From: Ylistrum balloti
Taxonomy: Eukaryota
DNA length: 64,000 nucleotides
Reading direction: 5' to 3'
NCBI RefSeq assembly: GCF_031769215.1
Contig: NW_026782413.1
Span: forward strand, 310,001-374,000
In this document: one piece after another, positions 1 through 64,000 of the stretch
How positions within the stretch are numbered: the first letter of the stretch is position 1
Layout: every line of letters starts with the position of its first letter
The notes under the pieces: model-generated
Told to the model about the DNA's origin: nothing
The model's database searches: none
What the model saw: only the letters and a program-made list of their open reading frames with translations
Made by a program: the position numbers and the translations under genes

Positions 1-695
1 CAACCACTTGAATTCTTGCATAACAAAACAATAAAAGTGAATATCTATCCAAAAATGTCACCTGAGACCTGTGATAATCTATTTATCATTTTGAAAGAAT
101 CAAGCAAGAAGAAATATACAAATGCTGTAACATTAAATTATTGATCTAGAGCAAGATGTTAGTACAGCTAATTGATCAGGTAGGTTCAAATTTGAGATAC
201 AGATAGCTGCTAATATAAAAAAAAGAAAGAAGAATTATAATTGAATACAATACAGGTAAACAAACTGTTCATGCAGTTTACATTATACTTTTTGCTAAGA
301 TTTATTTAAAGTTTTATAAATTGTAGCAGCAGAATTTGAATACATTGTATGTGCCAGTGATATGTCCATAAGTATTATACATATAAACTTATACTACAGA
401 ATTTTATATACATTCTTGTTGTTCCTGTTAACAGAAAGAAAATTCAAAATACCATTTATGAAACTAAATTTCCATATACCCAGCATCTTTGCTAAAGGGC
501 ACAGAGTTTTCTTAATCAGAACACAGACATTTGTGAGGTGAGTGATATAACAAGAGAAGCTTTTATGTATATATTTACAATAAAAATGAAAAGAAACTAA
601 TGAACTATGAAAACAGTATAAAATGACCATTTACTAAACTCTGACGACAACAGTGAATGCATACAGTGTATATCAGCACCAGTGGTCCCACATAC

Positions 696-3600
696 TTACT
701 TGCCCATAAGTCGTTTACGCTCCGAGCGACATGTGTAGGCACCATCATCCTGGTCCATCATGTCCTCCAACTGAGTCTGATCATTGGAGTCAATGGGTGC
801 TATGGAGATGTCACGCACCGCACGGAACTGACCACAGTTGTTCAAGTGCTCATTCTCGAGACGGAAGAAGTTCCACACAAAACGTCTGAATATTGTTGAA
901 AAAAAAAAATACAAAAAAATACAGACACCTTCCCAAATCATCATATTATCAGAATACAACCAATCACATAAAACTGTTATGTTCTGTCTAGTTTATATTT
1001 ATCTTAACCACGTGAAAACATTTTTTAGCTTTATATCACCCAACCTTTTCCTACTGGAAAAGTGTGAAATATCCAAGAGTTAAACTAAGCGCTGTAGACA
1101 CTAGCTACAGGTTGTGCTTGTAAAAGACTTGATGGATAATGCTTAGAAATATCAGCATGAATGTTGATAAACTTAATATATATTTTATTTGAAAATTTTG
1201 TTCATACTATGATAAAGCCTAAGCAAAAATGAATCTGTAAGTTTCCTATCAGAGACTAACAATTTTAACTCCAATACGGTTTTACCAACAGGAAACTGTA
1301 ACTTGACTTATCCTTGGCATATACAAGGTGTACATGTTGAAGTCTGTTCAAATCTGGGAACAGTTGATGCTTGAATGATCAACACTACCACTGTACAGCA
1401 CCTGATAACTTGATCACAATCAGAATCCTAAAACTCCTTAATCTTTCTACACCTTCCATGCTAAGCAGTCTATCAACCTTACCAGAGTTTCCTTACCTAA
1501 ATACTTCTAACAATGCCAGCAGTGTTTAATTACTGAAATACTTTTAGCAACCCAGCACTGTATACTGTAAATCATGAAGATTTCACGAATATTTTATATC
1601 GCAAACTTATCAATCACCTTTGCTGACAGATTCGCGAAAGGTGAATCTAGAAATTACTTTAAATTTGTGAATGATTGGCTAATATACATATGGGCACTGA
1701 TATCAGTAACTGAATCAGTATGGATGTCATCAAGAATTATTTCTGTACAAATAATCATGAAAGATTTAGATTTGCCATTAACTTTCCTTGCATATGAACA
1801 TGAAAATAAATCCTACGACAAATGTAAGTGATCTGCAGTATCTCAATACTTCTAACAACGCCTGCAATCTTTATCTCAATACTTCTAACAATGCCTGCAA
1901 TCTTTATCTCAATACTTCTAACAATGCCTGCAATCTTTATCTCAATACTTCTAACAATGCCTGCAATCTTTATCTCAATACTTCTAACAATGCCTGCAAT
2001 CTTGATCTCAATACTTCTAACAATGCCTGCAATCTTTATCTCAATACTTCTAACAATGCCTGCTATCTTTATCTGAACACTTCTAATAATACCATGAGTG
2101 TTTAATTACCTTAATATATCTAAAGATGTCAGCAGTTTCAACTTACCTGAATACTTCCGTGTTTAAATACCTGAATACTTCTAAAGATGTAAGCAGTTCA
2201 ACTTACCTGAATACTTCTAATGATGCCAACAGAGTTTTGAGAGCTTCCCCAGGAAAGTAGCCTCCCTCTCCTACAGACACTGTTATTGTCCAGGCAAACC
2301 TCAGCACAAAGTCTTCCACCACAGCAAAATAATAATAAGCCTAAACACAAAATAACAGCCACTGTAATCAACCCTATAACAGTAACACCAAGTACACCAT
2401 CATATTTTTCTGGATAGGATTGAAGGATAATTATAAAATAAAGAATTCTTTCACTTAAAAATCCATCTGTGAATCTAGTATCTCTCCATCTTAGTGTTGT
2501 GTGTGTCTGCCAAATTTTGTTTATACCAGGACCAGGCCAATGGAATTGTCAAAAGAATGCAAATTTAGAAATGTAAAGTTCTCTAGATATATAGTTAAAG
2601 GGTAAGTAAGGTTACTCTCCTGCCATTGACACTGATTACCCACTGCTTGTACAGAAGGAAGTAAACAAAGACACTTTAAGATTTGATGACAAATTGTGTT
2701 GTCCTCACCATTCTTTATAAGCATTATAAGCATTCACAACTTCTTTACAAAGAAATGGGTTTTCCTAAACATTCTACAGTAGGTACCTTGTAAGCATACA
2801 CAATCTCTTCACGAAGGAATGTGTTCTCCCCAGCATTCTTGTCTAGTAGACCCCAGTCCATCTTAATGTCCCAGGTAAGAGTGTAACAAGTACTGATGAC
2901 CGACGCCCCGATCCACAAGTAAAAGAATACGCTGGTCTGACGCTGCCCTTCTCCATACAGTTCTGTGTACCACAAGTACCAGGTCATGAGAAAATGACAT
3001 ATAATGTAAATACTGGTGACAAGTTCTTATTTCAGTCCAAAACACATCACTGAGAAAAATTTTCAAAAGATTTGTTTTCACAGTTCAAATTTCCAAATGA
3101 TCGGCTTATCATTGAATTAAAAAATCATCAATATACACAATGACAGGCATGAAGTAAATACTTTTCAAATATAAAGAAGACAGCCTGATTTCAAATGTGT
3201 CTAAAACTAGACATGTTGGAGCAACATGAATGCCAAACCGGCACTCCAGGAGTAGTTTGAAATTTTCAATGCTATTGGCTCTGTTAAAAGGTGACTAATA
3301 GAACAGCACTAACATCACACATCTTTGGTCGTAGAAATTATAAGAGTGTTTGCCAATGTTCTGACGATGGCTAGTCTGAATCAATCGGAGAACACATGAT
3401 TGACAGATAAACGATGTGTTTCTCATGTTTTTATGCCTAAACTATCAAGTGATGCTTTGGAAATGAGTGAAATCATCATACAAGCGATAGGATTTACTTT
3501 GTTTTCAAAATTCTGTAAATTAAACCAAATTAAATGCCATTAGCTCAATGGCGGCCGTGAACATCACACGACATCTCATTTATCTTTGATTGAATATCAT

Positions 3601-6600
3601 GGCTTGTAAGTATACGATTAAACTTTAATCAGTGTCTAGTCTTTAATTAACCTCGTAACACAGAACTGATAATTGCAGGTTATCATAAACCGATTGTCAG
3701 GTAGCACTTTTCTTTGAATGTGTGAAATTGTGTCGCGGGGCGAAAATACCTGTACAGTGCAGGAATATGTTCTGTTCGAATCTTGAGGTGTCAGTTACTA
3801 TGTTATCATAGCTTATGGTCTGTGAAAAAAACTTTGATACATCAGAAAGTTTGATTTATAAAACTTTGATTCATTAAGGGCTAAGTTAGTAGTAATATGT
3901 AGGAATAAAATACCAGACAAAAACTTTGATACATTGAGGAATTTGAATTATTGAAGTTCAATTCATAGAAGTTTGACTGTATATCTTTCCAAATTACCTA
4001 TCTGCACTTTGTACAGTGTTGAAAAAACTGTTGTGAAGAAAGTTGTAGAATATTTCCCAGCATTCACCAAATGAGGAAAGGCAAGCTTAGTGTCACGATA
4101 ACGACGGAGACACTGGGCAAATCGGAACCAAGCAGGAAGACAGCTTACAACAGCACGGATTCCATATTTATTCATAGTGCATACACCAGGAGCTGAAGTT
4201 GTCAACAACACAAATACTTGTAATTATATTCACAATACATAATAATCTGGACCTGTATCTATCAAATATTTTACAGGATCATTTAATGTTGTAACTACAG
4301 ATTATTTGCAATAATATTTATTGTTGAAACATATGTGTCATTTATTGTATAATTTAGTGTTGTAACTACAGAATATTCACACTATTAGTTACTGATGAAC
4401 TATATATCATTAACTGTATAAGTTAGTGATGTAACTACAAAATGTTCACACCATTAAACACTGATGAACCATATACTATTTACTGTATAATTTAGTGATG
4501 TAACTACAAAATTGCTGAGCTATATGTGTTATTGACTGTATGATTTATACTGTAACTACAGAATGTTCTCACTACTGATGAAACTCTGTGTTATTTACAG
4601 AATTATTGCCGTAACTATCGAAAATTTACAATACCATAAGATAAAGCATACTTACATGTACTTGAGAGCCAGTCGACTTCAAATGCATAAAAGCATATGA
4701 GGAATTCAAAGTCCAGTAGAACTGTTGATAAGCTGTTGAGCTGGTCAGCCAGCCAAAAGTCTGCAAATCCTACTTTGTAAAATGGTGCAAGAAAAATCCG
4801 CTTCTGAAGATACAAATCAACAGAGAGAAATTTGACACATATCAAATGAAAGAACTTTCTTACTGAAACAAGACGCCTAGAGGCCAAAAAGGTCACCTGA
4901 GTGAACTCAAAAATGGAATGCACAGGGACAGAAGAGTTTTACCTTAAGACCTTCCTATCCATGAAGAGCATTTGATTATAACATCTTTGGGTATGGATAA
5001 AAAATTTCAAATTTCATTCAATTTATCCTTTCTGTCATACCCATCAATCCCTGGGGGTCAGCAAGAGTAAAGCATCTTAAGACCCTTCCATCCATAAACC
5101 GTATTTCATTCTATTTGAGTATTGACAAGAATATTCTTGAAATTTATTTGACAATTTTTGACCCTTCCTCTCTTGCTCCTAGGGGGTGGGAACCATATAA
5201 TTTACAATTTTGGTTAACCTTTGGTCATTGAAATTTTCTGACAAGTTTCACTGAAATGAAATCAGTGGATTTCCAGGAGAAGTAAAAAAGTTTACATATA
5301 CAAGATGGACGACACCTGATGTAAGGGCATCTAAATAGGTACAGGAATACTTACCAGTACTGTGAGAAGCCACATACGTGAACTTTTATGAAGAATTGGT
5401 AGAGGATTGATGAGGAAGATCAATACAAATCCTGTCAGAGACAGTGGGAACACAAACGCTGGAATGTGGAGCGTATCACTAAAGAAATAACACAGCACAC
5501 TTATAGCCCATAGTACTGCCAACGAAGATGCCAGCTGTAAAGTAGTAAAGGGTTCATAACATTATACACAAAAACTACTTCTAACACCAGAGAGTCTATA
5601 ATTTTATTAGTTCCAGGGAATTTAATACTGATTTCTACCTCAAACAATAGAGACTCTACAGTATCATTGGTTACAGAACTGAATTTTACCTTTAACACAA
5701 GAAAGTCTACTGTTTTACTGGTTACAAAGAATTCAGTACTGATTTTTATCTCCAACATTAGAGAGTCTACTGTTTTACTGATTACAATAAATCCAATGTA
5801 CCTCTAAGAGCTGTTGATGAGAAAGATGATGTCGAGGATCAATCTCAAAGATGAGAACATGATTGACTCCTGATGACCGCCAGCCATATGTATTGATCCC
5901 GAGCAGGAAAATCATCTGTATAATTAGAAATATCCCTCGATACATCCGTAAGGCTGGCTCCCAGTTCTCAGAGTGGCCAGAGAAAAATGCTGAAACAGAT
6001 ATCATTAAATGCTAATGTGAGAATCTTTTGACTGATAATTTTTGCTTGAATACCTCATGTAACAATTAAGTTTCCATTCAGAACAGGAGGCCCAGAAGAC
6101 TTCCCCTCATTTTGTCAGACCCTTTCTATAAATGTCCTGTCACACAGGGATGCTCCAGAAATAACTGTCATATCATTACAATTCCTTCATGGGAGAAGGC
6201 TCTTAAAGATTTACCTCTCTTTCAATAACTGAGCCCTTTCAATTAATCCTGAGAAGTCAAACCCTTCATCAATTGCTGTGTTCCTTTCAATCAATTATTC
6301 CCTTTACTTCTCACAACACTCAAATCCATTTTTTATAAATAGCATTTCAAACACATAATCATTGTAACAGAGACTGTTACATATGTCTCCCACACAACAG
6401 CATACAGTTGTAATTGATGTACATATTGTTAAGTTAAGATTGATAAAATATCATGAAAATTGATCAATATTTGAAGTTCAACATGTTAGTTGTTAAACTC
6501 CATCCAGTTACTTTCAAGAAATGTGTCAAAAACCTCATGGAAGAAAGTGGAAGAAATTTTTATGTTAATGATCTGAGTGACTACACTTAAAAAGAAACTT

Positions 6601-9600
6601 GTTTATGGCTGGGGGTTCGAAGCTCAGGCGGTATACTTTTGATTTATTATATTTTTATGATTCATGTTTACATACTTACTTTCTCCTTGAGTCTAATATT
6701 TTTCGACAATGAAGCTGGTGAATACCAAACCATTTACTAAAATTATCATTCAGCACACAGGATTTTGTATGTTTCACCAAGACCACTGTATCATTTATCA
6801 ACCAACCTCTTGGCCAATTTTACGATACTTTAACAAAAAACAATTATAATTTCTTAGACACTGTTGCATTTTAATTGCACTCATATGTAAATACATATTA
6901 ACGATACACTTGCAAAAATAATGATACTAAGAAATGGAGCAAAATCAGTGTGAACAAACTTACCAGTTAGCACGAGAACCACAGACATCACTGAGAACCA
7001 TCCAAAAAACAGCCCCACTCGGAAGGTTGTCCATGGTGATTGCTAAAACAGAATTGTTAACACTTGATACTTATATTTTTAACAAATGATGAAATTACTG
7101 ACACAATACAGTAGACTTACATTTACATCAGAGGTGATTGTAAATGTAAAATCAGAAATAAAAGACATCTGTAAACAATTTTCTATCCATCATATCAAGG
7201 AAGCTTTCCGAAAACTTAACAGCAAATTAAGTCATTGGTGTTTTATGACTGCAATACTAATGTCCTGAACCAAATAAACTACCTTGACACTTGACTTTAA
7301 AATCAGAAGATATCTGACAACCAGGAAAGTCACCATGTACGGTAGACTTATTGACAGACAAAAATACAGGGACATCTGACTACAAAGGAAGTTACCATGT
7401 ACAGGTAGTAGTACAGACAGACAGATAAAGGTACAGGGACATCTGACTACAAAGGAAGGCACCATGTACAGGTAGTAGTACAGACAGACAGATAAAGGTA
7501 CAGGGACATCTGACTACCAAGGAAGTTATCATGTACAGGTAGTAGTACAGACAGACAGATAAAGGTACAGGGACATCTGACTACCAAGGAAGTTATCATG
7601 TACAGGTAGTAGTACAGACAGACAGATAAAGGTACAGGTACATCTGACTACAAAGGAAGTTATTATGTACAGGTAGTAGTACAGACAGACAGATAAAGGT
7701 ACAGGGACATCTGACTACAAAGGAAGGCACCATGTACGGTAGACTTATTGACAGACAAAAATACAGGGACATCTGACTACAAAGGAAGTTATTATGTACA
7801 GGTAGTAGTACAGACAGACAGATAAAGGTACAGGTACATCTGACTACAAAGGAAGTTATTATGTACATGTACAGGTAGACAAAGGTACAGGGACATCTGA
7901 CAGATAAAGTAGTACAGGGACATCTGACTACAGACAGATAAAGGAAGTTATCATGTACAGGTAGTAGTACAGACAGACAGATAAAGGTACAAGGAAGGCA
8001 CCATGGACATCTGGACATCTGACTACCAAGGAAGTTATCATGTACAGGTAGTAGTACTGACAGACAGATAAAGGTACAGGGACATCTGACTACAAAGGAA
8101 GTTATTATGTACAGGTAGTAGTACAGACAGACAGATAAAGGTACAGGGACATCTGACTACCAAGGAAGACACCATGTACAGTAGACTTATTGACACAAAA
8201 ATACAGGGACATCTGACTACAAAGGAAGTTACCATGTACAGGTAGTAGTACAGACAGACAGATAAAGGTACAGGGACATCTGACTACCAAGGAAGACACC
8301 ATGTACAGGTAGTAGCACAGACAGACAGATAGTGGTACAGGGACATCTGACTACCAAGGAAGTTACCATGTACAGGTAGTAGTACAGACAGACAGATAAA
8401 GGTACAGGGACATCTGACTACCAAGGAAGTTACCATGTACAGGTAGTAGTACAGACAGACAGATAAAGGTACAGGGACATCTGACTACCAAGGAAGTTAC
8501 CATGTACAGGTAGTAGTACAGACAGACAGACAAAGATACAGGGACATCTGACTACCAAGGAAGTTATCATGTACAGGTAGTAGTACAGACAGACAGACAA
8601 AGATACAGGGACATCTGACTACCAAGTAAGTTATCATGTACAGGTAGTAGTACTGAAAGACAGATGAAGGTACAGGGACATCTGACTATTAAGGAAGGCT
8701 AAGCTATGATAAAACCATGGATTCAGGTTAACCTACTAAACCTCCATACCACTTTATATTTGAATATGATAAGTCATACCGTTTCTCCTAGAGGTGGCAC
8801 TCTCAGCCTCTTCATTGCCTTCTGTCTGTTTCCTCCTTCAAGGTCTGATGTCACACTGTTCTGTAAATATAGAAATGGTAGACAATATTGTGACTGGACA
8901 CTGATAATACCTTGCATGGAAGGAAGACAGCACTCCTTAGTTGTATGAGATACCTCTATATTTACTCTTTTGTTATTAAGCTTTCCCAAATCTAAATGGT
9001 TAACATATTGACGTCATCATGGTCAATATTAGCTATCTCTGACTAGCTATAGTAAAGTGTAGTAAACTTAGCTTTGTCTGATTTTTTATTGCAAAGTTAT
9101 TTTTAACTGACCTTTTATTGTTAAATCAGCTATTTCTGGTTTTGAATTGTAACTTTTAATTTTTAATTGAAATATTTATTAAAAATGTCAAAAATGTAAA
9201 GCATTTGCCTGCTTTCAGCTCTTTCCTGATGAAACAGCCCACTTTCTTGTAGAAGGGTACAGTGTCTACATGAGCTTTCCTATACTCTCCCAACCCTTAT
9301 ATATATTGTATGCTGTAACACTTACCTCTGTCTCTGTGATAAGGTGGTCAACTTCCTTGTTGGTGTAGAAAGGGGCAGCATCTACATGAGCTTGTCTCCA
9401 CTCTGTACCCCTCTGTGTTGACATCAGCTGTTGAAAAAAACATATGTAGATTATTTCTAAACCTCAGATTATTTTTATAAAGAGATAATATATCATGATT
9501 TGATATTCTTCTGTAATACAGTGTATCTCAGAACCATTTGCATGACTGACCAAAGATTGTTCCACTGGTTTTTCATTATTGACACTTAATGCCTGACCGA

Positions 9601-12600
9601 CTTTAGCTTGTTCCATTCTTGACTCCAAATGCCTGACCTACCTCTGCTAATTTAACTTAACTCTCATTCTGAACCCCTGAATTCCCTGTCTGATCTTCCA
9701 TGGCAAGTTTAACCTAACTCATACCCTTTGATCCCTAAATGACTGTCTGACCTACCAAGGTCACTTTAACCTACCTCTTACCTTTTGATCTCTAAGTGTC
9801 ATCTGACCTACATTGGCTGGTTTACCCAACTTGACTTCTGACCCTTTTACCCTTGAATACCCATCTGACATACCTAAATGGTTTTACCTTCCTTTCATTT
9901 ATGATGCCTGAACTCCCTACATGGCATACCTAAGCTTGTTTAGCCTACCTCTCCCTTGACCTCTCAATACCTTACCTGGACTGTGTAACCTACCTTGTCA
10001 TGTTTTTTGAGGATCTTTCTGAAGCCTGTGAAGTTTAGTGTCTGGTAGTTCTGAAGGAGGATGAGTGAAAGGTAGAATTCACTGAAGGCCAGTTTGAGAT
10101 CATGGAGCTTTCGTGTATGGGCTACACCACTAACTTCCTTGTCCTTAAACAAGGTCTTCACACTAGCCCGTCTCTGGCGCAGGCCTACTGTTGATGGTTT
10201 GTGAGCATGCTCATGGTAGGCTTCCATCTCGGCCTTCAGACTAGCATACTTTCTATTGGCCTCGGAAATTTTTTCTTCAATAACAAATTGTATCTTTAAT
10301 TACAGAGAATTATTTCAACTTAGCTCATGCATTAAGTTATTCAATAAATGCAGTAATGAGTATTAAAACAATTATACATTATCAACTAAAAACTTACCAT
10401 AGAAAAAGGTGTTAATTTTAGCCAATTCCTTGTCACAGAACTGGAAAAATCTCTCATCAAACCTTGCCAGAAATCTCTGTATGATGGTCTGGTCCGTTAC
10501 TACAAAAAAAGAATTACTTAATATAGGATTAACTTAATTTCAAAAACACTATGGTATACCTGTCATAAGTCTTGATGTAATAATTGAATAAGAATTACAA
10601 AATCCATTTATCTCTGAACACTTTTATGAAATTCTTCAGGATACACATATATCTTATGAGACTTGAAAAGTTTGCAATATTTTTCGACGTTGTACAACAT
10701 CCAACAAAATCCTCTTTCAAATCAAACAAAAACAAAAGCCAGTAGGCCTGTCATATCTTATAAATTCAATAAAATTTGTATAGACATTTCAAACAAAGAT
10801 CCAAACAGGTACCAGGAAAGAAAATTAGCACTTAGAAATTAAACACTGTCAATCAACATATAATAAAAATTAATGAAAAGAATGTTTAATTTGTTCTTTC
10901 CGGTCAAATATTTTGTTTTCCTTAGTGTTAAATTTATTTAAGTATCTAGTTATTTTGGGGGCTTTCTTGTACTTATTTTGGAGTGTTTAGTATGTTTTAG
11001 TGTTTAGTTTGTTGGATATTTAGTTTCTCTGAATGTCTAGTTTGTTTTAGTGTTTAGTTTATTACAGTGGACAAGTTGTTGGTTGGGAAGGGGTTTACAA
11101 TAGTTCTGAGTCTGATTGAGTGTTCATCACTTTGATTAAGTTTCAATTTGAATATTCAGTTTGTCTGAGTGTTTCGTTTCTTTGGGTGTCTAGTTATAAA
11201 TTAGCTTGAATGTTTAGCGTGTGTGTTTACCTTCAGCAGATGGTGACTGCTCTTGTGCCTCATACAGCATTTCCTTCATAGCCTGTAAACAAATCCAATC
11301 AGTGTAATATTATGTAATCTATATTGTATCAATGGTTAAGTTATTCTTTTTCCAGGAACACGTCTAGTCTGTTTAATCTGAAATATACTAAGTGTGGTAC
11401 CAATCCATGCATATCACAATATACACTGATATAAATTTCCGCAAAGAGAATCCTTGTAACTCTTTATATCAGAACTTGGTCTCCAGCTCACAGATCTAGA
11501 ATGCATATACAGTCAGTCTTTGTTGTCTTGAAATCTGATGACAAGATTGTTAAATTAAATTATATTTCAAGTCCTGGTCAAAAAGTTCATACAAAGTCAT
11601 AAACATGCATAATTCAAAATTGGAAAACTTGAAAAACTTGATAACTAGAAATGAAATATTAGTCCTGATACCAGAAAGCAGAGTCTACATAAGATTGCTT
11701 CTCATTGTGAAGTGGTAATTCTATCCTATGGTTCTCATCTTTTCCTTGTTATGTACAATTAAGAACATAGGATAGAGGGACAGGAAGCTGTCTGCATCTC
11801 TTTGTAAATCTATTGCGAAGAAATTTGAGATATCTAGTCTTGCCGTGTTCTTGTACCAGATGGTTTCTCCAAAAGTACCCCCAATGTGTTTTCAAAATAA
11901 ACAGTAGTGGAAAGCTTAACAATTTTCAAAAATTTATTGAGCTAACTATTGAGACAAATAATTTATGTGAACTTTTGATTATTTTCTAAACAAAACTGAT
12001 GTTTAAGCTATTATCACTTGAAACACCACCCTTTACTGTTTACAATTTTCAGACAGAAATATGACGAAAATAATTCTTAAATAAATGGCATTAGAAAAGT
12101 CGAGTGGTTTTCTGTTTTACTCATGTCAGTTTTATGATACATTATTTCAATTTATCAGCATTACTTTTGTTACAAAAAATGATATTCACTTCTCGCTGAC
12201 CAACAAAATGGCTCTGAGCAGGCCAGTGCAAAGTCTACACTTACTACAGAATAGAAGTTAATAGGGCATAGATAGATAACATTAGATAACTCTAAAGAGT
12301 GGAAGGTTTGATGACTTCATAGCTCAGTGAGCAAACACCAAAGATAGGTTTCCACTGGGCCTAGTTTTTTCTTATGTTTTTGTATTACAAAAATGCCGTA
12401 TATTTTTCCACCACATCCTTTTGAAAACAGTTTTTGATTTGTGATAATTAATTTCAATAAAAGTTTGAAGTTTAGGATATTTTCATGACAGCAATCAAAT
12501 CAAAACATCGCCAATGTTGAATAACATATTACCTCATACTGGATGTACTGCTTCCTCCACTCTGGAGTGATGTGCGCACCAAGATGTTCCGCAAATTTCA

Positions 12601-12601
12601 T
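696..12601 (-). CDS. XPR1: Xenotropic and polytropic retrovirus receptor 1 / SPX-EXS phosphate exporter (spliced, 14 coding exons, about 660 aa)
   Basis: Minus-strand exons with GT-AG ends and consistent phases: 12533-12601 ([23 protein letters not shown]), 11231-11282, 10398-10499 ([17 protein letters not shown]), 9994-10274 ([22 protein letters not shown]), 9326-9427, 8780-8860 ([17 protein letters not shown]), 6964-7042 (WTTFRVGLF), 5802-5989 ([13 protein letters not shown]), 5355-5534, 4656-4803 ([13 protein letters not shown]), 3998-4192 ([15 protein letters not shown]), 2787-2962 (WDIKMDWGL), 2207-2340 (EDFVLRFAW), 700-885 ([27 protein letters not shown]). These are hallmark SPX and EXS motifs. 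The final exon is uncertain: read-through stop at 696-698, or a further exon such as 394-424. Confidence 0.97.
1828..2095. repeat. 33-bp tandem repeat (about 8 copies) in XPR1 intron 13
   Basis: Unit tctcaatacttctaacaatgcctgcaatcttta recurs at 1841, 1874 and onward; it explains ORFs 1788..2105 and 1828..2076. Confidence 0.95.
4285..4615. repeat. Degenerate ~60-70-bp tandem repeat in XPR1 intron 10
   Basis: Recurring tgtaactaca...actgatgaa...tactgtat motif, about 5 copies. Confidence 0.6.
4870..5340. mobile_element. Probable non-autonomous Helentron/Helitron-type (HINE-like) repeat remnant
   Basis: Begins gaggccaaaaaggtcacctgag, has tttgaccc...ggggtgggaaccatataatttacaattttgg blocks and ends gatggacgacacc. 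This matches the pattern I recall for mollusc Helentron-associated repeats; no library search was done. Confidence 0.45.
7310..8700. repeat. 67-bp minisatellite (about 20 copies, with variant units) in XPR1 intron 6
   Basis: Unit catgtacaggtagtagtacagacagacagataaaggtacagggacatctgactaccaaggaagttac; period 67 (8341 vs 8408). It explains ORFs 7232..8302. Confidence 0.95.
9200..9298 (-). pseudogene. Decayed intronic duplicate of the 3' part of XPR1 exon 5
   Basis: Minus strand reads [21 protein letters not shown] versus exon 5 [23 protein letters not shown]. Shared nucleotides include aagctcatgtaga and ttctac; the donor is degenerate (AG|gcaaatgct vs AG|gtaagtgtt). Confidence 0.75.
11560..11940. 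mobile_element. Possible Helentron-associated interspersed repeat remnant
   Basis: Blocks such as tcctggtcaaaaagttcatac, catgcataattcaaaattgg and tgtaccagatggtttctccaaaag resemble the other dispersed remnants in the window. Recognised by pattern only. Confidence 0.3.
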
Positions 12602-13420
12602 TTTTGCAGGCTGTCTTCACCAACTACAAAATATTAAAACATCACCATCTAACTAGTCCCTCACAAGAGATCCTACGTACATAAAGCTGTACTATTGAAC
12701 AAGCAGAAGAAAATGTTGCTTACCAAATGTTGGGTGGAATTACAGTTAGCAACTTCAGGTTCTAAACAGAACTGTAAATATATCTCAAGTGGTATGTGTA
12801 TTAGTATTGTCTTCAGGCAAACTGTTTGATGTTAGGCATACTAGTCTATAGATATCTATTTGTGTGAACAAAGTTCGATTTGGGGCTATTTTGATACATT
12901 TTCATTTTATCTGTATATGATCTTTGGAGGAAACCCTGTAGGTATACAGCAATAAGGCAATATACTTTGTCTTCAACGCTATCGCTGGATGTAATCGAGC
13001 ACAGTAGGCCAATAGTAACGTTAGATCAAGTGTCGGTTGTACAATGTAAATCACGAGATACATTACTCACAATCGTAAAGATATTTGTCAAATCATCCAG
13101 ACGAAATATCAGCGGATCATGTTCGTCATTCGGACTCTAATGACACAGAGCAATCGACTGCAGTACCTCGGCATCCATATACCCGTATAACTTTTGGTTA
13201 CTGTTCGTGTACTACGTCATCGATTGTGGGAAAGCACCTGAAGTGTGACGTCACAGGGTTACTACACGAAGCCAACTTGATAGCGTGTACCAACAATGGA
13301 TGGAAGGTGTTTACGTCGGGATGTCAATTGGATTAAATTATCAGACGCATTCACGAAGACTTGAAAATGGATATGGACGTTATAGTAATTAAACTGTGTG
13401 TGTTTGTAAAAAAAGAAATG
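12602..13420. promoter_or_regulatory. Divergent (head-to-head) promoter and 5' UTR region of XPR1 and the orphan gene
   Basis: The ATGs at 12601 (-) and 13423 (+) face away from each other. CpG is locally enriched at 12960-13400 and there is a CCAAT at 13009-13013. A likely non-coding XPR1 exon ends at a donor near 12724 (TTTG|gtaagc), with the acceptor at 12624. Confidence 0.55.
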
Positions 13421-13422
13421 AA

Positions 13423-16400
13423 ATGTATTCAAGAAATAGAAGGCATCGTTCATCCCCTCGCAGTTTACACCTGTCTTCTGATAACATAAATACCACAGGT
13501 AAACATGTTGACACCATTCCACGTGATATTTATCTTGATCTGGTATCATCGTCCAGACTTCTAGACGAGCGACTTCGCAGAAGATTCAGTGATCGTCATA
13601 AACATGGTAACGGAGAAGACCTGCCTACCTCAGAGGAGAGTTGCAACAGAGACTTGGGAAATGGATCTAGAGGAGATGGAGAGGTCGAGCGAAGTTCTCG
13701 TAATACAAACAATGTCGAGCCAAGAAGAGTCGACATGGACAGCTACATACCATATGGAGTCAGATCCAGACCTCCAGAGAGAGGCAAATGGCTAGCATAC
13801 GCTAAAAATATTAAACCACGAAAACAGCGGGTAAGAATTCTAGTTCAGATTGTCATTTCACTTCCTTTTTCTGGAAAGAGAAAGTAACAATATGGGAGGG
13901 ATCTATTACTTAACCTTTCTGTTGGTTGGTTGAAGATGGATTGCATACATGTGGAATGTATATAGACGGAAAATATCTCACAGGTCAAATTATTTATGTG
14001 TATCATGACTTGATCTATTTATTGATCAAATAAAGACAGAACACATACAAATGTGCTGTAACAAACTCTATTCAGTATAACATTCTCTATGTACATAATG
14101 GCAGGTTCTCTATGTAGCTGCCAGCTTAGTGGCAGGTTCTCTTTGTACAGACCAGCATAATAGCAGGTTCTCTATTTAGATGCCAGCATAGTGGCAGGTT
14201 CTCTATTTAGATGCCAGCATAGTGGCAGGTTCTCTATGTAGATGCCATCATAGTGGCAGGTTCTCTTTGTACAGGTCAGCATAGTGGCAGGTTCTCTATG
14301 TAGATGCCAGCATACTGGCAGGTTCTCTATGTAGATGCCATCATAGTGGCAGGTTCTCTTTGTACAGGTCAGCATAGTGGCAGGTTCTCTATGTAGATGC
14401 CAGCATAGTGGCAGGTTCTCTTTGTACAAGCCAGCATAGTGGCAGGTTCTCTATGTACAAGTCAATACAGTGACAGGTTGTTTACGAACAGGTCAGAACA
14501 GTTATGTGTTTTCTATTTACAAGTCAACAATGTGGCAGGTTTTCTATGTACAAATGCAGATCACAACAGTGGCAGGTTCTCTATATATAGGTCACCACAG
14601 TGACACATTCTATATGTAGAGGCCACCACAGTGACACATTTTATATGTACAGGCCACCACAGTGATACATTCTATATGTACAGGCCACCACAGTGACACA
14701 TTCTTTATGTACAGGCCACCACAGTGACACATTCTATATGTACAGGCCACCACAGTGATACATTCTATATGTACAGGCCACCACAGTGATACATTCTATA
14801 TGTACAGGCCACCACAGTGACACATTCTATATGTACAGGCCACCACAGTGACAGGTTCTCTATAAATAGGTCACTACAGTGACAAGTTTTCTATATATAG
14901 GTCACCACAGTGACAGGTTCTCTATAAATAGGTCACCACAGTGATACATTCTATATGTACAGGCCACCACAGTGACACATTCTATATGTACAGGCCACCA
15001 CAGTGACACATTCTATATGTACAGGTCACCACAGTGACAAGTTTTCTATATATAGGTCACCACAGTGAGAAGGTTTGTATGTACAAATAACCAAAGTGGC
15101 ATGTTCTCTATGTACAGGTCATAACTGTGGGAGATAACATTATACGGATCATAGCAATGTACAGGTTCTCTATGTACAGGTTACCCTAATATGTAATGAT
15201 TTATTTACACAAGTTAAAGAAAAGCACATCAAATCAATGTCAACCAAAGAAAATAGTTCAATTTTTTTACAAACCTTATTTGGGAGTATTATTCTTGAAC
15301 TCAACCAGCTAGAGAAGATTGCAAATATAAATTGCTGTATATATTCAGTCATTAACTAGTTGTAACATAAATAATTGACCTGAATTCTATAGCTTTCACC
15401 ACCTGATTTTACACTTAATGTTGCTGAATATCACTTATATTACATGATATTGAAATTGTTGTAAATATTGATAGAGAAGTAATGTATCCTTTTAACTAGA
15501 TATGATGGCGGCATGGTTTGTGACCTTAGTAAGTAGATGTGATATGACCTTGTTTGACTTTTGTAAGTAAATGTGCTATGACATTGTTTGACCTTTCAAT
15601 TACCTAGAATGTGACCTTGAGTAATCTTTTTGGTTCGTTGTTAATGACCTTGTATTACCTTTGCAATTAGATGTGGTGTGACTTTGTATGACCTTTGTTA
15701 TGAGATGTGATGTGACATTGTTTGACCTTTGTAATAAGATGTGTGATCTTGTGTAACATTTGTGATTTGATGTGATGTTACTTGTGTTCCCTTAGTAATT
15801 AGATGCAATGTGACCTTTTATGAGTTTTCATAATTAGATGTGATATGACCTCTTATGACATTTTATAATTAGATATGACTTGACTTATGTGACTGTAAGT
15901 TTTGTAATTAGATGTTGTGTGACCTTAGTAATTAGATGTTGTGTGACCTTAGTAATTAGATGTTGTGTGACCTTAGTAATTAGATGTGATGTGACCTTGT
16001 GTGACCTTTTTACATGTAATTAGTTGTTGTATGGTCTTGTCTAACCTTTGTAATTAGAAATGATCTTGAACAATCTTTGTAGATATTATAGCATTGTTAC
16101 CATAAGCTGTTGGTTCTTGATTTAGCAAATATAATGATAATATTATAGAAATTAACTTTTAGACTGCTTTGATTTTCAGTATTTTTTCCTCACTTTTTTC
16201 TGACTTGTCTGCTGAAATGCTGTAATAGTGGACATCAAACCCATTTGATAAATAAATTAAAAGTATTATTTCATCACTATAAGAATGAAGAGCACATGTT
16301 AATGAATTACATCCAATTATAGAATTGATGTAGATTGAAAATACTGAATAATTAATAATGGTGTTATTAAAAATAAATATAATGTAAAAGATTTATTTAA

Positions 16401-19400
16401 TCAAATTTTATTTATTCTGCAACAATTGTGAACCAAGTTTTGCAACTAATATCGATCACTCTTGTTGGCCCAGATTGAAACCCACATTGGGTCTAACCCT
16501 GGACATCTAGGTGAAAGACAAGTGCATTATCACTGCACTACCTGACCACCCTGATTTGTCATCGTTGCTATTTATAAATTATACTATAGATCACTTATAT
16601 TTCACATGTGATTTATTTTATCCATTAGAACAGGAGGAGAGTCAATCACAAATTAAACATCCTTTGTTATTGTTTGTATAGAAATAATTCTTGATGACAT
16701 CCACGCTGATTCGGTTACCAATATCGGAGTTCATATATCCAATAGTCCATCATTTGCAAATTCAAAGTAATTTCTAGAACACCATTCACGAAATCAAGTA
16801 TTTGCAAATATGTCTGAAGAGGGAAGGTTGCAAAATAAAATATTCGCGAAATTGAAGTGATTTACAGTAGTCACACACAGCAACTGGTCATAAAAGTGTT
16901 ATCTGTAATTAAGATAGATTTCACCTCTTTTACACTGTATTGAAGAACTGTATATTTGGTAAAGGCTATTATGATGTCTTTATTTACTTACCAAGTAGAT
17001 ATGTGAAAGTCAAGATAGAGATTGAAAATTAGATGTCTTTATATTTTTTTTTTAATTATTTGTTTCGGTTGATCACAGAATAAATTCGTGGTTAGATGAC
17101 TGATGAGGATTTTTCCAGGGATCAGCTGATGTACGGGATAATGTGATCAATCAAGATAATTTCATTTTACATTTCAGGAGGGATCTAACCTGTCACAGAG
17201 CATGGAGAACATCGACATCTGTACCAAGTATCCAAGATTACAGAATTCTAATTTTTATCAAAATCTCCATAAGAAATATCCTCAGGCTTTTCAACGTCGA
17301 CTTATGTCTGAGACCAAGGCACGCAGACCTCGGCGATTATTCAACTCAGGTTTACCAGTGGAGTTTCATGGTGATATTTATGACTCTGATGACACCAGAA
17401 GTGTATGTTCTGAAAGACCCATGTCTAGCTTAGAGCATGATTTAAGAGGATTTCTGAGCTATGGTGATCTTCAGCAAGACCGTGATTGTAGAACCAGTCC
17501 AACTCCATCCATGATGTCAGACCTCACAGTGAAGGAACGCCTGAATGCAACATCTGACAGATTGTATCACCTCTTATATAATGGACTTCCTCAAAGTCAT
17601 TACAGAAGCAGCTATGATCCCGGACTAACTCCAAGGTCAGAGGTAACTCCAAGGGCACGAATGTCCAGGACCAGCAGTGTGTCTTCAGATATGCATGGTT
17701 TTGATGACCTTGACAACTTGTCTTCCCCACGACACTTGGACCCATACCACAGGATACTGGACTCCAATGATCTGTCACAGGAGGAACAAATACGCTCCCT
17801 TCAGCAACAACTGGAACACAAGGACAGACAACTAAGGACATACAGACAAAAACTTAACCTTGAAACAGCAGGTATGCATAACACTGGCTCCAAACATCCT
17901 GAGAACCTTGAGTCATCCTACCCACGGGTAATCAGTCCAGACTCACCTTCCGATAGTGCTATTGATGTAGAATCTTCATCAGCACAGTCTGTGGTCTCCA
18001 TGGATACCAGGTACCACCACAACACGGACAATTCTTCAACAGATGTCAAATACTCAAATGGATCTGATAAATTACACATAAATGGAAATCTGCCAAATAC
18101 TGGTGCTAATTACTTTGCAAATGACTTGGATAGCTTTACTTTCACTGATGTCATACAGGAAGTAGACGAGGATGATCTTACCTCTGATGTTAACTGTACA
18201 CTGTCCTCAAACAAGGGTGGCATAGTGTCCTCAAACAATGTTGGCAATGTGTCCTCAAACAATGATGGCAATGTGTCCTCAAACAAAGATGGCACAGTGT
18301 CCTCAAACACATGTGGCACAGTGTCCTCAAACAATGATGGCATGGTGTCCGCAAACAAATGTGGCACAGTGTCCTCAGACAAGGATAGCAGACTGACCCC
18401 AAACAAAGGTTGGTATAGAATGTTTAATGTTTAGAAAGCATAGGAACTTTTGTTTGCTTGTGCCATTAATAATGTGTCAATGGATAAAGTCAAGGTTTAG
18501 ATCTTTTAAAGTGCTGTGATATTATCGTGTCACGGTATTACCACACACAAACTTATTGACTGCTACCACAGACTCATTGACTACTTCAACATACAAACTT
18601 ATTGGCTGCTTCCACACACACCTTTTTACTACTATCCTTCACACGATTATTGACTTCTGCCACACAAACTTAATGACTTCTACCACACAGACTTATTGAC
18701 TTCTACCACACAGACTTATTGACTTCTACCACACAGACTTATTGACTTCTACCACACATACTCTTTGACTACTTCAACACACAAACTTATTGGCTGCTTC
18801 CACACACACGTTTTTACTACTATCATTCACACAATTATTGACTTCTACCACACAAACTTATTGACTTCTACCACACAGACTTATTGACTTCTACCACACA
18901 GACTTATTGACTTCTACCACACAAACTTATTGACTTCTACCACACAGACTTATTGACTTCTACCGCACAGACTTATTGACTTCTACCACACAGACTCATT
19001 GACTACTTCAACACACAAACTTATTGGCTGCTTCCACACACACGTTTTTACTACTATCATTCACACAATTATTGACTTCTACCACACAGACATATTGACT
19101 TCTACCACACAGACTTATTGACTTCTACCATACAAACTTATTGACTTCTACCACACAGACTTATTGACTTCTACCATACAAACTTATTGACTTCTACCAC
19201 ACAGACGTATTGACTTCTACTACACAGACTCATTGACTACTTCAACACACAAACTTATTGACTTCTACCACACAGACTTATTGACTACTAGCACACAGAC
19301 AGAATTATTGACTACTACCACACAGAATTATTGACTTCTACCACACAGACTTATTGACTACTACCATACAGACATAATGACTTCTACCACACAGAATTAT

Positions 19401-22400
19401 TGACTTCTACCACACAGACTTATTGACTTCTACCACACAGACTTATTGACTTCTACCACACAGACTTATTGACTACTATCACACAGACTTATTGACTTCT
19501 ACCACACAGACTCATTGACTTCTAACACAAACTAGTGTGTCTTTATTGTATTGACTGCATCACACACAGACCCCATTATAATAATTGTAATATGTAAGAA
19601 ATAAACAAGAAAAGACAAATATTCAGTATTTTTGTTCATGATTAACATTCCTAATTGGAATATTGATCACACTTTAATATCAGATAAGCATATCAGAGCA
19701 TGTCTGTTTTCCATCATACCCAAGGAGATGACAGGTGAATTATATCAAGCTAAAATTTTAGGGGAGGGAGGGATAATGAATGGTTGGAGATTCTTTTCCA
19801 CTGTATATATTGTTTACTGAGAAGAAAAACCCCTGCCAGTGTATTGTATCCAGTGGACAAAAGTCAGACCTTATGAATGATTTACAATGTCAATTTTACA
19901 CACCATAAAGGTAAATATGGTTGGCCTAGGTTTGTCCTGGCTATCACACCCTGGTCAACAAAACTGTCCTAATATGTTATCAAAATATATTTATTCACCT
20001 AAGTCAACACACTCTGAATTCTGGGGACTTAACAGGGTGGTCAAAGTAATATTGTTAAATTACGTTGTGTCCAAATAGTTATGTGTAAGACACTTGATCA
20101 GAAATATAACAGAGTAAGTCAATATTGGATTGATGTGTCATATCAGTGGTGATATGATTCACAGGAATATTTCAAAAATGTTGATACTAGCTCCGAATTC
20201 AGTTTGAGATTATTTGTATGCTTATTAAACGAACAATTAACCTGTTGAATATGACTTTTTAAAATGAAAATTTCAGTTGGAATATTTCAACTGTCAGCTG
20301 TGTATGTAATTATTTACCTGTAGATTCCAATTCACTGTAATGTCATATTCATACCATATACCAGTAGTCACTCGGCACGTCCAGACATGATACATTAGAA
20401 GACTCTATAAGGCCAAAAAGAAAAGAAAATTTGTGTTTCTTGTTTCTGGTCCGTCCCTGTTCTTTGCTACCAACCTTTTTTCAACATTTTGGCAAAAATT
20501 TGATCCAGAAATGATTTTGCTTCGGGTTTTTTTTCCTGGTGATCCCTAACAGCACTGGCACTGGAGGTGAATTCAATTCAGATGCTTGACATATACCGGT
20601 ATTTATACAGACTGATCTTTCTGGGCATATAACAGTTACCTTGCCATTATTGGTCTTAGTTGTTTTAGCCATGAAATTTATATAATCCATAACTTCATTA
20701 GCGTTCATAAAAAGCAACTGTGAGATCAGATACATTTCTTAACCATCTCTACTGAATGTTATAACTCTGTATTGCTTTGACAGATGTTGACCAAACTTTT
20801 TTCCATTTTTTAAAATTTATTTTCTTTGTATAACCCCCACCTCCAAACAAGTTGGGGTTGGTATATAGGAATCACCTTGTTTGTCAGTCCATCTGCTAAG
20901 ACCCTTTTAAAGACAATTCCTTCTATACTGTTCAATGGAACTCCATTGAAAACTTAGCACTTGATAATACAGAAAAGACTCACTTTCGAAAATAAAACAT
21001 CATCACAGATTGTGATATTCAGCATGGTAAATATTTCATAATACACACAGGCAATGCTTATACATACCTGACTCATAAGTATGAACCCGAATCCATATAA
21101 AGTAATTCAGAGTCGGAGCCAAAAGTAACTATTATCCATGCTACCCATGGTCTCCATTTTTTCTGGGCAGAAACAGGAAACACAGATTTTTTTTTGTGTG
21201 GCCTGATGTCTGAATCTATCTATAGATACAACACTTCATCAGAAGTCTTTATAATATCTATATCTATATAGATCTATATCAATCCATCAGGTGCTTATAA
21301 CATCTGTATAGAGGTCGATATAACAACCACAGGAAGTCCTTAATATACCTTTTCCGTGGCATGAAAAATAAAACTCTTATTAAATACCCTTAGTTTTACA
21401 GTAATATTCTTAATGAAGAGTAAAAACAAATGGAATTTATGTCATTTTAAAATTTGACATATATTTAGGTAACATTATAAATGTCTGACAGAATTGGCAA
21501 GACTGAGCGTGCTTTAATGGTATTCATTAATCTCTATGTGTTCAAATTTAAATCACCAAACTAGAATTCAAGATCATTACCCTATAAACATTTAAATGTC
21601 TGAACAGTATCCATAATGTGTTTACAGAGAAAAAAAAGCAGGTGCTTGGGACAAAAGACTTTTTTGACTGACACCTGACCATATTTTAGGATGGAATTTT
21701 TTAAACATTTTTATCCGCTTGAATGATTTAACTTTGATATACTTCGGTACTGTCGGCCATGTCTCTCCTATAATTACCAGTGTTAATGTACATACAAAGA
21801 CAGTGGAAAAACCTTGACAAGACTGAGCGATCACTTCATAACAGTTGGAAATGATACTATTTGAATAGTAAACTAGTGTGTGGACTGGCTAACCTGACGG
21901 ACATGTTTACACCTGTAAAGTCCACCTCCAGTCCATATGTAAATTCTTCATCTACAACTCTATTGAAGGGACTAATTACTTTGTCATCAATTTCTCTAGG
22001 GAATATCTCATCCTTACCAACAATTCTTGAATCTCTGCATTTAAATACCTTTTTTGGGCAGCAGGGTATTAAGCCCTGAAACTAAGTCACCAGAGTTATG
22101 CCTCCTAGCCCCCCTCCCCACACACACACACACACACACCCACAACCCTCTACAATCTAAATTTGTCATATACTATTGACATGGTATTTTGTATTTACAT
22201 TTAGTCTAGTAAACTACAATAACAGTTTAAATTACTCTGTTTTAACAATTCCCAGGTATACTGTACAGTGATAACTCCCTACTCAATACTCCATAGAATC
22301 AGAGAGAGAAACCCTGATAACTCCCTACTCAATACTCCATAGAATCAGAGAGAGAAACCCTGATAACTCTCTACTCAATACTCCATAGAATCAGAGAGAG

Positions 22401-25400
22401 AAATCTGATGGCAGATATACCTTTATAATAATAACAAATGTTACTAGTTATGGTTAATGTTATTATGTTTCAGACAATGGAGAAAGTTATAGTTTGGCCG
22501 AGGAGGGAGAACCAAACAAAGAATTGATATCTAGGTAGGTCACAAATTACTTCATAAAACATTACATATGTAGATACAAGTATGTGTGTATATATGGGTA
22601 CAGATACAGTGTATATATGGGTACAGATACTGGTATATATGGGTACAGATTCTGGTATATATGGGTACAGATTCTGGTATATATGGGTACAGATTCTGTT
22701 AAACATGGGTACAGATACTGTGTATATATGGGTACAGATACTGTGTATATATGGGTACAGATACTGTGTATATATGGGTACAGATACAGTGTATATATGG
22801 GTACAGATACTGTGTATATATGGGTACAGATACTGTGTATATATGGGTACAGATTCTGGTATATATGGGTACAGATTCTGTTAAATATGGGTACAGATAC
22901 TGTGTATATATGGGTACAGATACTGTGTATATATGGGTACAGATACTGTGTATATATGGGTACAGATACTGTGTATATATGGGTACAGATACTGTGTATA
23001 TATGGGTACAGATACTGTGTATATATGGGTACAGATACTGTATATATGGGTACAGATACTGTGTATATATGGGTACAGATACTGTGTATATATGGGTACA
23101 GATACTGGTGTATATATGGGTACAGATACTGTATATATGGGTACAGATACTGGTGTATATATGGGTACAGATACTGGTGTATATATGGGTACAGATACTG
23201 TGTATATATGGGTACAGATACTGGTGTATATATGGGTACAGATACTGTGTATATATGGGTACAGATACTGTGTATATATGGGTACAGATACTGTATATAT
23301 GGGTACAGATACTGTGTATATATGGGTACAGATACTGTGTATATATGGGTACAGATACTGTGTATATATGGGTACAGATACTGGTGTATATATGGTACAG
23401 ATACTGTACAGATACTGGTGTATATATGGGTACAGATACTGTGTATATATGGGTACAGATACTGGTGTATATATGGGTACAGATACTGTATATATGGGTA
23501 CAGATACTGGTGTATATATGGGTACAGATGCTGTGTATATATGGGTACAGATACTGGTGTATATATGGGTACAGATGCTGTGTATATATGGGTACAGATA
23601 CTGTGTACATATGGGTACAGATACTGGTGTATATATGGGTACAGATACTGTGTATATATGGGTACAGATACTGTGTACATATGGGTACAGATACTGTGTA
23701 CATATGGGTACAGATACTGGTGTATATATGGGTACAGATACTGTGTATATATGGGTACAGATACTGGTATATATATGGTTACATAAACTTGTGCAAACAC
23801 ATTGGATATGTGCAACATGTATATATGGATGTTATTTTTTATGTAAATATAGCTGTTATTGTCTTAATTTTTCATGTCCTGCAGTCCCCCAGAAGTTGAT
23901 GTGATGATGCATGAGATAGTGCAACAGACGATGTCCAAAATGCCTTCCAGTGACCTTAAAGTGTCGGACAATGACCTTCAGATCACAGCTGGCAATGATC
24001 TTCAAATCTCACTTGGCAATGACCTTAAAATTTCACCTGGAAACAACATCCTTCAAAGTTCATTTGTGAATTCTTCCATAGAAAGTGACCTTCAGATACA
24101 AGCTGAAAGGCACAATAGTCTTAACGAGGAAATAGATGACTCAGATCCACGTCTTGGTATTCCAGAAGTGAAAACTGATAATGAAAACGTGATACAAGAA
24201 CGCTACTATGAAAAATGCAAAAAAATTAAGTATCGAACTAAACGGCGTTGTTTCACCCCTCGTGAAAAACCTGGAAGTACCTGTAGAAACAGAACCCGAA
24301 GTGAGGACCAAGTGTCTGTCTTGTGTTCACCAAGATTTGAGAGTAATTCATTGACCAGCAATGATATACTTCAGAAATCTGATGTGCATCGCTCAAACCA
24401 CAGTTTAAATGTGGTCCCTGAAAGACTGGATTTACGATCTCGTAGACTAGCATCTGAATCAGACATTACAAATGTTAGCTTAGATAACACTGGAATCTTT
24501 TTCTCAAAGTCTTCAAATCCTGGATCCATAGGGTCCTTTCAGTCAGATTTGTCAACAAACACTCTAGTGGCGTCACAGCAGACACTGACTGAGGACGATC
24601 TCACAGAGTCCTACCCTAAAGTAACTTTACATTCTCATTCACCCAGGAAGAAAATTCGCTTTAAGAATATTTTTAAGTTTAAAAAGGGTCATTATAATCC
24701 ATCTAAGGTAGAAGCCAATTTGCCAGTGGATTTAGAGGCCATGTTAAAACATTCATCTGTGTCAGATTCACCATGTAACCAGGAAGAACATCAAAATTTC
24801 TACTCTGTGCAATATAAGAAGTCAAAACATCACAGTCATTATGCTGGAGAGGGAGAATCAAATGTTGGTGAAAGTCCTCAAAGTGATAACCGGGGAAATC
24901 TAACTGAAGAGGATCTCTCTGATGTCAGGGAGCATCTTTTTGATGTTAATGTTCATTCCCATCCTGTGAATGATACAAATGACTATTTAAATGGTCAAAC
25001 AGTACTTGGACCACCTCCTTCCTATAGTGAACATCTGGAAGACAGTCAGCGGAAGACCGCTTATGAAGTTGCCCTGGTCAGTCTTGACCAAAATGGATTG
25101 GATATTGATGAGTTGATTGAGAGTGACTCAGACAGTGTATTTTCAGCCAAACCTGTAGTTATAGATTCACAGCAGAGAAAACAAAGTAGCGGGTCTGAAG
25201 TTCAGGAAACTGATGAGGAAGGCACAAGGAAGGTAGGTCAGATGTCCATAGAAGAAGCAGAGAAACGTAGAAGTGTCTCAGTAGATTCTGAGGATGAGGT
25301 ATTTACGCAAAATGTCATGACGACTGCAGAAAGAACACCTGTACCTAACCACGTCAGACTGGCTAATCTCAGCCTGAACATGGAGAAAACAGAGTCAGAA

Positions 25401-28400
25401 TTGGTTGATAAAAGTGATGTTAATGAAACAGTACATTCTGAGGAAATTAACAATTTTGCTGTTGATAAAGCCCGGGATATGGATGAGGACAGTGAGGGGG
25501 ATACAACTGAAGACAGTGACAATCTAGACATAGAACCTATAGTCATTGGTGAAGTTGATGTAGTGTCTCCTGTTAATGATGATATGGATATCTCTCAAAG
25601 TAAGAACAAAGCAGCAGCAAGTACTATGCAAAGCAACAACACACAAGAAACAGTCCATAGAATCCAGGGGCCAGAACAAGGAGACCAGATACCAGAACCA
25701 GGCATCAGTACAGAAAACAACGGGAGTGAAGTCCACGGAATCCAGGGGCCAGAACAAGGAGACCAGATACCAGAACCAAACATCAATACAGAAAACAACG
25801 GGAGTGAAATCCATAGAATCCAGGGACCAGAACAAGGAGACCAGATACCAGAACCAGGCATCAGTACAGAAAACAACAGGAGTGAAATCCACAGAATCCA
25901 GGGACCAGAACAAGGAGACCAGATACCAGAACCAGGCATCAGTACAGAAAACAACAGGAGTGAAATCCACAGAATCCAGGGACCAGAACAAGGAGACCAG
26001 GGACTAGTACCAGACATCACCAGAGACAGCAATGACCATGCACCAGTCGAGGGGCCATATGCCACAGTGACTGTACACAGGGACACCAGTGTAAGCTCAG
26101 AGACACAGATTAACTCAGGTGAGTATTCTGAAACATGGTAATACCTGTAAGCAACTTCTTCTATAAAACCAAAAGGCCATGGCAGTGATATCTTTGGCAC
26201 GGTATAATGATAACTTTTAAAACATATTAGCTCACTAGGCTTATAGATTGATATACCTGGTAAACAAAAATTTGATATTACCTACTTTGATTATTACTGA
26301 TTTACCAATAGTATTTTAACATTAAACATTATGAGTAATCATATCAGTATCATATCAGCTTTGAATGCTACCAAGTTTTTCCTATGTCCATTGGTACCAC
26401 TGACATTGTTGATTATATCAATATTTTGTTTGGATACATATCAAATCTATCTTTAGATTCCAACATCTATTCTGAAGTGGAACTCACAGATAAAACACAG
26501 GATTCTGACAGTAACAAAACCAAGGGAGATAATCTGAGAAAACATTTCTCCTTTGTAACAGCAAGTAGCAACATGGATGACAGCATTACTGTGTTGGACC
26601 AAAGTGCACCACCAATACCAAAGAGGGCTTACCAAAGGTAGGTAATTCTGTGTCAAATTTGTCACTCATTCATAAAGAAGAAACACCACGGCAGTCAAAA
26701 ACAGTGTGTTGTTAAGTGTTTCAGTTTGTCAATTGACATATTTTTCTTTCTTGTTTTGATATGTAGTTGTGAATTATTACTGCATTGATGTTTTATGAGA
26801 TGTATCCTGATATAAGCAGTTGACAATACATATAAATTTACAAGCTTCTGTCCTGTTCCTCACCCAGACCTTGTTGTTATGTTACAGGGAGGAAAGCAAC
26901 CTAGTAAGGAGCAAAGAACTGAGTGTGTCTAAGCAGTCACTTACTGATAAGGTCAGGTCGTCTGCAAGGAGCAAGTTCAAGGCCATCCGAAAGGCAGTCA
27001 GTTTAGACAAGGGCCTCAACAAGGCAGGGACAGACAACTCTGATGATATAACAAAGGACAAAAACAAGGAAAAGAAAAAGTCAGGCTTTAAAATGCCTAA
27101 GATCAAGAATCCTCTACATTTTGGAAAGAAGAAATCAAAACCACCAATGGCTCCAGTTTCTAATGTAGGGAAAGAGAGGTACATACACTCACAGCACCCG
27201 TGTGCATTTGTGTTGAATTGGTATGTGTGTTGTAAGTAAGTGTGTATCATGTGTGTAGTTGTGTGTATCTAGCTGGTATATGAGTATATTGTATATGTAT
27301 CCATCTGTGTTGTGTGTATATACATGTTACATGTTTGTACTTGTCAAGATGAGTATACAAAGTTGTGTGTTTGTGTATGTGTTGTGTGATTACATCAAAT
27401 GTTTTGTGTGTATGTAAATGTTAAGTTTGTGTGTTGTGTGTATGTAAATGTTACGTTGATGTGTTGTGTTTATGTAAATGTTAAGTTGATGTGTTGTGTG
27501 TATGTAAATGTTAAGTTGATGTATTGTGTGTATGTAAATGTTAAGTTTGTGTGTTGTGTGTATGTAAATGTTACGTTGATGTGTTGTGTTTATGTAAATG
27601 TTAAGTTGATGTGTTGTGTGTATGTAAATGTTAAGTTGATGTGTTGTGTGTATGTAAATATTAAGTTGATGTGTTGTGTGTATGTAAATGTTAAGTTTGT
27701 GTATCAGTTTTTGTCAGCTGGTTGACAGATGTGTGTTGTGTGTATGTAAATGTTAAGTTGATGTGTTGTGTGTATGTAAATGTTAAGTTGATGTGTTGTG
27801 TGTATGTAAATGTTAAGTTGATGTGTTGTGTGTATGTAAATGTTAAGTTGATGTGTTGTGTGTATGTAAATATTAAGTTGATGTGTTGTGGGTATGTAAA
27901 TGTTGAGTTGATGTGTTGTGTGTATGTAAATGTTAAGTTTGTGTATCAGTTTTTGTCAGCTGGTTGACAGATGTGTGTTGTGTGTATGTAAATGTTAAGT
28001 TGATGTGTTGTGTGTATGTAAATATTAAGTTGATGTGTTGTGTGTATGTAAATGTTACGTTGATGTGTTGTGTGTATGTAAATGTTAAGTTGATGTGTTG
28101 TGTGTATGTAAATGTTAAGTTGATGTGTTGTGTGTATGTAAATGTTAAGTTGATGTGTTGTGTGTATGTGTTAAGTTGATGTGTTGTGTGTATGTAAATG
28201 TTAAGTTGATGTGTTGTGTGTATGTAAATGTTAAGTTGATGTGTTGTGTGTATGTAAATGTTAAGTTGATGTGTTGTGTGTATGTAAATGTTAAGTTGAT
28301 GTGTTGTGTGTATGTAAATGTTAAGTTGATGTGTTGTGTGATGTGTTGTGTTTGTTGTGTGTAAATGTAAATTATGTGTTGTGTGTATGTAAATGTTAAG

Positions 28401-29174
28401 TTGATGTGTGTGTGTAAATGTGTGTTGTGTGTTGTGTGTATGTAAATGTTAAGTTGATGTGTTGTGTGTATGTAAATGTTAAGTTTGTGTGTTGTGTGTA
28501 TGTAAATGTTAAGTTGATGTGTTGTGTGTATGTAAATGTTAAGTTTGTGTGTTGTGTGTATGTAAATGTTAAGTTGATGTGTTGTGTGTATGTAAATGTT
28601 AAGTTGATGTGTTGTGTGTATGTAAATGTTAAGTTGATGTGTTGTGTGTATGTAAATGTTAAGTTGATGTGTTGTGTGTATGTAAATGTTAAGTTGATGT
28701 GTTGTGTGTATGTAAATGTTCAGTTGATGTGTTGTGTGTATGTAAATGTTAAGTTGATGTGTTGTGTGTATGTAAATGTTAAGTTGATGTGTTGTGTGTA
28801 TGTAAATGTTAAGTAGATGTGTTGTGTGTATGTAAATGTTAAGTTGATGTGTTGTGTGTATGTAAATATTAAGTTGATGTGTTGTGTGTATGTAAATGTT
28901 ACGTTGATGTGTTGTGTTTATGTAAATGTTAAGTTGATGTGTTGTGTGTATGTAAATGTTAAGTTGATGTGTTGTGTGTATGTAAATATTAAGTTGATGT
29001 GTTGTGTGTATGTAAATGTTAAGTTGATGTGTTGTGGGTATGATATTTTTCTTTGGTTTATGGTCCATATTGATTTGTTGTGTGTATGAAGTGACCATAT
29101 CTCAATCTTGTTGCAGGTCCAGAGATCATGGAACAATCCTAAACATAAGTTTTTACATAGCCAATCACATTTAA
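13423..29174 (+). CDS. Uncharacterised ~1487-aa Ser/Asp/Glu-rich, largely disordered protein (7 predicted coding exons)
   Basis: Phase-consistent chain: 13423-13830 (CGG|gtaaga, phase 0), 17178-18408 (phase 1), 22474-22534 (phase 2), 23885-26118 (phase 1), 26457-26637 (phase 2), 26888-27178 (phase 2), 29117-29174 (stop); total 4464 nt. It joins track ORFs 13396..13887, 17202..18434, 23874..26141, 26384..26641 and 26820..27239. No domain was recognised; the start codon and last exon are uncertain. Confidence 0.8.
14095..15185. repeat. Two related 31-bp minisatellites in intron 1 of the orphan gene
   Basis: Unit agtggcaggttctctatgtagatgccagcat grades into unit agtgacacattctatatgtacaggccaccac. 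Confidence 0.9.
15520..16080. repeat. Degenerate ~24-bp tandem repeat
   Basis: gtgaccttagtaattagatgttgt is exact at 15918-15990, with diverged copies on both sides. Confidence 0.75.
16445..16552 (-). mobile_element. tRNA-derived SINE head remnant
   Basis: Minus strand ggtggtcaggtagtgcagtgataatgcacttgtctttcacctagatgtccagggttagaccc has degenerate A-box and B-box spacing and no intact cloverleaf. Confidence 0.55.
16730..16869. mobile_element. Truncated MITE end (Tc1/mariner-pogo-like terminus)
   Basis: Ends attcgcgaaattgaagtgatttacagta, i.e. a TA-CTGTAAA type terminus. The matching end was not found. Confidence 0.35.
18205..18390 (+). repeat. Coding 24-bp repeat (8 aa, VSSNNDG[T/N]-like, about 7 copies)
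   Basis: gtgtcctcaaacaa recurs every 24 nt inside the exon 17178-18408 reading frame. Confidence 0.9.
18540..19535. repeat. 23-bp minisatellite (about 40 copies, with interspersed variant blocks)
   Basis: Unit ccacacagacttattgacttcta. Confidence 0.95.
20815..20960. mobile_element. Possible HINE/Helentron terminal remnant
   Basis: tttctttgtataacccccacc...gttggggttggtatataggaatcaccttgtttgtcagtccatc: a T-rich start, a short hairpin and a gtcc-type microsatellite remnant, as in DINE-1-like elements. Pattern-based call. Confidence 0.35.
22270..22410. repeat. 46-bp tandem repeat, 3 copies
   Basis: gataactccctactcaatactccatagaatcagagagagaaaccct at 22270, 22316 and 22362. Confidence 0.9.
22570..23782. 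repeat. 23-bp minisatellite (21/23/25-bp variants, about 52 copies) filling intron 3 of the orphan gene
   Basis: Unit tatatatgggtacagatactgtg; it explains the six overlapping 300-420-aa ORFs at 22562-23904. Confidence 0.97.
25650..26000 (+). repeat. Coding 78-bp repeat (26 aa EIHRIQGPEQGDQIPEPGISTENNRS, about 4.5 copies)
   Basis: Seen directly in the translation of ORF 23874..26141. Confidence 0.95.
27390..29045. repeat. 30-bp minisatellite (about 50 copies) with a ~240-bp higher-order duplication
   Basis: Unit tgtgttgtgtgtatgtaaatgttaagttga; the spacer gtatcagtttttgtcagctggttgacaga occurs at about 27700 and 27942. Confidence 0.97.
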
Positions 29175-31389
29175 CCTCTCTTTTCAAGATGTTATCCATG
29201 ATTGGTACAATCAAAACATAAGACAGATTTATGATAATTTTATGATCCTGGGGCCTGGTCTTGGCACTCCTAAAGCCATTTCAGCATTCCCACAGCACTC
29301 AGTACTTCACACCGCTACGATTGTCAAAGTTCTTAAAAGATCTTTAATGTATAAATGACTGAATGTTAAAAATCTACTGTTCTTGCCAGTAACATACTTA
29401 TTACATTAAGTAATAGGGTTTACCACAACGACATATCTATCAGTTTGTATTGGGAATTGACTAATCTAGGGCATGTTGACCAGTATTTTGATGGTCAGTG
29501 ACCTGTCTGGTTGCTATACTCCAGTCAACACTATTGGTAGAGATATACGACCAATGACATTTAGTGTTACCATACACCAGGTAGTAAAGATATATGTTCT
29601 TTGACCTACACTGTAACTGAATACTAGGTAGAAGAAGTGTATGAACTTTGACCTCAATTGTTACTCTACACCAGGTTGTAGAGATGTATGACTTATGACG
29701 TCATACGTTACTGTATACACTTTACCAGTTTAGAGATGTATGACGTATTTTGTACATGTAAAAATGTTTAACGATATATAACTTATGACCACTAGTGTCA
29801 ATATGCCAGGTAATTGAAGTATATGACTTTTGACCTTTAGTGTTACTGTACTTGTACCGATATACAAGGAAGTAGAGATGTATGACATGTGACCTCTATC
29901 GTTACTGTGTACCAGGCTAGAGATGCTTGACCTATGACCTCTAGTGTTACTGCTACACTTCATAATAGAGGTATATGACCTTTGACCGCTATTGTTATAA
30001 CATTTGACCTCTATTGTTACTGCTATACCACATAATCGAGGTGTATGACCTTTGACCTATATTGTTACTGTATATTAGGTAGTAGAAGTGTTTGACCTAT
30101 GACCCCTATTATGATTGTATAGTTTAGATATAAATAACCTGTAATCATTATATTATATGTATATTATGGTCAGTAAAATTGCTGTACATTTCAGGAATTG
30201 ATTTTAAGATGATCAAGTACCTGTAGATGTCAAATTTTGTGAGATTTAATTAGTTCATTAAAAAATGTGCCACAGCTTGTTCAACACCTACTGCTCTCCA
30301 CTAATTTATGGTGTTATGTATATTGTAGTAGTATTATCAACACAAAAATATCTAGACAGAAATTCTAAATATTTCACCTATGAAGCTTTAAATAGGAAAT
30401 AAACCCGTAAATTTTATATCAATTCAATTAAAAGCATTGAAGTGATCATTTGTTCAATATGAAAGCTCATTTGTCTTAACAAAACGTTATTAGTGATAAT
30501 ACCTAATGAAAGGAAATACTGGTGATGACAAAGTGATGAAGTTTAGTGCACACATACTCTGTTTTTATTGATAATGTATTTGAAATAGCTTTAGAATACT
30601 AATTATTTCTGATGAAGAAATAACTATAGTTTCTGTAGTAATCTGACAATGTAATCAACAGTATATACTTATTTACACTATAGATATATAACAAACATAT
30701 ATATTGTGTATCAGAGTAAACCTCTTTTTAATCCAATTTTTTTTATCTGTAAAGTAAGAAATATTTGACAAAGCATGTATGTCTGAAGTTGTCCTGATCG
30801 AAAGACATTCTGATTACAGCTATGGTGACGGGAAAAGAATTATTGTTCATGATTTAACTTCAATACTTGAAATGTTTTAACTTTTTTTTGTCCGTTGACT
30901 CTTTGTTTTGATGATGATGGTACAACTAGGATACCAAGAACTATTTCATGATTTTAGCATTACAAGGGAGTGGTTTTTAGGTTTGATGTTGATGAGAATT
31001 ACAAGGGAGATGGTTTAAGGTGTTAAAGCTATAAACATCTATATTTATATGTCGTTTGACCAGGTGATGGGAGGATTGTCTCTCGATAGAAATCAGATTT
31101 ACATATCATGCCATAATGATCCGTCCACTAATGAGGCAATTCACTGAACCGTGACCTTGTGTAACTTCGGTGTAGGACTCCATAAAGTCTCTGATTTGCA
31201 ATCTATATTTATTCAGATTTGTTTTAATTTATCAAATACAATGATGTTTATGTTGTTTCTAATTTATACTGTTGTTTTATAAATATACATGAGTGTATAT
31301 CTTTTTTTCTGAATGAAAACTTTTTATTTCAATTCTTTGCTGCCATAATTCATGTATATATGTTCAACTTTTTGTTACATATTCTAACA

Positions 31390-32880
31390 TCAGTACTGAT
31401 GATGTCTGTTCCCTGAACACCTGTACTGATGTTCTTTGTGCACTGAACACCTGTACTGATGTTCTTTGTCTGTTCCCTGAACACCTGTACAGATGTTCTG
31501 TGTCTGTTCCCTGAGAACCTGTACTGATGTTCTGTGTCTGTTCTCTGAACACCTGTATTTATGTTCTATGTCTGTACACTGAACACCTGTACTGGTGTTC
31601 TGTGTATGTTCACCGAACACCTGTACTGGTGTTCTGTGTCTGTTCTCTGAACACCTGTGCAGATGTTCTTTGTCAATTCTCTGAACACCTGTACTGGTGT
31701 TGTCTGTTCTCTGAACACCTGTACTAATGTTCTCTGTCTGTTCTCTGAACACCTGTACTGATGTTCTGTGTCTGTTCTCTGAACACCTGTACTGATGTTA
31801 TCTGTTCTCTGAACACCTGTAATCATGTCCTGTGTCTGTTCTCTGAACACCTGTACTCATGTTCTGTGTTTGTTCACTGTACACCTTACTCATGTTCTGT
31901 GTCTGTACACTGAACACTTGTACTGATGTTGTCAGTACACTGAACACCTGTATTTATGTTCTGTGTTTGTTCACTGAACACCTGTACTGATGATGTCTGT
32001 ACACTGAACAACTGTACTGATGTTGTCCGACACTGAACACCTGTATTTATGTTCTGTGTTTGTTCACTGAACACCTGTACTGATGATGTCTGTACACTGA
32101 ACAACTGTACTGATGTTCTGTGTCAATTCTCTGAACACCTGTACCGATGTTCTGCGTCTGTACACCTGTACTGATGTTATGTGTCTGTACACTGAACACC
32201 TGTACTGATGTTGTGTCTGTACACTGTACACCTGTACTGATGTTGTCTGTACACTGAACACCTGTACTGATGTTCTGTGTCAATTCTCTGAACACCTGTA
32301 CTGATGTTCTGTGTCTGTTCCTTGAACACCTGTACTGATGTTTTCTGTACACTGAACACCTGTACTGATGTTGTCTATACACTGAACACCTGTACTGATG
32401 TTGTCTGTACACTGAACACCTGTACTGATGTTGTCTGTACACTGAACACCTGTACTGACATTATGTGTCTGTACACTGAACACCTGTACTGATGTTGTCC
32501 GACACTGAAAACCTGTATTTATGTTCTGTGTTTGTTCACTGTACACCTGTACTGATGTTCTGTGTCTGTCCTCTGAACACCTGTACTGATGATGTCTGTG
32601 CACTGAACAACTGTACTGATGTTCTGTGTCTGTACACTGAACACCTGTACTGATGTTCTGTGTCTGTCCTTTGAACACCGTACTGATGTTGTCTGTACAC
32701 TGAACACCTGTACTGATGTTCTGTGTCTGTTCTCTGAACACCCGTACTGTTGTTGTCTGTACACTGAACACCTGTACTGATGTTATGTGTCTGTACACTA
32801 AACACCTGTACTGATGTTCTGTTTCTGTTCCCTGAACACCTGTACCGATGTTATGCGTCTGTACACCTGTACTGATTTTT
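31390..32880. repeat. 29-34-bp minisatellite
   Basis: Core ctgaacacctgtactgatgtt(ctgtgt)ctgt. Confidence 0.95.
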
Positions 32881-33084
32881 ATGTACTTTTACATATTACA
32901 CCTGTGATGATGGTACATGTGTACATGCAATATGACGTTACACATACCTAGTTTGTGTCATCATACTCTTAGTATACCTGGATTGTACTTATAATGTAGC
33001 TTTAATTTATCATGTTTGCAATTTTAAAAGTTTTTATGCAGACTTATCTATATGTATCTGCAGTAACATTCCCACAGATTATTG

Positions 33085-36000
33085 ACATACAATAGTATAA
33101 ATAGTATATACAGTCAGTACAATAGTATATACAGTCAGTACAACAGTATATACAGTCAGTACAATAGTCTATACAGTCAGTACAATAGTCTATACAGACA
33201 GTACAATAGTATATACAGACAGTACAATAGTATATACAGTCAGTACAATAGTATACCTATACAGTCAGTACAATAGTATATACAGTCAGTACAATAGTAT
33301 ATACAGTCAGTACAATAGTATATACAGTCAGTACAATAGTATATACAGTCAGTACAATAGTATATACAGTCAGTACAATAGTATATACAGTATATAGTCA
33401 GTCAGTACATATAGTATATATATACAATAGTATATATACAGTCAGTACAATAGTATATATAGTATATACAATCAGTACAATAGTATATACACAGTATAGT
33501 ATATACAGTACAATAGTATATAGTAGTACAATAGTATATATAGTATATACAGTCAGTACATATATAGTATATACAGTCAGTACATATAGTATATACAGTC
33601 AGTACAATAGTATATATAGTCAGTACAATAGTATATATAGTATATACAGTCAGTACAATAGTATATACAGTCAGTAGTATATAGTCAGTATATAGTATAT
33701 ATAGTACAATAGTATATATAGTATATATATACAGTACAATAGTACATATAGTATATACAGTCAGTACATATAGTATATACAGTATATAGTATATACAGTC
33801 AGTACAATAGTATATATAGTATAGACAGTCAGTACAATAGTATATATAGTATATACAGTCAGTACAATAGTATATATAGTATATACAGTCAGTACAATAG
33901 TATATATAGTCAGTATATAGTATATACAGTCAGTACAATAGTATATATAGTATATCAGTCAGTACAATAGTATATATAGTATATATAGTATATAGTATAT
34001 ATAGTATATATAGTATATACAGTCAGTACAATAGTATATACAGTCAGTACAATAGTATATACAGTAGTACAATAGTATATACAGTCATACAATAGTATAT
34101 ATATATAGTATATAGTCAGTACATATAGTATATACAGTATATAGTATATACAGTCATACAATAGTATATACAGTCAGTACAATAGTATATATAGTATATA
34201 CAGTCAGTACAATAGTATATATAGTATATACAGTCAGTACAATAGTATATATAGTATATACAGTCAGTACAATAGTATATACAGTCAGTATAGTATATAC
34301 ACAGTATATATACAGTCAGTATATATAGTATATATAGTATAGTATATACAGTCATACAATATATATATACAGTCAGTACAATAGTATATACAGTCATATA
34401 GTATATACAGTCAGTACAATAGTATATACAGTCAGTATAGTATATATAGTATATACAGTACATATATAGTATATACAGTCAGTACAATAGTATATACAGT
34501 CAGTACATATAGTATATACATATATAGTATATACAGTCAGTACAATAGTATATATATCATACAATAGTATATATAGTATATATATAGTATATACAGTCAG
34601 TACAATAGTATATACAGTCAGTACAATAGTATATATAGTATATACAGTCAGTACAATAGTATATACAGTCAGTACAATAGTATATACAGTCAGTACAATA
34701 GTATATACAGTCAGTACAACAGTATATACAGTCAGTATATACAATCAGTACAATATATATAGTCAGTACAATAGTATATATAGTCATATACAGTATATAT
34801 ATATACAATAGTATATACAGTCAGTACAGTACAATAGTATATATAGTATATTCATTCTGTTCAATAGTATATACAGTCTGTTCTATAGTATATACAGTCA
34901 GTACAATAGTTTATATAGTATATACAGTCAGTACAATAGTATATACAGTCAGTACAATAGTATATACAGTCAGTACAATAGTATATATAGTATATACAGT
35001 CAGTACAATAGTATATACAGTCAGTACAATAGTATATACAGTCAGTACAATAGTATATACAGTCAGTACAATAGTATATACAGTCAGTACAATAGTATAT
35101 ATAGTATATACAGTCAGTACAATAGTATATATAGTATATACAGTCAGTACAATAGTATATACAGTCAGTACAATAGTATATACAGTCAGTACAATAGTAT
35201 ATATAGTATATACAGTCAGTACAATAGTATATACAGTCAGTACAATAGTATATACAGTCAGTACAATAGTATATATAGTATATACAGTCAGTACAATAGT
35301 ATATATAGTACAATAGTATATATATATACAGTCAGTACAATAGTATATATAGTCAGTACAATAGTATATATACAGTCAGTACAATAGTATATATAGTATA
35401 TACAGTACAATAGTACATATAGTATATACAGTCAATAGTATATATAGTATATACAGTCAGTACAATAGTATATATAGTATATATAGTATAAGTACAGTCA
35501 GTACAATAGTATATATATAGTATATACAGTCAGTATATAGTATATACAGTCAGTACATATAGTATATACAGTATATATACAATAGTATATACAGTCAGTA
35601 CATATAGTATATACAGTCAGTACATATAGTATACAATAGTATATATATAGTACAATAGTATATACGGTCAGTACAATAGTATATACGGTCCATACAATAG
35701 TATATACAGTCAGTACAATAGTATATACAGTCAATATATATAGTCAGTGCAATAGTATATACAGTCAGTACAATAGTATATACATATACAGTATATACAG
35801 TCAGTATATAGTATATACAGTCAGTACATATAGTATATACAGTCAGTACATATAGTATATATATACAATAGTATATATAGTCATATACAATAGTATATAT
35901 AGTATATACAGTCAGTACAATAGTATATATAGTATATACAGTCAGTACAATAGTATATACAGTCAGTACAATAGTATATACAGTCAGTATATACAGTCAG

Positions 36001-38582
36001 TACAATAGTATATACAGTCAGTACAATAGTATATATAGTATATACAGTCAGTACAATAGTATATACAGTCAGTACAATAGTATATATAGTATATACAGTC
36101 AGTACAATAGTATATATAGTATATACAGTCAGTCAGTACAATAGTATATATAGTATATACAGTCAGTACAGTCAGTACATATAGTATATACAGTCAGTAC
36201 ATATAGTATATATCATATAGTATATACAGTCAGTACAATAGTATATAGTATACAATAGTATATACAGTACAATAGTATATACATATAGTATATACAGTCA
36301 GTACATATAGTATATATAGTATATACAGTCAGTACAATAGTATATACAATAGTATATATAGTATATCAGTATATATAGTATATACAGTCAGTACAATAGT
36401 ATATATAGTCAGTATATATAGTATATACAGTCAGTACAATAGTATATACAGTCAGTATAATAGTACATATAGTATATATAGTAGTACATATAGTATATAC
36501 AGTCAGTACAATAGTATATATAGTATATACAGTCAGTACAATAGTACAATAGTATATATATACAGTCAGTACATATAGTATATACAGTCAGTACATATAG
36601 TATATATAGTATATATATACAATAGTATATATAGTATATACAGTACAATAGTATATATAGTATATACAGTCAGTACAATAGTATATACATAGTACATATA
36701 GTATATATATACAGTAGTACAATAGTATATAGTCAGTATAGTATATACAGTCAGTACAATAGTATATATAGTATATACAGTCAGTACAATAGTATATATA
36801 TATATATACAGTCAGTACAATAGTATATATACAGTACATATATATAGTATATAGTCATATAGTATATACAGTAGTATATAGTATATACAGTCAGTACAAT
36901 AGTATATACAGTAGTACAATAGTATATATATACAATAGTATATATAGTATATACAGTCAGTACAATAGTATATACAGTCAGTACAATAGTATATATAGTA
37001 TATACAGTCAGTACAATAGTATATACAGTCAGTACAATAGTATATACAGTCAGTACAACAGCCAGTACAATAGTATATACAGTCAGTAGATACAGTCAGT
37101 ACAATAGTATATACAGTCAGTACAATAGTATATACAGTCAGTACAATAGTATATACAGTCAGTAGATACAGTCAGTACAATAGTATATACAGTCAGTACA
37201 ATAGTATATACAGTCAGTACAATAGTATAAACAGTCAGTACAACAGTCAGTACAATAGTATATACAGTCAGTACAATAGTATATACAGTCAGTAGATACA
37301 GTCAGTACAATAGTATATACAGTATATATAGTATATACAATAGTATATATAGTATATACAGTCAGTACAATAGTATATAGTCAGTACAATAGTATATATA
37401 GTATATATAGTATATACAGTCAGTATATATATATATAGTAGTACAATAGTATATACATAGTACAATAGTATATATAGTATATACAGTCAGTACAATAGTA
37501 TATATATATACAGTCAGTACAATAGTATATATAGTACAATAGTATATATATATACAATAGTACATATATATACAGTACAATAGTATATACAGTCAGTACA
37601 ATAGTATATATAGTATATACAGTACAATAGTATATATAGTACATATAGTCAGTATATAGTATATACAGTCAGTACAATAGTATATATAGTATATACATTC
37701 CGACCAATAGTATATACAGTCAGTACAATAGTATATACAGTCAGTACAATAGTATATACAGTCAGTACAATAGTATATACAGTCAGTACAACAGTATATA
37801 CAGTCAGTAGATACAGTCAGTACAATAGTATATACAGTCAGTACAATAGTATATACAGTCAGTACAATAGTATATACAGTCAGTACAATAGTATATACTG
37901 TCAGTACAATAGTATATATAGTACAATAGTATATACAGTCATATACAATAGTACATATAGTATATATATACAGTATATACAGTACAATAGTATATATAGT
38001 ATATACAGTCAGTACAATAGTATATATAGTATATACAGTCAGTACAATAGTATATATAGTAGTACATATAGTATATATCAGTATATAGTCAATAGTATAT
38101 ATAGTATATACAGTCAGTATATATATACAGTCAGTACAATAGTATATATAGTCAGTACAATAGTATATAGTCAGTACAATAGTATATAGTATATACAGTA
38201 GTACAATAGTATATATAGTATATACATAGTACATATAGTATATACAGTCAGTACAATAGTATATATAGTACAATAGTATATATATACAGTACAATAGTAT
38301 ATATAGTATATACACAGTACAATAGTATATAGTCATACAATATAGTATATACATCAGTACAATAGTATATACAGTATATAGTATATACAGTCAGTACAAT
38401 AGTATATATATACAGTCAGTACATATAGTATATACAGTCAGTACAATAGTATATACAGTCAGTACAATAGTATATATAGTATATAGTATATAGTATATAC
38501 AGTCAGTACAATAGTATATATAGTATATACATATAGTATATAGTCAGTACAATAGTATATACAGTCAGTACAATAGTATATA
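33085..38582. repeat. 5.5-kb AT-rich 21-bp satellite with many slipped variants
   Basis: Unit tatatacagtcagtacaatag, with interspersed tatatatag. Confidence 0.97.
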
Positions 38583-38589
38583 CATGGTC

Positions 38590-40070
38590 CTGCTATACAC
38601 ACTTAAGCCTGTTCCTGCTACACACTTTAGTGTGTCCTGCTACACACTTAAGCCTGTTCCTGCTACACACTTTAGTATGTCCTGTTACACACTTAAGCAT
38701 GTTCCAGCTACACACTTAAGCATGTTCCAGCTACACACTTAAGCATGTTCCAGCTACACACTAAGCATGTTCCAGCTACACACTTAAGCATGATCCAGCT
38801 ACACACTAAGCATGTTCCAGCTACACACTAAGCATGTTCCAGCTACACACTAAGCATGTTCCAGCTACACACTTAAGCATGTTCCAGCTACACACTAAGC
38901 ATGTTCCAGCTACACACTAAGCATGTTCCAGCTACACACTTAAGCATGATCCAGCTACACACTAAGCATGTTCCAGCTACACACTTAAGCATGATCCAGC
39001 TACACACTAAGCATGTTCCTGCGACACACTTTAGTATGTCCTGTTACACAATTAAGCCTGTTCCTGCTACACACTTAAGCATGATCCAGCTACACATTTA
39101 AGCATGATCCTGCTACACACTAAGCATGTTCCTGCTACACACTTAAGCATGTTCCAGCTACACACTTAAGCATGTTCCAGCTACACACTTAAGCCTGTTC
39201 CTGCTACACACTTAAGCATGTTCCAGCTACACACTTAAGCATGTTCCAGCTACACACTTAAGCCTGTTCCTGCTACACACTTAAGCATGATCTTTCTACA
39301 CACTTAAGTATGTTCCAGCTACACACTTAAGCATGTTCCAGCTACACACTTAAGCCTGTTCCTGCTACACACTTTAGTATGTCCTGCTACACACTTAAGC
39401 ATGTTCCAGCTACACACTTAAGCCTGTTCCAGCTACACACTTAAGCATGTTCCAGCTACACACTTAAGCATGTTCCAGCTACACACTTAAGCCTGTTCCA
39501 GCTACACACTAAGCATGATCCAGCTACACACTAAGCATGTTCCAGCTACACACTTAAGCCTGTTCCTGCTACACACTTAAGCATGATCCAGCTACACACT
39601 AAGCATGATCCAGCTACACACTTAAGCATGTTCCAGCTACACACTTAAGCCTGTTCCAGCTACACACTTAAGCATGTTCCAGCTACACACTTAAGCATGT
39701 TCCAGCTACACACTTAAGCATGTTCCAGCTACACACTTAAGCATGTTCCAGCTACACACTTAAGCATGTTCCAGCTACACACTTAAGCCTGTTCCAGCTA
39801 CACACTTAAGCTTGCTACACACTTAAGCATGTTCCAGCTACACACTTAAGCATGTTCCAGCTACACACTTAAGCATGTTCCAGCTACACACTTAAGCCTG
39901 TTCCTGCTACACACTTAAGCATGTTCTTGCTACACACTTAAGCATGTTCCAGCTACACACTTAAGCATGTTCCAGCTACACACTTAAGCATGTTCCAGCT
40001 ACACACTAAGCATGATCCAGCTACACACTTAGCATGTCCCAGCTACACACTTTCTACACACTTTAGCCTG
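38590..40070. repeat. 23-bp minisatellite (about 64 copies; 21-bp variants)
   Basis: Unit ttaagcatgttccagctacacac. Confidence 0.97.
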
Positions 40071-40118
40071 TTCGAGCTGACTTTAACAAATTCCATCCAT
40101 ACGATTTCATCATATTGT

Positions 40119-42982
40119 TCAATCGTTGCCGTGTACTTTCTTATCTATTTCTGATTCATTTGATCTCTCTATCTTGCCTTTCTTTTCTATATATTTATCT
40201 ACACTGGCTACTGCATGCAGTCTTCTTTTATTTGTCACTTCTGTCTGGTAGAATTTCTTTCTCTCTGTTGATTCTGGCGAAGCGGGTGGTACAAGGCCAT
40301 CAGATATTTTGTAGTAAACAGTTGTGGAATCTGTATCCATAATGGCCATGGTTATACTGAAATATATACCAATAACATCTTCACTAAGATTCTGTGGATA
40401 CTATTTTATATCAATACATGTTAGAAATTATGAAACAAATTCATCCATGTAGATGAAATAAAATACAACACAATATTTTCTTTAATATCAAACTATATTT
40501 TTACAACTCAAGAAAAGGTAACATGCTTTTAACATGTACTAGGGTACACCCAAAAAGTCACGAATTCCGACATGTTGATTATCAATAGAGCAATTCACCA
40601 AGAGAAACAGCCATTGGGACAGCTAATCATCCCCATGGTAACATGATGGATGTCATTCATTAAACCTCACACTTAAATCATACTTCTCTCTTTTTAAATA
40701 AATACATTCACATTGCTATGCAAATGTAATACATAATTCTGAATTTGTACAATTTTTTTGACTCAATTTAAGTGCTCACCCTGATGTGTGGTATTCCTCC
40801 AGACTGACACTGTGGAGGTAGTTCTGGAGATCCCCTGGGGTCAAGGAACATCCGCTGGGTACAGGGAGCACTAACTCTCTAGGGGTGTGTCTTGCTGCAT
40901 GTCCAGATATAAATACAAGGTCAAGGTCACAACAAGGATGAAGTTCAAGGTTCCACCACTGTTTATCTACAAAAATGATACTATAATAGGGGGAATTGTC
41001 CACACACACATGCTCTAGCCACATACAATTCACATGTGTATAGTAGGTTCAAAGAGAGTGACCAAGTCAGCACTACCGTTAAATCCCAAATCATGATTGT
41101 ATAGCCTTTTTTTCTCAGAATGGGAATCACCAGCCATCACAACAGTCCCCTCTGGACCTCTCTTTCAAGGTTACAGGCCTTTATAAATCCAGATTTTACC
41201 ACTAGGATGTTGTGGAAGTACAGACTGATCCAATAAATCAACAAGATGCTCCAATATATATATGTAACAGAGGTCATTATTTATTTCAATGCCTCTGCTA
41301 GGAATCGAACCCGGGACCCCTGGCTTACTAGTCTGATGCTCAATCAATTGAGCTAAAGAGAAGTTCTCTCTAGCCGAGTGGTATATTGCAGCTAGTATTT
41401 TACCAGGGCTACATATACAAACAACTTAATTAACAAGACAGAATAAATACATAACAAATGTAATTTAAAATCACAACAACAGTGCTGACTATTGACACCT
41501 AACACTAACCAAGTCAGCTACATTATCCCAACATAAGCAAACCTAAACCCTTCCTACACTGTATGTATGACACTGACCTAATTTTAGCCTTAACTTAGCT
41601 CTGACTAGGCACACTGCAGAAGAGGACCAGTCATTGAGAGTGGGGAAGAGGATGGGATCCTACTCTAAATCATTCTAGATATGTCTATAATATAATGGAA
41701 GTCAATCTAAATTTCATTACAAATAGTCACTAATGCTAACCCAGACCTAACTTTTGGGCCGGTGTTATCATTCCAGCTCTTTCTAAAACAACTGCAGAGA
41801 GATCTTTATTGTGTTGGACATTCCCACAACAGTCTAGAGCCATTAGCTTATGTTAGTGTTGTACATGTATGTTGTGTAAAAAACTAGATGTGGCTGTGCT
41901 AGTTTTACACATATTTCAGATCATCAGAAGCAGAGCTCTACTGTGTTCCTTATAGTTCCTTAGATATGACCCAGAATCTCCGTTTTGTTACCCTTACCCA
42001 TTCAATATTGTGCTTGTGTATGATGTGAAATCAAAACCAAACTTCAGGTACTCACTTATGTTTCCTGTCTAGTAAGGTACAACTAACTCGTTAACACCCT
42101 ACACATGTGACACAACCTTGTAAACAGACAGAAACTGGTAAGTAGCAGCTAATCTACAGGAGGCATACACTGAAGAAATGCTCCATTCTCCAAAAACATG
42201 TGACAGAGACACTGTATAAAACAACAAGAACCTGCTACAGTTGTATATAAATGATAACAATATGAGAAGTACCTGTTCTCTCACAATAAAACTAGCAATT
42301 AAGTTAATGTGTTAACTTTGTGGCCTGTGTCACTGTCCGAATCATTCTGACGTTCTATCAATTTTTTTTATAAATTTGTCTTGATCTAGAGTCAATGAAC
42401 TGCACGACTAATATAAAAAAAGGTATATTGAACATCAGAATAATTCAGACTACCTATGTCACTGTTTTGTTGGTAAATGTTGTATGGTTATACGTGTACA
42501 GTTGATGCTCTTTTTCACAAACTTTATAGCGGAGAGACTGACTCACCTTCACATAGATCCATGTAAACCAAGAAAGCAGCTTTCATCTGATCCTCATTTA
42601 GGAGCTGGAACTTTTCTATTTCCCTGTACTGTTTAGAAATGGAAAACCAGTATTAATGACTTCCGAAAAACTACATTTCAAGAAAAACTGGAAACGACTA
42701 TATCAAAACTTGAATAAAATACGAAGGTAACTCGGTTACTAGATCTCTGCTCACTAGGCCTATATATAAGTTGTGGAGGATAAATCACTTTATCATAGCT
42801 ATATGTACCGACAGAGAGTGTATGACTACAGTATCTGCAACATGTCGAGCTACGTGGTAAATCTAACACGATTTTTTTAATTTTTCATCGTGTCCAGCTA
42901 CCTGTATATAGGTTAAATTATTAATGCTAACCTTAGGGTGTTGGTACATGGACGATCTTTCATCTTTCTCTTCTTGAAGCAT
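40119..42982 (-). CDS. TSEN15: tRNA-splicing endonuclease subunit Sen15 (4 exons, 185 aa)
   Basis: Exons 42932-42982 (MLQEEKDERSSMYQHPK), 42547-42628 (YREIEKF...AAFLVYMDLCE), 40780-40966 (DKQWWNLELH...LVLPVP), 40119-40356 (ITMAIMDTDSTTVYYKISDGLVPP). Phases 0/1/2 are consistent, 558 nt in total. The HPKY, FLVYxDL and AIxxxDSTxVYYKxxDG motifs match Sen15. Confidence 0.88.
41263..41413 (-). mobile_element. 151-bp solo-LTR-like element (TGTAAC...GCTACA, TATA target-site duplication) containing a tRNA-like sequence
   Basis: TG at 41263, CA at 41412-41413, and tata on both flanks (41259-41262 and 41414-41417). It lies in TSEN15 intron 2. Confidence 0.6.
41290..41362 (-). pseudogene. tRNA-Thr(AGT)-like pseudogene inside the LTR-like element
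   Basis: 73 nt TTCTCTT-TA-GCTC-AATTGATT-GAGC-A-TCAGA-CTAGTAA-GCCAG-GGGTC-CCGGG-TTCGATT-CCTAG-CAGAGGC-A. The D arm and A/B boxes are intact, the anticodon stem is broken and the acceptor stem pairs 5/7. Confidence 0.65.
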
Positions 42983-43241
42983 GGCTCTCCGATCTTAATA
43001 TAACTTAGGTGATTCCCATAACAAAGTCCCGTGAAATCTCGCGATAATACTTTAATCCAATCAAACACACCATTCTAAAATTAGGAACAATAACATGTTG
43101 TCAGAGTCTGTAAATAGTAGTTGTTCGTCGTTACCCTACGGTTGTGCAATGTCAGCTATATAAAAAGATCAGCAATGATAAATCCAGTGCCATTTGTTGC
43201 CTGCCTCGCCAGTTGGTACTGCCAAGCATTAGTTAAGTTTC
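42983..43241. promoter_or_regulatory. Bidirectional promoter between TSEN15 and the RING-H2 gene
   Basis: Only 259 bp separate the divergent ATGs. It contains TCTCGCGATA (43037-43046, near match to the TCTCGCGAGA motif) and CCAATCA (43057-43063). Confidence 0.6.
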
Positions 43242-44976
43242 ATGGCGTCTATTTTACTAATGGCAACGCCGACCGAAAAAGTTTCGTTTTCTGACTCCGT
43301 AACGACAGGAGACGGCAAAATTTGCCCATCGCCAATGTCCACCTTCGGAAGCGATGTCATGGACAACTTGTATTTGCATGCGTCAAACGCTGGTGTTTTT
43401 GTAAGAACAGACTACTCTGAGTTAGCATCCAAGGCTACAAATAATCTGCAACGATTAGAAGGTAAATATAAGAAGAGAATATGTGCATATGCTTAATACG
43501 CATGACCTACTTTCGCTTTGTTTTGTTTCGTTTTTTATTGTCATGCGGTAAATCATGTTAGAATACATTTAATTGGACTTGAAATAGTATTCAATCAGCG
43601 TTATATGTGAATAGAATAGTCGATAAAACGCAATGATCATATATCCTATCAACTTATTTCGAGGTGATTTTGAGAAAGATACACGTAAAGAGTGCATACT
43701 TATCAAATATATGTATATCTCTGCATGGTTCTGTAAAGATTCGCCTTACAAATTTGTCTGAATAGTTGAAACTCTCTGTCATGGTAGGAAGGTGGCTAAA
43801 GCTCTACAGACTACTTTGAGTCAATAAATCGTGTATGATAGAGAATACTGAACACACAGTGTTGTGTTATCAAAAGCAGTCATGATAACAAATGTTTTAT
43901 ACCTCATTCTAACAGAACTGACAACAGACAAGATGATAAACAACACGGACGATAATCTTGATGAAGATGAAGATACTGATGAAGTAATCAATGAGATTGT
44001 AACTATTGCTGTTTTTGCAACCAACATGAGGAAAAATGACATTCAGTGTGAAAAAGATAAATATCATATTAAAATTAAAAGAGAAGTGAACATTAAAAAA
44101 CACAAAAAGAAAAATGTGAAGAAACAGAAGAGGAAGAATGTTGCAGAAGATTTTGGCTTTTTAAATGTATCCCTTTTCCCTCGGCCATGTCATGTTCCAG
44201 AAGATAATGATGAAAGTGCCTTGGAACGGTTTTATGCAGTAGAACAAAGTCTCAATGATTTTGAAGATTTAGTTGCACCCTATGAAAAAGAATTAGATAT
44301 TGAAGGAAGGCACACAAAAATGGATAAACACTTGCGTAGTGATAAAGACAGGAAAAAAACAAAAGCTCACATACAAGTAAAGGACAAATATTGTAAAAGT
44401 GTAAAAAACAACGGGGGACGTAAAAAGTTGTTTGTTCATCACAGAGTCTATAAACTCATGGAGCTCGAGATACAAAGACTTTCTTACATGCCAAGTCCAA
44501 AGAGGGCAACACGTGATTTACAGCGGGAAGAAATGAAGGCGATTAAGCACACTCCAGTTCGTCCAGCATACAATCCACATTTCAGGCCTGCCCCTCGAGG
44601 AGGCATCCAAAATTTGGCTTATGCCATTGACAACAACAATGCTGCACAGGACCTTGACAGTGCACTTGTGAATGTTCTGATAACACTTCAGCACAGGGAC
44701 CTGACACCCGAGGACTATGAAACACTTCTAAGACTGGATGAGAATGTGGCACCAAAAACATTACAGAAAGATGTTTTAGAATCGTTTAGGACTGACATTG
44801 TAAATGAGAGTGGGGTCCATGAAACATGTTCAATATGTATGGACCAATATACAATAGGACAATCTAGGAAGTTTCTACCCTGTAATCATGTTTTTCACAC
44901 AAACTGTATTGATATGTGGTTGGAGAATTCATCTCTGAATTGTCCAATTGATAATTTACCAGTGTCTAACAGCTGA
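43242..44976 (+). CDS. RING-H2 finger protein, probable E3 ubiquitin ligase (2 exons, 426 aa)
   Basis: Exon 43242-43461 (GAA G|gtaaat, phase 1) joins in frame to 43916-44976 (ctaacag|AA CTG). C-terminal C-x2-C...C-x-H-x2-H-x2-C...C-x2-D: CSICMDQY...LPCNHVFHTNCIDMWL...CPID, preceded by LQHRDLTPEDYETLLRLDE. AATAAA near 45594. Confidence 0.88.
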
Positions 44977-45689
44977 CAGGGAACGTGTGAATATCCCAAC
45001 TAATTATCACTTGAACATACAGTTTAGTCTTATGAACATTATAATTGCGGGAGTGTTTGTAAGGCTGTATGACTACTACAGAAATTATGACGTGAAATGT
45101 CACATGCCGTCTATAATTGCAGTTGTATGACTACTTGTAAGAAGTTGTTTGACTAATATTAAAGCATGTTTTGCCTTGATATGGCATTTATAGCTGTTAT
45201 AAATGACAGATTGATCACTGATTATATTTTAATTGCCAACACTTTCTTGCTGATTTATGAACATTCTGATTTTATCTAAACTCAGTTGTTCATTACTGAC
45301 AGTATAATGCTTTGTAGGGAATATTTTGATGGCGTTCCGTCGGTTTCTATGGTAACAATTGAGGTTTAATGATGCTCATGCAAGAAACAGGATTTGATGT
45401 CGGACAACTTCACTTCTGTCATACAGGTGTATGTAAGGAATTTACTTTCCAAATTTAATATTTTACCTTTACTGAATATGCTACAATTTACATATATTTC
45501 AGATTTATTTACATATTTTTTTTATAAAATATTTATTCTACAACTTGTATTGAAACAGTGCAGTTGAACGGTTTCTTTACATGACAATGTTTCAATAAAA
45601 AGACAAAACAAAATACATCAGTTTTATTTCTTATGAAGTTTTAAGTGTTTGTCAAAAACAATATGAAAACCTCCAATCTGTTGTCTGGG

Positions 45690-46200
45690 TGCCCTAGGGA
45701 CATAAGATATCCCACATCTTTTGGTGGTGACCTACATGTAGCTACATTGTGTAGTTGTGAAACAAATAGGTAACACATACTGCTCTGCTGTTGTTACCTG
45801 CATGCATAGAATTTCAAACAGATCTACTAGTACTTCTCAAGCAATAGTGATAAATAACACCACCATGGCCACCCAACTTAGATATCAAGGATAATATTTG
45901 TGAAATTTGAGAAAGATCCATACAACAAACTTTCTTGAACAAAATCTAAGATGGCCACTTCCAGTTGTCAGCCATTTCGATTTTTTTATCTGAACCCAAA
46001 TCTAAAGGCCACAACAAGGGACCACCAAGTGGAAACTACAGTATGGACAGACCAGGGATGAAGGGTGATTTGAATAACTCACTATCTGATGATTATGAAA
46101 GGAAAAACCTGTTAGACTGGACTTTGGCCAAGAGTCCAGAAGTTCTTGTGGCACAAGGCATTGTCATAGAGTTTGTGGACTTCCCTGCTAGATCTTAAGT
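45690..46200. mobile_element. Probable Helentron-associated repeat remnant
   Basis: gggtgccctagggacataagatatcccac start, tttgtgaaatttgagaaagatcca and accaagtggaaactacagtatggacagacc blocks. Pattern-based; it explains ORF 45965..46198. Confidence 0.4.
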
Positions 46201-46938
46201 ATACAAAACAAAAAGAAAAGTAGTAGGGGCTGGAACTCTCTGTTGTTGTCACATTCAAAGGAGTTTTTACTGCTAACTACCAAACAAATGAATATAAATT
46301 TTTAAATCCATTGATTACATTGTACATATAAGGAAAATATGTAAATAGAACAACATTACTTTAAAGTTGAATTTATTGATTTTAAACATACACATGACTT
46401 AAACCCTATAAAGTAAACATATAATGGTGTGGATTTTTGTTAGTATGTATAAGTCAAATAAGAAAAAGAGCAATATTTCCAAGATATGTCAGCACACCAC
46501 ATTTCCATAAAATATTGTTTGGGTGACATATATAATTAGTAGATGAAATCAGAATTATGAATTTCTCTTTTTGTTTTATCATTTATGAAAGCTGTCTACA
46601 ATAATATTACCTCTTATTAGCAAAAGTGGATAAAGGACCACAGCTTGATATAGTTTAATTGGCATGAACAATTGTGTGAAGACAGTGCCACCTGGTGTAA
46701 CTATACTTGCATACACAGGATTTTGAAAATATGAAAGCATGTATGTTCACATTTTTGTTACTTACACACTTAGAATACACATATAATAGGACCAATAAGA
46801 TACCTAGAAACTAAGTAACATAACTGTGGGTTTATTGATACTGGTAGTACGTCGTCTCGGGGTTAGTAAGTACATTTTTTATGTCTCTATATGAATCTGG
46901 TTGTCAAGCAAACCCAGTCCCCATAACGACAAAGATAG

Positions 46939-47090
46939 TACCGTAAATATTCGCGTATAGTGCGCACTCGCGTATAGTGCGCAGGTACTTTTTGGAGATC
47001 AGATTTTAAAAAAAAAATCTTCAGAAAAATTAATTGACTGGTCACTGCGACGAAACATTTGATGTGGTCTGATCCATTAATAATTAGGAA
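46939..47090 (+). mobile_element. Truncated pogo/Tigger-like MITE 5' end
   Basis: TA-CCGTAAATATTCGCGTATAGTGCGCACTCGCGTATAGTGCGCA, with the duplicated subterminal motif typical of such ends. The second end was not found. Confidence 0.4.
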
Positions 47091-47764
47091 ATCACAATGA
47101 GCGTGACCCTAACACAGGTAATTACCTTAAGTAAACAAATTTACCCAGGTGACCTAACATTTCATCTCGGAGTTTCTAATTACATATTTTATATCTGAGA
47201 AATGAATCTGGTTGTCAAGCAAACCCAACATCTGTAAATAATGTACATAAATATAAGGAAGTTCATGTAAGTCACGTGGTTTATTTTAGAATCTGCTTAG
47301 AATGTACACGAGAGTGATCAACTCCTCAGACCACCTGGGTGATGGAGTTAAAATTTGATAAGAGATTCCATCAAAACAAACACCTGTTACAATACCACAG
47401 TCCTTCTCAAACACTTGTATTGTTGATGGCGGTAGGGATAGCCCAGTTAGTTCGGCAAACAACATATTCATTCAGTGAATATATATATATATAAACACAG
47501 TCTGCTTGCTCATTGTGAAATACCTTCTGTACAGTAGCAATACAGTATTACAGGTGACCTACAGTATATACACACAGATCTGCCATATATTTTACAATTG
47601 ATATAGACCTGAACATAAATAACATTTTACATATGAAACAAACATTTTGAAGATCATGTCATACATATACTTTAGGTGAACATTCAAAATATACAAACAA
47701 TGTATAACAACTAGAACACATAGAGAATTTCAACATTTTACTTTGTATCACTATTAAATTTTAG

Positions 47765-48015
47765 AATTAAAACTGTTTTGTACTAACACCAGCCACGTGG
47801 CACTAATCACAAATTAAAATGGTTTTGTTCTAACACCAGTGACAGGGTATACTAATAACAAATTTAAACTGTTTTGTACTAATACCAGTGATGGGGTACT
47901 AATAAATTAAAACAGTTTTGTACTAACACCAGCGATGTGGTACTAATCACAAATTGAAACGGTTTTGTACTAACACCAGTGACAGGGTATACTAATAACA
48001 AACACCAGTGATAAT
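47765..48015. repeat. ~47-50-bp tandem repeat (about 5 copies), probably in the SelJ 3' UTR
   Basis: ttttgtactaacaccag...tactaat(a/c)acaaatt recurs. Confidence 0.8.
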
Positions 48016-48162
48016 GACAAATAAATTATAATAATTTTTTCAAGGACTTGAAAGATGAAATATTTCATCATAAAATATAAACACAAAAAACCACAGGTAA
48101 TCACTGAAACCTGATAAAATATCATTACTTATATAACAGCAACAAAAGACAGTAAAAAGTTC

Positions 48163-48227
48163 AAATTAGCATTTCCGATTCCATCTTCTCATCGAGTTTT
48201 GGATGGTACCATCATTAGCATTAACTT
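48163..48227 (-). promoter_or_regulatory. SECIS element (eukaryotic type II) in the selenoprotein J 3' UTR
   Basis: Minus strand AAGUUA-augcua-AUGAU-GGUACCAUC-C-AAAA-CUC-gau-GAG-aa-GAUGGAAUC-GGAA-augc-UAAUUU. It shows helix I, the AUGA/GA quartet, a 9-bp helix II with one A-A mismatch, apical AAAA and a CUC/GAG ministem; it lies about 100 nt after the stop codon. Paired by hand. Confidence 0.8.
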
Positions 48228-48329
48228 ATCTCCCTTTTTAAAGTTTTGTTGTCCTTAGCATATGTGGTTTACAGACTCTGCCCCATCGACTTCATCAGTG
48301 TAACTGGAAACAATTCTTTGTAATAAAGT

Positions 48330-51300
48330 CTATTGGGGCGTTATAACACAGAGTTCTTGAGTAAGTTGTTCATTTTCTTTATATCTTATGGTCTTTTCCT
48401 TCCATTCGTCTGGAATAACATCCACACCATACTGTAACAGTGAGAACAAATATGAGAAACAGGCTCTTGTATCATTTACTGGTCAGGAGCTCTAAGTCAT
48501 GCCACTTCCATAGTTTGAAAATGTGTGAGCTGTGAGAAAGCTTGTATGTAACCTCCTGCACTATAACTCATACCTTCCTAGTACAGGTACTTACCCAAGC
48601 TGTGAGACAGGCCCTATGTAATGAAAATATAATATACTAGAGCTATTTGTCATACCTATATACTTACTTAAAAAACAGGCCCATATGTAATCTATTGCAG
48701 CTCTAATTCATAATCTTACTACGGGTATATACTTACCTGAGCTGTGAGACAGGCCCCTATGTAATCTACTAGAGCTGTAAGTCATACCCTTACTTTATAC
48801 TTACCTGAGCTGTGAGACATATGATATACTTACCTGAGCTGTGAGACAGGCCCATATGTAATCTACTAGAGCTGTAAGTCATACCCTTACTTTATACTTA
48901 CCTGAGCTGTGAGACATATGATATACTTACCTGAGCTGTGAGACAGGCCCCTATGTAATCTACTAGAGCTGTAAGTCATACCCTTACTTTATAATTACCT
49001 GAGGTGTGAGACATATGATATACTTACTTGAGCTGTGAGACAGGCCCCTATGTGTTCTATTAGACCTGTAAGTCATACCCTTGCTATATACTTACCTGAG
49101 CTGTGAGACAGGCCCCAATGTAATCTACTAGAACTGTAAGTCATACCCTTACTATTTACTTACCTGATCAGTGAGACATATGATATACTTACTTGAGCGG
49201 CGAGACAGGCCCCTATGAAGCCAGCTCGTGAGCTGTTGCAGCCTCCATTACGAATGGTGGCTTTGACTGCTGCAGTATATTCAGTGTGGGAAACTACTCC
49301 ATGTAAAGCCAGTTGGAAAGACCCAGGCATTACTGCAATAACCAAAGTGAAACAACTAGATAATCTAAGCTTAAAATGTCTACAAACTAAAACCATTAAA
49401 GTTGATACTTAGTATCTTGAAAGTTGTCTATGCCAGACGTAATCAGGACCTATTATTCATGATGGCACTAACCAGGACCTAGGTTATTCATAGTGGAACT
49501 ACCATAATAAGGACATAGTTTATCCATACTGGCGTTACAATAGTCAGGGACTAGGTTATCTATACTGGACCTAAAGAGGGCCCACAACCCTATCTATGCT
49601 GAACCTTATCAGAACCTAGGTTATCCATACCGGAGCTACCATAACCAGGACCTAGGTTATCCATACTGGAGCTACCATAACCAGGACCTAGGTTATCCAT
49701 ACTGGAGCTACCATAACCAGGACCTAGGTTATCCATACTGGAGCTACAATAATTAGAACCTAGGTTATCCATACTGGAGCTACAATAATCAGGACCTAGG
49801 TTATCCATACTGGACCTAAAGAGAGCCCACAACCCTATCTATGCTGAACCTTATCAGAACCTAGGTTATCCATACTGGAGCTACCATAACTAGGACCTAG
49901 GTTATCCATACTGGAGCTACCATAACCAGGACCTAGGTTATCCATACTGGAGCTACCATAACCAGGACCTAGGTTATCCATACTGGAGCTACAATAATCA
50001 GGACCTAGGTTATCCATACTGGAGCTACCATAACCAGGACCTAGGTTATCCATACTGGAGCTACAATAATCAGGACCTAGGTTATCCATACTGGAGCTAC
50101 CATAATCAGGACCTACAAACTACAAATCTATACTTAACCTAAAGAGGATCCACAACCCTATCTATGGTGGACCTAAAGAGGGCCCTCACCCCTATCTATG
50201 GTGGACCTAAAGAGGGCCCTCACCCCTATCTATGGTGGACCCACCTAAAGAGGACCCACACCCCTGTCTATGGTGGACCTAAAGAGGGCCCTTACCCCTA
50301 TCTATGCTGGACCTAAAGAGGGCCCTCACCCCTATCTATGCTGGACCTAAAGAGGGCCCTCACCCCTATCTATGCTGGACCTTAAGAGGACCCACAACCC
50401 TATTTATGGTGGACCTAAAGAGGGCCCTCACCCCTATCTATGCTGGACCTAAATAGGGCCCTCACCTCTATCTATGGTGGACTTAAAGAGGACCCTCACC
50501 CTATTTATGGTGGACCTAAAGAGGACCCACAACCCTATCTATGGTGGACCTAAAGAGGACCCACACCCCTGTCTATGGTGGACCTAAAGAGGGCCCTTAC
50601 CCCTATCTATGCTGGACCTAAAGAGGGCCCTCACCCCTATCTATTTAGGACTTAAAGAGGACCCTCACCGTATTTATGGTGGACCTAAAGAGGACCCACA
50701 CCCCTGTCTATGGTGGACCTAAAGAGGGCCCTTACCCCTATCTATGCTGGACCTAAAGAGGGCCCTCACCCCTATCTATGGTGGACCTAAAGAGGACCCT
50801 CACCCCTATCTATGGTGAACCTAACGAGGGCCCTCACCCCTATCTATGCTGGACCTAAAGAGGACCCACAACCCTATTTATGGTGGACCTAAAGAGGGCC
50901 CCCACCCCTATCTATGCTGGACCTAAAGAGGGCCCTCACCCCTATCTATGGTGGACATAAAGATAACCCACACCCCTGTCTATGGTGGACCTAAAGAGGG
51001 CCCTTACCCCTATCTATGCAGGACCTAAAGAGGGCCCTCACCCCTATCTATGCTGGACCTAAAGAGGGCCCTCACCCCTATCTATGGTGGACCTAAAGAG
51101 GACCCACAACTCTATTTATGGTGGACCTAAAGAGGGCCCTCACCCCTATCTATGCTGGACCTAAATAGGGCCCTCACCTCTATCTATGGTGGACTTAAAG
51201 AGGACCCTCACCCTATTTATGGTGGACCTAAAGAGGACCCACACCCCTATCTATGCTGGACCTAAAGAGGGCCCTCACCCCTATCTATGCTGGACCTAAA

Positions 51301-54300
51301 GAGGGCCCTCACCCCTATCTATGGTGGACCTAAAGAGGACCCACAACTCTATTTATGGTGGACCTAAAGAGGGCCCTCACCCCTATCTATGGTGGACCTA
51401 AAGAGGGCCCTCACCCCTATCTATGCTGGACCTAAAGAGGACCCACAACTCTATCTATGCTGGACCTAAATAGGGCCCTCACCCCTATCTATGCTGGATC
51501 TAAAGAGGGCCCTCACCCCTATCTATGGTGGACCTAAAGAGGACCCACAACCTTATCTATGGTGGACCTAAAGAGGGCCCTCATCCCTATCTATGGTGGA
51601 CCTAAAGAGGACCCACAACTCTATCTATGGTGGACCTAAAGAGGACCCACAACCCTATCTATGGTGGACCTAAAGAGGGCCCACACCCCTATCTATGGTG
51701 GACCTAAAGAGGGCCCTCACCCCTATCTATGGTGGACCTAAAGAGGACCCACACCCCTATCTATGGTGGACCTAAAGAGGACCCCCACCCCTATCTATGG
51801 TGGACCTAAAGAGGACCCCCACCCCTGTCTATGGTGGACCTAAAGAGGACCCCCACCCCTGTCTATGGTGGAAGAGGACCCCCAAAGAGGGCCCTAAAGA
51901 GGACCCCTATGCACCCCTATCTATGCTGGATCTATAGAGGGCCCTCACCCCTGTCTATGGTGGACCTAAAGAGGACCCCCACCCCTGTCTATGGTGGACC
52001 TAATCAGGACCTAAAATCTGTTGACAATAAATAATGTTAATTACATGTCACTTTTCCAGTAATACCTCAGTCTATCCGTAGCTGTTTTGCCATGTCACTG
52101 TGGCTGGTCTGCTTTCCTTGTAAAACCTCACGTAGCTTGCCTATCATTGCCCGGTCAAGTTCCTGGGGGTTGGCCCTATTTGGGTCATCCATCTGTTTGA
52201 TCACAGCCTCTAGTACTCCCTCACTTGGGCCATTCAGAATGAAATGTTCAAGGATCCTGTATCACATCAAATAAACAGGATAATACTTTATTTCTGAAAC
52301 CAAAACATATCTAGATTTTTTCTTTTGATTTTATTACACAACTACAACAGTAATACTCTCACCCCAACATGTAGATACAAAAAATTTATACCTCAACTTG
52401 TTTCAGTCCAGTTAACCTCACTGTATTATGTATGGCCTTGAATTAAAAAAATCAATTTCCCTTAACATGTATCATTATTTGTCATGCCTCATCTCCTTAC
52501 TGTGTATCATAACGGTTATGGGCCTTTACAAACATACATATGTAAAGTGACCCAGTTACCAAATCAATCAACATTTTCACAAAAAATTACCGACATGAAC
52601 ATCTAAACATGGCCAAAAATATTTCTGTACAGTTTCACTAAAATTGGTTCCAAAGTTTAAGAGAAGTCTGGACAAGATCACTGGAATCATAGGTCTTATT
52701 TGGTTACCATGGCAACTGTTGACATTGGATATTTTGAATAACGGTACCATTGTAAATACCATTCTTCAAAACCTTTATATATTAATTTTCAGCAGGATCA
52801 GACAATACATTATGATGTTTCTCAATTTTGACCAATCAAAAGCCTTCGTTATGTTTCCACAGTAACATCCCCTACTATAGTAACATTACCTTGCTGCACA
52901 CAGTGCCACTACTACGGTAAAGTCAGACTCCTGAGTGATACGGACAACCTCTTCAGCTATGTTTAACATCTTGGGATGACCAGCATACATAGCTACCACT
53001 GGGACAATACGAAGAACACAGTCTATCTGTTCATCTGTAGGTGACCCTGCCAAAACAATTAGAAAAACACATAAACCGGGTCAAATTTACTGATTAACTT
53101 CTAACAAAGGTATATAGAAACCATGTAGGTATGAAGAGAAGCTGAATAAGCATTTATCAAGCAGGAAACGTTCTTTACAGGTACATGTATTAACCACTTA
53201 TATAGAACTGGTTTATAAACCTAGGATATTTACTGTCAATAAAAGCATGTTTAGAAAGTAATTTACCTGTTTCTTCTTTGCCTGCCTTATGATTAGCTAG
53301 GAACTCTTTTATGCTGAAGTGTCTCCAGGGCCCTTTGATAGGAAATGTCTTTTTCACAGCATCTATTGTAAAAGATTTATAAACCTCAAGATCTATGATA
53401 TACATCTGACTCAATAGTTAACGAGATACATCAAACTCAACAGTTTACTGAATATATCTGACTCAACAGTTTACAGAATATGTGTGACTCAACAGTTTAC
53501 AGAAAAAATCTGACTAAACAGGTAGCAAATTATGTTTTATCTATACTTGTATGTATAAAATTTGCATGGCAGACACATATTGTAGTATCATATATTTATG
53601 ATTTACCTACCTGACTTGTCTTTATAGGCAGCATTGACTACATGTTCATAGTCAGACTCTGGTCCAAAGAATGTATACGTAGCATTCTTAAGTGACTGAA
53701 TGTCCAATCCTACAAAAGACACAACATGTTGTAAACTTAGGCTTTAAAACACTTGTCACATATATTCAACCAAATAAAATGTTTCTTCCGGATGTTGAGA
53801 ACAGGAAATCCTAGGAAATTCCTGGATGAATCCCCAGGAAATTCTATATAGGATAATCCAGAGAAAAACATTAGGAGTATTTAACAGCACATGTGAGCCA
53901 TCAATACATCCAAAATTATGTTTAATGTGAAGTTTCATAGCAAAAATATTTCTGTCCCTCTACATTACATATCTTAAATCATTAGATACTAAGAAAAAAT
54001 ATTGTCAACTCCAGAAATCAATGAATAATACCCCAAATGATTGTATTTGTGTTCATAATTGTTCCTGCGAGTATCTATGTCAAATTCCCTTGTAGTTTGT
54101 AACACAATATATTCATGGCGACTGTTCCCGACATCAACACCCCTAAAACTAAAATTGTAATTCCTGATATTATGCGTTTTTTTCCCTGATTTTCTATGTA
54201 GTTGGTAGTGATTGATTGAATGAATGATTGATACTGTGAAAGCCGATCGCTTGATGCCGAGACCTGTACCTTTATTCTCCACTAATGATTTCAGAATTAC

Positions 54301-56110
54301 ATAGGCTTGGTCTCCATATCCACTCTGTCGGCCTGTTGGTATGCAGTAAAAAGGATTGGCAGAAGGCTCCCAGAATGTAATGTCTTCTGTTTCACCAATC
54401 AGATTATCCAGTTTATTTTTGTCATATATCCAGTGAAGTGGCTGAGCTGTTGATGAAAGATTTAGATTGTGACAAAACCCTACATTGTAACTATAAAACT
54501 TGATAATCTGAAGATCAAATGGGCATAAATGAATATTTCAAAACAGTTTCATTCATGTTATGATGACTTATCAGATCTACGTGACAGCATGAACAGCATT
54601 TGATTTTATCATATCTGGATGCTGGGACAAAAAGATTTTTGAATGGGATCAATATGGGCATACCATCAATCCATCACCCTTCGCTCATAATTCTAATCAA
54701 GTTTGAAATATCTCCATTGGAAATTAAACAAATTATGATCAAAAATCTATTTTTCCTATATAAGCTAAAGTAAAAAATTGTAACCACTCCCCACAGGGAA
54801 ATGTGAGACCCTGGGGCCATGAAACTCACAATTTTGGTAAAGCACTTTAAGATACTTCCATCCACTAAGAGAATTTGATTCTACCATATCTAAGCATTGA
54901 GAAGAAGATTGTTGAAAGTTTAGTCAATTTGACCCTTTTGATCCTGCCCTTCATGCCTTTGTTGGATGGTTACCATATAATTCAGTATTATGGTTAATCT
55001 TAAGCCAGGGAAGGATTCTGCAAAATTTCATTAAAATCAGTTCTAGGGTTTCTAGGGTGAAGAAGTCAAAAATGCATAACTGTTAACCGATGCAGGACAC
55101 ACAACGCTGGAGGTGATCGCAACAGGTCACTCTGTTAAAACAACACACACAGGTACCTTAAATGTTATAACAACACACTGCCCTATTTGTGTACATGTTT
55201 TTGGGACAAACAGGACATAGATTTTTTCAGTTTTGGGACAAACAGGATTAAACCCTCTGATGAGACTTTGTGTTAGGTGACCTAATAACAAGTCAATCCG
55301 TTCATGTATGTAATCTTACCTTCTACAAGGTATAAGGTCAATTTCTGGGTCATTTTACACCTATGACCTACTGTTCAGTGTTACCTAATGCAGGAATGTA
55401 TAATAAACTCTCCTCTCCTTACAGTTGTTATCTTATCCTATCTACACATACCTGTACCTCTTTGATGTATAATCAATGTGGACCTAGCAATTACCAACCT
55501 GAATAAAGCTATTTGTCCGCCAGTGAGAAGTGAATCTCATTTTTATATATATTTTTAAAAAAATACAAATAGATTAAAGTGACAAATCACAAATGTTACA
55601 CAAGTTCTTTGGAAAATTACTCAGCTTTTTAATGTCATTTATTTAAAGATGATTTTCTCCATATTTCGGACAGAAAGTGGTTTACAATATGGGGTGGTAT
55701 TTCAGCTGTAAGGAGCTTCAGTATGCATTTTGTTTTACAGATATCAAAAGTCAACAGAGATTATTTTCACAAAAGTTAACACAATCAATTTGAAAATTCT
55801 AACGTTGCTTATTTTGAAAATATCAGTTATGTATTTTTGAAGAAAAAATATTTCGTGTAAACAGCAAGGCTAGTTAACCTAAACTTCTTCGCTAAAGCGT
55901 TATAAAGAGATATTGGTAGTTTACCGTTTGTTATTATACGTCTCTGTACGTAATATCTATATCTAATTACTTTAAACAGCCAATTCTACATCTACCAAAC
56001 ACATGAAAGCGCTACATTGTAGCACTACATCACAGTTGTATATTACCAGCAGCATCGGCCACCACAGCCCCGAGGACGGCAGCTGTCCGTCGCCCCTCCA
56101 CTGAACACAT
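48330..56110 (-). CDS. SELENOJ: Selenoprotein J (ADP-ribosylglycohydrolase / J1-crystallin family), 7 exons, 318 aa, with in-frame UGA = Sec
   Basis: Exons 56047-56110 (MCSVEGRRTAAVLGAVVADAA), 54270-54446 (AQPLHWIYD...SANPFY...GRQSGYGDQAYV), 53267-53392 (FPIKGPWRH), 52890-53046, 52066-52256 (...QLRID-TGA-G), 49193-49332 (MPGSFQLALHGV...GGCNSSRAGFIGACLAAQ), 48330-48431 (YGVDVIPDEWKEK...TAG). Total 957 nt, all phases consistent, and a SECIS lies downstream. Confidence 0.92.
48450..49192 (-). repeat. Intron 6 of SelJ built from tandem copies of the exon-6 3' end plus splice donor (68+29 = 97-bp higher-order unit)
   Basis: Plus strand acttacctgagctgtgagacaggcccctatg repeats versus the real junction acttacttgagcggcgagacaggcccctatg at 49187-49217. 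Confidence 0.9.
49445..50112. repeat. 36-bp minisatellite with a ~245-bp higher-order duplication (SelJ intron 5)
   Basis: Unit ggacctaggttatccatactggagctaccataacca; the block starting ggacctaaagag occurs at 49567 and 49812. It explains ORFs 49590..49832 and 49835..50089. Confidence 0.93.
50135..52015. repeat. 34-bp minisatellite (about 55 copies, SelJ intron 5)
   Basis: Unit atggtggacctaaagagggccctcacccctatct; period 34 (50164 vs 50198). Confidence 0.96.
52540..52810. mobile_element. Possible Helentron-associated repeat remnant in SelJ intron 4
   Basis: aaattggttccaaagtttaagagaag and ggttaccatggcaac blocks resemble the family seen at 45690-46200 and 54560-55140. Confidence 0.3.
54560..55140. 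mobile_element. Probable Helentron-associated repeat remnant in SelJ intron 1
   Basis: ccctggggccatgaaactcacaattttggtaaag...tttgacccttttg...ccatataattcag...ggacacacaacgctggaggtgatcgcaacaggtcac has the same architecture as 4870-5340. Confidence 0.45.
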
Positions 56111-56189
56111 CTCCACACAAATGTCAAATCACGCTAACACAGTTGTCGTTCCTAACTCAATTAGGTCACATAATATATACGTCTCTGGT

Positions 56190-56220
56190 ACCACCAATAT
56201 AGAAAAAAGTGGCGGGAAAT
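56190..56220. promoter_or_regulatory. Candidate SelJ proximal promoter motifs (CCAAT box, E2F-like site)
   Basis: CCAAT at 56194-56198 and GGCGGGAAA at 56211-56219, 85-110 bp upstream of the ATG. Motif match only. Confidence 0.3.
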
Positions 56221-57421
56221 ACAAGTTTTTCACTACGAACTTAATGCTTTCTATTTTTACTATTTCCAAAAGAATTAGGACATCCTGAATCAGGGCCGGC
56301 GATTCTAAAACCTATCGACGTTTAACTTTATTCAGAATCAAGGCCAGCGATACTAAAACCATATGACATTGCTTTGTTTTAATTCAATGACACACACACT
56401 ACAAAGCAATAGAGATAATTTCTGTCTCTTAACTGATTTTTTTTAAAATACAAATATTCACATTTATTAATTAGTAAAATGTAAATACTGAAAAATGTGA
56501 TTATTGACATTAAATGACAGAAAATGTTGATCTAGAGGCCAAAAAGATTATATCTACGTGTCTAGATCGGTTAATGGTTACAGCTACATTTATATCTACA
56601 TTTCTGTAGTACTGTGATCAGCTGTGTTTTCTTTATCACATCTGTACTCTTATCATATATTACGTGTGTTTGTTTTTTTCTCTCTCTCTTAAAATACTCT
56701 TTATCAGTGTAGTAACGCCCGTTACGTACATTTTGTGCTTCGGATTCGTTAAATACAACTAACGTCTTTGTTTCTTGTTTAGATACTTATCCGATGAAGT
56801 CCCTGTATCCAGTATTGGAGTGAGCCAAAACGTAAGGTGAATTAAATCCATTCATTTATCGATGACTTACAGAAATTGTAGTACGGTCTTGCTGTTTGTC
56901 ATGTTTTAGATACATAACCAATGTTGGTGTTTTTTTCTCCGCGTGATCCGTTATTCTTGTGTATTTATTTATTTATTTATTTTTACAAATTATGTGTTGG
57001 AGACTAACAGGCCTATAGATCCCTGAAGCTTTCTTATTCGCCTTTTTATGAATCGCTTATTTTCAAACTAACTGTTAAGAATTCCACACGATGCATGGTG
57101 TTTGGAGTTATATTATGGTCTGAAATATCTATGTTTAAGACAGTGATCATATCTGCTGTTTCTTTTGGGGTGATTATTGTCAGAACCTGGAAATTTTGAA
57201 TGATTTAAGGTTAGAACTAACTTAAAAATCAGTACAGTTATCATTGTATAGATGAATTTATATCAATATAATATTTAAGTTTAAGATGCTGTAGTCTGCT
57301 CTCTGCTGAGTAATTTATCTATCAAGCCGATTGGTGATTGTCATTGTGATTGTGATATCTCCTACAAAATTATTGATGATTTTTGTGACGTAATTCAATG
57401 AAGAAAACACAGGTTATAGCA

Positions 57422-57787
57422 TTCCAGTGTGATGTCACTATCTGCCTTGATCCAGTGTGATAGCACTATCTGCCTTGATCCAGTGTGATGTCACTATCTA
57501 CCTTGATCCAGTATGATGGCACTATCTACCTTAATCCAGTATGATGGCACTATCTGCCTTGATCCAGTGTGATGTCACTATCTCTCTTGATTCAGTGTGA
57601 TGGCACTATCTGCAATGATCCAGTGTGATGACACTATCTACCTTGATTCAGTGTGATGGCACTATCTGCCTTGGCCCAGTGTGATGGCACTATCTGCCTT
57701 GGCCCAGTATGGTGGCACTATCTGCCTTGATCCAGTGTGATAGCACTATCTGCCTTGATCCAGTGTGATAGCACTATCTACCTTGAG
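57422..57787. repeat. 28-bp minisatellite (about 13 copies)
   Basis: Unit ccagtgtgatggcactatctgccttgat. Confidence 0.95.
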
Positions 57788-59123
57788 TACACCATCATTT
57801 GTGTACACAAGTTCGTAGCTGCTGTCATGGCACAAGACCCAAATAAGCGAAAATTACAGATATAGGCACGTTTCTCTTTAAAGTTTCTAAAATTGTTAAA
57901 CATTTCTTTTAGCTACATTGTATTTATCGTAAAAGTTTATGTTTATATTTTGTATAACGTCATGTTAACAGCCAGTGTCATTTATGAACACTCCCAGGTG
58001 TACGCGAGTTGAGTGTGAATGTTGAGTGCACGTGTTTTAGGGAGGGTACGATATGTTCGTGTAAGCCTCGCTTTTACAGTGCGATACCCCAGACACGGGA
58101 GGAGTCACGGAGACGGAAGACCTGTCAATCAATCAATCAATCGACCAATTTAAAAAGTCCTATATATCTCGACCAGGTAGAATGACCCAAAATCTTTCTC
58201 AAAGAGACCAAAAGCGAGTCAGGGAGATATTAGAAAGAAGAAAGACATGTAGAAAAATAAATGATATAAAGTTTTTGTCGCCTCTTACCATCTTGCCAAT
58301 ATGGGCTATCGGTGCAATTCTTCGTAGTCATATTGATGTTACGAGTAAGTTACTATCAACGTCAGTGAAGTATTGTAAAGTTATAAACAGCGTAGAGAAT
58401 TCTTTTGATTTTATTATGAAGAGATATTACCTTTTAAAACATAAGTGAATCTTCCTTATATGGAGGGGAGGATATAGAAACCATCCCATTGACAATCTTC
58501 ATGCACAGGTCATATTGACGACATAAACACAAAATTATGTAGTTTGTGGAAACGCTGCATGCTATAGACACCGGAATCTGTATTTGGGGAAACACAAAAA
58601 AATCTTATTTCTATATCAAAAATACTAAAAGATGAAAATAAAATGAAAACAAAAACAAAAACAAAAAAGCCAAACAAACAATACAGACAAAAGCTATGAT
58701 ATGTAACAATTTTATTCTATATCACGTACACTTGTATTGCAATGAGAACCATATATGTATATGATAAAACTATGAAAAAATGAACCAACATAATTATATT
58801 GATATGAGTATATAACTACAGGGCACAGAATAGGTACAGTGAACATGTAGCTTCCTGTGGTAAACAATATCTTTCTATATCAATATATCATCTTGAAATA
58901 ATTCTTTGAACAAATTTTCTGGTATTTTACAGAGCTACTCTTTTTGGGATTTTTTTACATAAATTTTCCTCTCTCTTTCACAGAAATTTTACTTTCTTGT
59001 TTGTAGAAAGTTTCCTGTAATGAAACTCCATGTTTTGTAGTTCCTTGATGACCTTCATGCTCCAGATGTGAACATTGTATGATGTTTCTTGGCTATGTCA
59101 TTTTATAAATTTTATAAAAATAT

Positions 59124-60766
59124 TCATTTCTTCTTTTTCTTTCCGCCTTTCTTTCCTCCTTTCTTTCCTCCTTTCTTCCCTTTCTTTCCTTTTTTCCCCT
59201 TCCCTGATTTCTTTTTTTTAGTAGCACCATCTGGAAGTGCCCATTCTGGTACTTCCGGAACCTCACTGATTTCTTCCACTTCTGGCATTTCACCTTTCTT
59301 GGCGTCTCGAATGACATCCCAAGCCTCTGACGAATAACGTGCCAGGTCGATCGGGCTCACACCTGCAACAGTCTTTGCCTCTAAATTGGCTTTAGCCAGC
59401 ACCAGATGTTTAACAGCATCCGCGTGGTTACCTGTAATAGAGGTTGATAATGATACATCTTTACTAGCAGTCACTTACAGGTAACCCCTTATAGGTAACT
59501 ACTCACAAGTATCAACTCAGGTAACTACTTACACATAACCACTCACAGGTAACCACTCACACATAACCACTCACAGGTAACCACTTACACATTACTACTC
59601 ACAGGTAACCACTTACACATAACCACTCACAGGTAACCACTTACACATAACAACTCTCAGGTAAAAACTTACACATAACCACTCACAGGTAAAAACTTAC
59701 AAATAACCAATCGTAGGTAACCACTTAGAGGTAACCCCTCACAGGTAACTACTCACAGGAAACAACTCAGTTAACCACTCATAGGCAAAAAACAGGTAAC
59801 CAACCATAGGCACATGTATCTAGTTACGGGCAATTCATCATAGGTAACCTCCTACATGTAAACCATCCACAATACACCAAATATAGGTAACATATAACAG
59901 GTAACCATTAACAGGTAAATACTCAGATAACTTGTCACGGGTACATGTAACCCACCGATGATAACCGAAATTAAGTAGTCTGTATGTAGATTTTGTCCGG
60001 AATATTGGCGAACAAATATGTACTAAAAGGTTTGTACCGGTATTTCTAACAAACTGGTGGAAAATGTTCTAAGGTGTGACAAGCTAGACCGATACCCCAC
60101 CGACAAGTCAGTACTCACCCCTGGCAGCCAGATGGAGCGGTGTAACTAAGGATCCCACCACTACGTTGACATTGGCACCAGCCTCTATCAGCAATCTGAC
60201 GATCTCTGCATGACCACCTAGTAAAGTCGTGAATATGGGTGTTATATGCAAGCACATCAAATGAAAGTCGTTATATATCCATACACAATGTAATCTTGCA
60301 TGTACGTGTAGGTATTTTAAAAAGTTATCAAATGTTATCTTCGTGTTTTGTTAAATTATTTCAATATTTAGTCAACGGATGGACAAAAAAAAAACATCTC
60401 CATAGATATGGTACTATATTCTCCTGCGTGTTTTTAAAACGCATGTTTATAGTTGGTAGACGGAACTGAAAAGCTGAATAGCTCGAAAAGCCCATAGCTA
60501 TTAACAGATCGACAAATAGACCAAGGCGAGAACCAGACTCCCGAACATCATTTAGTTTCTCCTCGTAAAAAAATTAAATAAAAAATCATCTTACCCTCTG
60601 CTGCCTTTGTTATTGCATACATCCCGGTCCCATCCTTTATGTTCGGGTTCACTTTCAGTCTCATCATCTTTTGTACAGTACTGATTTCTCCCCGTTCACA
60701 AGCCGTCACTAAGTGCGTCTCCACGTCCCTATCTATAAACAATCGGGAGAGCGATGGAGCTGCCAT
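59124..60766 (-). CDS. Small ankyrin-repeat protein with a Lys/Gly-rich C-terminal tail (3 exons, 192 aa)
   Basis: Exons 60595-60766 (LVTACERGEISTVQKMMRLKVNPNIKDGTGMYAITKAAE), 60119-60217 (99 nt; GGHAEIVRLLIEAGANVN...TPLHLAAR), 59124-59431 (GNHADAVKHLVLAKANLEAKTVAGVSPIDLA...KGGKKKKK). Phases 1/1, 579 nt in total. Confidence 0.9.
59470..59920. repeat. 14/28-bp tandem repeat in intron 2 of the ankyrin gene
   Basis: cacaggtaaccact / tacacataaccact alternate, decaying toward 59920. Confidence 0.85.
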
Positions 60767-61149
60767 ATTCTAGATTTCAAGTATGGCAGTGGTCACAAAC
60801 AAGGAAAACCCACAATCAGACACATAATTTGCTACATAGACAGACAAACACAATTCTCCAACCGTCGTTAAGTTTTTGTTTACACCGATACCGCCATGTT
60901 GGAATGACACAAAAGAGTTCCACAGGGAGTAGCTATTATTTCAAACTGTAGAGTTGTGCATTTTAAAGGTTGATTGTATGTTTCTCTAGATTTGTTTTTA
61001 AGCTGTTTGAATGTTATGCTGTAGAAGACTGTCCAATGATAATAAAAAAAATGTGATTAATTTTGAATGCGTTAAACGTGTTAACTTTCTAGAAAACATA
61101 TAAAGCGTTACATACACGTACCGGAAACAGTTTTACAAGTGTTGCATGA

Positions 61150-61990
61150 ACTTTGTAATATTATTTTAACGCATCGGTACTGCTATCACATCAAAGGATG
61201 TCTCCATCGCTTTGAATATTAGAAAATACTTAATAAGTACTGGCGTATCCTAATAATTTGTACCCACTTTTTAAAGGCAAACGTTTGCAATTGACATCAC
61301 ACTACCAAATAAATAATTAATGTTAAATTCATAATTTTTCAATACAAATCGACAGCATTAAACAAGCATTCATTTATTTTAAATTGATATTGAAGCAATA
61401 TGTTCTATCATAATCCTAAGAATTGATAATTAAACTTAGATGAATATTCTGATGTACAAGTGACTACAATTAAACAAAGAAAAAAACTTGACTTTGGAAT
61501 AATTTAGATCTTTATATGGAACACGTCATTCTCAACATTTAAAAATCTTTTTTCGTAAGTTAAATTATGTAAATATTCCCTCTAATTATATGATTGGTAA
61601 CCGGAAAACTAATCTTTCACTCGCCAAATTAAGATATCGATCAAGCATTCTAAATAATAACTTATTTCATGAGAATTTTATTTATTTTAAACTCTGTCAG
61701 TGTGGACATCATACTGAAAATACTTACCATTTCTTCTTTAACAGTAACAGGTACATAAATAAGAGCATAACATGGTATCATGAATTATCACACTAGACCT
61801 ACAACTTATTTTACGTTGAAGTCCTGAATTATCTGTTGAAGGAAACGAAAGACTTTGTCTCCACACTTAGCAGTATATTTGTGATATAAATAGATTTTGA
61901 TTTCTATACCTCTCTCTCAACCACTCCTCTCCCCTTTTATCATTTCCTCCTTACCAGCAACGCCCCTTCCTTTCCCAACATATCAAAGAT
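61150..61990 (+). mobile_element. Degraded 3' end of a non-LTR retrotransposon (CR1/L2-like)
   Basis: ORF 61590..61796 AKLRYRSSILNNNLF...LCQCGHHTENTYHFFF resembles the post-RT C-terminal CxCG...E...H.F motif of invertebrate LINEs; the flanks are frameshifted. Confidence 0.45.
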
Positions 61991-62289
61991 GTCCCTTCAA
62001 CATAATGGTATATGTAGTCATATATCAGTCAGTAAAATACACATAAATGTTTTAGTTAAATAAAGGACGGAGTCTGTGATCTTTCTCGTCTCAAACGGAA
62101 CAGAAGGAAATTAATGACTCGAGAGAAAGTAACTAAATGAAAGAATTATGAACAGTGAAAAGTCGAATGAACGGAATAGAGGAATGTTAACTAGTGCCAC
62201 ATGGGTCGAGAAAGATTTCACTTACTCAACCTAAAACATTATTCATCAAATTATTCAAAAGTTTCCGTACTTTTCTTCAAAAGTGAACA

Positions 62290-62645
62290 TGAAGATGGCC
62301 ATCACTTTCCAACCCCCTCCCCACCCCCATCACTTTCCACCCCCCCCCCCAACCCCCAATTGTCCCAGAAGTGACTTTTTGAAACGTGTAAATCCGTTGA
62401 GTTTTTTTATGGGGGGGTGGCTGGTTGCGGGTCCCATTTTTCAGTTTTCTGCATCTGTATTTTTCATATCTATATTCCCGTGATTTTATCGGTTCTACTT
62501 GCATTCTGTCGAAACTAACCTCGCCAAAGCTTCACGCCTTCGGCGCTCGCGACACACGGCTTCGCCGGCGTTGCCAGGTTTTGCACACAACCCCCCCCCC
62601 CCCCCCCCCCCCCCTCCCCAATTTTAGATCCTGGCTACGCCACTG
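62290..62645. mobile_element. GC-rich MITE remnant with a hAT-like terminus
   Basis: Ends gatcctggctacgccactg (reverse complement CAGTGGCGTAGCCAGGATC), with poly-C tracts and cttcggcgctcgcg/gcttcgccggcg internal motifs. The other end was not found. Confidence 0.4.
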
Positions 62646-64000
62646 ATTATTAACTGTTGTTTCTTTGTTGCTAACTAACATCTTTAACTACATATATTGG
62701 AAGTCAACAGAGCTATACTACTAAAAGTGTCTGATAACATCAGTTATTACAGTATAATTAGTTTTCCAAAGTATGATTTACTTGTAAATGAAATTTTACC
62801 GCAGGTGTTTCGTTTTATTTTGCATTTCGAAAAGTGATTTACCCGTTCTAGAATTTCGTTTTATCTCGTATCACGCATCATTTCAAATATCATGTGCCAA
62901 GTTCCGTTGCTGCTACAGACTGTTATTTTTTCTGCTCTATTTTCTGCTTTATATCGTTAGTATTTTGTGTTGTGCCGACTTCATGTTTTTGTGATCAGTG
63001 AATGTATATTATACATTTTCTGATATAGACACTCACTACATCGTTCAAACACACCGTACAACTGTTTGGATGATTAGGATGAGAACAGTTGTCCAACTGG
63101 AAAACAAGTGGGATGCCTGGTTAATTGATATTCCAAACAAACCTGACAATGTGAAGTTGTCAAGATCAAATATATGTTTTAACACAATTAGAATCAATTC
63201 TTCTTTCATGGACAGTTTCCTTTGTTTATCCCGTTTCTTTTGCTATTTCTCCTACCATTTTTCATTTTCAAAACTTTCTTCACCTTTCCAAAACAATACT
63301 TTGGAATAGAAATTAGTTATTAGATTTTGAAATGTTTACAGAAACAACAATTATGGCAAGAAAATATTAAAAACTTTCATCACTGGTTGCAATCTTATCC
63401 ACAATCCTTTTCCAATCTGGATTTTTTCCGCATTTTCAGCCTCAATTTCAGGGTTTTTTGCTATCAGCCGAGTATTTCCCTTGTGAGGTCTTTACATTTC
63501 TTCCGATATCAATACAGATGTAGACATATAAAGCTTAATTAAAATATAAGATACTGGTGGCAAAGTATAATGGTATTGACTAGGTAATAAGCCCATCAAG
63601 TGAAAGAAAGACGGCACAAACTGAAATTTAATCGAACACTGGTGTAATTAGGCTATATAGAGTGAATTACTATTGTTTATAGAAAAAGTTAATTATGATG
63701 GGCTTATTGCCAGTCCATTATTGTTGTACCTGGTCTACGCAAAAATAAGTTTGACATATTTCTAATCTTATATTCAAAATCATATTGTCAAGTTGACAAT
63801 CACCTCATTCACCTTGATTTACAGTCTCATTGACAAGCCTTGTTAACATGGCAAAGCAATTTTTAGCTTTTGTTTTTGTTCCTTTTTTAAGCCAAGAAGT
63901 GCCTTATTTACACGTTTGAGATAATGGAATGGGTTTTGAGTTAACATAAATATTAAAACTTAAAAATGAAGAATCACAAATCGAGGAAAAAATATACGAA

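Follow-up and report, generated by a model that had tools for sequence, protein, structure and literature searches.

Does the in-frame TGA at this locus of Ylistrum balloti end a 260-residue protein, as the RefSeq model has it, or is it read as selenocysteine (Sec) within a longer one? We addressed this in the window, i.e. the whole 64-kb stretch of DNA. A first-pass annotation of the same letters had proposed a selenoprotein J (SelJ, SELENOJ) gene with a recoded TGA, apparently in a mollusc; the host is one, Ylistrum balloti belonging to the Pectinidae. SelJ of ray-finned fishes goes back to Castellano et al (2005), a study to which PMC13134290 and PMC3316567 refer, and SELENOJ has been reported only from actinopterygians, sea urchin, amphioxus and some algae, one survey having found it in neither the mollusc Lottia nor the annelid Capitella (PMC13134290; PMC3473315; PMC7539508). 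Our literature search found no report of SelJ in molluscs, a prior oyster listing in Baclaocos et al (2019) being possible. On the evidence set out below, the locus is very probably an orthologue of SELENOJ whose in-frame TGA encodes selenocysteine.

Eight coding exons on the minus strand (56110..48330) make up the gene, and all its introns are GT-AG; its product of 341 codons has an ADP-ribosylglycohydrolase fold, and the TGA is codon 261 (Table 1). The exon that carries it had been numbered as the fifth and is in fact the sixth coding exon. Its 3′ end reads CGG ATA GAC TGA G, then gtatt (donor GT at 52065-52064), and exon 7, preceded by ttattgcag, opens at 49332 with TA ATG CCT GGG TCT TTC, giving QLRID-[TGA]-VMPGSFQLALHGV as the spliced reading across the two exons. 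From the TGA onward, the frame runs for the 80 codons first described, via GGCNSSRAGFIGACLAAQ and IPDEWK, and ends at the TAG at 48332-48330.

Table 1. Features of the SelJ locus (positions in the window)
Feature	Positions	Strand	Evidence and remarks
Coding exon 1	56047..56110	−	ATG at 56110; GAVVADAA motif; donor gtaata; start of XP_060078009.1
Coding exon 2	54270..54446	−	Spliced product is the predicted 260-residue protein P0007
Coding exon 3	53611..53709	−	Covered by RNA contig X2 record 8 (53611-53711)
Coding exon 4	53267..53362	−	RNA joint 53362/53611; RNA piece 53266-53362
Coding exon 5	52890..53046	−	Pfam profile 120-168; RNA piece 52889-53045
Coding exon 6 (TGA exon)	52066..52256	−	RNA piece 52066-52255, loose end matching exon 7
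In-frame TGA, codon 261 of 341	52067..52069	−	Same in four runs; aligns with salmonid SelJ Cys and with the TGA of L001-L012
Phase-1 intron, starting one base past the TGA	49333..52065	−	Largely minisatellite arrays
Coding exon 7, (V)MPGSFQ...GGCNSSRAGFIGACLAAQ	49193..49332	−	Pfam profile 234-277, E 7e-5
Coding exon 8 to TAG (48332-48330), YGVDVIPDEWKEK...	48330..48431	−	Junction AAQ/YGVD as in Argopecten and L003 mRNA contigs
SECIS-like hairpin, 3′UTR, ~100 nt past the TAG	48160..48229	−	Fold, scallop conservation, model R1

We compared the gene with its current annotation. Residues 1-260, encoded by exons 1-6, are 100% identical to the RefSeq protein XP_060078009.1 (“crystallin J1A-like [Ylistrum balloti]”, 260 aa), which is the truncation by standard annotation that had been anticipated: the model ends at the Sec codon, and the last 81 residues, with the most conserved motif of the domain, are lost. 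Models of Mizuhopecten, Argopecten, Pecten, Lingula, Dreissena, Pomacea and Asterias also end at the TGA, with the same loss, and in Dreissena the missing tail is annotated as a separate gene of 68 residues. Annotations that halt a CDS at a Sec codon are a well-documented problem (PMC12822975).

These models, Ylistrum included, are also what speaks for the reading in which the TGA is a true stop, the protein has 260 residues and lacks its C-terminal third, and exons 7 and 8 are 3′UTR. UGA can moreover terminate at low selenium, and some truncated product is plausible. The domain content of the two parts nevertheless argues against such a stop. The Pfam ADP_ribosyl_GH profile (PF03747) matches residues 1-260 (predicted protein P0007) with 69.6 bits over profile positions 1-207, so that a stop at the TGA would cut the domain at 207 of 287 positions, without its most conserved motif. 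The part past the TGA matches the same profile collinearly, over positions 234-286, with 39.6 bits over this range for the C-terminal ORF of Argopecten; single exons gave weak matches only, and the domain is clear with P0007 and the C-terminal ORFs. In this C-terminal part, pN is well below pS, at 0.14 versus 0.43 against Argopecten and 0.18 versus 0.76 against the L003 contig. Given the collinear match and this excess of pS over pN, the 80 in-frame codons past the TGA are more than a chance frame. The sequence on both sides of the TGA is under strong purifying selection. Together with a layout common from fish to scallop, full-length forms bearing Cys at the TGA column and a conserved SECIS-like hairpin in the 3′UTR, all detailed below, these features leave a true stop a very small chance.

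The reads bear on whether the TGA is genuine and is retained in the transcript. At 52067-52069, no letter other than TGA is found in the unspliced DNA contigs X1, X4 and X5 or in X2, a spliced RNA contig of the same species, and the four runs with TGA, which come from two labelled organisms, agree in giving it rather than TGC or TGT. Record 8 of the RNA contig stops at 52066 with an overhang that, once reverse-complemented, is TAATGCCTGGGTCTTTCCAACTGGCTTTAC, the letters with which exon 7 opens at 49332; on its exon-7 side, the 52066/49332 junction is thus visible as a loose end of the RNA contig, the reads being placed clear of the long minisatellites of the intron. The donor proposed for the TGA exon is therefore used in the transcript, which joins the proposed acceptor. 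An alternative donor skipping the TGA was considered and rejected, since the RNA contig uses the donor at 52065 and joins 49332. The RNA contig also contains all sampled words of 48150-48431, a segment that covers exon 8 and the SECIS-like hairpin. That the locus might be a pseudogene, or the TGA an assembly or sequencing error, is hardly credible with a TGA on which all four runs agree and a gene that is spliced and expressed, and we found nothing in its favour. Four coding variants were seen, only one of them non-synonymous, and selection on both sides of the TGA is strongly purifying.

The same arrangement of a TGA, one codon and (L/M/I)PG(S/A)FQ is common to the Argopecten mRNA contigs (L001, L002), and is also found in contigs L003, L005, L006 and L007, in the divergent JGI contig L004, and in the genomes of Lingula, Pomacea, Asterias and the fish Triplophysa; Dreissena has a matching TGA and donor, its next exon not being located. 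The mRNA contigs stem from Argopecten and four further sources. In all six genomes, a single base separates the TGA from a phase-1 donor or intron (Ylistrum, Lingula, Pomacea, Asterias and Triplophysa, with the donor only in Dreissena). Among named relatives outside lophotrochozoans, the closest are fish proteins, many of them called selenoprotein J, with ~50% identity and E ~1e-90. This ~50% identity of fish and scallop SelJ extends over 250 N-terminal residues; they also share the ADP_ribosyl_GH domain, a UGA at the same column with LPGxFQ starting two residues on, the phase-1 intron one base past that UGA (Triplophysa) and GGC-x-(C/S)-S instead of GGDTDT, and the putative SECIS of the scallop would, as in fish, lie in the 3′UTR. 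They differ in that the scallop host is a bivalve mollusc.

The residue opposite the TGA points in the same direction. Salmonid SelJ has Cys at the scallop TGA column, two residues before LPGSFQ, and Cys occupies this column in 99 of 149 family representatives, 23 of the 149 ending at or just before it; the first-pass annotation had expected U or C here, and had placed Sec just before LPGxFQ, where the TGA does align with both the salmonid Cys and the TGA of Triplophysa SelJ. This Sec/Cys column is one of only nine that are invariant in an alignment of 33 sequences (A4). The salmonid protein (SelJ or crystallin J1A, 343 aa) has the same fold and length as the scallop product, but with Cys in place of UGA it needs neither recoding nor a SECIS, and it is a known Sec-to-Cys conversion (PMC13134290). 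Jellyfish J1-crystallins are grouped with these Cys-type SelJ homologues by description, the Cys alignment having been made with salmonid sequences.

We then considered the SECIS element that had been placed at 48163-48227. Its shape is present and conserved, while its Rfam score remains below threshold. In the minimum-energy fold, helix 1 is followed by an internal loop with AUGA (48215-48212) and the 3′ GA (48175-48174), a helix 2 of 10 positions and an apical AAAA (48200-48197). Across three scallop-type sequences, on which this covariation count is based, 84% of cells pair, versus 30-47% with partners slid, and four pairs change on both sides. A model built from these three sequences (R1) gives the site 88 bits, the only strong match in the window, the site itself being in the training set; its best match outside the training set is in the Lingula 3′UTR (E 0.27), and it did not recover the SECIS candidates of L004 and L007. 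In a MAFFT alignment of six SECIS candidates, the divergent ones were not usably aligned. An Rfam scan of 44000-64000 at E ≤ 1 gave no match. On 301 bases, SECIS_5 was the only SECIS match, with 17.3 bits, and SECIS_1 never matched. The Rfam SECIS scores, 17.3 and 26.3 bits, are both far below the gathering threshold of 50. The hairpin is AU-rich, its folding energy falls in the ordinary range (z −0.94), and the minimum-energy structure of the Argopecten copy is not SECIS-shaped. We take the element to be a candidate SECIS, a conserved 3′UTR hairpin with all the SECIS hallmarks at the right spacing, which scored below the Rfam thresholds.

The low Rfam scores would fit a UGA decoded by a near-cognate tRNA for Trp, Cys or Arg, or a programmed readthrough, in place of decoding by Sec-tRNA. 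Such a decoding is most improbable in view of a column where 99 of 149 relatives carry Cys, the residue that usually stands in for Sec, and of a conserved and correctly spaced 3′UTR hairpin with every SECIS hallmark. Molluscs, moreover, are known to use Sec heavily, to which the title of Baclaocos et al (2019), cited in PMC13134290, points. Finally, the orthologues in fish, which have this TGA and this intron too, are published selenoprotein J (PMC13134290).

Insertion of Sec into the scallop protein, which we infer, would proceed as follows. The mRNA carries UGA at codon 261, and the putative SECIS hairpin of the 3′UTR, ~100 nt past the TAG, would recruit the Sec-insertion machinery of eukaryotes (SBP2, eEFSec and Sec-tRNA); the UGA would then be read as selenocysteine and translation would run on for 80 codons, which supply the C-terminal third of the domain.

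As to its distribution, SelJ predicted to contain Sec occurs in a gastropod, a brachiopod and a starfish as well as in bivalves, and its intron beside the UGA is the one found in fish; this pattern argues for a bilaterian origin of SelJ followed by many losses. Note that the family was described in 2005; Ylistrum SelJ is a sound annotation correction and a modest range extension, not a new kind of system.

What the protein might do can be approached from the canonical family, in which the Asp residues of TDDT and GGDTDT are ligands of a binuclear Mg2+ site. The family profile matches MJ1187 (1T5J), ARH3 (2FOZ), DraG (2WOC), the T. thermophilus protein 2CWC and mt-SAF23 (6SGA), a trypanosome mitoribosome assembly factor, at E values of 8e-20 to 1e-8, all sharing PF03747. 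In contrast to the solved ADP-ribosylglycohydrolases, SelJ has its Mg-binding Asp replaced in the profile alignment: against MJ1187, TDDT becomes SGYG, an N-terminal alignment of low confidence (3 bits), and GGDTDS becomes GGCNCS (GGCNSS in Ylistrum). The Mg2+-site Asp of active ARH1/ARH3/DraG-type enzymes is accordingly not present in the SelJ profile alignment, with the same low confidence for its N-terminal part. At the first of these positions in the GGDTDS region, 52 representatives have C and 46 have D; at the second, 70 have C and 25 have A. Most relatives have GGC-x-C-S; Ylistrum and Argopecten differ from fish SelJ in that the second Cys is replaced by Ser.

Since the Mg-binding Asp are replaced and the Sec/Cys column is invariant, scallop SelJ more likely holds a selenol/thiol centre, which may be redox-active or metal-binding, than acts as a Mg-dependent ADP-ribosylhydrolase. 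An invariant Sec/Cys near a Cys that replaces a Mg-binding Asp offers a concrete functional hypothesis for SelJ. A broader view, which we advance tentatively and hold to be doubtful, is that SelJ-type proteins neither serve a crystallin-like structural role nor act as ADP-ribosylhydrolases, the invariant Sec/Cys and one or two Cys at the old Asp sites forming a putative redox or metal centre in the ADP-ribose cleft, and that, with the intron beside the UGA, the Sec form would be ancestral to bilaterians and kept in molluscs, brachiopods, echinoderms and fishes. If true, a selenol/thiol centre would be new chemistry on the ARH fold. In the solved enzymes, the Sec/Cys column faces a non-conserved loop residue, the V of GTGV in MJ1187 and the G of SGYV in Lmo0067.

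The gene in this window very probably encodes a Sec-containing selenoprotein J (SelJ) orthologue. It is built of eight coding exons with GT-AG borders throughout (see the table), for a total coding length of 1026 bases, i.e. 341 codons and a TAG, in which TGA is codon 261 and is followed by 80 codons. The exon harboring the TGA is preceded by ...gatacag, reads ...CAG CTA CGG ATA GAC TGA G at its end and runs into gtattactgg; the next acceptor, ...ggttattgcag at 49333, opens an exon beginning with TA ATG CCT GGG TCT TTC CAA. The first-pass annotation had these TGA, donor and junction letters right; its exon number and strand are corrected here, the TGA lying in the sixth exon, not the fifth, and on the minus strand.

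Features of the SelJ locus and its surroundings (window positions)
Feature	Position	Strand	Remark
Exon 1	56110-56047	-	coding
Exon 2	54446-54270	-	coding
Exon 3	53709-53611	-	coding
Exon 4	53362-53267	-	coding
Exon 5	53046-52890	-	coding
Exon 6	52256-52066	-	coding
TGA	52069-52067	-	codon 261
Donor GT	52065-52064	-	phase 1
Exon 7	49332-49193	-	coding
Exon 8	48431-48330	-	coding
Hairpin	48229-48160	-	SECIS candidate, ~100 nt past TAG
AUGA	48215-48212	-	internal loop, 5' side
GA	48175-48174	-	internal loop, 3' side
AAAA	48200-48197	-	opens apical loop
47-bp tandem repeat	47765-48002		5 copies, ~160 nt past SECIS candidate
Intron 7-8	48432-49192	-	97-bp tandem array
Intron after TGA	49469-52011		almost entirely minisatellite
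36-bp unit	49610-50115		14 copies
34-bp unit	50137-51872		51 copies
Intron 1 stretch	54540-55380		probable high-copy repeat
Ankyrin-like ORFs	59124-60766	-	upstream of SelJ

Upstream of the TGA, all 260 residues match XP_060078009.1 ("crystallin J1A-like [Ylistrum balloti]", 260 residues) over its full length at 100% identity. This record independently confirms exons 1-6 and, as had been predicted, stops at the TGA. Models from other scallops (Pectinidae, the family of Ylistrum balloti), namely Mizuhopecten, Argopecten and Pecten, are 257-265 aa long, 83-85% identical and share this end point. Against Pfam ADP_ribosyl_GH, the product of exons 1-6 scores 69.6 bits, covering only positions 1-207 of 287, while the Argopecten C-terminal ORF covers positions 234-286 (39.6 bits) and exon 7 of the window alone positions 234-277 (E 7e-5). 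The annotated protein is thus an incomplete domain, the rest of which lies in frame past the TGA. Annotated coding sequences that stop at the Sec codon are a common, documented error (PMC12822975).

The TGA could have been a sequencing error, or have been skipped in transcripts through another donor. Four read runs were aligned to 52020-56200, a stretch picked because it leaves out the long minisatellites in the next intron. The contigs of X1 (another sample under the same organism label) and of X4 and X5 (second organism label) were unspliced, so these runs are DNA; X2 gave a 623-base spliced contig made of exactly exons 6, 5, 4 and 3, with zero intron depth, and is therefore RNA. No run carries another letter at 52067-52069. 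The X2 match ends at 52066, and its plus-strand overhang, GTAAAGCCAGTTGGAAAGACCCAGGCATTA, gives the opening 30 bases of exon 7 (49332) when reverse-complemented, so that the mRNA reads ...GAC UGA G/UA AUG CCU..., with the TGA retained by the donor in use. X2 also contains all sampled words of 48150-48431, i.e. exon 8 and the 3'UTR with its hairpin. Coding variants in the runs amount to three synonymous differences (52199, 52916 and 53280) and M165I (plus-strand C>T at 52988, in X1, X4 and X5, absent from X2).

A search with exon 7 retrieved three short ORFs (79-91 residues) on intron-less mRNA-like contigs, one of which belongs to a metatranscriptome of Argopecten irradians (SRR23580857, PMC10989825). 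All three contigs have a preceding ORF from this family that stops at TGA; one codon follows, then (M/L)PGSFQ or LPHSLQ and a conserved tail. Three further Logan contigs (L005, L006, L007) repeat the pattern. Four genomes, those of Lingula anatina, Pomacea canaliculata, Dreissena polymorpha and Asterias amurensis, have an annotated CDS that stops at TGA, with a single base between this codon and a GT donor. The exon after it begins with (L)PG(S/A)FQ in Lingula, Pomacea and Asterias; it was not located in Dreissena. The fish Triplophysa tibetana, whose protein bears the UniRef name selenoprotein J, has TGA g/gt and the same acceptor before LPGAFQ. From this agreement, the Sec and intron positions are common to fish through scallop. 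The phase-1 donor one base past the UGA, found in scallop (window 52065), zebra mussel, apple snail, brachiopod, starfish and cypriniform fish (loci L008-L012 for the relatives), accordingly dates back at least to the bilaterian ancestor.

Two side observations concern these relatives. In Dreissena (L010, 19687-20540), a gene of 68 residues that gives a weak ADP_ribosyl_GH match is called separately, ~0.7 kb downstream of the shortened SelJ model; it is probably the post-UGA part of SelJ, split by annotation. Contig L004 (JGI 3300030738), probably from a non-animal eukaryote, holds a divergent SelJ-like gene. Its TGA is in frame (GKS-TGA-G-LPHSLQ) and has no intron beside it, close neighbours lie on the opposite strand, and ~110 nt past the stop there is a SECIS-like hairpin of greater length with an additional apical stem.

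Salmonid selenoprotein J/crystallin J1A (343 aa) reads ...PNS-C-GLPGSFQ opposite the scallop ...RID-[TGA]-VMPGSFQ. Salmonids reportedly replaced Sec by Cys in SELENOJ (PMC13134290). An exhaustive search with a salmonid protein gave 1658 relatives; of the top 149 representatives, 99 have Cys in this column, 12 another residue and 15 a gap, and the other 23 stop at the column or just short of it. When 33 full-length Cys forms are aligned, this column is one of nine that do not vary. Downstream of the TGA the sequence evolves as coding DNA, with pN 0.141 and pS 0.434 for the C-terminal part against Argopecten (N-terminal: 0.090 and 0.617) and 0.178 and 0.759 against contig L003. The Cys opposite the TGA, which the first-pass annotation had expected as U or C, the matching fish TGA and intron, and this selection all support its reading of the gene as SelJ.

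The hairpin past the TAG is very likely a SECIS, short of proven. Its minimum-energy fold runs from a lower helix through an internal loop to a second, ten-position helix, which includes one A-A mismatch, and on to an apical loop containing a small 3-bp stem. The same element follows "gctaATGA" in the Argopecten and L003 contigs; across the three sequences, cell pairing is 84% versus 30-47% with partners slid, and four pairs have changed on both sides, the second helix accounting for three. Candidates of the same architecture were found independently in L004, L007 and Lingula. Model R1, a covariance model trained on three scallop-type candidates, has no other strong match across the window; its 88-bit match at the hairpin is expected, since this site is among its training sequences, and its best match outside them is the Lingula 3'UTR (17.4 bits, E 0.27). 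Against this comparative support stand Rfam scores well below threshold, an unremarkable folding energy (z -0.94) and an Argopecten copy whose minimum-energy structure is not the SECIS fold. Of the SECIS first proposed at 48163-48227, shape and conservation among scallop-type sequences held up. Past the hairpin, neither AATAAA nor ATTAAA is present up to 47285.

From these parts, recoding at the UGA would follow the standard eukaryotic route (3'UTR SECIS, SBP2, eEFSec and Sec-tRNA). If translation stopped at the UGA, 141 nt ahead of the final exon junction, the vertebrate rule would make the SelJ mRNA a candidate for nonsense-mediated decay under selenium shortage. In profile alignments to solved relatives, the GGDTDS of MJ1187 is matched by GGCNCS (GGCNSS in Ylistrum balloti) and, with low confidence, TDDT by SGYG; GGDTDS and TDDT are the Asp-bearing Mg2+-binding motifs of canonical enzymes (ARH3, DraG). 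Across representatives, the first former Asp position is C or D, the second C or A. These replaced motifs, together with the invariant Sec/Cys, suggest that SelJ may work through a thiol/selenol centre instead of Mg-dependent hydrolysis.

The description of SelJ dates from 2005. One account limits SELENOJ to actinopterygians and sea urchin, lists Cys forms for cnidarians and now adds amphioxus (PMC13134290); among six invertebrates, including the mollusc Lottia and the annelid Capitella, only amphioxus had it (PMC3473315), and it occurs in some algae (PMC7539508). Among the papers that could be read, none reported SelJ in molluscs; a database entry from the sea slug Plakobranchus already carries the name "selenoprotein j". 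The scallop gene is thus an added member in an under-reported clade and an annotation correction, solid and unsurprising to a specialist.

Intron 7-8 holds seven copies of the exon 7 end and donor, GTCTCACAGCTCA followed by A or G and, across the splice site, GTAAGTATA; the real donor at 49192 joins CTCGCCGCTCAA to GTAAGTAT. Any of these copies, if used, meets a stop codon after AAQ; the real junction AAQ/YGVD is backed by cross-species mRNAs. In the intron after the TGA, the minisatellite units are arranged in higher-order repeats of 209-245 bp. Over the intron 1 stretch, DNA-run word depth rises from ~10-20 to 2,000-4,300 with many rearranged joints, which suggests an interspersed repeat or transposable element of very high copy number. 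The upstream ORFs, in which the sequence resembles ankyrin repeats and the tail is rich in Lys and Gly, are probably a neighbouring gene.
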